Part shown: piece by piece, positions 1 to 26,160 of the stretch
How positions within the stretch are numbered: the first letter of the stretch is position 1
How the letters are laid out: the number at the start of each line of letters is the position of its first letter
Source of the DNA: a virus
Taxonomy: Duplodnaviria > Heunggongvirae > Uroviricota > Caudoviricetes
Virus record (IMG/VR): IMGVR_UViG_2657245132_000008
Location: 1-26,160 of that record
Reading direction: 5' to 3' (one strand)
Length of the DNA: 26,160 nucleotides
Translations under genes and position numbers: made by a program
Notes under the pieces: model-generated
The model's input: the letters and a program-made list of their open reading frames with translations, nothing else
What the model was told of the DNA's origin: nothing
The model's database searches: none

Positions 1-1011
1 TTATAACGTCACTCCGCCTTTTAGTGGATTCAGAGCGACGGCATTTTGCAGATAGTCAGGCGCAAGGTGTGCATAGGCCATCGTCTGCTGAATGCTCGCA
101 TGTCCCAGAATCTGTTGCAGTGCGATTATATTGCCCCCATTCATCATGAAATGGCTTGCGAATGTATGCCGCAGGATGTGGGTTGCCTGATTGGGTGGTA
201 TATCAGGTTTCACTCTGCGTAAAATCCCGCAAAATTTCTCATAATCAACTTTGAATAATTTGGCGCTGGCCTCCTCTTTAACTTTTTTCTCCAGTTCCTC
301 AGAAATCGGCACGGTTCGCTTTTTACCGTTTTTGGTTTTCAGGAAGGTAACCCTGCAATTTGTAATCTGTGCTGGTTTTAGCGTGGCAACTTCCGTCCAT
401 CTTCCTCCGGTGCTCAGACATAAAAGCGCGACAAGTAAGTCATCACCAGCCAAAACATTTAACAGTTTTTCGATTTCTGCTTTTTCCAGGAACGTCATTT
501 CAGGGTTGGCCTCCGCCAGTGGCGGCAGTCCGTGAATTGGGTGTTGCCCGGAAAATTCATCCAATTGAATTAATTTTGTGAACATGCCGGATAATCGGTA
601 CATGTCACGGTTTATCGTTGCGGCACTGATACCATCACGTAGTCGCATGGAACGATAATCCATCAAAGCCCTTTTGCTCATCCTGCTCACTGGTATATCA
701 CCTATGCCGCTGATGGTTTTGAGTAGATGATTAAACTCTTTTGTTCCATGCTCGTGGTTTTGCCCGTGATATTTCCACCAGATGTCCAGCAACTCACTCA
801 AAGTCCGGCGGTCTGCTCGCTGGCCTCCCCATTCTTTCTGACTGGCATTGGCGATTGTGTATCGCTCAAATGCTAGTGCTTCAGCTTTTCTTTCGAATTT
901 CCTGCGGATGCGTTTTCCGTCGCGACCGCGAGGTCTAATGTCCACTTCATAGCGACCATCATCGAGCTTCTTAATTGCCATAAGAAAGCCCTCCGGCGCT
1001 GTATTCACCAT
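1..1011 (-). CDS. int: P2-type tyrosine integrase (336 aa incl. possible N-terminal extension; alternative start at MAIKKL)
   Basis: Long minus-strand ORF at the prophage edge, immediately downstream of the C repressor gene as in P2 (Pc -> C -> int). C-terminal region contains the R...HxxR...Y-type tyrosine recombinase signature (HILRHTFASH... LGHASIQQTMAYAHL). Size matches P2 Int (~337 aa, from memory). Confidence 0.85.
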   Translation of the reverse strand: MVNTAPEGFLMAIKKLDDGRYEVDIRPRGRDGKRIRRKFERKAEALAFERYTIANASQKEWGGQRADRRTLSELLDIWWKYHGQNHEHGTKEFNHLLKTISGIGDIPVSRMSKRALMDYRSMRLRDGISAATINRDMYRLSGMFTKLIQLDEFSGQHPIHGLPPLAEANPEMTFLEKAEIEKLLNVLAGDDLLVALLCLSTGGRWTEVATLKPAQITNCRVTFLKTKNGKKRTVPISEELEKKVKEEASAKLFKVDYEKFCGILRRVKPDIPPNQATHILRHTFASHFMMNGGNIIALQQILGHASIQQTMAYAHLAPDYLQNAVALNPLKGGVTL

Positions 1012-1050
1012 CTTGGTAGCAAATGGTGAAAATGTAATCTTTATATAGAG

Positions 1051-1344
1051 TTAGCCAATCCTTTTCGCGGAGTGGTTGGACTCTGTTGACTCTGGCCCAA
1101 TGTGCGCGAGAGCCGGTGCGATTTGTCCTGCGTCCGGCGCGGTTTTATCTGTCATAAGCCATAGAGCATATTTTTGGAATGTGGGATGCATAGTGATTTT
1201 TAGCAAAGCTGTGCCACCGGGTTCAAAGTTTCCTCCTTCATATTTTTTAAGTGTGCTTAGCGGTAACTCTATGATTTCACAGAATTTTGATTGGCTTAGC
1301 CCTTCAGCCTCACGCAAGGCCTTAATCTTTTCGCTTAATTTCAT
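1051..1344 (-). CDS. C: Immunity repressor C (97 aa, HTH)
   Basis: Small minus-strand ORF divergent from cox with an N-terminal HTH-like segment (LSQSKFCEIIELPLSTLKKYE). Position and size match P2 C (99 aa, from memory). ATG at 1344-1342. Confidence 0.8.
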   Translation of the reverse strand: MKLSEKIKALREAEGLSQSKFCEIIELPLSTLKKYEGGNFEPGGTALLKITMHPTFQKYALWLMTDKTAPDAGQIAPALAHIGPESTESNHSAKRIG

Positions 1345-1465
1345 TTGACATGGTGCCTATATAGGGACTAAATTCCCTCAAAACTGGAACCTATATAGGT
1401 TCCATTGATTTGAGAATAAACCAGCATCTAAACGGTTTTGAGTGGTTTAGAAAGGGCTGGATCCT
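1345..1465. promoter_or_regulatory. Lysis-lysogeny switch region (face-to-face Pe/Pc) with two copies of the palindrome CCTATATAGG
   Basis: Between divergent C and cox. Consensus -35 TTGACA at ~1345-1350 with a -10-like TAAATT about 18 bp downstream (candidate Pe, + strand). CCTATATAGG at ~1356-1365 and again at ~1390-1399, the second embedded in a perfect 18-bp palindrome GGAACCTATATAGGTTCC (~1386-1403). Likely C operator sites. Confidence 0.45.
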
Positions 1466-1753
1466 ATGAGGGTACCATATATGGACGCTGAAAATTATGT
1501 GATTCAGTATCCGCTTGATGCGGTTCATGTGGATAAATTTGCTGATTTATTAGGGAAGCCAAAGACAGCCGTCAGTGAAATGGTGAAGGCAAATAAATTA
1601 CCAATTATTGAATTGCGTGATCCTTGCAAACCGAAGGCTCGTGCCGGTGAAAAATGGGTTTTCATTCCTGAGTTTAATCGCGCTGTACGTGAGGCGTTTT
1701 ATAACCGACCGGTTGAACAGCGTGATGCATGGCTTTTGTGGATGGGGTTGTGA
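1466..1753 (+). CDS. cox: Cox-like excisionase / early-promoter repressor (95 aa; alternative in-frame ATG at 1481 gives 90 aa)
   Basis: First gene of the rightward early operon, divergent from C. Small basic protein ending ...RDAWLLWMGL. P2 Cox is 91 aa (from memory). Confidence 0.7.
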   Translation: MRVPYMDAENYVIQYPLDAVHVDKFADLLGKPKTAVSEMVKANKLPIIELRDPCKPKARAGEKWVFIPEFNRAVREAFYNRPVEQRDAWLLWMGL

Positions 1754-1755
1754 TT

Positions 1756-1926
1756 ATGAATGAGCCGCGTTGTATTGCTCAGTTATTGCGTAACGAAAGC
1801 CCCAGGGCGATTGACTTCACCATCACCCACGGTAAGGGGCGTAAGGGAATCATTATCCGCACCAAAAAACAGAGTCCGTTAAAAAAGGCTCTGACCTTTC
1901 TGAAAAGCCGGAGGGTATGGAAATGA
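1756..1926 (+). CDS. Small early protein, P2 orf78-like (56 aa)
   Basis: ATG at 1756 inside track ORF 1729-1926, directly after the cox stop; position between cox and B as in P2. Confidence 0.5.
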   Translation: MNEPRCIAQLLRNESPRAIDFTITHGKGRKGIIIRTKKQSPLKKALTFLKSRRVWK

Positions 1927-2423
1927 CAGTGATGACGCTCAATCTCGTTGAAAAACAGCCAGCAGCTATGCGCCGGATAATTGGCAAGCATCTTGCCGTC
2001 CCTCGCTGGCAGGATACATGTGATTATTATAATCAGATGATGGAGCGCGAACGGCTAACGGTTTGCTTTCATGCACAGTTAAAACAGCGTCACGCAACGA
2101 TGCGTTTTGAAGAAATGAACGACGTCGAACGTGAACGACTGGTTTGTGCAATTGATGAATTGCGTGGCGCATTCTCAAAACGCCGTCAGGTCGGCGCAAG
2201 TGAGTATGCATATATTAGTTTTTTAACAGTCAGTCAGCGTCGTACTTTATTTATGCATGCGGGATTGACAGAAAAAGAATTCAATCAGCCGTACTGGCGA
2301 ATTAATGAAGAATCATGTTACTGGCGTGATGCTTTATTCCGTGCATTACGTGAATTATTCAGTCTGTTTGAGTATGCACCGACAATTCTGACGTCGGTAA
2401 AACCAGAGCAATATCTGCATTAA
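1923..2423 (+). CDS. B: Replication protein B (166 aa; helicase-loader-like in P2)
   Basis: Internal ATG at 1923 with GGAGGG about 8 nt upstream gives exactly 166 aa, the size of P2 B (from memory). Position between cox and A. Confidence 0.7.
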   Translation: MTVMTLNLVEKQPAAMRRIIGKHLAVPRWQDTCDYYNQMMERERLTVCFHAQLKQRHATMRFEEMNDVERERLVCAIDELRGAFSKRRQVGASEYAYISFLTVSQRRTLFMHAGLTEKEFNQPYWRINEESCYWRDALFRALRELFSLFEYAPTILTSVKPEQYLH

Positions 2424-2445
2424 ATAATTAACCAGAGTTTTTAAC

Positions 2446-2475
2446 GCACTTAATCGTGCGGGGCTTCTTTTTGCC
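2446..2475 (+). terminator. Weak hairpin plus T-run between B and the next ORF (possible attenuator)
   Basis: CGCAC-TTAAT-CGTGCG followed by GGGCTTCTTTTT; short stem, so low confidence. Confidence 0.25.
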
Positions 2476-2486
2476 TGGAGAAAGTC

Positions 2487-2711
2487 ATGCATACAGTTTC
2501 TGAAAATCAGTGCGGTAAATACGCATTACTGCTGCAACAGGCCAGAACCGAAGCACAGGCCGACGCTGCGACGCGCTTTTCTTCTCATCTTGACGCCATG
2601 ATTCGCCACATCACAAAGGCGGAGTTATCCCGCGTGGAGATAGTTGAGCTGCTCAGTCAGGAGTCGGAAAAATTTCACAATATCGGATTGTCTCGCGGGG
2701 AGGTGCTTTGA
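2487..2711 (+). CDS. Early-operon small protein, P2 orf80-like (74 aa)
   Basis: ATG at 2487 with GGAG upstream; stop overlaps the next start (TGATG). Confidence 0.55.
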
Positions 2712-3013
2712 TGTCCTGTTCTCGTTCGGTTGTATTACTGAATAACGCCTTAAAAATCGCCGTTATGAAAAATGGTGATTTGTCTCTTATTCAACTTGGT
2801 ATTGATAAAGAGAAGCGCGAAATAACTGAATCTGTTATCGCGATTTATCAGAGTGAATTAAACCTCCTGTCTGATGTGGTCAATTTACTTGTTAAACGCG
2901 CTGTATTCCACAAGCAAATTTCCTCCGTGGATGAACTGACAAAATTAACGACAGAACTCGCCAGTTATTGCGCTGATGAATTTAAGAAGCTGAACGACAA
3001 AAGGAGCTGGTAA
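2711..3013 (+). CDS. Early-operon small protein, P2 orf81-like (100 aa)
   Basis: ATG at 2711 (track start 2708 is TTG); translationally coupled to its neighbours. Confidence 0.55.
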   Translation: MSCSRSVVLLNNALKIAVMKNGDLSLIQLGIDKEKREITESVIAIYQSELNLLSDVVNLLVKRAVFHKQISSVDELTKLTTELASYCADEFKKLNDKRSW

Positions 3014-3237
3014 TGCCGGACAACGTGGATTTTATTCAGGAACAACAGGCTGAATTACTGGAGCGCCAGATTAACGCGGCAAGGGTAAAACATTGCGGTG
3101 TTTCTGCGCTGGTTTGCGAAGAGTGTGACGCGCCAATACCTGCTGCCCGTCGTGCGGCTTATCCGTCAGCCACGCGTTGTGTTTCCTGTCAGTCAGTCTT
3201 TGAAGCAAAAAACAAACATTACCGGAGAACGGCATGA
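3013..3237 (+). CDS. TraR/DksA-family C4 zinc-finger protein, P2 orf82-like (74 aa)
   Basis: AAGGAG RBS at 3001-3006, ATG at 3013. Contains CxxC...CxxC (CEECDAPIP...CVSCQ), the C4 zinc finger typical of phage TraR/DksA-like proteins. Confidence 0.65.
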   Translation: MPDNVDFIQEQQAELLERQINAARVKHCGVSALVCEECDAPIPAARRAAYPSATRCVSCQSVFEAKNKHYRRTA

Positions 3238-3509
3238 GTATTCGTATTGAAATTGGCGAACGTTATGTCGTTACCAGTGACAGCTTTCAGTTTATTCTCC
3301 ACGAGAAAAAGAGAGCGGAAAGCGGTAAAAACGCCGGTCAGGAATGGCTGGCGGTGGTTGGTTATTACCCGAAATTAGGCCAGCTCGTTTCCGGCCTGAT
3401 GCATCACGATATTCTGACCGGAAGCGCAAAATCTTTTGCTGATTTAAACGCGCAGGTTGAGCAACTCAGCAAGCGTTGTTCAGAGGCTTTTGGCTCATAT
3501 GGCCGTTAA
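3234..3509 (+). CDS. Early-operon small protein, P2 orf83-like (91 aa)
   Basis: ATG at 3234; overlaps the start of A. Confidence 0.5.
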   Translation: MSIRIEIGERYVVTSDSFQFILHEKKRAESGKNAGQEWLAVVGYYPKLGQLVSGLMHHDILTGSAKSFADLNAQVEQLSKRCSEAFGSYGR

Positions 3510-5775
3510 AGCCTCCGGGCGTTTTGTCCCTCCGTCAGCATTTACCGCAGGCACCGGTAAGGCGTTTACCGGTGCTTATGCATGGAACGCGCCACGCGAG
3601 GCTGTCGGGCGCGAAAGACCTCTTACACGTGACGAGATGCGTCAGGTGCAAGGTGTTTTATCCACGATTAACCGCCTGCCTTACTTTTTGCGCTCGCTGT
3701 TTACTTCACGCTATGACTACATCCGGCGCAATAAAAGCCCGGTGCACGGGTTTTATTTCCTCACATCTACTTTTCAGCGTCGTTTATGGCCGCGCATTGA
3801 GCGTGTGAATCAGCGCCATGAAATGAACACCGACGCGTCGTTGCTGTTTCTGGCAGAGCGTGACCACTATGCGCGCCTGCCGGGAATGAATGACAAGGAG
3901 CTGAAAAAGTTTGCCGCCCGTATCTCATCGCAGCTTTTCATGATGTATGAGGAACTCTGCGATGCATGGGTTGATGCGCATGGTGAAAAAGAATCGCTGT
4001 TTACGGATGAGGCGCAGGCTCACCTGTATGGTCATGTTGCTGGCGCTGCACGTGCTTTCAATATTTCCCCGCTCTACTGGAAAAAATACCGTAAAGGACA
4101 GATGACCACGAGGCAGGCATATTCTGCCATTGCCCGCCTGTTTAACGATGAGTGGTGGACTCATCAGCTTAAAGGCCAGCGTATGCGCTGGCATGAGGCG
4201 TTACTGATAGCTGTCGGGGAGGTCAATAAAGACCGTTCTCCTTATGCCAGTAAACACGCCATTCGTGATGTGCGTGCGCGCCGCCAGGCAAATCTGGAAT
4301 TTCTTAAATCGTGTGACCTTGAAAACAGGGAAACCGGCGAGCGCATCGACCTTATCAGTAAGGTGATGGGCAGTATTTCTAATCCTGAAATTCGCCGGAT
4401 GGAGCTGATGAACACCATTGCCGGTATTGAGCGTTACGCCGCCGCAGAGGGTGATGTGGGGATGTTTATCACGCTGACCGCGCCGTCAAAGTATCACCCG
4501 ACACGTCAGGTCGGAAAAGGCGAAAGTAAAACCGTTCAGCTTAATCACGGCTGGAACGATGAGGCATTTAATCCAAAGGATGCGCAGCGTTATCTCTGCC
4601 GTATCTGGAGCCTGATGCGCACGGCATTCAAGGATAATGATTTACAGGTCTACGGTTTGCGAGTCGTCGAGCCACACCACGACGGAACGCCGCACTGGCA
4701 TATGATGCTTTTTTGTCATCCACGCCAGCGTAACCAGATTATCGAAATCATGCGTCGCTATGCGCTCAAAGAGGATGGCGACGAAAGAGGAGCCGCGCGA
4801 AACCGTTTTCAGGCAAAACACCTTAACCGGGGCGGTGCTGCGGGATATATCGCGAAATACATTTCAAAAAACATCGACGGCTATGCACTGGATGGTCAGC
4901 TCGATAACGACACCGGCAGGCCGCTGAAAGACACTGCAGCGGCTGTTACCGCATGGGCGTCAACGTGGCGCATTCCGCAATTTAAAACGGTTGGCCTGCC
5001 GACAATGGGGGCTTACCGTGAACTACGCAAATTGCCTCGCGGCGTCAGCATTGCTGATGAGTTTGACGAGCGCGTCGAGGCTGCACGCGCCGCCGCAGAC
5101 AGTGGTGATTTTGCGCTGTATATCAGCGCGCAGGGCGGGGCAAATGTCCCGCGCGATTGTCAGACTGTCAGGGTCGCCCGTAGTCTGTCGGATGACGTTA
5201 ACGAGTACGAGGAAGAAGTCGAGAGAGTGGTCGGCATTTACGCGCCGCATCTCGGCGCGCGTCATATTCATATCACCAGAACGACGGACTGGCGCATTGT
5301 GCCGAAAGTTCCGGTCGTTGAGCCTTTGACTTTAAAAAGCGGCATCGCCGCGCCTCGGAGTCCTGTCAATAACTGTGGAAAGCTCACCGGTGGTGATACT
5401 TCGTTACCAGCTCCCACACCTTCTGAGCACGCCGCAGCAGTGCTTAATCTGGTTGATGACGGTGTCATCGAATGGAATGACCCGGAGGTCGTGAGGGCGC
5501 TCAGAGGTGCATTAAAACATGGCCTGAGAACACCAAATCGCCAGCAAAGAAACGGAAGCCCGTTAAAACCGCATGAAATGGCACCATCGGCCAGACTGAC
5601 CCGGTCGGAACGAATGCAAATTACCCGTATCCGCGTTGACCTTGCTCAGAACGGTATCAGGCCGCAGCGATGGGAGCTTGAGGCGCTGGCGCGTGGGGCA
5701 ACCGTAAATTATGACGGGAAAAAATTCACGTATCCGGTCGCTAATGAGTGGTCGGTTTTTTCAATTAAACAATAA
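3499..5775 (+). CDS. A: Replication initiation endonuclease gpA (rolling-circle HUH/Rep-type; 758 aa from ATG 3499; track start 3457 is TTG)
   Basis: HUH-type motif PHWHMMLF (~4690-4710) and the paired-tyrosine motif GYIAKYISKN (Tyr codons ~4846 and ~4858), as in the phiX174 A / P2 A rolling-circle initiators. Size matches P2 A (761 aa, from memory). Confidence 0.9.
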   Translation: MAVKASGRFVPPSAFTAGTGKAFTGAYAWNAPREAVGRERPLTRDEMRQVQGVLSTINRLPYFLRSLFTSRYDYIRRNKSPVHGFYFLTSTFQRRLWPRIERVNQRHEMNTDASLLFLAERDHYARLPGMNDKELKKFAARISSQLFMMYEELCDAWVDAHGEKESLFTDEAQAHLYGHVAGAARAFNISPLYWKKYRKGQMTTRQAYSAIARLFNDEWWTHQLKGQRMRWHEALLIAVGEVNKDRSPYASKHAIRDVRARRQANLEFLKSCDLENRETGERIDLISKVMGSISNPEIRRMELMNTIAGIERYAAAEGDVGMFITLTAPSKYHPTRQVGKGESKTVQLNHGWNDEAFNPKDAQRYLCRIWSLMRTAFKDNDLQVYGLRVVEPHHDGTPHWHMMLFCHPRQRNQIIEIMRRYALKEDGDERGAARNRFQAKHLNRGGAAGYIAKYISKNIDGYALDGQLDNDTGRPLKDTAAAVTAWASTWRIPQFKTVGLPTMGAYRELRKLPRGVSIADEFDERVEAARAAADSGDFALYISAQGGANVPRDCQTVRVARSLSDDVNEYEEEVERVVGIYAPHLGARHIHITRTTDWRIVPKVPVVEPLTLKSGIAAPRSPVNNCGKLTGGDTSLPAPTPSEHAAAVLNLVDDGVIEWNDPEVVRALRGALKHGLRTPNRQQRNGSPLKPHEMAPSARLTRSERMQITRIRVDLAQNGIRPQRWELEALARGATVNYDGKKFTYPVANEWSVFSIKQ

Positions 5776-5919
5776 TGACTACTACTGCAGTGTTGTGGGA
5801 ATGTTATAGTGTTTGTGGAATTTTTCTATGAAAAACAATGAATTAATCTGTTTTTCATATTGAGCTAATTTTTTATGGCCACAGTTGTTAAAAAGTGAGA
5901 ACATAATCTTGTTCAAAAC

Positions 5920-5976
5920 CTGCTTCTATATACGGAGGCTTTCGCTATAATACGCGGTCGGTTTTAGGAGGGGATA
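5920..5976 (+). promoter_or_regulatory. Putative sigma70 promoter and RBS for the methyltransferase gene
   Basis: Perfect -10 hexamer TATAAT at ~5946-5951 and AGGAGGGG RBS at ~5966-5973, 4-5 nt before ATG 5977. The -35 is weak or unclear. Confidence 0.4.
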
Positions 5977-6921
5977 ATGCCAACAGTAGTTTCACTTTTT
6001 TCTGGATGCGGTGGTTCCGATGCGGGGGTTTTGAGAGCCGGCTTTGATGTGCTTATGGCCAACGATATCTTGCCGTATGCGCGCGATGTTTATATTGCCA
6101 ATCATCCAGAAACTGATTACATATTAGGCAATATTGCTGATGTAACTACTTTTCCTAAATCTGATTTGCTGGTAGGTTGTTATCCATGTCAGGGATTCAG
6201 CCAGGGTGGTGCGCGTAAAGCCGATCGAAAAATTAATACTCTTTATTTAGAGTTTGCTAGAGCTTTAAACAATATAAAGCCTAAAGCTTTTATAGTAGAA
6301 AACGTGTCTGGTATGGTTAGAAAAAATTTTGAGCATTTGTTATCTGACCAGATCAGGGTTTTTACTGAAGCAGGTTATACTGTTTCCGCAAAAGTTTTAA
6401 ATGCGGCTGAATATGGAGTAGCGCAGGAAAGAAAAAGAATATTTATCGTAGGAATCCGTAATGATTTCAAAGTTAAGTACGAGTTCCCTCAGCCAACTCA
6501 TGGGCCAGCAACTGGCGTCAACTATGTTACTATTAAAGATGCTATAGGGCATTTACCTGAATGGCCAGAAGGTGAATTTTATGATATGGGATTCCATTGG
6601 TATTATATGTCTCGCAATCGTCGCCAGGATTGGGATCAAATTTCAAAGACAATAGTTGCTAATGCAAGGCATATGCCGTTGCATCCTGTCAGTCCTCCGA
6701 TGGAGAAAGTAAGAACTGATGAATGGAGATTTGTTGAGGATCGGAGAGCTCGCAGATTCAGTTTTCGAGAGGCAGCACTATTACAAGGGTTTGAGGATCT
6801 AGTGTTTCCAGAAACAAATGCTGCAAGTCTTGGCATGAAATACACGGTGGTTGGTAATGCAGTGCCTCCGCCGCTTTTTGAAGCTGTAACGAAGGCATTG
6901 CCAATAGAATTATGGGATTGA
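5977..6921 (+). CDS. C5-cytosine DNA methyltransferase (Dcm-like, 314 aa)
   Basis: Conserved C5-MTase motifs in canonical order: I FSGCGG (aa 8-13), IV PCQGFS (catalytic Cys71, codon ~6187-6189), VI ENVSGM, VIII QERKRIFIVG, IX RRFSFREAALLQGFED, X VVGNAV. A variable region between VIII and IX would be the target-recognition domain. Located in an AT-rich cargo island. Confidence 0.9.
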   Translation: MPTVVSLFSGCGGSDAGVLRAGFDVLMANDILPYARDVYIANHPETDYILGNIADVTTFPKSDLLVGCYPCQGFSQGGARKADRKINTLYLEFARALNNIKPKAFIVENVSGMVRKNFEHLLSDQIRVFTEAGYTVSAKVLNAAEYGVAQERKRIFIVGIRNDFKVKYEFPQPTHGPATGVNYVTIKDAIGHLPEWPEGEFYDMGFHWYYMSRNRRQDWDQISKTIVANARHMPLHPVSPPMEKVRTDEWRFVEDRRARRFSFREAALLQGFEDLVFPETNAASLGMKYTVVGNAVPPPLFEAVTKALPIELWD

Positions 6922-6928
6922 TAAGCTA

Positions 6929-7921
6929 TTAAGGCTCTGGATTTAATGTATAAAGCTCTTCCTCAAATTCGCGAAACCAATCAGAGGTAGTTATCGCTTC
7001 CCATTGGTTTGCCTTATCAAGTAGATATATGATTCTCAACCTATCTAATAATAATACTCCAGCGGTTGCGTGTGTGCTTACCCATTCGCCATTTGCTTCC
7101 CGATAGAAAACAGGCGTGAACATTGTTGATGGATGCTGGAACGCAATTTGGAAATAGGTGGTCAGTTTTAACACGTTAGCCTCTAATGTTTTGCTTGGCC
7201 ACCCTGTTTCTTGTGCACCACATTGACCAAGAATTCCATAGTTGCTAGTTTGACCATCAGGAAATTCCACTGTAGCAATTAGGTCAAACCCGGCATCACC
7301 AGATGTGGGAGCTCTATTTATTTCCCTTGTGTTTAAACTACAAACTCCAAGATCTTTTCCTAAAGTTTGTAGAGCTGTCCGAAGATTTGTTCCATAATAA
7401 TTTTGCCTATCATCGGAGTTAGCATCAAAAATTCTTACGGTGCCATGTGCAGGTAAGAGAGAAATCATTGCTACTTTACATACTCTGGCAAAGCTCTTTG
7501 CCCAACGTTGTGCTGCTCCTTTAATCGACTTAAAGGATCTAAGTCTAGAGCAGCAAAGAAGAAAAACATATATTCGTTGTTGTTGGTTTAGATTTTCTTT
7601 AATAATTATCTCATCACCTGAAATTATAAATGGATATATTTTGCCAAGAGCACTTTCTCTATATTCGAGTTGTGTCCAAACATCTTCGAGTTGCTCTTCA
7701 AAACGATCATTTCTCTCAGCGTCTCCATTAATTTCTTCTTCAGAATTACATTCTTCATCAATTTCTTCAACGCTTGTTATGCCGAATTTTCTTACTGAAT
7801 CTAAATCATTTTTATGTAGTGAGTTACGTCCGGTATAATTAATTACCGTGAGTAACTCGGCTAAATCTGCAAACAAATGAGGAGAGTTGGGATGCATAAC
7901 TCCTACTTCAAAAGTCATCAT
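6929..7921 (-). CDS. Cargo protein of unknown function (~330 aa), second gene of a two-gene operon; strongly acidic N-proximal tract
   Basis: Long ORF in AT-rich DNA, start ATG at 7921 or 7918 (track start 7924 is GTG) overlapping the stop of the upstream gene by ~14 nt, which implies translational coupling. AGAGG/GAGGTG RBS just upstream. No catalytic motif recognisable by eye. Confidence 0.75.
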   Translation of the reverse strand: MMTFEVGVMHPNSPHLFADLAELLTVINYTGRNSLHKNDLDSVRKFGITSVEEIDEECNSEEEINGDAERNDRFEEQLEDVWTQLEYRESALGKIYPFIISGDEIIIKENLNQQQRIYVFLLCCSRLRSFKSIKGAAQRWAKSFARVCKVAMISLLPAHGTVRIFDANSDDRQNYYGTNLRTALQTLGKDLGVCSLNTREINRAPTSGDAGFDLIATVEFPDGQTSNYGILGQCGAQETGWPSKTLEANVLKLTTYFQIAFQHPSTMFTPVFYREANGEWVSTHATAGVLLLDRLRIIYLLDKANQWEAITTSDWFREFEEELYTLNPEP

Positions 7922-9029
7922 CACCTCTGCTATTTTTCTCTGCTATTTCAGAACCTATAAGCTTAATATGTTTATTGATTCTTCGTGCTACTTCATGGGC
8001 CTGTCTATCATACTCTACCGTGGCAACCATGCCTGCTGCATCTATCAAAGCTGCTTCAACTTGATAAAGTAACTGGAGAAAGTCCTTAGTAATATCAGAT
8101 GTCAATTGATAGGCAACTGCGAGTGGAGCCCCCATTCGGAATTGCTCCAATGCCTTAGGGCTACTTACAACAGCAGCTAATTCTCTTAAATTACGTGATT
8201 CTCCTACACGAGTTTTTTTATCCTCGCCTTTTTTATATAACCATTCAGTTAGTTCTTTTATTTCTTTGTTCTTTAAACTCTTAGAATTGATGATAGGATG
8301 ACTTGGTATTGTGTCTCCATCGTCTTCGATTGAAACTCCGACAAACTGGCCTAACCGCTCATCAGCAAGTGCTGTTGATAATACTGAAAATTTAATCGTT
8401 TCTTCATCTAGCTTTTCAATACCATAAAAATCATTTTTTTTAATGATTTCATACACCGCTAAAGCGTCTAGGTTACGCTTGATATGATCCCTACGACTGC
8501 CAATAGCTCTGGCAACCTCATAGTAGCGTAGCATTGGATCCAGATTTGCATTGGTATAATCAAAAAGCTGTTTAATATATCGAGCTTTTGATAAGGGTTC
8601 CCATTGTTTGACACCAGTAATATGTCTGAAACCAAGGTACGGAAGAATCTCTTCTCTTGTTTGGCGCTCAATGACAGGAACACGATCGACCGTATGTTTT
8701 GCATTTGATGCAATTTCTCGTAGTCGAGCACTTGGATTTTCACATAGTGTCGGATCGCGTAATAATTTGACCGCGGATAGGCGACGGTTTCCTTCAACTA
8801 CAATGTACTTCCCCGGCGCTCCACTATCAGGAATGACAATCAATGGTTCTCCAGGGAAAAAACCATTTTCCGCAATAGCACTCATTAGGTCTTCGATAGA
8901 TGTTGAGGTTGCTATGTAGTTAATCATTCCCAATTGGTCACGAGACACGCCTTCAGGAAGTCTTGGGTTTTCTGTGTCAAGTTCCAAATCATCTAGCGGA
9001 ACATAAAGTATTTCTGAATCAGCAATCAT
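7908..9029 (-). CDS. ParB/Srx-fold (DUF262/DndB/GmrS-like) domain protein (373 aa from ATG 9029), first gene of the cargo operon
   Basis: ATG at 9029 preceded by GGAGA with 5-nt spacer (track start 9068 is TTG). N-terminal segment PLIVIPDSGAPGKYIVVEGNRRLSAVKLL has the [ED]G-x-[RQ]-R-L arginine motif of the ParB N-terminal domain superfamily (codons ~8781-8796). The remainder is predicted helical and of unknown function. Confidence 0.75.
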   Translation of the reverse strand: MIADSEILYVPLDDLELDTENPRLPEGVSRDQLGMINYIATSTSIEDLMSAIAENGFFPGEPLIVIPDSGAPGKYIVVEGNRRLSAVKLLRDPTLCENPSARLREIASNAKHTVDRVPVIERQTREEILPYLGFRHITGVKQWEPLSKARYIKQLFDYTNANLDPMLRYYEVARAIGSRRDHIKRNLDALAVYEIIKKNDFYGIEKLDEETIKFSVLSTALADERLGQFVGVSIEDDGDTIPSHPIINSKSLKNKEIKELTEWLYKKGEDKKTRVGESRNLRELAAVVSSPKALEQFRMGAPLAVAYQLTSDITKDFLQLLYQVEAALIDAAGMVATVEYDRQAHEVARRINKHIKLIGSEIAEKNSRGDDDF

Positions 9030-9234
9030 CTGGATCTCCGTTGAACATGTCCACGAGAAGGAGCACAAAGTTATTTCATAACATGCAATATACTCATTCT
9101 GTAGCCATAAATGAATTATTCATGATGTAAGATTCGCGTTGATGTGCGTGAATTCGCAAGTAATTATACAGCAAGGTTTGATTGGGTATCGTCAGCACCA
9201 GTGCGGTTCCAACGTACTCATGCAACTGCATTAA

Positions 9235-9258
9235 AACCGCCCCATGAAGCGGGCGGGC
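9235..9258 (-). terminator. Hairpin plus T-run reading leftward, abutting cos (candidate insulator between the late operon and the cargo operon)
   Basis: On the minus strand CCGCCCGCTTCATGGGGCGG is followed by TTTT (~6-bp GC stem). Confidence 0.35.
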
Positions 9259-9274
9259 GAGGCGGGGAAAGCAC
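9256..9274. other. cos cohesive-end sequence (P2-type 19-nt cos core)
   Basis: GGCGAGGCGGGGAAAGCAC at ~9256-9274 matches the P2 19-nt cohesive end as I recall it, and sits between the cargo island and Q exactly where P2 cos lies. GT-rich repeats follow at 9280-9410. Confidence 0.6.
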
Positions 9275-9416
9275 TGCGCGCTGGCGGTGGTGCTGATTTT
9301 ATTTTTTCAGCGTCTGAGCGCGTCGTGATGGCGTTTAGAGTGTGCGCCGGGGCGTTGGTGTGTCTGCGGGGTGTTTTGTGCGGTGGTGAGCGTTTGAGGG
9401 TGTGATGACGGGGTGT

Positions 9417-9438
9417 AAAAAAGCCGCCCGCAGGCGGC
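9417..9438 (-). terminator. Rho-independent terminator of the leftward Q-P operon
   Basis: Minus strand reads GCCGCC-TGCG-GGCGGC followed by TTTTTT, immediately 3' of the Q stop (9444). Confidence 0.6.
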
Positions 9439-9443
9439 GATGT

Positions 9444-10478
9444 TCAGCCGTTGTCAGTGTCCAGTGAGTAGTTTTTAAAGCGGATGACCTCCTGACCGAG
9501 CCAGCCGTTTATTTCCCGAATCCTGTCCTGTAACGGGATAAGCTCATTGCGGACAAAGACCTTTGCCACTTTCTCAATATCACCCAGCGACCCGACGTTC
9601 TCCGGCTTGCCGCCCATCAACTGAAAGGGGATGCGGTGCGCGTCCAGCAGGTCAGCGGCGCTGGCTTTTTTGATATTAAAAAAATCGTCCTTCGTTGCGA
9701 CTTCACTGAGCGGGATAATTTTAATGCCGTCGGCTTTCCCCTGTGGGGCATAGAGAAACAGATTTTTAAAGTTGTTGCGGCCTTTCGACTTCACCATGTT
9801 TTCGCGGAGCATTTCGATATCGTTGCGATCCTGCACGGCATCAGTGACGTACATGATGTATCCGGCATGTGCGCCGTTTTCGTAATACTTGCGGCGGAAC
9901 AGCGTGGCCGACTCATTCAGCCAGGCAGAGTTAAGGGCGCTGAGATATTCCGGCAGGCCGTACAACTCCTGATTAATATCCGGCTCCAGCAGGTGAAACA
10001 CGGAGCCGGGCGCGAAGGCTGTCGGTTCGTTGAAGGACGGCACCCACCAGTAAACATCCTCTTCCACCCCACGGCGGGTATATTTTGCCGGTGAGGTTTC
10101 CAGTCTGATGACCTTACCGGTGGTGCTGTAACGCTTTTCCAGAAACGCATTACCGAACACCAGAAAATCCAGCACAAAGCGGCTGAAATCCTGTTGTGAA
10201 AGCCACGGATGCGGGATAAATGTCGAGGCCAGAATATTACGTTTGACGTAAATCGGTGAGCTGTGATGTACGGCAGCACGCAGGCTTTTTGCCAGACCGG
10301 TAAAGCTGACCGGTGGCTCATACCATCTGCCGTTACTGATGCACTCGACGTAATCCAGAATGTCACGGCGGTCGAGTACCGGCACCGGCTCACCAAAGGT
10401 GAATGCCTCCATTTTCGGGGCGCTGGCGGTCATTGTTTTTGCCGCAGGTTGCGGTGTTTTCCCTTTTTTCTTGCTCAT
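9444..10478 (-). CDS. Q: Portal protein gpQ (344 aa)
   Basis: Size identical to P2 Q (344 aa, from memory); adjacent to cos; start codon overlaps the stop of P. Confidence 0.85.
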   Translation of the reverse strand: MSKKKGKTPQPAAKTMTASAPKMEAFTFGEPVPVLDRRDILDYVECISNGRWYEPPVSFTGLAKSLRAAVHHSSPIYVKRNILASTFIPHPWLSQQDFSRFVLDFLVFGNAFLEKRYSTTGKVIRLETSPAKYTRRGVEEDVYWWVPSFNEPTAFAPGSVFHLLEPDINQELYGLPEYLSALNSAWLNESATLFRRKYYENGAHAGYIMYVTDAVQDRNDIEMLRENMVKSKGRNNFKNLFLYAPQGKADGIKIIPLSEVATKDDFFNIKKASAADLLDAHRIPFQLMGGKPENVGSLGDIEKVAKVFVRNELIPLQDRIREINGWLGQEVIRFKNYSLDTDNG

Positions 10479-12250
10479 CAGTAAAACTCCAGAATGGTGG
10501 ATGTCAGCGGGGTGCTGATACCGGCGGTGAGTGGCTCATTTAACAGGGCGTGCATGGTCGCCCAGGCGAGGTCGGCGTGGCTGGCTTCCTCGCTGCGGCT
10601 GGCCTCATAGGTGGCACTGCGTCCGCTGCTGGTCATGGTCTTGCGGATAGCCATAAACGAGCTGGTGATGTCGGTGGCGCTGACGTCATATTCCAGACAG
10701 CCACGGCGGATAACGTCTTTTGCCTTGAGCACCATTGCGGTTTTCATTTCCGGCGTGTAGCGGATGTCGCGCGCGGCAGGATAGAACGAGCGCACGAGCT
10801 GGAACACGCCGACACCGAGGCCGGTGGCATCAATACCGATGTATTCGACGTTGTATTTTTCGGTGAGTTTGCGGATGGATTCCGCCTGGGTGGCAAAGTC
10901 CATGCCTTTCCACTGGTGACGCTCAAGTATTCTGAATTTGCCACCGGCAACCACCGGCGGTGCCAGTACCACGCATCCGGCGCTGTCGCCACGGTGTGAC
11001 GGGTCGTAACCAATCCAGACCGGGCGTGAGCCGAACGGATTGGCGGCAAACGGCGCATAGTCTTCCCATTCTTCCAGCGTGTCGACCATGCAGCGTTGCA
11101 ACTCCTCGAACGGGAACACCGACGCCTTGTCGTCAACAAATTCACACATGAACAGGTTTTTAAAATCGTCGGCGCTGTTTTCGCGTTTGAGCTGCTCAAT
11201 GTCGAACAGCGTGCAGCCGCCTTTCAGGGCGTCCTCAATGGTGACAATCTGCCGCCACTGGCCGTCCGCACAGAGAAGACCTCCGGCAAGTGCGTTATGA
11301 CTGACGTCGATTTCCACGCGTTCAGCGGCGCTGGCGCGTCCCCGGTTAAACAGTTCACCCGACCAGAACGGGTAGGCGTCGTGCGCCAGTGTGGACGGGG
11401 TGGAGAAATAGGTCGAACGCAGGTGACTCTGTGAGGCCATACCTGATGCCACCTTACGCAGTACCTGAAAATTCGGGATCCAGAAAATCTCATCGACGTA
11501 CAGGTCGCCGTTATGGCTCTGCGCGGTGTTGGAGTTGGTGCCGAGAAAAATCAGTTTTGCGCCGTTATTGCCCAGGACAATCGGGTCACCGGTCAGGTCA
11601 ACGTCAACCAGACGGGCAAAGGCGATGATGTATTCGCGGAACACATACGCCTGCGTTTTACTGGCCGACAGAAAAATCTGGTTATGGCCGGTTTTCAGGG
11701 CGCGCAGCAGCGCCTCGCGGGAAAAATAAAACGTTGCGCCAATCTGGCGGGATTTCAGGATATCGCGGATGCGGTGCTCAAGCCCGGCGCGATACCAGTG
11801 CAACTGATAGTCGAAAGACTGCTCAAAGAAAATCTGCTCCAGCTTTTCGATGGCTTCGTCGCTGAAAAAATTCTTTTTCGGTTTGCGACGCCCGCCTTTG
11901 TTGCGGTTAGCGACGTTCGGATTAAGGTCTGCCTCGTTGCCGGTCTGACTGTAACGGTTGACCCGTGCCAGCCGTTCAATCTGGCGTCCGAGCAGGTCAA
12001 TTTCCTTGAAGTCACCGCCGGTTTTCTGCGGTTTGATGATGAGCTGGGTCAGCCGCGCTTCCAGACTCATTTCGACACGGCTGATGGGGGCAACGCTGTC
12101 CCAGCCGTCGCGCTGTTTCCAGCTCTGCACCGTCGGGCGTTTCATCTGCAACATGGCGGCAATCTGCGGCACGGAAAACCCCTGCCAGTACAGCAGCGCC
12201 GCCTGACGACGCGGGTCGTGTAAAAGAGTGGTGTCTGTGGTGATGGTCAT
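10478..12250 (-). CDS. P: Terminase large subunit gpP (590 aa from ATG 12250)
   Basis: Internal ATG (MTITTD...) gives 590 aa, the size of P2 P (from memory); divergent from O as in P2. Confidence 0.85.
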   Translation of the reverse strand: MTITTDTTLLHDPRRQAALLYWQGFSVPQIAAMLQMKRPTVQSWKQRDGWDSVAPISRVEMSLEARLTQLIIKPQKTGGDFKEIDLLGRQIERLARVNRYSQTGNEADLNPNVANRNKGGRRKPKKNFFSDEAIEKLEQIFFEQSFDYQLHWYRAGLEHRIRDILKSRQIGATFYFSREALLRALKTGHNQIFLSASKTQAYVFREYIIAFARLVDVDLTGDPIVLGNNGAKLIFLGTNSNTAQSHNGDLYVDEIFWIPNFQVLRKVASGMASQSHLRSTYFSTPSTLAHDAYPFWSGELFNRGRASAAERVEIDVSHNALAGGLLCADGQWRQIVTIEDALKGGCTLFDIEQLKRENSADDFKNLFMCEFVDDKASVFPFEELQRCMVDTLEEWEDYAPFAANPFGSRPVWIGYDPSHRGDSAGCVVLAPPVVAGGKFRILERHQWKGMDFATQAESIRKLTEKYNVEYIGIDATGLGVGVFQLVRSFYPAARDIRYTPEMKTAMVLKAKDVIRRGCLEYDVSATDITSSFMAIRKTMTSSGRSATYEASRSEEASHADLAWATMHALLNEPLTAGISTPLTSTILEFY

Positions 12251-12423
12251 GAATACCTCGCCGTGATGAATACACGGCAAGGCTACTGAGTCGCGCCCCG
12301 CGATTCGCTAAGGTGCTGTTGTGTCAGTGATAAGCCATCCGGGACTGATGGCGGAGGATGCGCATCGTCGGGAAACTGATGCCGACATGTGACTCCTCTA
12401 ATCACTATTCAGGACTCCTGACA
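12251..12423. promoter_or_regulatory. Divergent late-promoter region (P2 PP/PO equivalent)
   Basis: Intergenic region between divergent P and O. In P2 this holds the Ogr-dependent late promoters. Assigned by position only; I could not find a clean TGT-N12-ACA Ogr dyad by eye. Confidence 0.35.
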
Positions 12424-13278
12424 ATGGCAAAAAAAGTCTCAAAATTCTTTCGTATCGGCGTTGAGGGTGACACCTGTGACGGGCGTGTCATCAGTGCGCA
12501 GGATATTCAGGAAATGGCTGAAACCTTTGACCCGCGCGTCTATGGTTGCCGCATTAACCTGGAACATCTGCGCGGCATCCTGCCTGACGGTATTTTTAAA
12601 CGTTATGGCGATGTGGTTGAACTGAAGGCCGAAAAGATTGATGACGATTCGGCGCTGAAAGGCAAATGGGCGCTGTTTGCGAAAATCACCCCGACCGATG
12701 ACCTTATCGCGATGAACAAGGCCGCGCAGAAGGTCTATACCTCAATGGAAATTCAGCCGAACTTTGCCAATACCGGCAAATGTTATCTGGTGGGTCTGGC
12801 CGTCACCGATGACCCGGCAAGCCTCGGCACGGAATACCTGGAATTCTGCCGCACGGCAAAACACAACCCCCTGAACCGCTTCAAATTAAGCCCTGAAAAC
12901 CTGATTTCAGTGGCAACGCCTGTTGAGCTGGAATTTGAAGACCTGCCTGAAACAGTGTTCACCGTCCTGACCGAAAAGGTGAAGTCCATTTTTGGCCGCA
13001 AACAGGCCAGCGATGATGCCCGTCTGAATGACGTGCATGAAGCGGTGACCGCTGTTGCTGAACATGTGCAGGAAAAACTGAGCGCCACTGAGCAGCGCCT
13101 CGCTGAGATGGAAACCGCCTTTTCCGCACTTAAGCAGGAGGTGACTGACAGGGCGGATGAAACCAGCCAGGCATTCACCCGCCTGAAAAACAGTCTCGAC
13201 CACACCGAAAGTCTGACCCAGCAGCGCCGCAGCAAGGCCACCGGTGGTGGCGGTGACGCCCTGATGACGAACTGCTGA
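12424..13278 (+). CDS. O: Capsid scaffolding protein gpO (284 aa from ATG 12424)
   Basis: Internal ATG (MAKKVSKFF...) gives 284 aa, matching P2 O (from memory); C-terminal coiled-coil-like region. Confidence 0.85.
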   Translation: MAKKVSKFFRIGVEGDTCDGRVISAQDIQEMAETFDPRVYGCRINLEHLRGILPDGIFKRYGDVVELKAEKIDDDSALKGKWALFAKITPTDDLIAMNKAAQKVYTSMEIQPNFANTGKCYLVGLAVTDDPASLGTEYLEFCRTAKHNPLNRFKLSPENLISVATPVELEFEDLPETVFTVLTEKVKSIFGRKQASDDARLNDVHEAVTAVAEHVQEKLSATEQRLAEMETAFSALKQEVTDRADETSQAFTRLKNSLDHTESLTQQRRSKATGGGGDALMTNC

Positions 13279-13336
13279 CCGGCGTCAGTCAGTCCGGGAA
13301 AACCTTCACGATTAACCCTTAATTTCAGGAAAAACT

Positions 13337-14410
13337 ATGCGCCAGGAAACCCGCTTTAAATTTAATGCCTACCTGTCCCGTGTTGCCGAGCTGAACGGCA
13401 TCGACGCCGGTGATGTGTCGAAAAAATTCACCGTTGAACCGTCGGTCACCCAGACCCTGATGAACACCATGCAGGAGTCCTCTGACTTTCTGACCCGCAT
13501 CAACATTGTGCCGGTCAGCGAAATGAAAGGGGAAAAAATTGGTATCGGTGTCACCGGCTCCATCGCCAGCACCACCGACACCGCCGGTGGCACCGAGCGT
13601 CAGCCGAAGGACTTCTCGAAGCTGGCGTCTAACAAGTACGAATGCGACCAGATTAACTTCGATTTTTATATCCGCTACAAAACGCTGGACCTGTGGGCGC
13701 GTTATCAGGATTTCCAGCTCCGTATCCGTAACGCCATTATCAAACGCCAGTCCCTTGATTTCATCATGGCCGGTTTTAACGGCGTGAAGCGTGCAGAAAC
13801 CTCTGACCGCAACAGTAATCCGATGTTGCAGGATGTGGCGGTCGGCTGGCTGCAGAAATACCGCAATGAAGCCCCGGCGCGTGTGATGAGCAAGGTCACT
13901 GACGAGGAAGGTCACACGACCTCTGAGGTCATCCGCGTGGGTAAGGGCGGTGATTATGCCAGCCTTGATGCACTGGTGATGGATGCGACCAACAACCTGA
14001 TTGAACCGTGGTATCAGGAAGACCCTGACCTTGTGGTGATTGTGGGGCGTCAGCTACTGGCGGACAAGTATTTCCCCATCGTTAACAAGGAGCAGGACAA
14101 CAGCGAAATGCTGGCCGCTGACGTCATCATCAGCCAGAAACGCATCGGTAACCTGCCGGCGGTACGCGTCCCGTACTTCCCGGCGGATGCGATGCTCATC
14201 ACGAAGCTGGAAAACCTGTCCATCTACTACATGGATGACAGCCATCGCCGCGTGATTGTGGAAAACCCGAAACTCGACCGCGTGGAGAACTACGAGTCAA
14301 TGAACATTGATTACGTGGTGGAAGACTACGCCGCCGGTTGTCTGGTGGAAAAAATTAAGGTCGGTGATTTCTCCACACCGGCTAAGGCGACCGCAGAGCC
14401 GGGAGCGTAA
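13337..14410 (+). CDS. N: Major capsid protein gpN (357 aa)
   Basis: ATG at 13337 with CAGGA RBS; size identical to P2 N (357 aa, from memory); position O-N-M. Confidence 0.9.
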   Translation: MRQETRFKFNAYLSRVAELNGIDAGDVSKKFTVEPSVTQTLMNTMQESSDFLTRINIVPVSEMKGEKIGIGVTGSIASTTDTAGGTERQPKDFSKLASNKYECDQINFDFYIRYKTLDLWARYQDFQLRIRNAIIKRQSLDFIMAGFNGVKRAETSDRNSNPMLQDVAVGWLQKYRNEAPARVMSKVTDEEGHTTSEVIRVGKGGDYASLDALVMDATNNLIEPWYQEDPDLVVIVGRQLLADKYFPIVNKEQDNSEMLAADVIISQKRIGNLPAVRVPYFPADAMLITKLENLSIYYMDDSHRRVIVENPKLDRVENYESMNIDYVVEDYAAGCLVEKIKVGDFSTPAKATAEPGA

Positions 14411-14413
14411 CCG

Positions 14414-15157
14414 ATGACGAGTCCCGCACAGCGCCACATGATGCGGGTCTCGGCAGCGATGACCGCGCAGCGGGAAGCCGCCCCGCTGCGACATGCAACT
14501 GTCTATGAGCAGATGCTGGTCAAGCTGGCCGCAGACCAGCGCACACTGAAAGCGATTTATTCAAAAGAGCTGAAGGCCGCGAAAAAGCGCGAACTGCTGC
14601 CGTTCTGGTTGCCGTGGGTGAACGGCGTGCTGGAGCAGGGCAAAGGCGCACAGGATGACATTCTGATGACGGTCATGCTGTGGCGTCTGGATACCGGCGA
14701 TATTGCCGGTGCGCTGGAGATTGCCCGTTATGCCCTGAAATACGGTCTGACCATGCCGGGTAAACACCGCCGCACCCCGCCGTATATGTTCACCGAGGAG
14801 GTCGCGCTCGCGGCCATGCGCGCCCACGCGGCCGGTGAGTCTGTGGATACCCGCCTGCTGACGGAGACCCTTGAACTGACTGCCGCTGCTGACATGCCTG
14901 ATGAAGTGCGCGCAAAGCTGCACAAAATCACCGGTCTGTTTCTGCGTGACGGTGGTGATGCCGCCGGTGCGCTGGCTCACCTGCAACGTGCGACACAGCT
15001 CGACTGTCAGGCAGGCGTCAAAAAAGAGATTGAACGACTGGAGCGGGAGCTGAAACCGAAGCCGGAGCCGCAGCCCAAAGCGGCCACCCGCGCCCCGCGT
15101 AAGATCCGGAGCGTGACACCGGCAAAACGTGGACGCCCGAAAAAGAAAGCCAGTTAA
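14414..15157 (+). CDS. M: Terminase small subunit gpM (247 aa)
   Basis: Size identical to P2 M (247 aa, from memory); basic C-terminal tail (RGRPKKKAS). Confidence 0.85.
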   Translation: MTSPAQRHMMRVSAAMTAQREAAPLRHATVYEQMLVKLAADQRTLKAIYSKELKAAKKRELLPFWLPWVNGVLEQGKGAQDDILMTVMLWRLDTGDIAGALEIARYALKYGLTMPGKHRRTPPYMFTEEVALAAMRAHAAGESVDTRLLTETLELTAAADMPDEVRAKLHKITGLFLRDGGDAAGALAHLQRATQLDCQAGVKKEIERLERELKPKPEPQPKAATRAPRKIRSVTPAKRGRPKKKAS

Positions 15158-15256
15158 CAACCGAATGCGCCCCGCGCCAGGGCGGCACGCCGGTCAGTGA
15201 GGGTGAATCACCTGACACTGCACCGGCGTCCACCGCCCGACTTTTCAGAGGTAGTC

Positions 15257-15766
15257 ATGATGACGCTGATTATTCCGCGAAAGGAGGCTCCCGTGTCCGG
15301 TGAGGGTACGGTGGTCATCCCGCAACCGGCAGGCGACGAGCCGGTGATTAAAAACACGTTCTTTTTTCCCGATATCGACCCGAAGCGCGTCCGGGAACGT
15401 ATGCGCCTTGAGCAGACCGTCGCCCCCGCCCGTCTGCGTGAGGCCATCAAGTCAGGCATGGCGGAGACGAATGCGGAGCTGTACGAGTACCGCGAACAGA
15501 AAATTGCCGCCGGTTTTACGCGTCTGGCGGACGTCCCGGCGGACGACATCGACGGTGAAAGCATCAAAGTTTTTTACTACGAGCGCGCCGTGTGTGCGAT
15601 GGCGACCGCGTCGCTTTATGAACGTTATCGCGGTGTGGATGCCAGTGCGAAAGGCGACAAGAAGGCCGACAGCATTGACAGCACCATTGATGAGCTGTGG
15701 CGGGATATGCGCTGGGCAGTGGCGCGTATCCAGGGCAAGCCGCGCTGCATCGTGAGTCAAATCTGA
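15257..15766 (+). CDS. L: Head completion protein gpL (169 aa from ATG 15257)
   Basis: Internal ATG with CAGAGG RBS gives 169 aa, matching P2 L (from memory). Confidence 0.8.
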   Translation: MMTLIIPRKEAPVSGEGTVVIPQPAGDEPVIKNTFFFPDIDPKRVRERMRLEQTVAPARLREAIKSGMAETNAELYEYREQKIAAGFTRLADVPADDIDGESIKVFYYERAVCAMATASLYERYRGVDASAKGDKKADSIDSTIDELWRDMRWAVARIQGKPRCIVSQI

Positions 15767-15969
15767 TGAAGACCTTTGCGCTACAGGGCGACACGCTCGA
15801 CGCCATTTGTGTCCGGTATTACGGGCGCACTGAGGGCGTGGTTGAGACCGTGCTCGCCGCAAATCCGGGACTGGCTGAACTGGGTGCGGTGCTGCCACAC
15901 GGCACCGCCGTCGAACTGCCCGACGTTCAGACCGCGCCCGTGGCTGAAACTGTCAATCTGTGGGAGTAA
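15766..15969 (+). CDS. X: Tail protein gpX (67 aa)
   Basis: ATG overlapping the L stop (CTGATGA) gives 67 aa, matching P2 X (from memory). Confidence 0.75.
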   Translation: MKTFALQGDTLDAICVRYYGRTEGVVETVLAANPGLAELGAVLPHGTAVELPDVQTAPVAETVNLWE

Positions 15970-15972
15970 CGC

Positions 15973-16254
15973 ATGACAGCAGAAGAAAAAAGCGTCCTGT
16001 CGCTTTTCATGATTGGGGTGCTGATTGTTGTCGGCAAGGTGCTTGCCGGTGGTGAACCCATCACCCCGCGTCTGTTTATCGGGCGCATGTTGCTCGGTGG
16101 TTTTGTCTCGATGGTTGCCGGTGTTGTTCTGGTGCAGTTTCCTGACCTGTCACTGCCTGCGGTGTGCGGTATCGGCTCCATGCTGGGTATCGCCGGTTAT
16201 CAGGTGATTGAGATTGCCATTCAGCGCCGTTTTAAGGGCAGGGGGAAACAGTAA
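15973..16254 (+). CDS. Y: Holin gpY (93 aa)
   Basis: Two to three hydrophobic transmembrane segments with a charged C-terminus (RRFKGRGKQ); size matches P2 Y (93 aa, from memory); directly upstream of the endolysin gene. Confidence 0.85.
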   Translation: MTAEEKSVLSLFMIGVLIVVGKVLAGGEPITPRLFIGRMLLGGFVSMVAGVVLVQFPDLSLPAVCGIGSMLGIAGYQVIEIAIQRRFKGRGKQ

Positions 16255-16751
16255 TGCCGGTAATTAACACGCATCAGAATATCGCTGCCTTTCTCGACAT
16301 GCTGGCCGTGTCCGAAGGGACGGCGAATCATCCGCTGACGAAAAACCGGGGCTATGACGTGATAGTCACCGGACTGGACGGGAAGCCGGAAATCTTCACC
16401 GACTACAGCGACCACCCGTTCGCGCATGGCCGACCGGCGAAGGTGTTTAACCGTCGCGGTGAAAAATCCACGGCCTCCGGTCGCTATCAGCAGCTTTACC
16501 TGTTCTGGCCGCATTACCGCAAACAGCTTGCCCTGCCGGATTTCAGTCCGTTGTCACAGGACAGACTCGCCATTCAGTTGATCCGCGAACGCGGTGCACT
16601 GGATGACATCCGGGCGGGACGCATTGAGCGCGCCATTTCACGCTGTCGCAATATCTGGGCGTCCCTGCCGGGTGCCGGTTACGGTCAGCGTGAGCATTCA
16701 CTGGAAAAACTGGTCACCGTCTGGCGTACCGCTGGCGGCGTACCGGCTTAA
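16254..16751 (+). CDS. K: Endolysin gpK (165 aa; lysozyme / lytic transglycosylase family)
   Basis: ATG overlaps the Y stop (TAATG); size matches P2 K (165 aa, from memory); sits in the lysis cassette. Confidence 0.85.
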   Translation: MPVINTHQNIAAFLDMLAVSEGTANHPLTKNRGYDVIVTGLDGKPEIFTDYSDHPFAHGRPAKVFNRRGEKSTASGRYQQLYLFWPHYRKQLALPDFSPLSQDRLAIQLIRERGALDDIRAGRIERAISRCRNIWASLPGAGYGQREHSLEKLVTVWRTAGGVPA

Positions 16752-16765
16752 ACGGAGTAAACACC

Positions 16766-17191
16766 ATGAAGAAATTATCCCTTTCACTGATGCTGAACGT
16801 GTCGCTGGCGCTGATGCTGGCACTGTCCCTGATTTACCCGCAGAGCGTGGCCGTCAGTTTTGTCGCCACCTGGGCGATTCTGGCGACGGTTATCTGTGTG
16901 GTTGCCGGTGGTGTCGGCGTGTATGCCACGGAGTATGTGCTGGAACGCTACGGGCGGGAGCTGCCGCCGGAATCGCTGGCCGTGAAGATTGTCACGTCGC
17001 TGTTTTTGCAGCCGGTGCCGTGGCGCAGACGGGCGGCGGCTCTGGTGGTGATGGTGGCGACGTTTATCTCGCTGGTCGCTGCCGGGTGGATTTTTACCGC
17101 GCTGATTTACCTCGTGGCGTCGGTGTTTTTCCGGCTGATACGTAAAGCCTGTCGTCAGCGTCTTGAGGGGCGGGAATTATGTCAAAGCTGA
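16766..17191 (+). CDS. lysA: Lysis-timing membrane protein LysA (141 aa)
   Basis: Multi-pass hydrophobic protein following K; size matches P2 LysA (from memory). Confidence 0.75.
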   Translation: MKKLSLSLMLNVSLALMLALSLIYPQSVAVSFVATWAILATVICVVAGGVGVYATEYVLERYGRELPPESLAVKIVTSLFLQPVPWRRRAAALVVMVATFISLVAAGWIFTALIYLVASVFFRLIRKACRQRLEGRELCQS

Positions 17192-17604
17192 TGATTGTGC
17201 TGGTCGTGTTGTTATCGCTGGCGGTGGCGGGGCTGTTTCTGGCGAAGCATGAAAACGCCAGCCTGCGCACCTCACTGGACAGGGCGAACAGCGTCGCCAG
17301 TGAACAGCAGACGACCATCACCATGCTGAAAAATCAGCTTCATGTTGCCATCACCAGGGCAGATAAAAACGAGCTGGCGCAGGTTGCACTGCGTCAGGAG
17401 CTGGAGAACGCCGCGAATCGTGAAGCACAGCGCGAGAAAACCATCACGAGGTTACTGAATGAAAACGAAGATTTCCGCCGCTGGTACGGTGCTGACCTGC
17501 CTGATGCTGTGCGCCGGTTGCACCAGCGCACAGCCTGTGCAGACGCCAGTGATTGTCCACAACGCCTGCCCGAAAGTGAGCCTTTGCCCGATGCCGGGCA
17601 GTGA
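17179..17604 (+). CDS. lysB: Inner-membrane spanin LysB (141 aa, Rz-like)
   Basis: N-terminal TM helix followed by a coiled-coil periplasmic domain; size matches P2 LysB (from memory). Confidence 0.8.
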   Translation: MSKLMIVLVVLLSLAVAGLFLAKHENASLRTSLDRANSVASEQQTTITMLKNQLHVAITRADKNELAQVALRQELENAANREAQREKTITRLLNENEDFRRWYGADLPDAVRRLHQRTACADASDCPQRLPESEPLPDAGQ

Positions 17605-17749
17605 CCCGGAGACGAACGGCGATTTAAGTGCCGATATCCGGCAGCTTGAGAACGCGCTGGCACGCTGTGCCAGCCAGGTAAAAATGATTAAACACTGTCA
17701 GGACGAAAACGATGCTCAAACCCGACAGCCTGCGCAGGGCGCTGACTGA
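17459..17749 (+). CDS. lysC: Outer-membrane lipoprotein spanin LysC (96 aa, Rz1-like), overlapping the 3' end of lysB in another frame
   Basis: Signal peptide with lipobox (LMLCAGC) and a Pro-rich mature part; begins inside lysB, the classic overlapped spanin arrangement. Confidence 0.8.
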   Translation: MKTKISAAGTVLTCLMLCAGCTSAQPVQTPVIVHNACPKVSLCPMPGSDPETNGDLSADIRQLENALARCASQVKMIKHCQDENDAQTRQPAQGAD

Positions 17750-18179
17750 TGCCGTCACGGTGCTGAAAACTAACCCCGATATGCTGCGGATATTCGTGGA
17801 TAACGGGAGTATTGCCTCCACACTGGCGACGTCGCTGTCATTCGAAAAGCGTTACACGCTCAATGTGATTGTGACCGACTTTACCGGTGATTTTGACCTG
17901 CTCATTGTGCCGGTGCTGGCGTGGCTGCGGGAAAATCAGCCCGACATCATGACCACCGACGCAGGCCAGAAAAAAGGTTTCACGTTTTATGCAGACATCA
18001 ACAATGACAGCAGCTTTGATATCAGCATCAGCCTGATGCTGACCGAGCGCACGCTGGTCAGTGAGGTGGACGGCGCACTGCATGTGAAGAATATCCCGGA
18101 ACCTCCGCCGCCGGAGCCGGTCACCCGCCCGATGGAGCTTTATATCAATGGCGAACTGGTGAGTAAGTGGGATGAATGA
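17712..18179 (+). CDS. R: Tail completion protein gpR (155 aa)
   Basis: Size identical to P2 R (from memory); position after the lysis genes. Confidence 0.8.
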   Translation: MLKPDSLRRALTDAVTVLKTNPDMLRIFVDNGSIASTLATSLSFEKRYTLNVIVTDFTGDFDLLIVPVLAWLRENQPDIMTTDAGQKKGFTFYADINNDSSFDISISLMLTERTLVSEVDGALHVKNIPEPPPPEPVTRPMELYINGELVSKWDE

Positions 18180-18624
18180 GTTTAAGCGTTTTGAAGACCG
18201 GCTGGCGGGACTGATTGAATCGCTGTCACCGTCAGGGCGTCGGCGACTGAGTGCCGAACTGGCGAAACGTCTGCGGCAGAGTCAGCAGCGTCGGGTGATG
18301 GCACAGAAAGCCCCGGACGGAACACCCTACGCGCCACGCCAGCAGCAGAGCGCCAGAAAAAAGACCGGTCGTGTTAAGCGAAAAATGTTTGCGAAACTTA
18401 TCACCAGTCGTTTTTTGCATATCCGCGCCAGCCCGGAACAGGCATCAATGGAATTTTACGGCGGGAAGTCGCCGAAAATCGCCAGTGTGCATCAGTTCGG
18501 TCTGTCGGAAGAAAACCGGAAAGACGGTAAGAAAATTGATTATCCGGCGCGTCCCCTACTCGGCTTTACCGGTGAGGATGTGCAGATGATTGAAGAGATT
18601 ATTCTGGCGCACCTCAACCGTTAG
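18172..18624 (+). CDS. S: Tail completion protein gpS (150 aa)
   Basis: Size identical to P2 S (from memory); start overlaps the R stop. Confidence 0.8.
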   Translation: MNEFKRFEDRLAGLIESLSPSGRRRLSAELAKRLRQSQQRRVMAQKAPDGTPYAPRQQQSARKKTGRVKRKMFAKLITSRFLHIRASPEQASMEFYGGKSPKIASVHQFGLSEENRKDGKKIDYPARPLLGFTGEDVQMIEEIILAHLNR

Positions 18625-18690
18625 TTGTGCCATTCCCGACACCTCATCGTCACATTGCCGCCGGTATGACCCGGCGGCATCCTTCCCGTT

Positions 18691-19332
18691 ATGAACACTC
18701 TCGCAAATATTCAGGAACTCGCGCGCGCACTGCGCAACATGATCCGCACCGGCATTATCGTCGAAACCGACCTTAACGCCGGTCGTTGCCGTGTGCAGAC
18801 CGGCGGCATGTGCACCGACTGGCTTCAGTGGCTGACCCATCGCGCCGGACGTTCGCGCACATGGTGGGCACCTTCCGTGGGGGAACAGGTGCTGATTCTG
18901 GCTGTGGGCGGTGAACTCGACACGGCGTTCGTTCTGCCGGGGATTTATTCCGGCGATGACCCCGCGCCGTCTGCGTCGGCGGATGCCCTGCATATCCGTT
19001 TCCCTGACGGGGCGGTGATTGAGTATGAACCTGAAACCAGTGCTCTGACGGTAAGCGGAATTAAAACGGCCAGCGTGACGGCTTCTGATTCTGTTACTGC
19101 CACGGTGCCGGTGGTCATGGTGAAAGCATCAACCCGCGTCACCCTGGACACACCGGAGGTGGTCTGCACCAACAAATTGACTACCGGCACGCTGGAAGTG
19201 CAGAAGGGCGGGAAGATGCACGGCAACATCGAGCATACCGACGGGAAATTCACGTCTAACGGCGTTCAGGTGGATGACCACGGTCACGGTGGTGTTAAGT
19301 CAGGAGACAACTGGACACAGGGGACAAAATGA
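18691..19332 (+). CDS. V: Baseplate spike / assembly protein gpV (213 aa)
   Basis: Size close to P2 V (211 aa, from memory); first gene of the V-W-J-I-H-G operon. Confidence 0.85.
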   Translation: MNTLANIQELARALRNMIRTGIIVETDLNAGRCRVQTGGMCTDWLQWLTHRAGRSRTWWAPSVGEQVLILAVGGELDTAFVLPGIYSGDDPAPSASADALHIRFPDGAVIEYEPETSALTVSGIKTASVTASDSVTATVPVVMVKASTRVTLDTPEVVCTNKLTTGTLEVQKGGKMHGNIEHTDGKFTSNGVQVDDHGHGGVKSGDNWTQGTK

Positions 19333-19676
19333 CAGCGCGTTATCTCGGAATGAATCACAGTGATGGCCTGACTGTCACTGACCTTGAGCATATCAGCCAG
19401 AGTATCGGCGATATCCTGCGCACGCCGGTCGGCTCACGGGTGATGCGTCGTGATTACGGCTCGTTGCTGGCGTCAATGATTGACCAGCCGCAGACCCCGG
19501 CGCTTGAGTTGCAGATTAAGGTCGCCTGTTACATGGCTGTGCTGAAATGGGAACCCCGCGTCACCCTGTCATCCGTCACCACTGAGCGCAGTTTTGACGG
19601 GCGAATGACGGTCACGTTAACCGGCCAGCACAACGACACCGGCCAGCCACTTTCGTTAACCATCCCTGTGAGTTGA
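19329..19676 (+). CDS. W: Baseplate wedge protein gpW (115 aa, T4 gp25-like)
   Basis: Size identical to P2 W (from memory); start overlaps the V stop. Confidence 0.85.
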   Translation: MTARYLGMNHSDGLTVTDLEHISQSIGDILRTPVGSRVMRRDYGSLLASMIDQPQTPALELQIKVACYMAVLKWEPRVTLSSVTTERSFDGRMTVTLTGQHNDTGQPLSLTIPVS

Positions 19677-19680
19677 AATC

Positions 19681-20589
19681 ATGCCGATTATCGACCTGAA
19701 CCAGCTACCCGCACCGGATGTGGTCGAGGAGCTGGACTTTGAAACCATTCTTGCCGAACGCAAGGCGACACTGATTTCCCTTTACCCGGAAGACCAGCAG
19801 GAGGCGGTCGCCCGTACCCTGACACTGGAATCTGAGCCTCTCGTCAAACTGCTGGAGGAAAATGCTTATCGTGAGCTTATCTGGCGTCAGCGTGTGAATG
19901 AGGCTGCACGGGCGGTGATGCTGGCCTGTGCAGCCGGTAATGACCTTGATGTGATTGGTGCCAATTACAACACCACACGCCTGATTATCACCCCGGCAGA
20001 TGATTCGACCATCCCGCCGACACCGGCAGTGATGGAATCTGACACTGATTATCGTCTGCGTATTCAGCAGGCGTTTGAAGGTTTAAGCGTCGCCGGGTCG
20101 GTGGGTGCCTATCAGTATCATGGTCGCAGTGCCGACGGGCGTGTCGCGGATATTTCTGTCACCAGTCCGTCTCCGGCCTGTGTCACCATCTCTGTGCTGT
20201 CACGTGAAAATAACGGTGTCGCATCCGAAGACCTGCTGGCTGTGGTGCGTAACGCCCTTAATGGCGAGGACGTCAGACCGGTGGCTGACCGTGTGACCGT
20301 GCAGTCTGCCGCCATTGTTGAATACCAGATAAACGCCACGCTTTACCTTTACCCTGGTCCCGAAAGCGAACCCATCCGCGCTGCCGCCGTGAAAAAGCTG
20401 GAAGCGTACATCACAGCACAGCACCGGCTGGGGCGCGACATCCGTCTGTCTGCCATTTATGCCGCCTTGCATGTGGAAGGCGTGCAGCGTGTCGAATTGA
20501 CTGCACCACTGGCCGACATTGTGCTCAACAGTACGCAGGCGTCTTTCTGTACAGAATACCGCGTCGTGACCGGAGGCTCGGATGAGTGA
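19681..20589 (+). CDS. J: Baseplate wedge protein gpJ (302 aa)
   Basis: Size identical to P2 J (from memory); position W-J-I. Confidence 0.85.
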   Translation: MPIIDLNQLPAPDVVEELDFETILAERKATLISLYPEDQQEAVARTLTLESEPLVKLLEENAYRELIWRQRVNEAARAVMLACAAGNDLDVIGANYNTTRLIITPADDSTIPPTPAVMESDTDYRLRIQQAFEGLSVAGSVGAYQYHGRSADGRVADISVTSPSPACVTISVLSRENNGVASEDLLAVVRNALNGEDVRPVADRVTVQSAAIVEYQINATLYLYPGPESEPIRAAAVKKLEAYITAQHRLGRDIRLSAIYAALHVEGVQRVELTAPLADIVLNSTQASFCTEYRVVTGGSDE

Positions 20590-21112
20590 TTCGCGCCTGC
20601 TGCCGACCGGCTCATCACCGCTTGAAATTGCTGCCGCGAAAGCCTGTGCGGAAATTGAAAAAACGCCGGTCAGTATTCGTGAGCTGTGGAACCCGGACAC
20701 CTGCCCGGCAAATCTGCTGCCGTGGCTGGCGTGGGCGTTTTCGGTCGACAGGTGGGATGAAAAGTGGCCGGAAGCGACAAAACGCGCCGTTATCCGCGAT
20801 GCCTATTTCATCCACTGTCATAAAGGCACTATAGGCGCAATCCGGCGTGTGGTGGAGCCGCTCGGCTATCTCATTAACGTAAAGGAATGGTGGGAGACAA
20901 ACGACCAGCCCGGAACCTTTCGCCTTGATATCGGTGTGCTGGAAAGCGGCATCACGGAGGAGATGTATCTGGAAATGGAACGGCTGATTGCCGATGCCAA
21001 ACCCGCAAGTCGCCACCTTATCGGCCTGAACATTATCCAGGACATTCCCGGCTATCTGTATACAGGCGGTGTGGTCTGTGATGGTGATGTTATTACTGTT
21101 TATCCCGGATAA
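20582..21112 (+). CDS. I: Baseplate protein gpI (176 aa)
   Basis: Size identical to P2 I (from memory); start overlaps the J stop. Confidence 0.85.
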   Translation: MSDSRLLPTGSSPLEIAAAKACAEIEKTPVSIRELWNPDTCPANLLPWLAWAFSVDRWDEKWPEATKRAVIRDAYFIHCHKGTIGAIRRVVEPLGYLINVKEWWETNDQPGTFRLDIGVLESGITEEMYLEMERLIADAKPASRHLIGLNIIQDIPGYLYTGGVVCDGDVITVYPG

Positions 21113-21122
21113 GTGAGAAACA

Positions 21123-23741
21123 ATGAGCACGAAATTTAAAACCGTTATCACTACTGCCGGAGCCGCGAAGCTGGCAGCCGCCACTGTCCCCGGCGGGAAA
21201 AAAGTAAACCTGTCTGCAATGGCCGTGGGTGACGGTAATGGCAAATTACCGGTGCCGGATGCCGGTCAGACGAAACTGGTGCATGAGGTCTGGCGTCACG
21301 CTCTGAATAAAGTCAGCGTGGATAACAAGAATAAAAACTATATCGTGGCTGAACTGGTTGTACCGCCCGAAGTGGGCGGCTTCTGGATGCGTGAGCTTGG
21401 TCTGTATGACGATGCCGGAACACTGATTGCGGTATCCAACATGGCAGAAAGCTATAAGCCAGAACTGGCTGAAGGCTCCGGACGTGCGCAGACCTGCCGC
21501 ATGGTTATTATTCTCAGCAACGTGGCGTCCGTTGAGCTGAGTATTGATGCCAGCACAGTGATGGCGACGCAGGATTACGTCGATGACAAAATCGCAGAGC
21601 ATGAGCAGTCCCGCCGCCATCCTGACGCCACGCTGACAGAAAAAGGTTTTACTCAGTTAAGCAGTGCAACAAACAGCACCAGTGAGTCATTGGCGGCAAC
21701 GCCAAAAGCGGTCAAGGCAGCAAATGACAACGCAAATTCACGTCTGGCGAAAAATCAGAATGGTGCAGATATCCAGGATAAATCAGCTTTTCTGGACAAT
21801 GTTGGCGTTACCAGCCTGACGTTTATGAAAAACAACGGCGAAATGCCGGTTGATGCTGATCTGAATACATTTGGTCCCGTTAAGGCTTATCTGGGGATCT
21901 GGTCTAAAGCTACCTCAACTAACGCAACACTGGAGAAAAATTTCCCGGAAGATAATGCTGTCGGTGTGCTTGAGGTTTTTGCTGCCGGCAATTTTGCAGG
22001 CACGCAACGCTTTATCACGAGAGACGGCAATGTATACATGCGTAAACTCGCCAATAAGTGGAATGGTACTGATGGTCCATGGGGCGTATGGCGTCACACT
22101 CAATCAGCGACCCGCCCTTTGAGTACGACTATAGACCTGAATACGCTTGGAGCCGCCGAGCATCTTGGTTTATGGCATAACAGTAGCTCGGCTATAGCTT
22201 CATATGAACGTAATTATCCAGAGGAAGGCGGCTTTGCTCAGGGGACGCTTGAGATCCTCGAAGGCGGGAATTATGGAAGAACGCAACGTTATACCACTCG
22301 CCGTGGAAATATGTATGTCCGCTGCCTTGCGGCAAGCTGGGATGCATCAAATCCGCAGTGGGAACCGTGGTTAAGAGTCGGTCATCAGTCAGAGAGTCGT
22401 TATTACGACGGGGATTTGAATGATGTGACTTCACCAGGTATTTACAGCGTTACAGGTAAAGCGACCAATGGTCCAATACTGGACGGAAACGGCGTGACAG
22501 TCCTCGGTATTCTGGAAGTGTTGAGGCGCTTTGATGGTGTTAACGTATGGCAGCGTTATACAACTGCCGGAACAGGTGCAACCCTTAAAGGTCGCACGTT
22601 TGAGCGCGTTTTTACCGGCAGCTCATGGAGCGAATGGCGGGAAGTTTACACATCGTATTCACTTCCCCTGAATCTGGGTATCGGCGGTGCTGTGGCAAAG
22701 CTCACCAGTCTGGACTGGCAGACCTACGACTTTGTGCCGGGCAGTCTGATAACCGTTCGGCTTGATAACATGACCAACATTCCCGACGGTATGGACTGGG
22801 GCGTCATTGATGGCAACCTGATAAACATCGCAGTTGGTCCGAGTGATGATTCCGGTACGGGGCGCTCAATGCATGTATGGCGCAGCACTGTAAGTAAAGC
22901 GAACTACCGCTTTTTTATGGTGCGTATTTCAGGAAATCCGGGAAGTCGCACGATCACAACAAGACGAGTACCAATCATTGACGAAGCCCAGACATGGGCG
23001 GCGAAACAAACCTTCAGCGCCGGTCTTTCAGGCGAACTGTCCGGCAATGCTGCTACAGCAACAAAGCTGAAAACGGCAAGGACAATTAACGGCGTAACCT
23101 TTGACGGGACGAAAGATATTGAAGCGTTTCCGCCTGGTGTTCCGCTGCCGTGGCCATCAGATACACCACCTGCAGGCTATGCAATTATGCAGGGGCAGAC
23201 GTTTGATAAGGCTGCATATCCGAAACTGGCTATTGCCTATCCTTCTGGTGTTATTCCAGATATGCGCGGCTGGACAATCAAGGGCAAACCCGCCAGTGGG
23301 CGTGCCGTATTGTCACAGGAACAGGACGGGATTAAATCGCATACTCACAGCGCCAGTGCGTCAAATACGGATTTAGGGACGAAAACGACCAGTTCATTTG
23401 ATTACGGCACGAAGACAGTCAGTACGTTTAACTACGGAACAAAAACCACTAATACCACAGGTAACCATACACATACCATTTACAGAGGGAATGCCAATAC
23501 TAATGGTGAAACCGGTAAAACAGGCTTTGACAACCCATCGTTTAATGGCACATCAGGAGCTGCCGGGAATCATGCCCACACGGTAGATATTGGCGCACAT
23601 AATCATACGGTTGGTATTGGTGCACATTCACACACGGTTGCTATTGGCTCACACGGGCACTCTATTACCGTTAATGCTACAGGTAATACAGAAAACACCG
23701 TCAAAAACATCGCATTTAACTATATTGTGAGGCTTGCATAA
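21123..23741 (+). CDS. H: Tail fibre protein gpH (872 aa) with a mosaic, repeat-containing distal part
   Basis: Position after I. Conserved N-terminal attachment region, then three tandem ~75-aa modules and a His-rich C-terminal tip (GNHxHT / GAHxHTV repeats). Longer than P2 H (669 aa, from memory), consistent with host-range module exchange. Confidence 0.85.
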
Positions 23742-24319
23742 TGGCTTTCAGAATGAGTGCAGAAGCACAAACTATCCGCGTATTTAATTTACTTGATGGA
23801 ACCAATGAATTTATTGGGGAAAGTGACGCGTATATTCCGCCGCATACAGGTCTGCCTGCAAACAGTACAGATATTGCACCGCCTGATATTCCGGCGGGTT
23901 ATGCAGCCGTTTTCAATGCAGATGAAATGAAATGGGAACTGATGGAAGACCATCGCGGAAAGACCGTCTACGAAACGAAAACGGGAGCAGCCATTTATAT
24001 TTCTGAACTTGGCGTATTACCTCCAGACGTGACAGCTATTTCCCCGGAGGGGGATTATCAGAAATGGAACGGAAATGCGTGGGTGAATGATGAGAATGCA
24101 GAGCGTGATGCACTTGTCAGAGCGGCGGAGTCTCAGAAGAAAGAGCAGATTGCATATGCCGGTGAAATTATTGCCACGCTGCAGGATGCTGTCGATTTTG
24201 ATATGGCTACCGAGGAAGAAAAGTTAAGTCTGACACACTGGAAAAAATACCGTGTGCTACTGAATCGCGTTCAGCCGGAAGATGCTCCGGATATAGAATG
24301 GCCAGAAATGCCGCAATAA
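23741..24319 (+). CDS. G: Tail fibre assembly chaperone gpG (192 aa, Tfa-like)
   Basis: ATG overlaps the H stop (TAATG); position and size typical of P2 G / lambda Tfa-type chaperones. Confidence 0.8.
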
Positions 24320-24371
24320 ATCGTATTAGCTCTGGTGTGAGTTTATACATCTATGGCACAGGGTAAAAACT

Positions 24372-24406
24372 AATCTGACAGTCCGCTCTGTGCCAAAAGC
24401 GGACAT
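24372..24406. repeat. Left copy of a 35-bp inverted repeat bracketing the Z/fun-position cargo gene; itself an internal hairpin
   Basis: AATCTGACAGTCCGCTCTGTGCCAAAAGCGGACAT; about 31/35 identical to the reverse complement of ~25565-25599. Internal 7-bp stem GTCCGCT / AGCGGAC. Confidence 0.6.
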
Positions 24407-24523
24407 GTCAAAGCGCAGAGTGAATGGCTAAGTCTAGCTCATTAGAAATGTTCGCTTCATGAAAATGGCTGCAGCAAGGATCTATCTCACTGCGGCCTCT
24501 TTACAATAACGAAATTTTGCGAG

Positions 24524-25279
24524 CTATTCCTTGGCCTCTTTATTTTTCTCGCCATCGCCAATGTAAAGAAGATAATCGTTTAAGGATATCCTTCCGGAGG
24601 GGCCGGTCCATGTTATCAATCCGTTCTCACGAAGATTAAATAATGCTTCCATGAACTCATTATCGTTAAAAGAATGATCCTCCGAGAACAGAATGTTCAT
24701 TTTTCTCAATAGTTCTTCCACTTTAATCTTTTCATATCGCCTTATCAGACTTAGTGCTTTACGACGCATTAAGATTGTAGGTACTGCTTGTGAACGAATG
24801 GTTTGTTGTATTCCACTATCAAGAACTTTCTTGATTTTACTCTCTAACTCTTTGATTTTAGTTTCATTATCTCCATTGGACTTAAGCTTTTCATCAACGA
24901 TGCAAATAATTTCCTGACTAATGCTGTTCTTGAGTTCGTTTATTTTTTCTTCATTGTTGAGAATCTCATCAGAGCTTCCTGCATGGGGTTTTTTCCATAT
25001 GTGCTGACGCATATCCGTTACCGTATCTCTCATCATAGAGAATGTATCTGAATATAACTTGTCAAATATTTTTTCCAGTCGTTCGACACTTGCCTGAATG
25101 TCTTTTGCTGCTTTAGTTGTCTCTTTAGAAGCCTCATTCGACATTTTATAAAAAACAAAAGAAAGCCAAATAGCCCCAATGGCGAGTACTAATGAGGCTA
25201 TTGTGGCAATAAAACCTATTATTGTTATTGCTGTATCTAATGTACCTGCTGCATCTGTGACTACTGTTTCTGCTGCCAT
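24524..25279 (-). CDS. Membrane-anchored coiled-coil protein of unknown function (251 aa)
   Basis: ATG at 25279 with GAGGA upstream. Hydrophobic N-terminal helix (TAITIIGFIATIASLVLAIGAIWLSFVFY), then a Lys/Glu-rich region with heptad-like periodicity (...INELKNSISQEI...KIKELESKIKKVL...). Single gene in AT-rich DNA on the strand opposite the tail genes. Confidence 0.75.
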   Translation of the reverse strand: MAAETVVTDAAGTLDTAITIIGFIATIASLVLAIGAIWLSFVFYKMSNEASKETTKAAKDIQASVERLEKIFDKLYSDTFSMMRDTVTDMRQHIWKKPHAGSSDEILNNEEKINELKNSISQEIICIVDEKLKSNGDNETKIKELESKIKKVLDSGIQQTIRSQAVPTILMRRKALSLIRRYEKIKVEELLRKMNILFSEDHSFNDNEFMEALFNLRENGLITWTGPSGRISLNDYLLYIGDGEKNKEAKE

Positions 25280-25564
25280 ATATCCTCAATATTTAACCAT
25301 ACAGGGTAGCGTGTTTTAACCGCGGGGAAGTCGGGGTGGTGACACCCTAGCCTTACCCCGATTCCAGAGTATTTATTTATCATACCATTGAAACTATTTA
25401 ATTTTATCGAAAATTTTGTCAGGGCGTGACTGAAAAGTCTTCAGCACGTCAAGCATATCGTCGCCGTTCAATTAACACTGAGCCTTTTCTTAGTGGGGTG
25501 GGCTGCGCAGTTGCGAGGTTATGCCCCAGTTCCTCACTACATTCTAATTAAGCCGGCCAACTAA

Positions 25565-25599
25565 ATGTCCGCTTTTCGCTCAAAGCAGACTGTCAGATT
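25565..25599. repeat. Right copy of the 35-bp inverted repeat bracketing the Z/fun-position cargo gene
   Basis: Reverse complement reads AATCTGACAGTCTGCTTTGAGCGAAAAGCGGACAT, about 31/35 identical to 24372-24406. Confidence 0.6.
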
Positions 25600-25653
25600 T
25601 AATAGCGTTTTGATTATGTAACTTGTCAGTTGGAAGCTGAGTGAGAACAAATC

Positions 25654-25690
25654 AAGGCAGGCGGGCTGATTGCCTGCCTTTTCTTTATCT
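25654..25690 (+). terminator. Strong rho-independent terminator (+ strand) upstream of FI
   Basis: Perfect 9-bp stem AAGGCAGGC / GCCTGCCTT with a 9-nt loop, followed by TTCTTTATCT. Confidence 0.6.
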
Positions 25691-25704
25691 GTTGTTTCAT
25701 CCCC

Positions 25705-25719
25705 TGACCAGCCAGGTCA
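25705..25719 (+). promoter_or_regulatory. Dyad TGACCAGCCAGGTCA upstream of FI (candidate late-promoter activator site, PF-like)
   Basis: Near-perfect inverted repeat centred ~70 bp upstream of the FI ATG, where P2 has the Ogr-dependent PF promoter. It does not match the TGT-N12-ACA consensus exactly. Confidence 0.3.
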
Positions 25720-25782
25720 AATAGCGTCTCATGCTCTGCACAACAGAAAATAGTTGCACCCATTAACCACGGAGTTAAACGG

Positions 25783-26160
25783 ATGAGTGACTATCATCAC
25801 GGCGTGCAGGTGCTGGAGATTAACGACGGCACCCGCGTCATTTCCACCGTATCCACTGCCATTGTCGGCATGGTCTGCACGGCCAGCGATGCGGATGCGG
25901 AAACCTTCCCCCTCAATAAACCGGTGCTGATTACCAATGTGCAGAGCGCAATTGCAAAGGCCGGTAAAAAAGGCACGCTGGCGGCATCGTTGCAGGCCAT
26001 CGCCGACCAGTCAAAACCGGTCACCGTTGTCGTGCGTGTGGAAGATGGCACCGGTGACGACGAGGAAACGAAACTCGCGCAGACCGTTTCCAATATCATC
26101 GGCACCACCGACGAAAACGGTCAGTACACCGGACTAAAAGCCCTGCTGGCGGCGGAGTCG
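25783..26160 (+). CDS. FI: Tail sheath protein gpFI, 5' part only (first 126 codons; continues beyond the window)
   Basis: GGAG RBS then ATG at ~25783; open frame to the window end ([21 protein letters not shown]...). Position after G and the Z/fun cargo as in P2. Absent from the ORF track because no stop occurs inside the window. Confidence 0.8.

Follow-up and report, generated by a model that had tools for sequence, protein, structure and literature searches.

A C5-cytosine methyltransferase gene of a P2-like prophage as the probable modification arm of a three-gene, restriction-modification-like cassette

The C5-cytosine DNA methyltransferase encoded at positions 5977..6921 of the window (the whole stretch of 26,160 nucleotides analysed here) probably supplies the modification function in a conserved defence cassette of three genes that resembles restriction-modification (R-M) systems and is housed in a P2 hotspot. 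The two other genes form an operon convergent with it, encoding a middle protein and a ParB-like protein. The sequence-only reading had hesitated between an orphan anti-restriction methylase and a partner that provides modification to the neighbouring operon; the second proposal is supported here, considering that (i) the three genes are co-inherited in unrelated elements, and (ii) the middle gene product is modelled with a restriction-endonuclease fold. As far as can be judged from the sequences, the cassette appears related to PD-lambda-5 through its ParB-like protein, and would work most like restriction-modification.

The methylase gene within its cargo island

According to its list of open reading frames, and to the RefSeq annotation of a copy that is 99.8% identical over the island and its surroundings, the window corresponds to an E. 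coli prophage of the P2-like (Peduovirus) kind. The relevant features are the following:

1-1011, minus strand: integrase
3457-5775, plus strand: replication endonuclease A (gene A), P2 homologue
5734-5755, plus strand: terminator-like hairpin 3' of gene A, separating the methylase from the upstream phage transcript
5776..9215: low-GC cargo island of ~3.4 kb, from gene A to portal gene Q; right boundary approximate
5946..5951, plus strand: TATAAT -10 box of the methylase, read in the sequence
5966..5971, plus strand: AGGAGG ribosome-binding site, 5 nt before the ATG, kept in enterobacterial homologues
5977..6921, plus strand: C5-cytosine DNA methyltransferase, 314 aa, ATG to TGA, with an M.HaeIII/BspRI-like target-recognition region (GGCC-like target predicted)
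6922..6928: spacer of 7 nt between the convergent stop codons, no terminator within
6929..7918, minus strand: middle gene, putative effector nuclease, 329 aa, PHROG 3984 (function unknown), convergent with the methylase
7908..9029, minus strand: ParB/Srx-fold protein, 373 aa, PD-Lambda-5_A-related, overlapping the middle gene by 11 nt in the same operon
9444-10478, minus strand: portal gene Q, P2 homologue
10478-12280, minus strand: terminase, with capsid, lysis and tail genes beyond

GC content lies at 0.37-0.42 over roughly 5.5-9 kb, versus 0.51-0.61 in the phage backbone, and the flanks alone (the right one from about position 9216) are shared with other P2-like phages. Both observations bear out the earlier description of this segment as a cargo island, whose content is limited to the three genes. 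Among 5426 complete E. coli genomes, 48 contain the whole island, and Yersinia phage HQ103 carries an identical copy of it. This variable locus, which houses tin and old in P2 and is therefore called the tin/old site, corresponds to the first defence hotspot (hotspot 1) of P2 (PMC9519451).

The translation of the methylase gene displays, in order, the motifs FSGCGG (I), PCQGFS (IV), ENV (VI), QERKR (VIII), REAALLQGF (IX) and GNAV (X). Residues 3-308 match Pfam PF00145 over profile positions 2-322 of 324 with E=5.5e-65, far beyond chance, and the NCBIfam family TIGR00675 (dcm) is matched with 192 bits, its cut-off being 100.65. The six motifs on which a complete C5 methyltransferase had been proposed are thus all in place and joined by both family profiles, and the open reading frame is, by its sequence, a complete enzyme of this class with predicted activity. 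Taken alone, such a methylase is ordinary.

Regarding its expression signals, the strong ribosome-binding site noted before is confirmed as AGGAGG, 5 nt ahead of the ATG, and the TATAAT -10 box attributed to the gene is present as well. When 20 diverse homologous loci were compared, most of them, Burkholderia and Pseudomonas-phage versions included, showed a TATAAT-like box equally far from the start codon, but a consensus promoter scan upstream of the methylase found no acceptable -35 and called no promoter. Conservation of the -10 box across such diverse loci supports a promoter better than one hexamer would, and the hairpin after gene A indicates that the methylase is probably on its own transcript, an independent promoter being plausible on these grounds. 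Downstream, the 7 nt that separate the gene from the convergent stop codon leave no room for a Vsr gene, in agreement with the earlier remark that no Vsr-like small gene follows.

Comparison of the target-recognition region with methyltransferases of known specificity, as the sequence-only reading had proposed, revealed it to be M.HaeIII-like. The methylase aligns full length with M.HaeIII (1dct), recognition region included, with E=1.4e-48. In M.HaeIII, Ser224, Arg225, Arg227 and Arg243 are reported as GGCC contact or determinant residues (PMC3526282). All four are kept in the window methylase (MSRNR ... ANARH) and in 41 cassette methylases, and even in the divergent one of locus L080, which is 42% identical and differently oriented. 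One public record labels a Wphi-type homologue as M.BspRI, likewise a GGCC enzyme. Conservation of the contact residues leads to the prediction of GGCC-like m5C methylation. Counts of GGCC itself do not discriminate, 69 sites being observed in the phage backbone versus 123 expected, with no depletion in the island.

The convergent operon and its relation to known systems

No significant match was obtained for the middle protein against Pfam, NCBIfam and PADLOC, and a profile search of PDB sequences returned coiled-coil noise only; fold comparison was the sole informative route. The model of this protein combines an N-terminal winged helix with a C-terminal restriction-endonuclease fold of the Mrr/MspJI type, the best matches to the nuclease fold being MspJI (top) and AspBHI, two enzymes that depend on modification. 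A domain for reading modified bases, SRA-like or other, was not detected in it, its N-terminal part being the winged helix. A word-indexed search gathered 252 homologues, and an exhaustive one yielded 1238 representatives at E<=1e-3 and 709 at E<=1e-10, nearly all of them stand-alone proteins of about 300-365 aa.

Residues invariant in this family cluster in the pattern SGDxGxD(L/I)(I/V)A ... QC[GA]xx...WxxKxxE ... DRxR, with D208, D212, Q232, K243 and E246 being invariant. The first half of the cluster resembles GDGGIDG ... VQAK of E. coli Mrr, as read from the mrr sequence, with the lysine of the Mrr-type QxK being G/A in the middle protein. Given this swap, catalytic competence is no more than plausible for the middle protein.

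The ParB-like protein matched 26 PADLOC profiles, PD-Lambda-5_A accounting for 24 of 25 among the matches listed, the best of them with E=6.2e-29 over residues 9-282. The candidate-system profile PDC-M38A also matches at 1.2e-20, the NCBIfam ParB domain matches weakly, and nothing was found above threshold in Pfam. The motifs NPR (21-23) and EGNRR (79-83), which we take to be ParB boxes I and II, are invariant in 47 ParB-like sequences, down to 33% identity, and the protein displays the ParB N-terminal fold with its arginine-rich GxxRxxA box. A HEPN domain was sought in it and none was found; the candidate HEPN motif RRINKH occurs as a single copy in the window protein, is not conserved and was rejected. 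Of the two operon products, the ParB-like protein alone has a PADLOC profile, and the lack of one for the middle protein means that current annotation probably misses the complete system.

PD-lambda-5 is a compact restriction-modification-like (RM+Abi) system that protects E. coli against phages, with a broad protection that is best against T-even phages, its authors having used an mrr-deleted host (PMC9519451). Its protein A is listed as ParB/HEPN, HHpred support for the HEPN part being weak (PMC9519451). The cassette in the window resembles it in being prophage-borne, in having a DNA methyltransferase as partner, and in that the N-terminal ParB/Srx region of protein A is homologous to the ParB-like protein. 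On the contrary, protein A has about 500 aa, versus 373 aa without HEPN for the cassette protein; protein B is a Dam-like, D12-class N6-adenine methylase, whereas the cassette methylase is a C5-cytosine one on the opposite strand; and PD-lambda-5 is a two-gene operon, to which the cassette adds the 329-aa protein with winged helix and endonuclease fold. Thus, from the features that define PD-lambda-5, the ParB-like N-terminus is found in the cassette, but the HEPN part, the Dam-like methylase and the two-gene operon are not.

The full-length alignment of the C5 methylase also brings the cassette close to Type II R-M systems of the M.HaeIII/M.BspRI type (GGCC), and a tail-to-tail pair formed by a methylase and a gene with restriction-endonuclease fold is a common R-M layout. 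In agreement with such systems, the methylase adjoins and is co-inherited with an endonuclease-fold gene, as found in 42 non-redundant loci. Nonetheless, the cassette departs from them in several respects: (i) it contains a third conserved gene, of ParB/Srx fold, (ii) its nuclease-fold protein is without sequence similarity to known restriction enzymes in the databases searched, (iii) that protein lacks the canonical position of the catalytic lysine, and (iv) the specificity of the methylase appears fixed family-wide, whereas typical Type II families diversify.

A third kind of likeness is found with systems of the GmrSD/BrxU type, in which a ParB-like DUF262 domain is fused to an HNH nuclease in phage defence (PMC12839542). 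They share with the cassette the combination of a ParB/Srx-fold nucleotide-binding module and a nuclease module. However, they are single-chain, modification-dependent Type IV enzymes with HNH and no methylase, while in the cassette the modules are separate proteins, the nuclease fold is PD-(D/E)xK-like and a methylase is linked.

The same three-gene layout occurs in the same P2 hotspot of coliphage Wphi, as orf98, orf96 and mth (NC_005056), with identities to the window of 34% for the ParB-like protein, 25% for the middle one and 76% for the methylase. The NC_005056 record annotates these genes and assigns no function to orf96 and orf98, and the literature searched yielded no characterisation of the three-gene cassette. 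Among PADLOC profiles, the methylase fits DruM2 of Druantia type II best (E=1.1e-113); this system was discarded, since the other two island proteins match none of its profiles and the island has no DruF, DruG or DruE and no large helicase open reading frame.

Linkage of the three genes and the readings it bears on

Through the middle protein, 91 loci were collected from species-representative genomes, viral contigs, metagenomes and exact-sequence look-ups. All three genes are full length in 66 of them, and removing redundancy at 95% identity leaves 42 loci, which belong to gamma- and betaproteobacterial prophages and integrative elements. In nearly all 42, the operon converges with a C5 methylase orthologue of 58-100% identity, at a gap of 5-84 nt; an overlap of 3' ends by 4 nt also occurs among homologues. 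The carriers are unrelated. In a Salmonella 186/P2-like prophage the cassette occupies this same hotspot, and in an integrative element of Pseudomonas nitroreducens it adjoins the integrase; further carriers are a Burkholderia vietnamiensis prophage and genomes of Edwardsiella, Methylophilaceae, Methylobacter, Methyloversatilis, Gallionella, Nitrosomonadales and Halomonas.

Approaching the linkage from the methylase side gave a concordant picture. In all six methylase clusters examined, among them the very abundant Enterobacteriaceae cluster P0331, the methylase is convergent to an operon for a ParB-like protein (357-373 aa) and a middle protein (308-341 aa) at the A/portal hotspot, and in the phage collection the 12 records with the methylase are exactly the 12 with a near full-length ParB-like gene. 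With the operon adjacent in 6/6 clusters and 12/12 phage records, the orphan anti-restriction methylase contemplated before finds no support. A solitary member of the methylase clade was not seen in the contexts examined, and no close methylase homologue was found on a plasmid.

Over the 42 loci, methylases share on average 70% pairwise identity, ParB-like proteins 55% and middle proteins 48%, the methylase being, by sequence, the most conserved of the three cassette genes. Distances correlate between the ParB-like and middle proteins with r=0.90, and between the methylase and the middle protein with r=0.43 (Mantel, p=5e-4). A similar gradient is observed for Pseudomonas phage D14A, whose ParB-like, middle and methylase proteins are, respectively, 35%, 26% and 64% identical to those of the window; there, as in Wphi, a far more diverged operon retains this methylase.

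The layout varies in a few loci. In four of them an additional gene, for an HNH_2 endonuclease, separates the middle gene from the methylase, in L087 and L088 the methylase lies upstream on the strand of the operon, and in L080 the 42%-identical methylase is oriented as the operon. Decayed copies were also found: in K. pneumoniae (L099) the middle gene stops prematurely at codon 85, with the methylase and ParB genes intact, while in Yersinia phage L-413C a truncated ParB-like gene that lost its 3' end remains and both the middle gene and the methylase are gone. An intact operon with a broken methylase was not seen in this small sample.

Some relatives of the operon lack an adjacent C5 methylase. 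In three loci of Methylococcaceae type (L011, L067 and L068) the ParB/middle pair directly follows a Type I hsdS, two Crenothrix-type loci (L021 and L089) carry ParB/middle relatives without one, and a high-GC phage scaffold contains two convergent ParB/middle pairs with no methylase. L016 is uninformative because an IS607-like insertion follows the pair. Loci without an adjacent C5 methylase indicate that the ParB/middle pair does not always need the cassette methylase.

These latter loci bear on an alternative by which the ParB/middle pair would be a latent toxin checked by the methylase or by chromosomal methylation, so that phage interference with methylation or restriction (DNA mimics, SAM lyases or anti-restriction proteins) would lead to cell death or arrest, the methylase being the guarded partner. 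Distant pairs deprived of any methylase, and a Type I hsdS where the C5 methylase would be, are consistent with such a guard, and guards such as PrrC are likewise embedded in Type I loci. The description of PD-lambda-5 as a compacted RM+Abi system, strongest against T-even phages (PMC9519451), points in the same direction. The DNA of T-even phages is heavily modified, which makes their being the best targets a poor fit to a simple R-M mechanism, and together with the RM+Abi label it keeps a guard or abortive mechanism as a serious rival. On the contrary, the target-recognition region of the methylase is unusually constant, even when the methylase is replaced or re-oriented, which suggests that one particular DNA mark is needed rather than the methylase protein as such, and neither HEPN nor another typical Abi effector was found in the cassette. 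On balance, we regard this alternative as unlikely, though deserving consideration.

Much less probable is that the methylase acts as an orphan phage enzyme, shielding the phage genome from host restriction or regulating phage genes, with its adjacency to the operon being coincidental. Phage-borne orphan methylases are common, and the gene appears to have its own -10 box and ribosome-binding site on the strand opposite to the operon, but linkage in 42 non-redundant loci, also in non-P2 carriers, and in six of six reverse look-ups argues against coincidence, as does phage L-413C, in which the methylase and the middle gene are both lost and the ParB-like gene lacks its 3' end. Equally improbable is that the operon encodes a modification-dependent, Type IV-like nuclease and that the mark of the methylase is ignored by it or used otherwise by the phage: MspJI and AspBHI as best fold matches, both modification-dependent, and the HNH_2 gene inserted in four loci would favour it, but the similarity is limited to the catalytic fold with no modified-base reader domain detected, and an m5C methylase co-inherited with an m5C-dependent nuclease would be self-destructive. 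The earlier suggestion of a Type IV-like neighbour that must tolerate the methylation keeps a structural basis in the MspJI match, but it becomes unlikely in view of the strict linkage.

Proposed working of the cassette and its consequences

The preferred reading of the methylase as modification arm draws, besides linkage and the nuclease fold, on the higher conservation of the methylase, its constant target-recognition region, the K. pneumoniae copy in which the middle gene alone is broken, and the precedent of PD-lambda-5. Under it, the methylase would label the DNA of host and prophage alike at a GGCC-like site, and the middle protein would be the nuclease attacking unmarked DNA. The ParB-like protein may act as a nucleotide-dependent component for DNA binding or licensing, by comparison with ParB/KorB and with the ParB-like domain of GmrSD. 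The tail-to-tail layout without a terminator might, in addition, allow transcription of the methylase to dampen nuclease expression during establishment.

A more ambitious proposal, which we put forward tentatively and consider possible rather than probable, is that the cassette represents a new class of nucleotide-switched R-M systems. In it, a ParB/KorB-like protein loading or sliding on DNA would read the missing GGCC-type m5C and license a separate nuclease of Mrr/MspJI fold whose catalytic lysine has been relocated. A single, fixed specificity of the methylase would provide the self label across Proteobacteria. The PD-lambda-5, Wphi-type and window cassettes would then be branches of one ParB-centred superfamily with interchangeable effectors and methylases.

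The cassette is common, one Klebsiella/Enterobacteriaceae methylase cluster being indexed in 987 blocks of the collection, and it occupies the best-known prophage defence hotspot. If the coupling of methylase and operon is true, (i) a second architecture would be added to the PD-lambda-5 family, one with another effector and another methylase class, (ii) a tractable three-gene model would be available for ParB/Srx-fold proteins in defence, and (iii) a source of GGCC-type m5C in clinical lysogens of E. coli, Klebsiella and Salmonella would be explained. Such a mark bears on barriers to DNA transfer, as for instance the McrBC sensitivity of lysogen DNA.

McrBC is specific for RmC, and host DNA with GGm5CC is expected to be attacked by it. 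Co-occurrence of the island with mcrB or mrr was evaluated with chimeric queries, consisting of an island piece plus K-12 mcrB or mrr. For mrr, at most 7 of the 48 genomes with the island carry it, versus about 952 of 5426 (~17.5%) overall, which denotes no depletion, clonality being uncorrected. For mcrB of K-12 type, the count is at most 1 of the 48, versus about 597 of 5426 (~11%) overall, with clonality and the many K-12 laboratory genomes uncorrected; it runs in the expected direction, for McrBC only, and is at most weakly suggestive.

The methylase and its upstream region

On comparison of the cassette methylase (window 5977-6921, +) with PADLOC, a collection of defence-system profiles, the profile of the Druantia type II methylase DruM came out on top at E=1.1e-113, far outscoring the generic Type II methylase profiles. 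The clade to which this methylase belongs may act as the modification module of more than one defence system. Two elements were located upstream of the gene:

window 5827-5859 and 5876-5905, strand not given: perfect 11-nt inverted repeat and conserved block, 5' of the methylase gene

The arms of the repeat, TATGAAAAACA and TGTTTTTCATA, are separated by an 11-nt spacer. The block, ATGGCCACAG...GTGAGAA, includes one GGCC site and, as comparison of the homologous loci indicates, is kept in enterobacterial cassettes, including those of the Klebsiella type and of the type found in coliphage Wphi. Both elements may represent regulatory sites.

Homologous loci of altered composition

In four of the homologous loci collected for comparison (L012, L065, L072 and L079), an additional gene of ~310 aa separates the middle gene from the methylase, its product displaying an HNH_2 endonuclease domain at the C-terminus (PF13391, 7e-11). 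This product could be a second restriction enzyme, both being served by one shared methylase.

L012 5997-6929, strand not given: extra ~310-aa gene with C-terminal HNH_2 domain, between middle gene and methylase

Other loci have no C5 methylase beside the pair. In L011, L067 and L068 the pair formed by the ParB-like and middle genes lies immediately 3' of hsdS, the specificity gene of Type I restriction (582 aa beside the L011-type pair), and on a high-GC phage scaffold (L109) two such pairs converge, with no methylase gene between them.

L011 1584-6008, strand not given: ParB/middle pair without C5 methylase, Methylococcaceae MAG
L109 3989-8828, facing each other: two ParB-like/middle-like gene pairs, Bacteriophage sp. 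MT835579

Incomplete cassettes were also found. The middle gene of a K. pneumoniae locus stops early, at codon 85, with methylase and ParB-like gene intact. The locus of Yersinia phage L-413C looks like a decayed cassette, since its middle gene and methylase are both missing and the sole remnant is a ParB-like gene cut down to 330 aa, with 62% identity across 299 residues.

L099 6953-7942, strand not given: middle gene with premature stop, K. pneumoniae GCA_033899885.1
L093 207-1199, strand not given: truncated ParB-like gene, Yersinia phage L-413C

Host mrr and mcrB

Chimeric queries joined a piece of the island to K-12 mcrB or mrr. Six island-positive E. coli genomes (NZ_CP025859.1, NZ_CP035826.1, NZ_CP035855.1, NZ_CP035836.1, NZ_CP145679.1 and NZ_LR883000.1) were each matched a second time by the island+mrr query, but not by the island+mcrB query. 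Judging from these matches, the six most likely carry a K-12-type mrr without a K-12-type mcrB, despite both genes lying ~8 kb apart in K-12.

Word bias and second low-GC patch

GATC is strongly depleted in the phage backbone (window 1-5775 and 9444-26160), with 13 sites against the 84 that a Markov model predicts (O/E 0.16), and GGCC (0.56) and CTAG (0.39) are likewise low; word counts revealed no comparable depletion in the island. A second low-GC patch (GC 0.38-0.42) contains the following ORF:

window 24524-25279, -: 251-aa ORF, directly past the tail-fibre genes

Since PADLOC profiles returned zero matches and all Pfam matches were sub-threshold, this ORF may be a further uncharacterised cargo gene. 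Its site is the second P2 defence hotspot (fun/Z site).

Follow-up and report, generated by a model that had tools for sequence, protein, structure and literature searches.

The window analysed here, a 26,160-nucleotide stretch of viral DNA, carries at the P2 cargo hotspot a cassette of three genes: a gene for a ParB-like protein, a partner gene coupled to it, and a convergent gene for a C5 cytosine methyltransferase. The first protein has the ParB/Srx fold with the box II arginine motif, the second is, on the evidence of conserved residues and profile comparisons, probably a divergent nuclease, and the third looks functional by its motifs. The reading that we prefer, and to which we give about an even chance, is that the cassette is a restriction-modification-like module and a three-gene variant of the anti-phage system PD-lambda-5. 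An earlier note on this DNA had described a coupled two-gene operon; the coupling is there, but the two genes are not the whole module, which has the methyltransferase as its third member.

The locus and its linkage

The stretch from about 5500 to 9000 has a GC content of 0.35-0.43, versus 0.52-0.60 in the flanking phage genes (GC profile), and lies, as the earlier note had it, between gene A and cos. Position 9255 is also where the record of phage HQ103 ends; the adjoining 19-mer, at 9256-9274, is presumably the P2 cos sequence. Of 5426 complete E. coli genomes, 48 contain the entire 3.67 kb island at 99% identity or more, as does Yersinia phage HQ103. The features of the locus are as follows.

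3457-5775: gene A (Pfam Phage_GPA, 2.8e-124)
5776-9255, no strand: AT-rich cargo island, P2 hotspot 1, from the end of gene A to cos (GC profile)
5977-6921, plus strand: C5 DNA cytosine methyltransferase, 314 aa (PF00145), its stop 7 nt from the partner's stop
6929-7921, minus strand: partner protein, 330 aa from the ATG at 7921 or 329 aa from the ATG at 7918
7908-9029, minus strand: ParB-like (ParB/Srx-fold) protein, 373 aa, ATG at 9029
7908-7924, minus strand: stop/start overlap of the ParB-like and partner genes, 11-14 nt, with the TGA at 7910-7908
7928-7924, minus strand: AGAGG, possible ribosome-binding site for the partner, just 5' of the start of the overlap
9036-9039, minus strand: Shine-Dalgarno GGAG, 6 nt before the ATG at 9029
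9087-9170, minus strand: region 5' of the ParB-like gene with two candidate -10 elements
9170-9163, minus strand: candidate extended -10 element TGTATAAT, present in this window only
9092-9087, minus strand: candidate -10 element TATATT, kept in the two closest cassette variants
9444-10478: portal gene

The two long minus-strand reading frames, their overlap, and the good ribosome-binding site of the first were thus correctly described before. A longer ParB-like protein could start from a TTG at 9068, which has no ribosome-binding site, and the partner has three in-frame starts (GTG 7924, ATG 7921, and ATG 7918), the NCBI call being the 329-aa product. A 14-nt overlap between the two genes is also found in Pseudomonas, Burkholderia, and Salmonella loci. 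Upstream of the ParB-like gene, a consensus scan found no full or convincing sigma-70 site, and an alignment of the 5' regions of the cassette variants showed little conservation.

The search for related loci used a profile of close partner homologues, and the genome and viral samples are therefore biased towards the core clade. Among 55 distinct variants, the ParB-like gene is directly 5' of the partner in all 50 testable cases and a C5 methyltransferase is in the locus in 45 of the 48 testable variants. The methyltransferase occurs in three gene orders (convergent in 41, downstream on the same strand in 2, and upstream in 2), and its link to the pair persists even at a partner identity of only 24-31%, in the clades of phage Wphi (in which the cassette is gp98/gp96/mth), Pseudomonas phage D14A, and metagenomic operons. 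This linkage of the triad is seen in Pseudomonas, Burkholderia, Acinetobacter, Halomonas, and enterobacteria, in both prophages and islands. For the ParB-like protein and for the partner alike, full-length homologues at 50-65% identity number in the hundreds across gamma- and beta-proteobacteria; the most conserved member is the methyltransferase, which retains 62-77% identity where the pair is down to 25-42%.

About 10% of the variants have no methyltransferase nearby; the hosts of such variants include Crenothrix and other Methylococcales as well as Persicobacter. The ParB-partner pair is intact, with no C5 methyltransferase within 4-6 kb, in L011, L021, and the Persicobacter plasmid L087; the partner reading frame is C-terminally truncated in L024, where the same distance was covered; and L015, L016, and L022 also have none, within shorter flanks. 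Some loci have Vsr genes beside the methyltransferase, some have HNH_2/HNH_5 nucleases together with Vsr adjoining the triad, and an upstream HTH gene also occurs. In some genomes, IS elements interrupt the ParB-like gene or the partner and leave the methyltransferase intact.

Within E. coli, at least four diverged versions of the cassette share the P2 hotspot, the methyltransferase family is found in 226 of the 5426 complete genomes, and cassette versions are found in about 4%. The triad is intact in one decayed P2 remnant and is nearly absent from plasmids. It had been called undescribed, and a literature search for a description of the triad, or for an experiment on it, indeed found none; the cassette is, however, already listed by Rousset (2022) as one of the untested P2 hotspot loci and has gene names in Wphi, a phage sequenced long ago. 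A Tn-seq paper on Pectobacteriaceae and DefensePredictor were also considered and proved irrelevant to the triad.

The three proteins

In the ParB-like protein, a ParB N-terminal domain of the NTP-binding type is followed by a helical (HTH-like) middle, two long helices in the C-terminal part, and an acidic tail. Its neighbours in structure are KorB, Spo0J, Srx, and SerK. Two of its motifs can be placed on the DNA.

8781-8795, minus strand: EGNRR, residues 79-83, the arginine pair of ParB box II (P-motif), read from the sequence within VVEGNRRLSAV
7911-7925, minus strand: conserved acidic C-terminal tip GDDDF, which resembles the SSB C-terminal tip

The box II motif, already recognised in the earlier note, is accompanied by a second, ENPRLP (residues 20-25), which resembles ParB box I, and residues E79, G80, N81, R82, R83, N21, and P22 are invariant across 35 homologues. 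The GDDDF tip is kept in 34 of 35 core-clade homologues and is missing from the Wphi and D14A clades. The protein had been called ParB/DUF262-like; the first half of this label holds, but for DUF262 there is no Pfam match at E≤1. Pfam likewise gave no HEPN match. A degenerate HEPN domain in the C-terminal helices was considered, since RRINKH fits Rx4H, and was rejected: the histidine is an asparagine in most homologues, and there is no profile support.

The partner belongs to a large family without annotation (868 clusters at 50% identity), and scans of it against Pfam, NCBIfam, and PADLOC gave nothing significant. Besides an N-terminal helix and an acidic linker, it has a winged-helix-like domain and, probably, a nuclease domain of a divergent Mrr/MspJI type. 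It had been thought to have no recognisable catalytic motif; a weak nuclease-type motif does exist, and two of its regions matter here.

7181-7303, minus strand: candidate nuclease core, S207-G-D209-A-G-F-D213...G232-Q233-C-G-A-Q-E238...W241-P-S-K244-T-L-E247
7019-7054, minus strand: residues 290-301, LLLDRLRIIYLL, which match the C-terminal 'vLvDGxrLvxLm' helix of Mrr

In 58 sequences, down to 22% identity, D209, D213, Q233, and W241 are invariant and K244 is nearly so. The candidate core aligns to SSGDGGVD334F...GQ355AK357 of MspJI, with D213 and Q233 opposite D334 and Q355, and the changes D334A and Q355A each abolish MspJI activity (PMC2938202). The position of the canonical lysine is Gly235 in the partner and Gly or Ala in all family members, K244 lying 11 residues past Q233. 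The match of residues 290-301, within which D293, R294, and R296 are invariant, came from hhalign comparisons of the family profile with E. coli Mrr and with an Mrr alignment; the probability for the family versus Mrr was 47-52%, with only close Mrr homologues in the Mrr alignment. PF04471 (Mrr_cat) matched 2 of the 58 family members, with a best E of 0.005, which is under threshold. A broad family profile run against the PDB reached MspJI (E 0.0078), and a profile of close homologues gave only noise.

The fold searches returned no nuclease match because the candidate nuclease region is modelled at a pLDDT below 50 (residues 224-292 in the AF2 model). No DUF1524 or HNH domain was found among the 58 family members scanned, and neither the partner nor the ParB-like protein showed an SRA, EVE, or other reader domain for modified bases. 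The homology to Mrr/MspJI is weak, but three tests agree in direction. Like Mrr and MspJI, the partner would combine a DNA-binding N-terminal domain (a winged helix in Mrr) with a C-terminal D...(Q/E)xK catalytic domain; unlike them, it falls under every curated similarity threshold, has an invariant or near-invariant lysine 11 residues after the conserved glutamine instead of at the canonical site, and is obligately paired with a ParB-like protein. The 'non-canonical effector' of the earlier note is therefore better described as probably a divergent protein with a winged helix and an Mrr-like PD-(D/E)xK nuclease domain.

The methyltransferase gives clear matches to PF00145 (5.5e-65) and TIGR00675 (1.4e-56), and its closest solved relative is M.HaeIII, over the full length (1.4e-48). 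In the translation, the motifs FSGCGG, PCQ, ENV, QERKR, REAALLQGF, and GNAVPP are all intact, PCQ containing the catalytic residue Cys71, and the enzyme looks functional.

PD-lambda-5 and a proposed mechanism

PD-lambda-5 was found in E. coli ECOR7 by Vassallo et al. (2022), who validated it experimentally, showed that it acts on nine of ten phages, read it as 'RM+Abi', and needed an mrr-deleted host for it (PMC9519451). Its methylase is therefore taken as active, and its broad phage range fits the logic 'unmarked = foreign'. The ParB-like protein of the window matches the PADLOC model PD-Lambda-5_A (PDLC04013) at 6.6e-29, and 24 further PD-Lambda-5_A models match as well, although the best match covers only profile positions 7-277 of 440. 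In hhalign, it aligns over residues 7-201 (98.8%) with the A protein of Marinobacter phage AS1, whose locus PADLOC scores as a full PD-lambda-5, with both A and B. The PADLOC models recognise neither the partner nor the methyltransferase as parts of PD-lambda-5: PD-Lambda-5_B, which true B proteins match at 1e-103 to 1e-118, is not among the 25 best PADLOC matches of the methyltransferase.

The two systems are alike in being prophage-borne, in pairing a ParB-N-domain protein with a DNA methyltransferase, and in the homology of the first 200 or so residues of their ParB-like proteins; bona fide PD-lambda-5 is likewise found in P2-family (Peduoviridae) phages. They differ in gene number (three here versus two, a ParB-HEPN fusion and a Dam-like m6A methylase, in PD-lambda-5), in the A protein (in PD-lambda-5 about 450-500 aa, with the C-terminal half of HEPN type; here 373 aa and without that half), in the separate 330-aa Mrr-like protein, which is in this cassette and not in PD-lambda-5, and in the methylase (C5, PF00145, versus the D12-class N6-adenine enzyme PD-Lambda-5_B). 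The searches with PADLOC models and structures that the earlier note had suggested placed the ParB-like protein, with PD-Lambda-5_A and the ParB/Srx folds, and gave the partner no significant PADLOC match and no nuclease match by fold. A high-confidence match to a characterised family, named in that note as the result that would speak against its proposal, was not found.

On our preferred reading, the C5 methyltransferase would mark the DNA of the lysogen, including that of the prophage itself, with 5-methylcytosine at a short site. The ParB/Srx-fold protein would bind DNA through its ParB-type middle domain, with the nucleotide-binding N-domain as a switch. This protein, whose fold and motifs are observed, would discriminate DNA without the mark; we only infer the direction of this discrimination (unmethylated versus modified DNA). 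It would then probably recruit or license the co-translated partner, which, with its winged helix and divergent Mrr/MspJI-type PD-(D/E)xK core, would cut the invading DNA. Relative to PD-lambda-5, the fused HEPN effector would have given way to a DNase-type protein encoded on its own, and the m6A methylase to an m5C one.

As the earlier note had also proposed, the cassette is best read as having a nucleic-acid-targeting anti-phage role, in view of the homology of the ParB-like protein to component A of PD-lambda-5, a validated system. The linkage of a C5 methyltransferase in 45 of 48 variants, in three gene orders, argues for a restriction-modification-like or PD-lambda-5-like logic over a plain Type IV pair. 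As in Type II and Type III restriction-modification systems, an active-looking methyltransferase is tightly linked, often convergently, to a nuclease gene, with an occasional Vsr and upstream HTH gene; temperate phages carry it, and in some genomes the nuclease side decays and the methyltransferase is kept. Unlike those systems, the cassette has a restriction half made of two proteins, and about a tenth of its variants have no methyltransferase nearby. We know of no restriction-modification type that has the ParB/Srx NTP-switch fold.

Several observations stand against this preferred reading. A cell with a classical restriction enzyme should not survive the lack of the matching methylase, except where one acts in trans, and intact pairs with no C5 methyltransferase within 4-6 kb exist in several lineages. 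Catalytic domains of the Mrr type typically belong to modification-dependent enzymes. The nuclease assignment is itself weak, with nothing over a curated threshold, hhalign at about 50%, and the canonical lysine absent, and two of the three proteins go unrecognised by the PD-lambda-5 models.

A bolder version of the restriction-modification reading, which we consider unlikely, is that the triad is a new mechanistic type in which a nucleotide-gated ParB clamp loads only at sites lacking 5-methylcytosine, spreads or slides, and licenses a lysine-shifted Mrr-like nuclease. If true, the CTP-switch logic of ParB would have been reused for discrimination between self and non-self, and PD-lambda-5 would follow the same logic, as perhaps would the long-noted pairing of Mrr/MspJI-type nucleases with C5 methylases.

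Other readings and what the cassette means

A Type IV-like reading, to which we also give a minor share of credence, holds that the ParB-like NTPase and the Mrr-like nuclease attack modified phage DNA (for instance hmC, glucosyl-hmC, or m5C/m6A in foreign contexts), as GmrSD and McrBC do; the nuclease would ignore the mark of the C5 methylase, which would have some other role, such as the protection of phage DNA against host Type II enzymes, or be the relic of an ancestral restriction-modification system. The partner's best matches, Mrr and MspJI, are both modification-dependent, 'NTPase plus nuclease' is the layout of GmrSD and McrBC, pairs are found intact with no methyltransferase nearby, and HNH_2/HNH_5 nucleases and Vsr accompany the triad in some loci. 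MspJI relatives, like the partner, often adjoin C5 methyltransferases and vsr; this is so for about half of the MspJI family, and the discoverers considered the association non-incidental and left it unexplained (PMC2938202). The methyltransferase link is much tighter here than that of MspJI, however, and survives both changes in gene order and a fall in partner identity to 25%, and the methyltransferase is the best-conserved member of the cassette. Moreover, the homologous PD-lambda-5 has a methyltransferase and acts on nine of ten phages, including unmodified ones, which is hard to square with modification dependence, and neither the ParB-like protein nor the partner has a detectable reader domain for modified bases.

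The analogy with GmrS/GmrD drawn in the earlier note fails at this point. GmrSD and BrxU do share with the cassette a ParB-superfamily NTPase module, a nuclease module, and examples in prophages and defence islands, but the cassette has a ParB-type EGNRR motif in place of the DUF262 signature and no DUF1524/HNH domain, and GmrSD has no cognate methylase, whereas the pair nearly always has one. Membership in GmrSD was rejected on the absence of both defining domains, DUF262 and DUF1524.

An abortive-infection or addiction reading appears improbable to us. It supposes that the nuclease hits host DNA (or RNA) when a phage, or loss of the prophage, perturbs the methylation state or the methyltransferase, either as the 'Abi' half of RM+Abi or as post-segregational killing that stabilises the prophage. 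The authors of PD-lambda-5 proposed RM+Abi for that system (PMC9519451), a degraded P2 remnant still has the intact triad, the compact convergent layout is like that of addictive Type II systems, and the ParB-like gene or the partner is IS-disrupted beside an intact methyltransferase in some genomes. The cassette, however, encodes no HEPN or other typical Abi effector, and the intact pairs that have no methyltransferase nearby argue against constitutive self-toxicity.

Quite improbable is a non-defence role, in which the cassette would be a phage module for DNA modification or counter-defence, the ParB-like protein activating or loading the methylase and the partner being an accessory DNA-binding protein. 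ParB-like activators of DNA-modifying enzymes are documented (phage thymine dioxygenases, PMC13229309; DpdB and DndB, PMC12839542), ParB-methyltransferase fusions are enriched in prophages (PMC12704722), and the partner is missing the catalytic lysine. The cassette does resemble the 5mYOX-associated ParB, DndB, and DpdB in placing a ParB-fold protein next to the gene of a DNA-modifying enzyme in phage or defence loci; it differs in that translational coupling joins the ParB-like gene to the nuclease-like partner and not to the methylase, and in that these two genes occur together where there is no methylase. Identity with DndB was rejected, as no dnd/ssp modification genes occur in the window or the related loci. 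Down to 22% identity, the partner also keeps a nuclease-like pattern of acidic, Gln, and Lys residues that are invariant, methylases of the M.HaeIII type need no activator, and the location is a known defence hotspot.

That the first protein is a partition ParB of a plasmid or phage, with an accessory protein, is effectively refuted, even though its fold is ParB-like and some database records call homologues 'chromosome partitioning protein ParB': no ParA gene lies near any annotated locus examined, a repeat search of 5700-9460 found no repeated parS-like or inverted site, P2 is an integrating phage that has no need of partition, plasmids essentially lack the family, and the TIGR00180 and Pfam ParB_N scores fall below the cut-offs.

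The tested PADLOC models score only the N-terminal half of the ParB-like protein, together with a generic methylase, and leave the partner unrecognised; censuses of defence systems are therefore likely to overlook the cassette. As a natural 'domain-swap' relative of PD-lambda-5, it keeps the ParB-like front end and a methylase and exchanges the effector (HEPN versus Mrr-like) and the chemistry (m6A versus m5C), a relation that suggests a broader class of methylation-linked defences with the ParB-like module as their common sensor. It thus offers a simple E. coli system for the role of the ParB/CTPase fold in immunity and bears on a question raised in 2010, why Mrr-type nucleases so often adjoin C5 methylases. 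In practice, transformation, the host range in phage therapy, and the interpretation of methylomes will all be affected in strains whose prophage adds an m5C mark and a nuclease.

Gene content of the AT-rich island

The window is a P2-like prophage in which an AT-rich island (GC 0.35-0.43 versus 0.52-0.60 in the phage genes) lies between gene A and the portal gene Q. The earlier note had described an AT-rich insertion in this gene A-cos interval, with two overlapping minus-strand ORFs, the first preceded by a good RBS. The insertion is present and, since both ORFs, their overlap and the RBS are found as described, this observation is confirmed. The island nevertheless contains three genes rather than two: the operon boundaries proposed were right for the pair and left outside a third member, a C5 methylase gene.

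Genes of the island and its flanks
3457-5775, plus strand: gene A (Pfam Phage_GPA, 2.8e-124), one flank of the island
5977-6921, plus strand: C5 cytosine methyltransferase (PF00145, 5.5e-65)
6929-7921, minus strand: partner ORF, 330 aa
7908-9029, minus strand: ParB-like ORF, 373 aa
9444-10478, minus strand: portal gene Q (Phage_portal), the other flank

The ParB-like gene, which has GGAG 6 nt upstream of its ATG, ends in a TGA at 7910-7908 and overlaps the partner gene (possible starts, ATG 7921 or 7918) by 11-14 nt. The partner and methylase genes are convergent, with 7 nt between their stops. There are two candidate promoter elements, TGTATAAT (9170-9163) and TATATT (9092-9087). Yersinia phage HQ103 is a 100% match to the island, and its genome record stops at window 9255, adjoining a 19-mer (9256-9274) that we take to be the P2 cos sequence.

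The terminator-like sequence after gene A (TAATGAGTGGTCGGTTTT, 5742-5759) recurs with 83% identity at 5948-5965, just upstream of the methylase start, and this repeat may be a recombination scar at the cassette boundary. The block ATGCAnnTTnATGCA (about 9143-9157, minus strand) is conserved in every P2-like locus aligned, about 100 nt from cos on its inner side, and occupies the equivalent position amid differing cargo DNA in L031, L035, L036 and L038; it is probably a packaging site or a site flanking cos, and so backbone of the phage and not part of the cassette. Another uncharacterised cargo gene is the 251-aa ORF at 24524-25279 (minus strand). Here, just past the tail-fibre genes, the DNA is AT-rich once more (GC 0.36-0.40), and this is the site of the second P2 cargo hotspot (Z/fun). 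The ORF gave no match in PADLOC and, in Pfam, only sub-threshold ones (MCM4 winged helix, 8.6e-4).

Linkage of the three genes

The partner family has 235 matches in a set of 5.8 billion proteins, every one "hypothetical", and an exhaustive search gave 868 representative clusters at E ≤ 1e-3, all of about 320-360 aa and never fused. The homologue contexts inspected share one order, ParB-like gene, partner (14-nt overlap) and convergent PF00145 methylase: Pseudomonas nitroreducens has it next to an integrase, Burkholderia vietnamiensis within a prophage, and Salmonella in P2-like prophages, between portal and gene A. One genome per species, together with IMG/VR and added distant representatives, gave a sample of 82 loci with 55 distinct partner variants, in which ORFs were scored with our own profiles. 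The ParB-like gene lay directly upstream of the partner in all 50 testable variants. A C5 methylase was found in the locus in 45 of 48: 41 times it was convergent and downstream, and four times on the same strand, twice downstream and twice upstream. These 45 of 48 are not a set of independent events, because the loci were picked up through core-clade motifs (the core clade being the closer relatives of the window proteins) and are phylogenetically clumped.

This linkage survives deep divergence. The ParB-like protein, partner and methylase have identities of 34%, 25% and 76% in phage Wphi (gp98, gp96 and mth) and of 35%, 26% and 64% in Pseudomonas phage vB_PaeM-D14A. Metagenomic operons with partner identities of 24-31% again contain ParB, partner and C5 methylase, in other gene orders, and some also have Vsr and an HNH gene. 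Among the distant loci, an HNH nuclease (HNH_2 or HNH_5) lies inside or beside the triad in L012 (6997-7929), L081 (2993-4229) and L083 (713-2076), which thus combine a methylase, a ParB-partner pair and a second nuclease; two of these also have the Vsr mismatch endonuclease.

Some pairs lack a C5 methylase within 4-6 kb. They are found at differing chromosomal sites in several Methylococcales genomes, in a further genome next to a Type I hsdS gene, and on a megaplasmid of Persicobacter; one of them (L024) has a partner ORF truncated at its C-terminus. Decay takes several forms. In Yersinia phage L-413C, the classical diagnostic Y. pestis phage (L030, 207-1199), the partner and methylase have been deleted and all that remains is a truncated ParB-like ORF, 62% identical over residues 9-303. 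In one viral contig the partner is interrupted and the methylase intact; in E. coli GF54 (L089) an IS1 sits in the ParB-like gene beside an intact partner and methylase; and in E. coli WCHEC020031 (L088) a Wphi-type triad is still wholly intact in a P2 remnant that has itself decayed, its gene A and portal being truncated. E. coli CE2050 (L090) has a fourth, more divergent triad at the same hotspot, in inverted orientation.

The proteins and their relatives

The methylase, a short, M.HaeIII-like C5 enzyme (1.4e-48 over its full length, target-recognition region included), is the best-conserved member and has all the catalytic motifs.

The ParB-like protein had been described as ParB/DUF262-like. 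The ParB part stands: EGNRR (residues 79-83) and ENPRLP (20-25) are invariant among homologues. Family models match the protein only marginally (Pfam ParB_N, 0.12; TIGR00180, 5.4e-08, below its cut-off), and the Pfam scan gave no DUF262 signal. The proposed GmrSD-type pair is rejected because both defining domains are absent. The best named match is PADLOC PD-Lambda-5_A (6.6e-29, profile positions 7-277 of 440 only). PD-lambda-5 is a validated two-gene, prophage-borne system from ECOR7 listed as "ParB/HEPN, methyltransferase" (Vassallo 2022); the second component, B, is an adenine methylase of the D12 class. PADLOC scored loci in Marinobacter phage AS1 and Vibrio phage ValB1MD-2 as complete PD-lambda-5. 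Since hhalign aligned the ParB-like family with the AS1 A protein over residues 7-201 only (98.8% probability), the ParB-like front end is shared, whereas the HEPN back end is missing from the window protein. The triad, which departs from PD-lambda-5 on two of three sequence criteria, is not that system as defined. In ValB1MD-2 (L084, 2947-4499), the A homologue is annotated as two ORFs (252 and 265 aa), one matching the N-terminal half and the other the C-terminal half of a single PADLOC A model; this is either a natural split or a frameshift.

In the core clade, the last residues of the ParB-like protein form a conserved acidic tip, (D/E)DD(D/E)F (window 7911-7925, minus strand). This tip, which the Wphi and D14A clades lack, resembles the SSB C-terminal tip that docks partner proteins, and it could be a handle for the partner nuclease or an SSB mimic.

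Across 58 partner sequences, with identities down to 22%, D19, E22, D209, D213, Q233, W241, D293, R294 and R296 are invariant and K244 nearly so. Three tests, independent but each weak, converge on a single superfamily: the profile of this alignment, compared with all PDB sequences, found MspJI (4f0p, E 0.0078); Mrr_cat is the top Pfam family among members, sub-threshold; and hhalign against E. coli Mrr gave 47-52%, the C-terminal LxDxxRLxxL helix included. The partner SGDxGxD...GQC aligns with SSGDGGVD334F...GQ355AK357 of MspJI, in which D334A and Q355A are inactive (PMC2938202). In every family member, Gly or Ala takes the place of the canonical Lys two residues past the Gln. Since catalytic-residue migration is known in PD-(D/E)xK enzymes, the conserved K244 may substitute for it. 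The partner is probably a winged helix joined to a divergent Mrr-type nuclease; matches of this strength do not suffice to place it in the Mrr/MspJI family.

How the triad may work

The triad may well be a restriction-modification-like module, a reading we hold with moderate confidence on the basis of the three-gene linkage, the active-looking methylase, the nuclease-like partner co-translated with a DNA-binding protein of the ParB/Srx switch type, the homology of the ParB part to a validated methylase-containing defence system and the defence-hotspot site. A conserved methylase with fast-diverging partners, as in R-M systems, also supports it. The broad range of PD-lambda-5, which acted on 9 of 10 phages when an mrr-deleted host carried the clone (Vassallo 2022), fits "unmarked = foreign" better than modification dependence. 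The m5C would then mark self DNA, the ParB-like protein would recognise DNA without this mark, and the partner would cut it.

The main rival, which we consider unlikely, is a Type IV-like pair that tolerates the mark of the neighbouring methylase. The Mrr/MspJI affinity of the partner and the existence of pairs with no methylase nearby argue for it, as does the published finding that about half of the MspJI relatives adjoin C5 methylases and vsr (PMC2938202). An Abi or addiction module is less likely, as is a ParB-like protein that activates the methylase. A partition role, which the earlier note had set against defence, is excluded, there being no ParA or parS and the family being almost absent from plasmids.

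In its predicted mode of action, the triad comes closest to an R-M system in which restriction would fall to a ParB-fold protein together with a nuclease. As for the earlier claim that the system was undescribed, no account of this combination was found in the literature searched, but the triad itself has been noticed before without being investigated. In Rousset 2022, "DNA_methylase + hypothetical + ParBc" is one of the P2 hotspot entries, and neither ParB nor a methylase comes up in the main text; the Wphi genes were deposited as plain ORFs; and RefSeq has "ParB N-terminal domain-containing protein" for the first gene of the pair and "hypothetical protein" for the second. The exact cassette is present in 48 of 5426 complete E. 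coli genomes and the methylase family in 226 E. coli genomes, counting the 64%-identity version, the Wphi type and the fourth, inverted type. The triad is common, yet unrecognised by the PADLOC models tested and, soft as the nuclease assignment is, it would offer a clean handle on the role of the ParB fold in immunity.

What the first reader, a model, noticed from the sequence alone, without database searches (positions are those of the whole stretch)
24372..25599. Z/fun-position cargo gene is bracketed by 35-bp inverted repeats
Seen in sequence: about 24372-24406 and the reverse complement of about 25565-25599 are roughly 31/35 identical, and each contains its own 7-bp-stem hairpin. Together they flank a ~1.2-kb segment holding the cargo gene and its upstream region. 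Inference: these could be conserved backbone hairpins that act as recombination or exchange points for hotspot cassettes, remnants of a MITE-like element, or the ends of an invertible segment. No recombinase or transposase is encoded inside.
Basis: seen in the sequence. Interest (0 to 1): 0.5.

Follow-up and report, generated by a model that had tools for sequence, protein, structure and literature searches.

The report
Relic cargo transposon frames P2 hotspot
The two 35-bp inverted repeats are the inner parts of the ends of a transposase-less, cargo-carrying transposon lodged in the P2 phage Z/fun hotspot, and they mark the borders of gene cassettes that are swapped between unrelated phages.

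Summary
In detail: arms 24372-24406 and 25565-25599 are 31/35 complementary, with about 1e-8 such pairs expected by chance.

They are not isolated hairpins. They are the inner third of imperfect terminal inverted repeats about 85-90 nt long, starting 5'-TGTATTAGCTC, with distinct L-type and R-type ends. These belong to a transposon-like element family found in prophages, plasmids, islands and chromosomes of many Gammaproteobacteria.

Complete copies carry perfect 7-bp target duplications. One 6.7-kb copy carrying a type II CBASS system sits at two unrelated sites with different duplications. No copy examined encodes a transposase.

In the window the element spans 24322-25649, from the stop codon of G to the late-operon terminator. 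P2-like phages with an empty site lack it entirely.

All E. coli P2-like phages share the same lineage-specific decayed outer ends, yet hold at least 38 unrelated cargos. The arms travel with the cargo. The window's cassette recurs at 98% identity in a lambdoid prophage, with homology running exactly from hairpin to hairpin.

Inversion is not supported. The cognate transposase, and whether exchange is homologous or site-specific, remain unknown. I found no description of this in the P2 hotspot literature available here.

The parts
23741..24319 (+). Gene G (tail fibre assembly protein). The element begins 2 nt after its stop codon.
   Evidence: ORF list; Pfam Caudo_TAP PF02413, 135 bits; annotated as tail fibre assembly protein in matching records.
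24315..24321 (.). Left flanking 7-mer AATAAAT. Probably a decayed copy of the 7-bp target duplication; it overlaps the G stop codon.
   Evidence: 5 of 7 identical to the right flanking 7-mer AATCAAG (sequence). Empty-site phages read CAATAAAC-ACAGGCGGG. Inference.
24322..24406 (+). Left terminal inverted repeat (L-type end), 85 nt. The terminus is CGTATTAGCTC here and TGTATKAGCTC in most relatives.
   Evidence: nhmmer hit 24323-24406, profile positions 2-85, E 6.6e-16; profile comparison with family consensus.
24372..24406 (+). Left 35-bp arm of the finding, the inner third of the left end. It starts with the second copy of the ATCTGACAG motif and contains hairpin 24381-24404.
   Evidence: conserved in 58 P2-like loci.
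24407..25564 (.). Cargo segment, 1158 bp, GC 0.39.
   Evidence: One of at least 38 unrelated cargo clusters found between the same arms.
24524..25279 (-). Cargo gene, 251 aa. The translation shows a long hydrophobic N-terminal stretch followed by a charged region; function unknown.
   Evidence: phrog_36054 E 1.9e-173. No Pfam, PADLOC or NCBIfam family. 351 homologues, mostly unnamed.
25565..25599 (-). Right 35-bp arm of the finding, the inner third of the right end. Hairpin 25567-25590 is better formed on the minus strand.
   Evidence: In most E. coli and phage relatives, homology to the window on the right starts at 25563-25576.
25565..25649 (-). Right terminal inverted repeat (R-type end), 85 nt. 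The terminus ...GAGTGAGAACA ends at 25649.
   Evidence: nhmmer hit 25643-25564, profile positions 7-86, E 3.3e-13.
25650..25656 (.). Right flanking 7-mer AATCAAG, probably a decayed target-duplication copy.
   Evidence: inference.
25654..25680 (+). Terminator-like hairpin plus T tract. In empty-site phages it directly follows the G stop codon.
   Evidence: Terminator scan; STYP1 and L022/L061/L067/L075 sequences.
25783..26160 (+). 5' part of gene FI (tail sheath), the right-hand backbone gene.

Best explanation
The two 35-bp repeats are the inner, best-kept third of the ~85-90-bp imperfect terminal inverted repeats of a non-autonomous, cargo-carrying DNA transposon.

Features of the family:
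- Termini read 5'-TGTATTAGCTC...GAGCTAATACA-3'.
- It has one L-type and one R-type end.
- Each end carries two copies of an ATCTGACAG motif about 34 nt apart, followed by a GTCYGCT-N10-AGCGGAC palindrome.
- It makes a 7-bp target-site duplication.
- No copy examined holds a transposase gene, so it must be moved in trans by an enzyme not identified here.

One copy (window 24322-25649) inserted once, in an ancestor of the E. coli P2-like phages, between the stop codon of G and the late-operon terminator. Its outer 50 nt have since decayed. I infer that this copy is probably no longer mobile as a whole.

This resident shell is what constitutes the Z/fun hotspot. Cassettes consisting of arm, cargo and arm are replaced by recombination with other members of the family that sit in lambdoid and other prophages, plasmids and islands. 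The crossover lies in or at the conserved outer half of each arm.

Shown: the repeat family, the target duplications, transposition of one whole element to two sites, the single origin of the P2 shell, co-transfer of arms with cargo, and sharing of cassettes between phage families with hairpin-to-hairpin boundaries.

Inferred: that the arms are transposase-binding sites, and that exchange is short-homology recombination (RecA or phage Red/RecET type, or hairpin-promoted template switching) rather than a dedicated site-specific reaction.
For: (a) Outside P2 the arm is always preceded by a conserved ~50-nt outer part starting TGTATTAGCTC. This was seen in 23 species, 76 plasmids, 1741 of 5426 E. 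coli genomes, and at least 120 viral and at least 120 metagenome contigs.

(b) Perfect 7-bp direct repeats of varied sequence flank complete copies. In the genome and viral set, 15 of 28 unique elements are 7/7 and 2 are 6/7. In metagenomes, 9 of 14 are 7/7. Chance per element is about 8e-5.

(c) The same 6.7-kb element (98.7% identical over 6711 bp) lies at two unrelated sites with different duplications, CATCACC and CTTTATC. It carries a complete type II CBASS system and no transposase.

(d) P2-like phages with an empty site go from the G stop codon straight to the terminator and have neither arm. The window's insert relative to them is exactly the element.

(e) All P2-context copies share lineage-specific outer sequences, whatever their cargo. 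Identity to the family consensus in the outer 50 nt is 0.60/0.68 on the left and 0.29/0.63 on the right, against 0.84-0.96 in the arms.

(f) At least 38 unrelated cargos, 0.84-4.1 kb, lie between the same arms.

(g) Arm identity follows cargo, not shell. With different cargo and outer ends at least 96% identical, the arms are only 83% identical (n=170 and n=79). With the same cargo they are 97-99.7% identical. For the window versus L015: outer left 85%, left arm 97%, cargo 98.5%, right arm 100%, outer right 81%.

(h) The window's cassette is 98% identical in a lambdoid prophage of E. coli 1506D011. Homology covers window 24381-25591, from hairpin stem to hairpin stem. A second P2 cassette (L058) matches the same lambdoid shell (L182) at 99.2%, with the same boundaries.

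(i) Other fixed shells also hold several cargos: the CTATATC site and the GATAAAG site.

(j) Sequence-specific insertion sequences (IS30 family, and IS110-family ISEsa2) are inserted in the arm loop in many genera. This is what is seen at conserved transposon ends elsewhere (own knowledge).
Against: - No transposase was found inside any of about 200 elements or next to solo ends. The transposase class and the claim that the arms are its binding sites are therefore inference.
- I do not know of an insertion-sequence family for which a 7-bp duplication is diagnostic (own knowledge), so the family cannot be named.
- The duplication flanking the window's copy is degenerate (5/7). The single-insertion scenario rests on shared outer-end variants, not on an intact duplication.
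- Only two high-identity cross-family cassette pairs were found.
- Among same-cargo P2 pairs, some breakpoints lie further out, in G, rather than at the arms. Exchange through ordinary flanking homology therefore also occurs.
- The homology available between the P2 and lambdoid shells is only about 25 nt per side, which is short for RecA-type recombination (own knowledge).
Confidence: 0.75

Rival explanations
1. The arms are dedicated site-specific recombination sites. A trans-acting recombinase that recognises the hairpins (integron-, Xer- or HUH-like) excises and inserts arm-bounded cassettes, and the outer transposon ends are only a vehicle.
For: In two independent cross-family cases, homology ends exactly at the outer base of the hairpin stems on both sides. 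The shared sequence there is only about 25 nt. The outer ~21 nt of the arms are nearly invariant among P2 shells, while the adjacent outer repeat has drifted. Target-specific insertion sequences hit the loop, as the IS1111-attC group does in integron attC sites (own knowledge).
Against: The lambdoid shell simply has no similarity outside the hairpin, so homology must end there under ordinary recombination too. The hairpin stem shows almost no compensatory change: 83% of cells pair, and one subfamily (GGCAGCT) breaks the stem. No recombinase gene is linked to the elements. Some same-cargo exchanges have breakpoints outside the arms.
Confidence: 0.15
2. The arms are kept by the phage for its own use, as hairpin terminators or insulators that shield the cargo from late-operon read-through and the reverse. 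Their inverted arrangement reflects that symmetry.
For: The consensus scan flags the right arm, read on the minus strand, as terminator-like. The arms sit between convergent or divergent transcription units. P2 has an annotated putative V-operon terminator inside this region.
Against: The same sequences occur as transposon ends in plasmids and chromosomes far from any phage operon. The left arm has no T tract and is not flagged. There is no Rfam match and the stem covariation is weak. The real terminator lies outside the element and is present in empty-site phages.
Confidence: 0.07
3. Each P2 cargo arrived by an independent transposition of a whole element into the same preferred target site, not by cassette exchange within one resident shell.
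For: The family does transpose as a unit, and its targets are AT-rich 7-mers next to stop codons.
Against: All 35 unique left and 34 unique right P2-context ends share the same lineage-specific outer sequence and the same degenerate flanking 7-mers, regardless of cargo. Fresh insertions would bring consensus outer ends and a perfect duplication.
Confidence: 0.04
4. The repeats are the crossover sites of an invertible DNA segment, that is, a switch.
For: Inverted orientation of the repeats. About 18 of 80 related phages carry a DNA invertase gene at the same map position.
Against: There is no invertase in this phage's G-FI region. Four fixed differences distinguish the left and right arms in every phage, and no chimeras were seen. 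No cargo occurs in both orientations among 58 loci. Ten E. coli genomes hold this element at 91-100% coverage as one co-linear place. The invertase-bearing phages lack the arms.
Confidence: 0.02

Closest known systems
Mobile insertion cassettes (MICs, e.g. MIC231 of Bacillus cereus) and other non-autonomous passenger-carrying transposons such as Tn3-derived TIMEs (own knowledge; TIMEs in PMC4133298)
   Same: Terminal inverted repeats, a target-site duplication, passenger genes, no transposase of their own, and mobilisation in trans.
   Different: No parent insertion sequence with matching ends is known here. The ends are long (~85-90 nt), asymmetric (L-type and R-type) and internally repetitive. 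The duplication is 7 bp. Copies are few per genome and sit mainly in prophages, plasmids and islands. Old copies persist as sockets whose cargo is replaced.
MITEs (e.g. ERIC, Correia elements; survey in PMC11602168)
   Same: Transposase-less elements bounded by inverted repeats and present in both hosts and their viruses.
   Different: MITEs are short, non-coding and usually numerous. These elements are 0.5-6.7 kb, carry one to six genes, and occur 1-4 times per genome.
P2 Z/fun and tin-old hotspots of anti-phage systems (Rousset et al. 2022, PMC9122126; NAR 2026, PMC13586616)
   Same: This is the Z/fun hotspot: variable cargo between G and FI of P2-like prophages.
   Different: Those papers define the hotspot by its flanking genes and leave the exchange mechanism open. 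The 2026 paper states that transposable elements are almost absent from these hotspots. Neither mentions inverted repeats, hairpins or target duplications.
Transposons with arrayed transposase-binding sites at their ends (Mu, Tn7, Tn402/Tn5053, Tn552, IS21) (own knowledge)
   Same: TG...CA termini, long ends with repeated subterminal motifs, and distinct left and right ends.
   Different: Those make 4-8-bp duplications (5 bp for Mu, Tn7 and Tn402) and encode their transposase. No sequence relationship was tested here, so this is a resemblance only.
Integron cassettes (attC) and pdif modules of Acinetobacter plasmids (own knowledge)
   Same: Promoter-less or self-contained gene cassettes, bounded by imperfect palindromic sites, that move between platforms without carrying a recombinase.
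   Different: The arms are conserved in sequence rather than only in structure. They occur as an inverted pair per cassette. They show no similarity to attC core sites or to XerC/D sites as I recall them. No integron integrase is nearby, and the platform itself has transposon hallmarks.
The sopE cassette shared by P2-like SopEPhi and lambdoid prophages of Salmonella (Mirold et al. 2001, as cited in PMC4042001)
   Same: A ~1.2-kb cassette at the G-FI position of a P2-like phage that also occurs in lambdoid prophages.
   Different: SopEPhi has no match to the element ends, so it is a different cassette system.

Membership tests
DNA transposon (cut- or copy-and-paste, TIR type) | Terminal inverted repeats at both ends | tested here: met
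   ~85-90-nt imperfect inverted ends, profile hits at both ends of about 200 elements including the window.
DNA transposon (cut- or copy-and-paste, TIR type) | Target-site duplication of fixed length and variable sequence | tested here: met
   7 bp. 15 of 28 plus 9 of 14 unique elements are perfect, with many different 7-mers. The window's own copy is degenerate, 5/7.
DNA transposon (cut- or copy-and-paste, TIR type) | Same element at different genomic sites | tested here: met
   L313 and L290: 98.7% identical over 6.7 kb, with unrelated flanks and different duplications.
DNA transposon (cut- or copy-and-paste, TIR type) | Cognate transposase identified | tested here: not met
   None inside any element or next to solo ends. 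Neighbouring IS30 and IS110 transposases belong to separate insertion sequences inserted into the arm.
Mobile insertion cassette (non-autonomous, passenger-carrying) | Transposon ends plus passenger genes, no transposase gene | tested here: met
   window ORF 24524-25279.
Mobile insertion cassette (non-autonomous, passenger-carrying) | Ends match those of a known autonomous insertion sequence | not testable with these tools
   No ISfinder-type library is available. Literature string searches for the termini found nothing relevant.
MITE | Short, non-coding, usually high copy number | tested here: not met
   0.5-6.7 kb, gene-carrying, median 1 and at most 4 places per E. coli genome.
Invertible segment (Gin/Cin/Hin type) | Adjacent invertase gene and both orientations in the population | tested here: not met
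   No invertase in this G-FI region. Arms never chimeric and cargo never inverted.
Integron gene cassette | One attC per cassette, IntI integrase and attI platform nearby | tested here: not met
   Paired inverted arms of conserved sequence. The only integrase in the window is the phage integrase at 1-1011. No array structure.
Intrinsic terminator | G+C-rich hairpin followed directly by a T/U tract | tested here: inconclusive
   The right arm on the minus strand is flagged by the consensus scan and the left arm is not. No transcript data.
Structured RNA family (Rfam) | Match to a curated covariance model; covariation in stems | tested here: not met
   No Rfam match at the arms even at E up to 1. 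Stem pairs vary mostly by breaking, not compensating.
P2 Z/fun hotspot | Variable genes between tail fibre assembly gene G and tail sheath gene FI of a P2-like phage | tested here: met

The most novel reading that the evidence does not exclude
The element is a two-tier mobile system. The first tier is a trans-mobilised transposon shell that seeds sockets in unrelated phages, plasmids and islands. The second is a dedicated, hairpin-directed cassette-exchange reaction at the 35-bp arms, performed by an unlinked and as yet unknown enzyme. This would be an integron-like gene-shuffling system without a resident integrase, underlying the turnover of defence hotspots.
Probability: 0.15. Interest if true: 0.9.

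Novelty: new variant of a known kind. Interest (0 to 1): 0.72.

Why it matters
P2-like prophages occur in about a third of E. coli genomes, and their hotspots are a main hunting ground for new anti-phage systems. How those hotspots turn over has been left open. The 2022 paper calls for experiments on recombination pathways, and the 2026 paper discounts transposons because it found almost none.

This analysis suggests that the Z/fun hotspot is itself an old cargo transposon. Its conserved inner repeats delimit cassettes that are shared, nearly identical, with lambdoid prophages. The same element family moves complete defence systems such as CBASS around Gammaproteobacteria without carrying a transposase.

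That has three practical consequences:
- It gives a sequence signature (the ~90-nt ends) for finding cargo loci that have no mobility genes.
- It gives a concrete, testable model for cassette exchange.
- It gives a clear target for the missing transposase.

Tried and rejected
- **Similarity of the window's outer spacers.** Testing 24320-24371 against 25600-25657, inverted or direct, by local alignment with shuffles gave nothing. That result was misleading: the two ends are of different types and are decayed in P2. The relationship only appeared through copies from other genomes.
- **Rfam.** No family matches at the arms. A weak IS009 hit at 24200-24282 (24.8 bits against a gathering score of 117) lies inside G and is taken as chance.
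- **Hairpin covariation** across 144 unique arms: mostly pair-breaking changes, so a structural role is not supported.
- **Inversion.** No opposite-strand matches among 58 cargos.
- **sopE cassette of SopEPhi as a member of the family.** No profile hit.
- **Transposase search.** ORFs of the longest elements, ORFs next to solo ends and one metagenome scan yielded only cargo, plus unrelated IS30 and IS110 insertions.
- **Inner motif as a gene start.** The conserved inner motif GGGAG..GGTCA(TG) was considered as the start of a lost transposase gene. Only a 16-codon ORF is present in L094 and there is no consistent reading frame elsewhere.
- **Homologues of the cargo protein.** Two of ten loci keep a partial end and the rest have none, so this gene also travels by other routes.
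- **Literature.** Four papers on P2 hotspots or P2 diversity and one MITE survey contain no mention of these repeats. Nilsson et al. 2004 could not be retrieved.
- **Resemblance of the terminus** to Mu attL and to the Tn402 inverted repeat is from memory only and was not tested.
Full report
**Observation.** The inverted repeat exists as described. Arms 24372-24406 and 25565-25599 are 35 nt long and 31/35 complementary, with 1158 nt between them. About 1e-8 such pairs are expected by chance in this region. The left arm folds into a perfect 7-bp stem with a 10-nt loop. The right arm's stem has a C.A mismatch on the + strand and a G.T wobble on the - strand. The only convincing ORF between the arms is 24524-25279 on the minus strand. 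It encodes 251 aa with a hydrophobic N-terminus, matches phrog_36054 of unknown function, and has no Pfam, PADLOC or NCBIfam family.

**Setting.** The window is a P2-like prophage, 100% identical to E. coli R8, NZ_CP107172.1. Gene G (tail fibre assembly) ends at 24319 and FI (tail sheath) starts at 25783, so this is the Z/fun position of P2. A terminator-like hairpin lies at 25654-25680. Phage STYP1 and five IMG/VR relatives have an empty site: the G stop codon is followed directly by that terminator, and neither arm is present. About 18 of 80 relatives carry a DNA invertase gene in front of FI instead, and they also lack arms.

**Within P2-like phages.** Of 83 loci examined, 58 have the left arm and about 52 have both, always at fixed distances from G and FI. 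Between the arms lie at least 38 unrelated cargo clusters. These range from 0.84 to 4.1 kb, have GC 0.31-0.45, and have genes on either strand. P2 itself has degenerate copies of both arms around fun(Z). Four positions distinguish left from right arms in every phage, and no chimeric arm or inverted cargo was seen. This argues against an inversion switch.

**Beyond P2.** An exact-pattern scan of one genome per species found the arm in 23 species, including Klebsiella, Pantoea, Erwinia, Morganella, Yersinia, Xenorhabdus, Kosakonia, Enterobacter, Acinetobacter and Neptunicella. None of these loci is a G-FI context.

- In these loci the arm is always preceded by about 50 further conserved nucleotides beginning TGTATTAGCTC. 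The true repeat unit is therefore about 85-90 nt, and in some copies it extends another ~45 nt inward.
- Each element has one L-type and one R-type end.
- Complete copies are flanked by perfect 7-bp direct repeats of many different sequences. Examples are GCTAACT, AATAATT, CTTAATA, CACTATT, GCTAATA, TATTAGC, GCTTAGT, AATGATA, CTATATC, CATAAAT, TTTCATG, GATTAAG, CATCACC, CTTTATC, GATAAAG, GCTGAAT and GTTAACC.
- The ends also occur on 76 plasmids, in 1741 of 5426 E. coli genomes, and in at least 120 viral and at least 120 metagenome contigs. The E. coli sites include other prophages and tRNA-linked islands.
- One 6.7-kb element is 98.7% identical at two unrelated sites with different duplications. 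It carries a complete type II CBASS system.
- No element examined encodes a transposase.

**Mapping onto the window.** A profile of the ends hits 24323-24406 and 25643-25564, and nowhere else in the window. The element is therefore 24322-25649, which is exactly what empty-site phages lack. Its flanking 7-mers, AATAAAT and AATCAAG, match at 5 of 7 positions. The empty site reads AATAAAC-ACAGGCGGG. This fits an old 7-bp duplication but does not prove one.

In P2-context copies the outer 50 nt have drifted from the family consensus: identity is 0.60/0.68 on the left and 0.29/0.63 on the right. The arms stay at the family level, 0.84-0.96. The drifted outer sequence is the same whatever the cargo. 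This points to one ancestral insertion followed by cargo replacement inside it.

**Cassette exchange.** Arm sequence follows the cargo, not the shell.

- Phages with nearly identical outer ends but different cargo have arms only 83% identical. Phages with the same cargo have arms 97-99.7% identical.
- The differences are concentrated in the inner half of the arm, and the outer ~21 nt are almost invariant.
- The window and L015 share the cassette (left arm 97%, cargo 98.5%, right arm 100%) but differ outside it (outer left 85%, outer right 81%, unrelated G).
- The same cassette occurs at 98% identity in a lambdoid prophage of E. coli 1506D011, between a replication gene and hokD. It sits inside a very degenerate shell of the same family. 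Homology covers window 24381-25591, from the outer base of one hairpin to that of the other.
- A second P2 cassette (L058) matches that lambdoid shell (L182) at 99.2%, with the same boundaries.
- Other fixed shells also hold several different cargos.
- Not every exchange ends at the arms. In some same-cargo P2 pairs the breakpoint lies in G.

**What the arms probably are.** Each end contains two copies of ATCTGACAG about 34 nt apart, and the arm begins with the second copy. That layout resembles the arrayed transposase-binding sites of Mu, Tn7, Tn402 and IS21-type ends (own knowledge, not tested).

- The hairpin is not supported as a selected structure. Across 144 unique arms, 83% of stem cells pair, changes mostly break pairs, and one subfamily loses the stem.
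- There is no Rfam match.
- A terminator role is weakly suggested for the right arm only. It cannot explain the same sequence occurring in plasmids and chromosomes.
- Two target-specific insertion sequences, of the IS30 family and the IS110 family (ISEsa2), sit in the arm loop in many genera. A remnant of the IS30-type element explains the missing right arm of phage P24A7b.

**Mechanism, with confidence.**

- I am confident (about 0.9) that the arms are part of the ends of a transposon family with a 7-bp duplication.
- I am fairly confident (about 0.8) that the Z/fun hotspot is one old copy whose arm-bounded cassettes are replaced from other family members.
- How the replacement happens is inferred. 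Short-homology recombination within the conserved part of the arm is the simplest reading, about 0.5-0.6. This could be RecA or prophage Red/RecET mediated, or hairpin-promoted template switching.
- A dedicated site-specific reaction at the hairpins is not excluded, about 0.15.
- The cognate transposase is unknown.

**Comparison and novelty.** The closest known kind is the mobile insertion cassette, or other non-autonomous passenger transposon. The element is not a MITE in the strict sense, not an integron cassette, not an invertible segment, and not related to the sopE cassette.

The papers on P2 hotspots that I could read define Z/fun by its flanking genes, leave the exchange mechanism open, and do not mention these repeats. 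One states that transposable elements are nearly absent from such hotspots. String searches for the termini in the literature found nothing relevant. ISfinder and the older P2 comparative papers could not be consulted, so prior description cannot be ruled out.

**Verdict.** This is a real feature. The finding leads to a widespread family that, as far as I could check, has not been named: transposase-less cargo transposons that act as cassette sockets in phages.

Noticed in passing
L313 6598-13308 and L290 4447-11154 (metagenome contigs): The same 6.7-kb element (98.7% identical) lies at two unrelated sites with different perfect 7-bp duplications. It carries a complete type II CBASS system (cyclase, E1-E2, JAB, HNH-SAVED effector, exonuclease) and no transposase.
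   Followed up: yes
L090 ~2420-3636, L091 ~323-1540; remnant in L002 (phage P24A7b) ~2045-2235: An IS30-family insertion sequence (386-aa transposase, NCBIfam NF033563) is inserted in the loop of the R-type arm. The position is the same in Pectobacterium and Raoultella, in opposite orientations. A remnant of it replaces the right arm in P24A7b.
   Followed up: partly
L367 4069-5726 (K. quasipneumoniae plasmid NZ_CP034130.1) and at least 17 other plasmid hits: The IS110-family element ISEsa2 is inserted in the arm loop at about the same position. The end profile stops at position ~73 and the arm resumes after the insertion sequence. This resembles IS4321/IS5075 in Tn21 ends (own knowledge).
   Followed up: partly
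window 5977-9068: The other P2 hotspot (tin/old position, between A and Q) holds three genes: a C5 cytosine methyltransferase (5977-6921), an unknown 331-aa protein (6929-7924, minus strand), and a protein matching PD-Lambda-5_A models (7908-9068, minus strand). No element ends are present there.
   Followed up: partly
L005, L007, L009, L010, L020, L027 and about 12 more IMG/VR loci, directly upstream of FI: About 18 of 80 close P2-like relatives have a DNA invertase gene where this phage has the element. RefSeq annotates it as recombinase/DNA-invertase next to the tail sheath gene.
   Followed up: no
L115 4349-4959 and 67 other viral loci; about 18 metagenome loci (e.g. L247 5551-6166): A 611-616-bp member of the family with one 124-aa ORF sits at a single fixed site (duplication GTTTATT) in a common prophage group. 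Some of the same contigs also carry a P2-type or lambdoid-type shell.
   Followed up: partly
L321 2726-2772: A 47-bp perfect palindrome consisting only of the two 23-nt element termini joined at CTG-T-CAG. It looks like a collapsed element with no flanking duplication.
   Followed up: no
L125, L141, L198 (site CTATATC); L284, L293 (site GATAAAG): Other phage or genome sites where one shell, with the same flanks and the same duplication, holds different cargos. The socket behaviour is therefore not peculiar to P2.
   Followed up: partly
L240-L242 4001-4741; L243 4001-4729: Homologues of the window's cargo protein lie between the terminase subunit genes of another prophage type, and next to Zot and secretin genes of a filamentous-phage-like region. 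Neither location has element ends.
   Followed up: no
L101 2935-3000: Two degenerate arms, one R-like and one L-like, abut outer end to outer end with no outer repeat between them. The origin is unclear.
   Followed up: no
window 24353-24361 with 24386-24394: GGCACAGGG in the left outer repeat can pair with CTCTGTGCC in the left arm (GGCACAGAG in most relatives). This alternative 9-bp stem overlaps the arm hairpin and is conserved in L-type ends.
   Followed up: no

Follow-up and report, generated by a model that had tools for sequence, protein, structure and literature searches.

What does the single gene between the tail-fibre and tail-sheath genes of a P2-like prophage of E. coli do, and as what kind of unit does it travel between genomes? 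The hotspots of P2-like prophages are a proven source of anti-phage systems, and about a fifth of these prophages carry only genes of unknown function at such positions (PMC13586616). The gene considered here offers a compact candidate of 251 aa that has no partner and recurs in several unrelated temperate phages, and it is therefore easy to test. The window, by which we mean the whole stretch of DNA that was analysed, is 26,160 nt long and contains the gene, referred to here as the cargo gene, close to its right end.

The cargo gene and its relatives

The arrangement of genes around the insertion is as follows.

21123-23741, plus strand: tail fibre gene H, with Phage_tail_fib and Collar domains
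23741..24319, plus strand: backbone gene G, tail-fibre assembly (Caudo_TAP, E 2e-39, and the RefSeq annotation of the identical locus)
24524..25279, minus strand: cargo gene, a 251-aa ORF with an ATG start encoding a membrane-anchored protein of PHROG 36054
~25783..26160, plus strand: 5' part of the tail sheath gene FI, which runs off the window (as annotated at the E. coli R8 locus, which is 100% identical)

The first-pass annotation had described one AT-rich ORF, opposite in strand to the tail genes and inserted between G and FI at the Z/fun hotspot of P2, and both the coordinates and the base composition bear this out. The cargo gene is read in the direction opposite to the late operons, and the sequence GAGGA is found 3 nt upstream of its ATG. 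Its GC content is 0.369 (0.395 for the cassette described below), whereas the window has 0.509 and the adjoining tail genes have 0.564. Backbone DNA is common to P2, P2-EC58, P22H4 and the window up to a left inverted repeat and is divergent beyond it, and P2 carries fun(Z) at the equivalent G-FI site; a tblastn search with the FI stretch (25783..26160) found this gene in P2-like viral contigs. The description of the cargo as a single gene also holds, in that there is one ORF at the site and neither a conserved partner or neighbouring gene nor any synteny was seen in 40 loci. The sole integrase of the window is of the P2 prophage type (positions 1-1011), and a pair of genes resembling PD-lambda-5 occupies the other hotspot of the same prophage, which is thus an armed element.

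The cargo ORF is a real gene and not a chance reading frame, since it has 351 homologues at E <= 1e-3, its N-terminal 100 residues are matched by 463 clusters (50% identity) in 1.84 billion, and dN/dS values of 0.02-0.43 reflect purifying selection throughout the protein. It matches PHROG 36054, which has no known function, over its full length (E 1.9e-173, residues 1-251 against profile positions 1-251 of 251), and our literature search found no article naming its accessions. Neither Pfam nor NCBIfam gave a family above threshold, and Pfam searches with 55 and 133 family members returned only sub-threshold matches to helical sequence and scattered weak matches to winged helix-turn-helix families. 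PADLOC-DB 2.0.0 gave no significant match, the best being PD-T4-6 (E 0.021) in the helical linker, and the PDB sequence profiles gave only weak winged-helix and apolipoprotein-like matches, with the conserved N-terminal module unmatched.

Whether the product is a homologue of Fun or a different protein had been left undecided in the first-pass annotation, and the alignment with P2 Z/fun points to a different protein, as the best BLASTP match to Fun(Z) (AAD03288) has an E value of 8.8 over 12 residues. Fun(Z), which is characterised by a block to T5 growth and by FUdR sensitivity, resembles the cargo gene in its G-FI position, its opposite orientation, its standing as non-essential lysogenic-conversion cargo and the flanking backbone DNA that is common up to the inverted repeat, but the protein is twice as long (528 aa) and has no sequence similarity. 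ORF1 of the P2-EC58 Z region is likewise rejected as a homologue (CAD54907, best BLASTP E = 0.54). The cargo protein is unrelated to either, and thus nothing points specifically to T5; a literature search for Fun(Z) or for exclusion proteins with a membrane segment and a winged helix found no relevant item. The paper on Gifsy GiPD474 deals with an unrelated ParA-like ATPase. None of the searches clearly linked the product to a characterised protein with some unrelated function, a finding that would have told against the exclusion or abortive-infection role proposed at first. A role as a holin, spanin or other lysis protein is rejected, given that the gene lies outside the lysis cassette, that filamentous phages have it and that no PHROG annotated with such a role matches significantly; in the PHROG scan an Rz-like spanin appeared only at E 1.2, and no superinfection-exclusion family was matched.

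The close relatives are lone accessory genes of P2-like, lambdoid and other tailed prophages, of four filamentous prophages and of IncF plasmids. The types of temperate phage in which the gene stands alone number four or more and are unrelated to one another, and it stands alone in plasmids too. The copy in a lambdoid prophage has 98% nucleotide identity, with homology stopping inside the hairpins that bound the cassette. A close homologue lies alone between TerS and TerL in a Serratia prophage, at the prophage end adjoining dinI in two different Citrobacter prophages, and next to an ISNCY transposase in Klebsiella IncF plasmids; in the four filamentous prophages the copy adjoins the repressor or the replication module, and in C. 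braakii it is co-oriented with an HTH_3 repressor. Outside the Enterobacterales the flanking genes are mostly ordinary metabolic genes, with integrases accounting for 2 of 147 neighbours and only a handful of defence-type matches. Neighbourhoods of two genes on either side of 40 mostly distant homologues are similarly metabolic for the most part, with few PADLOC matches, and in Limnohabitans a distant homologue sits between EF-P and EarP/UvrC. The distribution of the family is sporadic, a pattern scan of 185,579 species genomes having found 36 loci.

Architecture and conservation of the protein

The cargo protein consists, in order, of a short N-terminal tail, a transmembrane (TM) helix, an amphipathic helix, a variable helical linker and a C-terminal winged helix, which are encoded as follows.

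25148..25228, minus strand: TM helix, residues 18-44, with a conserved small-residue face (A25, S29, A33, G35/A36, S40)
24986..25144, minus strand: near-invariant amphipathic helix beside the membrane, residues 46-98 (...SVERLEKIFDKLYSDTFSMMRDTVTDMRQHIW)
24785..24985, minus strand: Lys/Glu-rich variable linker, residues 99-165, with two helices (105-133 and 139-163)
24560..24784, minus strand: C-terminal winged helix, residues 166-240, of H-S-H-H-S-S order

The one N-terminal TM helix noted in the first-pass annotation is confirmed by a single hydrophobic segment, for which the Kyte-Doolittle maximum over 19 residues is 2.41 (residues 18-36); the helix (residues 18-44) has pLDDT >90 and 71% identity to the query among 55 diverse homologues. 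Its N-terminal flank contains no K/R and three D/E and its C-terminal flank contains four K/R, and on this charge bias alone the positive-inside rule predicts that the N-terminal tail faces outward and that the bulk of the protein is cytoplasmic. The adjacent amphipathic segment has 80% identity to the query over the 55 homologues and a dN/dS of 0.02-0.04, with R67, L68, E69, F72, D73, L75, Y76, D78, T79, F80, M82, M83, T86, V87, D89, M90, R91, H93 and W95 invariant. Residues 58-96 are strongly amphipathic, with a muH of 0.467 as against 0.16 +/- 0.08 in shuffles, 0.2% of which attain 0.467, and no Pfam family or PDB sequence was matched by the segment (residues 46-98).

The remainder of the protein had been described as a Lys/Glu-rich, coiled-coil-like soluble region, and the first part of this description stands while the second has to be qualified. 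In the soluble part, which is predicted to be helical, Lys and Glu account for 46 of 206 residues; the heptad signal is weak and a canonical coiled coil is rejected, and the terminal ~75 residues are a globular winged helix that had been overlooked. The linker is modelled with a pLDDT of 47-63, and has 32% identity across the family and a dN/dS of 0.1-0.3. In the monomer model, which is of moderate quality (pLDDT 69, pTM 0.32), DSSP assigns the elements H168-182, E184-186, H187-197, H206-218, E222-224 and E236-239 to the winged helix, with a pLDDT of ~80. Comparison of the model with the PDB and BFVD using Foldseek, which had been suggested as a check, identified the C-terminal part as a winged helix and was informative for this domain only; the best 50 PDB matches, and the viral matches, are nearly all winged helices, with probabilities of 0.9-1.0 and individual E values of only ~1e-2.

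Sequence profiles lead in the same direction. The profile of the RPA32 C-terminal winged helix matches with an E value of 0.002, and no curated winged-helix or helix-turn-helix Pfam family exceeds its gathering score (MCM4_WHD reaches 19.8 bits against a cut-off of 24.4, E 8.6e-4); scattered family members weakly match MarR, HTH_24, HTH_27 and HTH_47. In members P0084 and P0097 an OST-HTH domain is present in place of the winged helix. Helix 3 of the winged helix is acidic, with one K/R as against four D/E, and the domain is approximately neutral in this protein and in its family, where the mean net charge is -0.6.

The two halves of the protein differ strongly in their conservation. Identity across the family is 71-80% at residues 18-98 as against 26-32% elsewhere, and dN/dS is 0.02-0.04 in the TM and amphipathic segments as against 0.1-0.43 elsewhere. 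The TM and amphipathic segments are nearly unchanged from the Enterobacteria to the Actinomycetota and Bacteroidota, and the architecture is uniform among the 463 representative clusters. No positive selection was detected in the C-terminal domain, the presumed sensor (dN/dS <0.45).

A hairpin-bounded cassette

The gene, its promoter region and its untranslated regions move jointly between unrelated temperate phages as a 1.2-kb cassette with conserved hairpins as its bounds. The elements of the cassette outside the coding region are listed below; the promoter element and the terminator are inferred.

24372..24406, no strand assigned: left inverted repeat, an 'A-type' hairpin half-site with core GTCCGCTCTGTGCCAAAAGCGGAC at 24381-24404, the left boundary of the cassette
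24467..24497, minus strand: candidate terminator, an imperfect 8-bp stem (GGCCGCAG/CTGCAGCC) followed by ATTTTCA
25379..25387, minus strand: candidate extended -10 element TGGTATGAT, ~95 nt upstream of the ATG
25565..25599, no strand assigned: right inverted repeat, a 'B-type' hairpin half-site with its core at 25567-25590, the right boundary of the cassette

The left repeat (35 nt) is 89% complementary to 25565-25599, and the motif is expected 0.00 times by chance. It folds as DNA at -10.7 kcal/mol (z -5.2), and it is at this repeat that homology breaks both with P2 and P2-EC58 and with the lambdoid copy. The right repeat is terminator-like on the minus strand and its own fold is weak (-3.7 kcal/mol, z -0.5). 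The left element is annotated as 'left inverted repeat' in the P2-EC58 record (AJ512683), and the right repeat corresponds to the 'right inverted repeat' of the same phage. ORF1 of P2-EC58 (232 aa) is comparable to the cargo gene in length and likewise stands alone, on the opposite strand, at this hotspot; the same pair of left and right repeats encloses it and a promoter of its own is annotated, but its sequence is unrelated.

The candidate extended -10 element is kept upstream of the E. coli copy, of the copies in two C. koseri prophages and of that in S. oryzae, and the candidate terminator region is preserved in C. koseri and S. oryzae. A generic promoter scan gave only a weak site overlapping 25379..25387, and the terminator scan did not flag 24467..24497, the loop of which is too long; neither scan gave enrichment over shuffles. 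Rfam gave no match in the cassette.

In other viral contigs, cassettes set between these hairpins contain DarT with Macro (DarTG), RelA_SpoT (toxSAS), two HEPN families, TIR_2 and GmrSD_N, and further cargo of this kind includes pPIWI-associated nucleases, AAA_13, HAD and DUF4365. In all, 32 Pfam families were matched, and the 25 commonest of them include no virion genes. Some of the intervals between hairpins hold TerC, glyoxalase or integrase genes, and guilt by cassette association is therefore imperfect. The cassettes occur in tandem arrays and in either orientation, with imperfect palindromes at their junctions, and a ~66-nt two-hairpin junction is conserved and common to P2-like and lambdoid phages.

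Tandem arrays and imperfect palindromes between cassettes (attC) are likewise features of integrons, but integron cassettes are promoterless, whereas the hairpin cassettes apparently have their own promoters (inferred for this cassette only, from the extended -10 element) and lie in either orientation. The cargo does not fit the definition of an integron gene cassette, as there is no integron integrase in the 7 kb examined around the L067 array, the only integrase of the window is of the prophage type and a conserved upstream region is present. Temperate phages also carry 'morons', which are units of promoter, gene and terminator, and the cargo cassette resembles these in being a complete transcription unit, aberrant in base composition, that is set between late operons, although the definition of a moron does not include the ~66-nt two-hairpin junction. 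These observations suggest that the hairpin-bounded cassette, recognisable by its sequence, is the vehicle in which unrelated phages rapidly exchange defence genes, and that it offers a practical way to find others.

A candidate anti-phage factor and its alternatives

The reading that we favour, with a probability of about 0.45, is that the cargo is a single-protein, membrane-anchored defence factor in which a conserved membrane effector is joined to a variable sensor. It would be a stand-alone lysogenic-conversion gene with its own promoter, the product of which would be anchored in the inner membrane and act alone against phage. The invariant membrane module would be the effector, self-associating in the membrane and either perturbing membrane integrity (abortive infection) or obstructing genome entry, and the variable winged helix would be the sensor, binding a phage component at the inner face of the membrane. 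It is the conservation pattern alone that predicts which half of the protein would act and which would sense. Given the acidic 'recognition' helix, the ligand of the sensor would more probably be protein than DNA. Triggered membrane damage is favoured over a specific block to entry, since conservation of the effector across phyla speaks for an activity of its own rather than for attachment to a channel peculiar to host or phage.

In favour of defence we count the hotspot itself, where lysogenic-conversion and defence genes are known to reside, the AT-rich composition, opposite strand and conserved upstream region of the gene, its spread as a lone gene, the defence-rich cassettes with the same hairpins, and the pairing of a conserved N-terminal module with a swapped C-terminal one; against it we count the lack of a PADLOC model, the distant members among housekeeping genes and the lack of positive selection in the presumed sensor. 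The proposed logic of a conserved membrane effector and a variable sensing module is that of abortive-infection systems with a single protein or a TM effector, such as the CBASS, retron and Rst systems, the TM effectors of which have been discussed and which also occur in P2/P4 hotspots (PMC9122126). These systems usually have a separate sensor or enzyme gene, and many of their effectors have several TM helices, whereas the cargo is one polypeptide with one TM helix and no partner.

The metabolic flanks outside the Enterobacterales are such that a housekeeping or stress role fits them at least as well. The protein might then be a factor in membrane or stress physiology that, like small stress proteins built of a TM and an amphipathic helix, alters envelope homeostasis or host fitness, and be carried by phages as a fitness-enhancing lysogenic-conversion gene, a role that we consider unlikely but which has several observations on its side. 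In many phyla the distant homologues are single chromosomal genes among housekeeping or metabolic genes (EF-P and EarP/UvrC in the case of Limnohabitans), purifying selection on the N-terminal module is extreme and nothing in it suggests an arms race, and PADLOC gave no match. The weak apolipoprotein, phasin, perilipin and DUF948-type matches in the helical part of some members could be read in the same way, but they are sub-threshold noise from helical, coiled-coil-like sequence. The sporadic distribution given above (36 loci, 463 clusters) and lack of synteny are atypical of a housekeeping gene, however, and the close branch is found consistently on mobile elements, in a type of cassette dominated by defence genes.

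Classical superinfection exclusion, in which the protein would block entry harmlessly at the inner membrane by binding an ejected phage protein or a host component of DNA translocation, seems improbable. HK97 gp15, P22 SieA, T4 Imm and Pf PfsE are small inner-membrane exclusion proteins that are expressed early or from the prophage and act alone, several of them being accessory morons. The cargo protein is like them in its predicted inner-membrane anchor, it is carried by several types of prophage, including filamentous ones where it adjoins the repressor, and it occupies the position of P2 Fun(Z), a T5 blocker according to its annotation; its winged helix, of a protein-binding type and predicted to lie in the cytoplasm near the membrane, would also suit such a role. 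However, none of the four proteins is known to have a cytoplasmic winged helix or a membrane part conserved across phyla, and no homology to them is detectable in a comparison made by sequence through PHROGs only, no PHROG annotated as superinfection exclusion being matched. The part presumed to contact the channel, the TM and adjacent helix, is near-invariant from the Enterobacteria to the Actinomycetota and Bacteroidota, which is hard to reconcile with a taxon-specific target.

A function as a regulator or as a membrane tether for nucleic acid, with the winged helix or OST-HTH domain holding DNA or RNA at the membrane for instance to fix an episome or replicative form in place or to keep a transcript or regulator out of circulation, is very improbable: the C-terminal fold does resemble many DNA-binding regulators (PerR, MarR, PadR), the OST-HTH (LOTUS) domain that replaces it in some members is generally regarded as RNA-binding, and the gene is found four times in filamentous phages, whose replication and assembly take place at the membrane, but the acidic helix 3 and near-neutral domain make a DNA-binding regulator the less likely, the best matches at the sequence level are protein-binding winged helices (RPA32C, MCM-WH), and an integrated P2 prophage has no evident need of a tether.

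The mechanism by which coliphages swap defence cassettes is termed unresolved in recent literature, and the defence reading can be extended to address it. The cargo protein may be the founder of a new family of single-polypeptide immune proteins, with a hitherto unrecognised TM and amphipathic effector that is triggered once the winged-helix or OST-HTH sensor has bound a phage component, and the ~66-nt junction a recombination 'linker' through which unrelated temperate coliphages, P2-like and lambdoid, exchange defence cassettes; this combined proposal is possible, though we would sooner bet against it than for it. If it is true, more defence genes might be discovered by taking the hairpin as a tag in sequence searches.

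The G-FI site and its cargo

With an integrase gene (1-1011), gpA, a portal gene and tail genes, the window is a P2-like prophage. The first-pass annotation placed a 251-aa ORF between G and FI on the strand opposite the tail genes, and both the ORF and its setting are confirmed:

Features of the G-FI region
5' side of the cargo, plus strand: H, tail fibre (Phage_tail_fib and Collar domains)
Between H and the cargo, plus strand: G, tail-fibre assembly protein (Caudo_TAP, E 2e-39)
24372-24406 and 25565-25599: left and right inverted repeats of 35 nt, 89% complementary, bracketing the cargo
24524-25279, minus strand: cargo ORF, ATG start, 251 aa
3 nt 5' of the cargo ATG, minus strand: the sequence GAGGA
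25300-25345, minus strand: 5'UTR hairpin, GGGTG-TCAC-CACCC in the window
25654-25680, plus strand: strong terminator-like hairpin with an 11-bp stem, then a T-run
From ~25783, after the cargo, plus strand: FI, sheath (annotation of an E. coli R8 locus, 100% identical)

The cargo is AT-rich, as had been proposed, with a GC content of 0.369 for the ORF versus 0.509 for the window and 0.564 for the neighbouring tail genes. Its 351 homologues (E <= 1e-3), together with purifying selection that acts on every part of the ORF as judged by dN/dS, show that it is a genuine gene. The terminator-like hairpin sits in backbone DNA that is conserved, past the right inverted repeat and before the FI promoter region, and would block read-through on the plus strand, whether from the H-G operon or from cargo antisense transcription.

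The locus and the variable cargo there were reportedly described by Nilsson in 2004, as cited in later papers. P2 carries fun(Z) at the G-FI site and shares backbone DNA with the window up to the inverted repeat, in agreement with the hotspot position assigned previously. The possibility that the cargo is a Fun homologue did not survive alignment, there being no similarity to the 528-aa Fun(Z) product (E = 8.8); none was found to ORF1 of the P2-EC58 Z-region either (E = 0.54). Among P2, EC58, P22H4 and the window the DNA is kept from the end of G to the inverted repeat and diverges beyond it: cassettes are replaced here at a fixed site. Peduovirus P22H4 and phage 9W carry the same cargo (96% nucleotide identity). 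The cargo is rare: just 10 complete E. coli genomes out of 5,426 have it, and 7 viral contigs out of 2.9 million. The P2-like contigs L064-L066 encode a cargo 99% identical in amino acids to that of the window, alongside a tail-fibre assembly protein unlike that of the window (44% identity to the window's G over 68 residues) and divergent C-terminal parts of H, which argues that cargo and receptor-binding modules recombine independently here. That the locus holds variable cargo was already known (PMC13586616), and independent recombination of cargo and receptor-binding modules has been noted for the same hotspot (iLund4u preprint).

Hairpin-bounded cassettes

The repeats share a hairpin core, GTCCGCT-N10-AGCGGAC (chance expectation 0.00), and are the repeats that the P2-EC58 record labels 'left' and 'right inverted repeat'. 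A second copy of the cassette, 98% identical in nucleotides, lies in a Qin/Rac-like lambdoid prophage of E. coli 1506D011 (L055, NZ_CP149559, 6001-7217), between replisome organiser/DUF977 genes and hokD; identity with the window starts within the left hairpin and stops within the right one. This copy is direct evidence that P2-like and lambdoid phages recently exchanged the cassette. Non-coding parts of the cassette are also kept in Citrobacter koseri and Serratia oryzae, among them TGGTATGAT, a candidate extended -10 some 95 nt before the cargo ATG. The 5'UTR hairpin has a C. koseri counterpart, GGCTG-TCA-CAGCC, that differs from the window by one compensatory pair, and may have a regulatory role in the cargo mRNA. 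Conservation of these non-coding elements marks the ~1.2-kb unit as a self-contained mobile moron.

Three cassettes of one gene each stand in tandem in viral contig L067 (IMGVR_UViG_2740892219_000010, 7652-10721), set apart by imperfect palindromes of ~66 nt. Each junction consists of an A-type hairpin (..GTCCGCTnnTGGCACnnAGCGGAC), a 12-16-nt spacer and a B-type hairpin (GTCCGCTGTGAGCGAnnAnCGGAC), and one of the junctions is predicted to form one long hairpin (-20.6 kcal/mol, z -6.4). The window repeats correspond to the two halves of such a junction with one cassette in between. The array is alike in form to integron attC sites, and the 7 kb examined around it contain no integron integrase.

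At least 119 viral contigs (L071-L189) contain the hairpin GTCCGCT-N3-GGCAC-N2-AGCGGAC, and 87 of those listed have it away from P2 tail genes. Among the matches listed there are 67 inter-hairpin intervals, 48 with a single ORF, and their cargo ORFs are highly diverse, falling into 59 clusters. Conflict-system domains dominate the Pfam content of these matches, including DarTG and toxSAS types: DarT with Macro, RelA_SpoT, HEPN_RiboL-PSP, HEPN_MAE_28990, TIR_2, GmrSD_N, pPIWI-associated nucleases, AAA_13, HAD and DUF4365. Virion genes are absent from the 25 commonest of the 32 Pfam families in the cargo. The largest cluster among the matches listed (10 copies, 271 aa, for example 8696-9508 of contig L161) has no Pfam match. 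The two main hotspot papers make no mention of the hairpins, and the one from 2026 describes the mechanism of defence-gene exchange as unresolved. The cargo is accompanied by a cassette-exchange element, possibly a general one, and the hairpin could be used as a marker when searching for defence genes.

Architecture of the 251-aa protein

Searches of Pfam, NCBIfam and PADLOC gave no significant match to the protein, and PHROG 36054 (no known function) covers it from end to end. The single N-terminal transmembrane helix proposed earlier is upheld by a lone hydrophobic segment at residues ~18-44. Lysine and arginine are absent from the N-terminal tail and a K-rich stretch comes after the helix, so that the positive-inside rule predicts an N-out/C-in topology with most of the protein cytoplasmic. 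In an AlphaFold model built on a 55-sequence alignment (pLDDT 69), residues 5-95 form one long helix that includes the transmembrane part (pLDDT > 90), followed by helices at 105-133 and 139-163 and a compact C-terminal H-S-H-H-S-S domain (168-239, pLDDT ~80). The soluble region had been called coiled-coil-like; it is indeed partly helical, with a strongly amphipathic helix at residues 58-96, but the heptad signal is weak and the C-terminus is a globular winged helix. Foldseek searches with this domain return essentially winged-helix proteins alone (PerR, MarR, PadR, ROK, the cullin WHB domain), and sequence profiles give weak matches to the winged helix at the RPA32 C-terminus (E 0.002) and to MCM4_WHD. 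A nucleic-acid tether at the membrane is improbable: helix 3 is acidic and the domain about neutral, in the window protein and across the family, and by these features the domain resembles protein-binding more than DNA-binding winged helices.

Measured over 55 diverse homologues, identity to the query reaches 71% in the transmembrane helix and 80% in residues 46-98, with the linker at 32% and the winged helix at 26%; dN/dS is 0.02-0.04 in residues 18-98 and 0.1-0.43 elsewhere. One small-residue face of the transmembrane helix is invariant or nearly so (A25, S29, A33, G35/A36, S40), which suggests helix-helix packing. A total of 463 clusters (50% identity) out of 1.84 billion contain the N-terminal module, almost always in proteins of 200-260 aa and at the very N-terminus; the module has no match among solved structures or curated families. 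Two members carry OST-HTH/LOTUS at the winged-helix position. The family is undescribed, and its architecture is unlike that of catalogued defence proteins.

Genomic contexts and proposed role

The family is spread sporadically over many phyla, and its members are stand-alone genes, with no conserved neighbour across 40 loci. Members with at least ~48% identity are mobile-element accessory genes:

Contexts of close homologues
P2 G-FI hotspot: window and L064-L066, E. coli
P2-like phage, site other than G-FI: L068
Lambdoid prophage, between replication genes and hokD: E. coli
Tailed prophage, between TerS and TerL: Serratia marcescens
Beside dinI, at the ends of two different prophages: Citrobacter koseri
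Island with primase, AlpA and integrase: Serratia oryzae
Filamentous (inovirus-type) prophages, four independent, by the repressor or replication module: L009, L012, L060/L061 and L062 (Alcaligenes, Pectobacterium, Citrobacter braakii, Providencia)
IncF plasmids, adjoining an ISNCY transposase: Klebsiella

In L061 the homologue sits between two tandem inovirus copies. Another (L034, 9938-10651; 59% identity over residues 16-124) is on a 100-kb contig of a Methanoregula sp. MAG (NZ_JBAZQA010000012), assigned to a methanogenic archaeon, and is either a cross-domain transfer or a binning artefact.

An anti-phage role is the best supported of the readings considered, at a probability of roughly 0.45. 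It is favoured by the hotspot position and moron architecture, by carriage in at least four unrelated phage types and on plasmids, and by repressor-adjacent placement in filamentous prophages together with the defence-rich cassette type. Judged by the pattern of conservation, the invariant membrane module would act as effector and the variable winged helix as sensor. The lack of a PADLOC match counts against defence, and the mostly metabolic or housekeeping flanks of distant members, with no signal of positive selection in dN/dS, also weigh against it; these would suit a membrane or stress-physiology factor, a less probable reading that the mobile-element contexts do not favour. A classical, non-lethal exclusion protein, which would share the hotspot position, is unlikely; triggered membrane damage is preferred over a specific entry block since conservation of the effector across phyla points to an intrinsic activity. 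The protein is a compact, testable anti-phage candidate, and its structure-function prediction is clear.

The prophage's other P2 hotspot also carries cargo:

Features of the second hotspot
5977-9068: hotspot, between gpA (3457-5775) and the portal gene (9444-10478)
5977-6921, plus strand: C5 cytosine DNA methylase (PF00145, E 5e-65)
7908-9068, minus strand: first gene of a pair, 386 aa (PADLOC PD-Lambda-5_A, E 6.6e-29)
6929-7924, minus strand: second gene of the pair, 331 aa

The 331-aa product has no Pfam or PADLOC match, and the two genes probably form a PD-lambda-5-like defence system whose second component is divergent.
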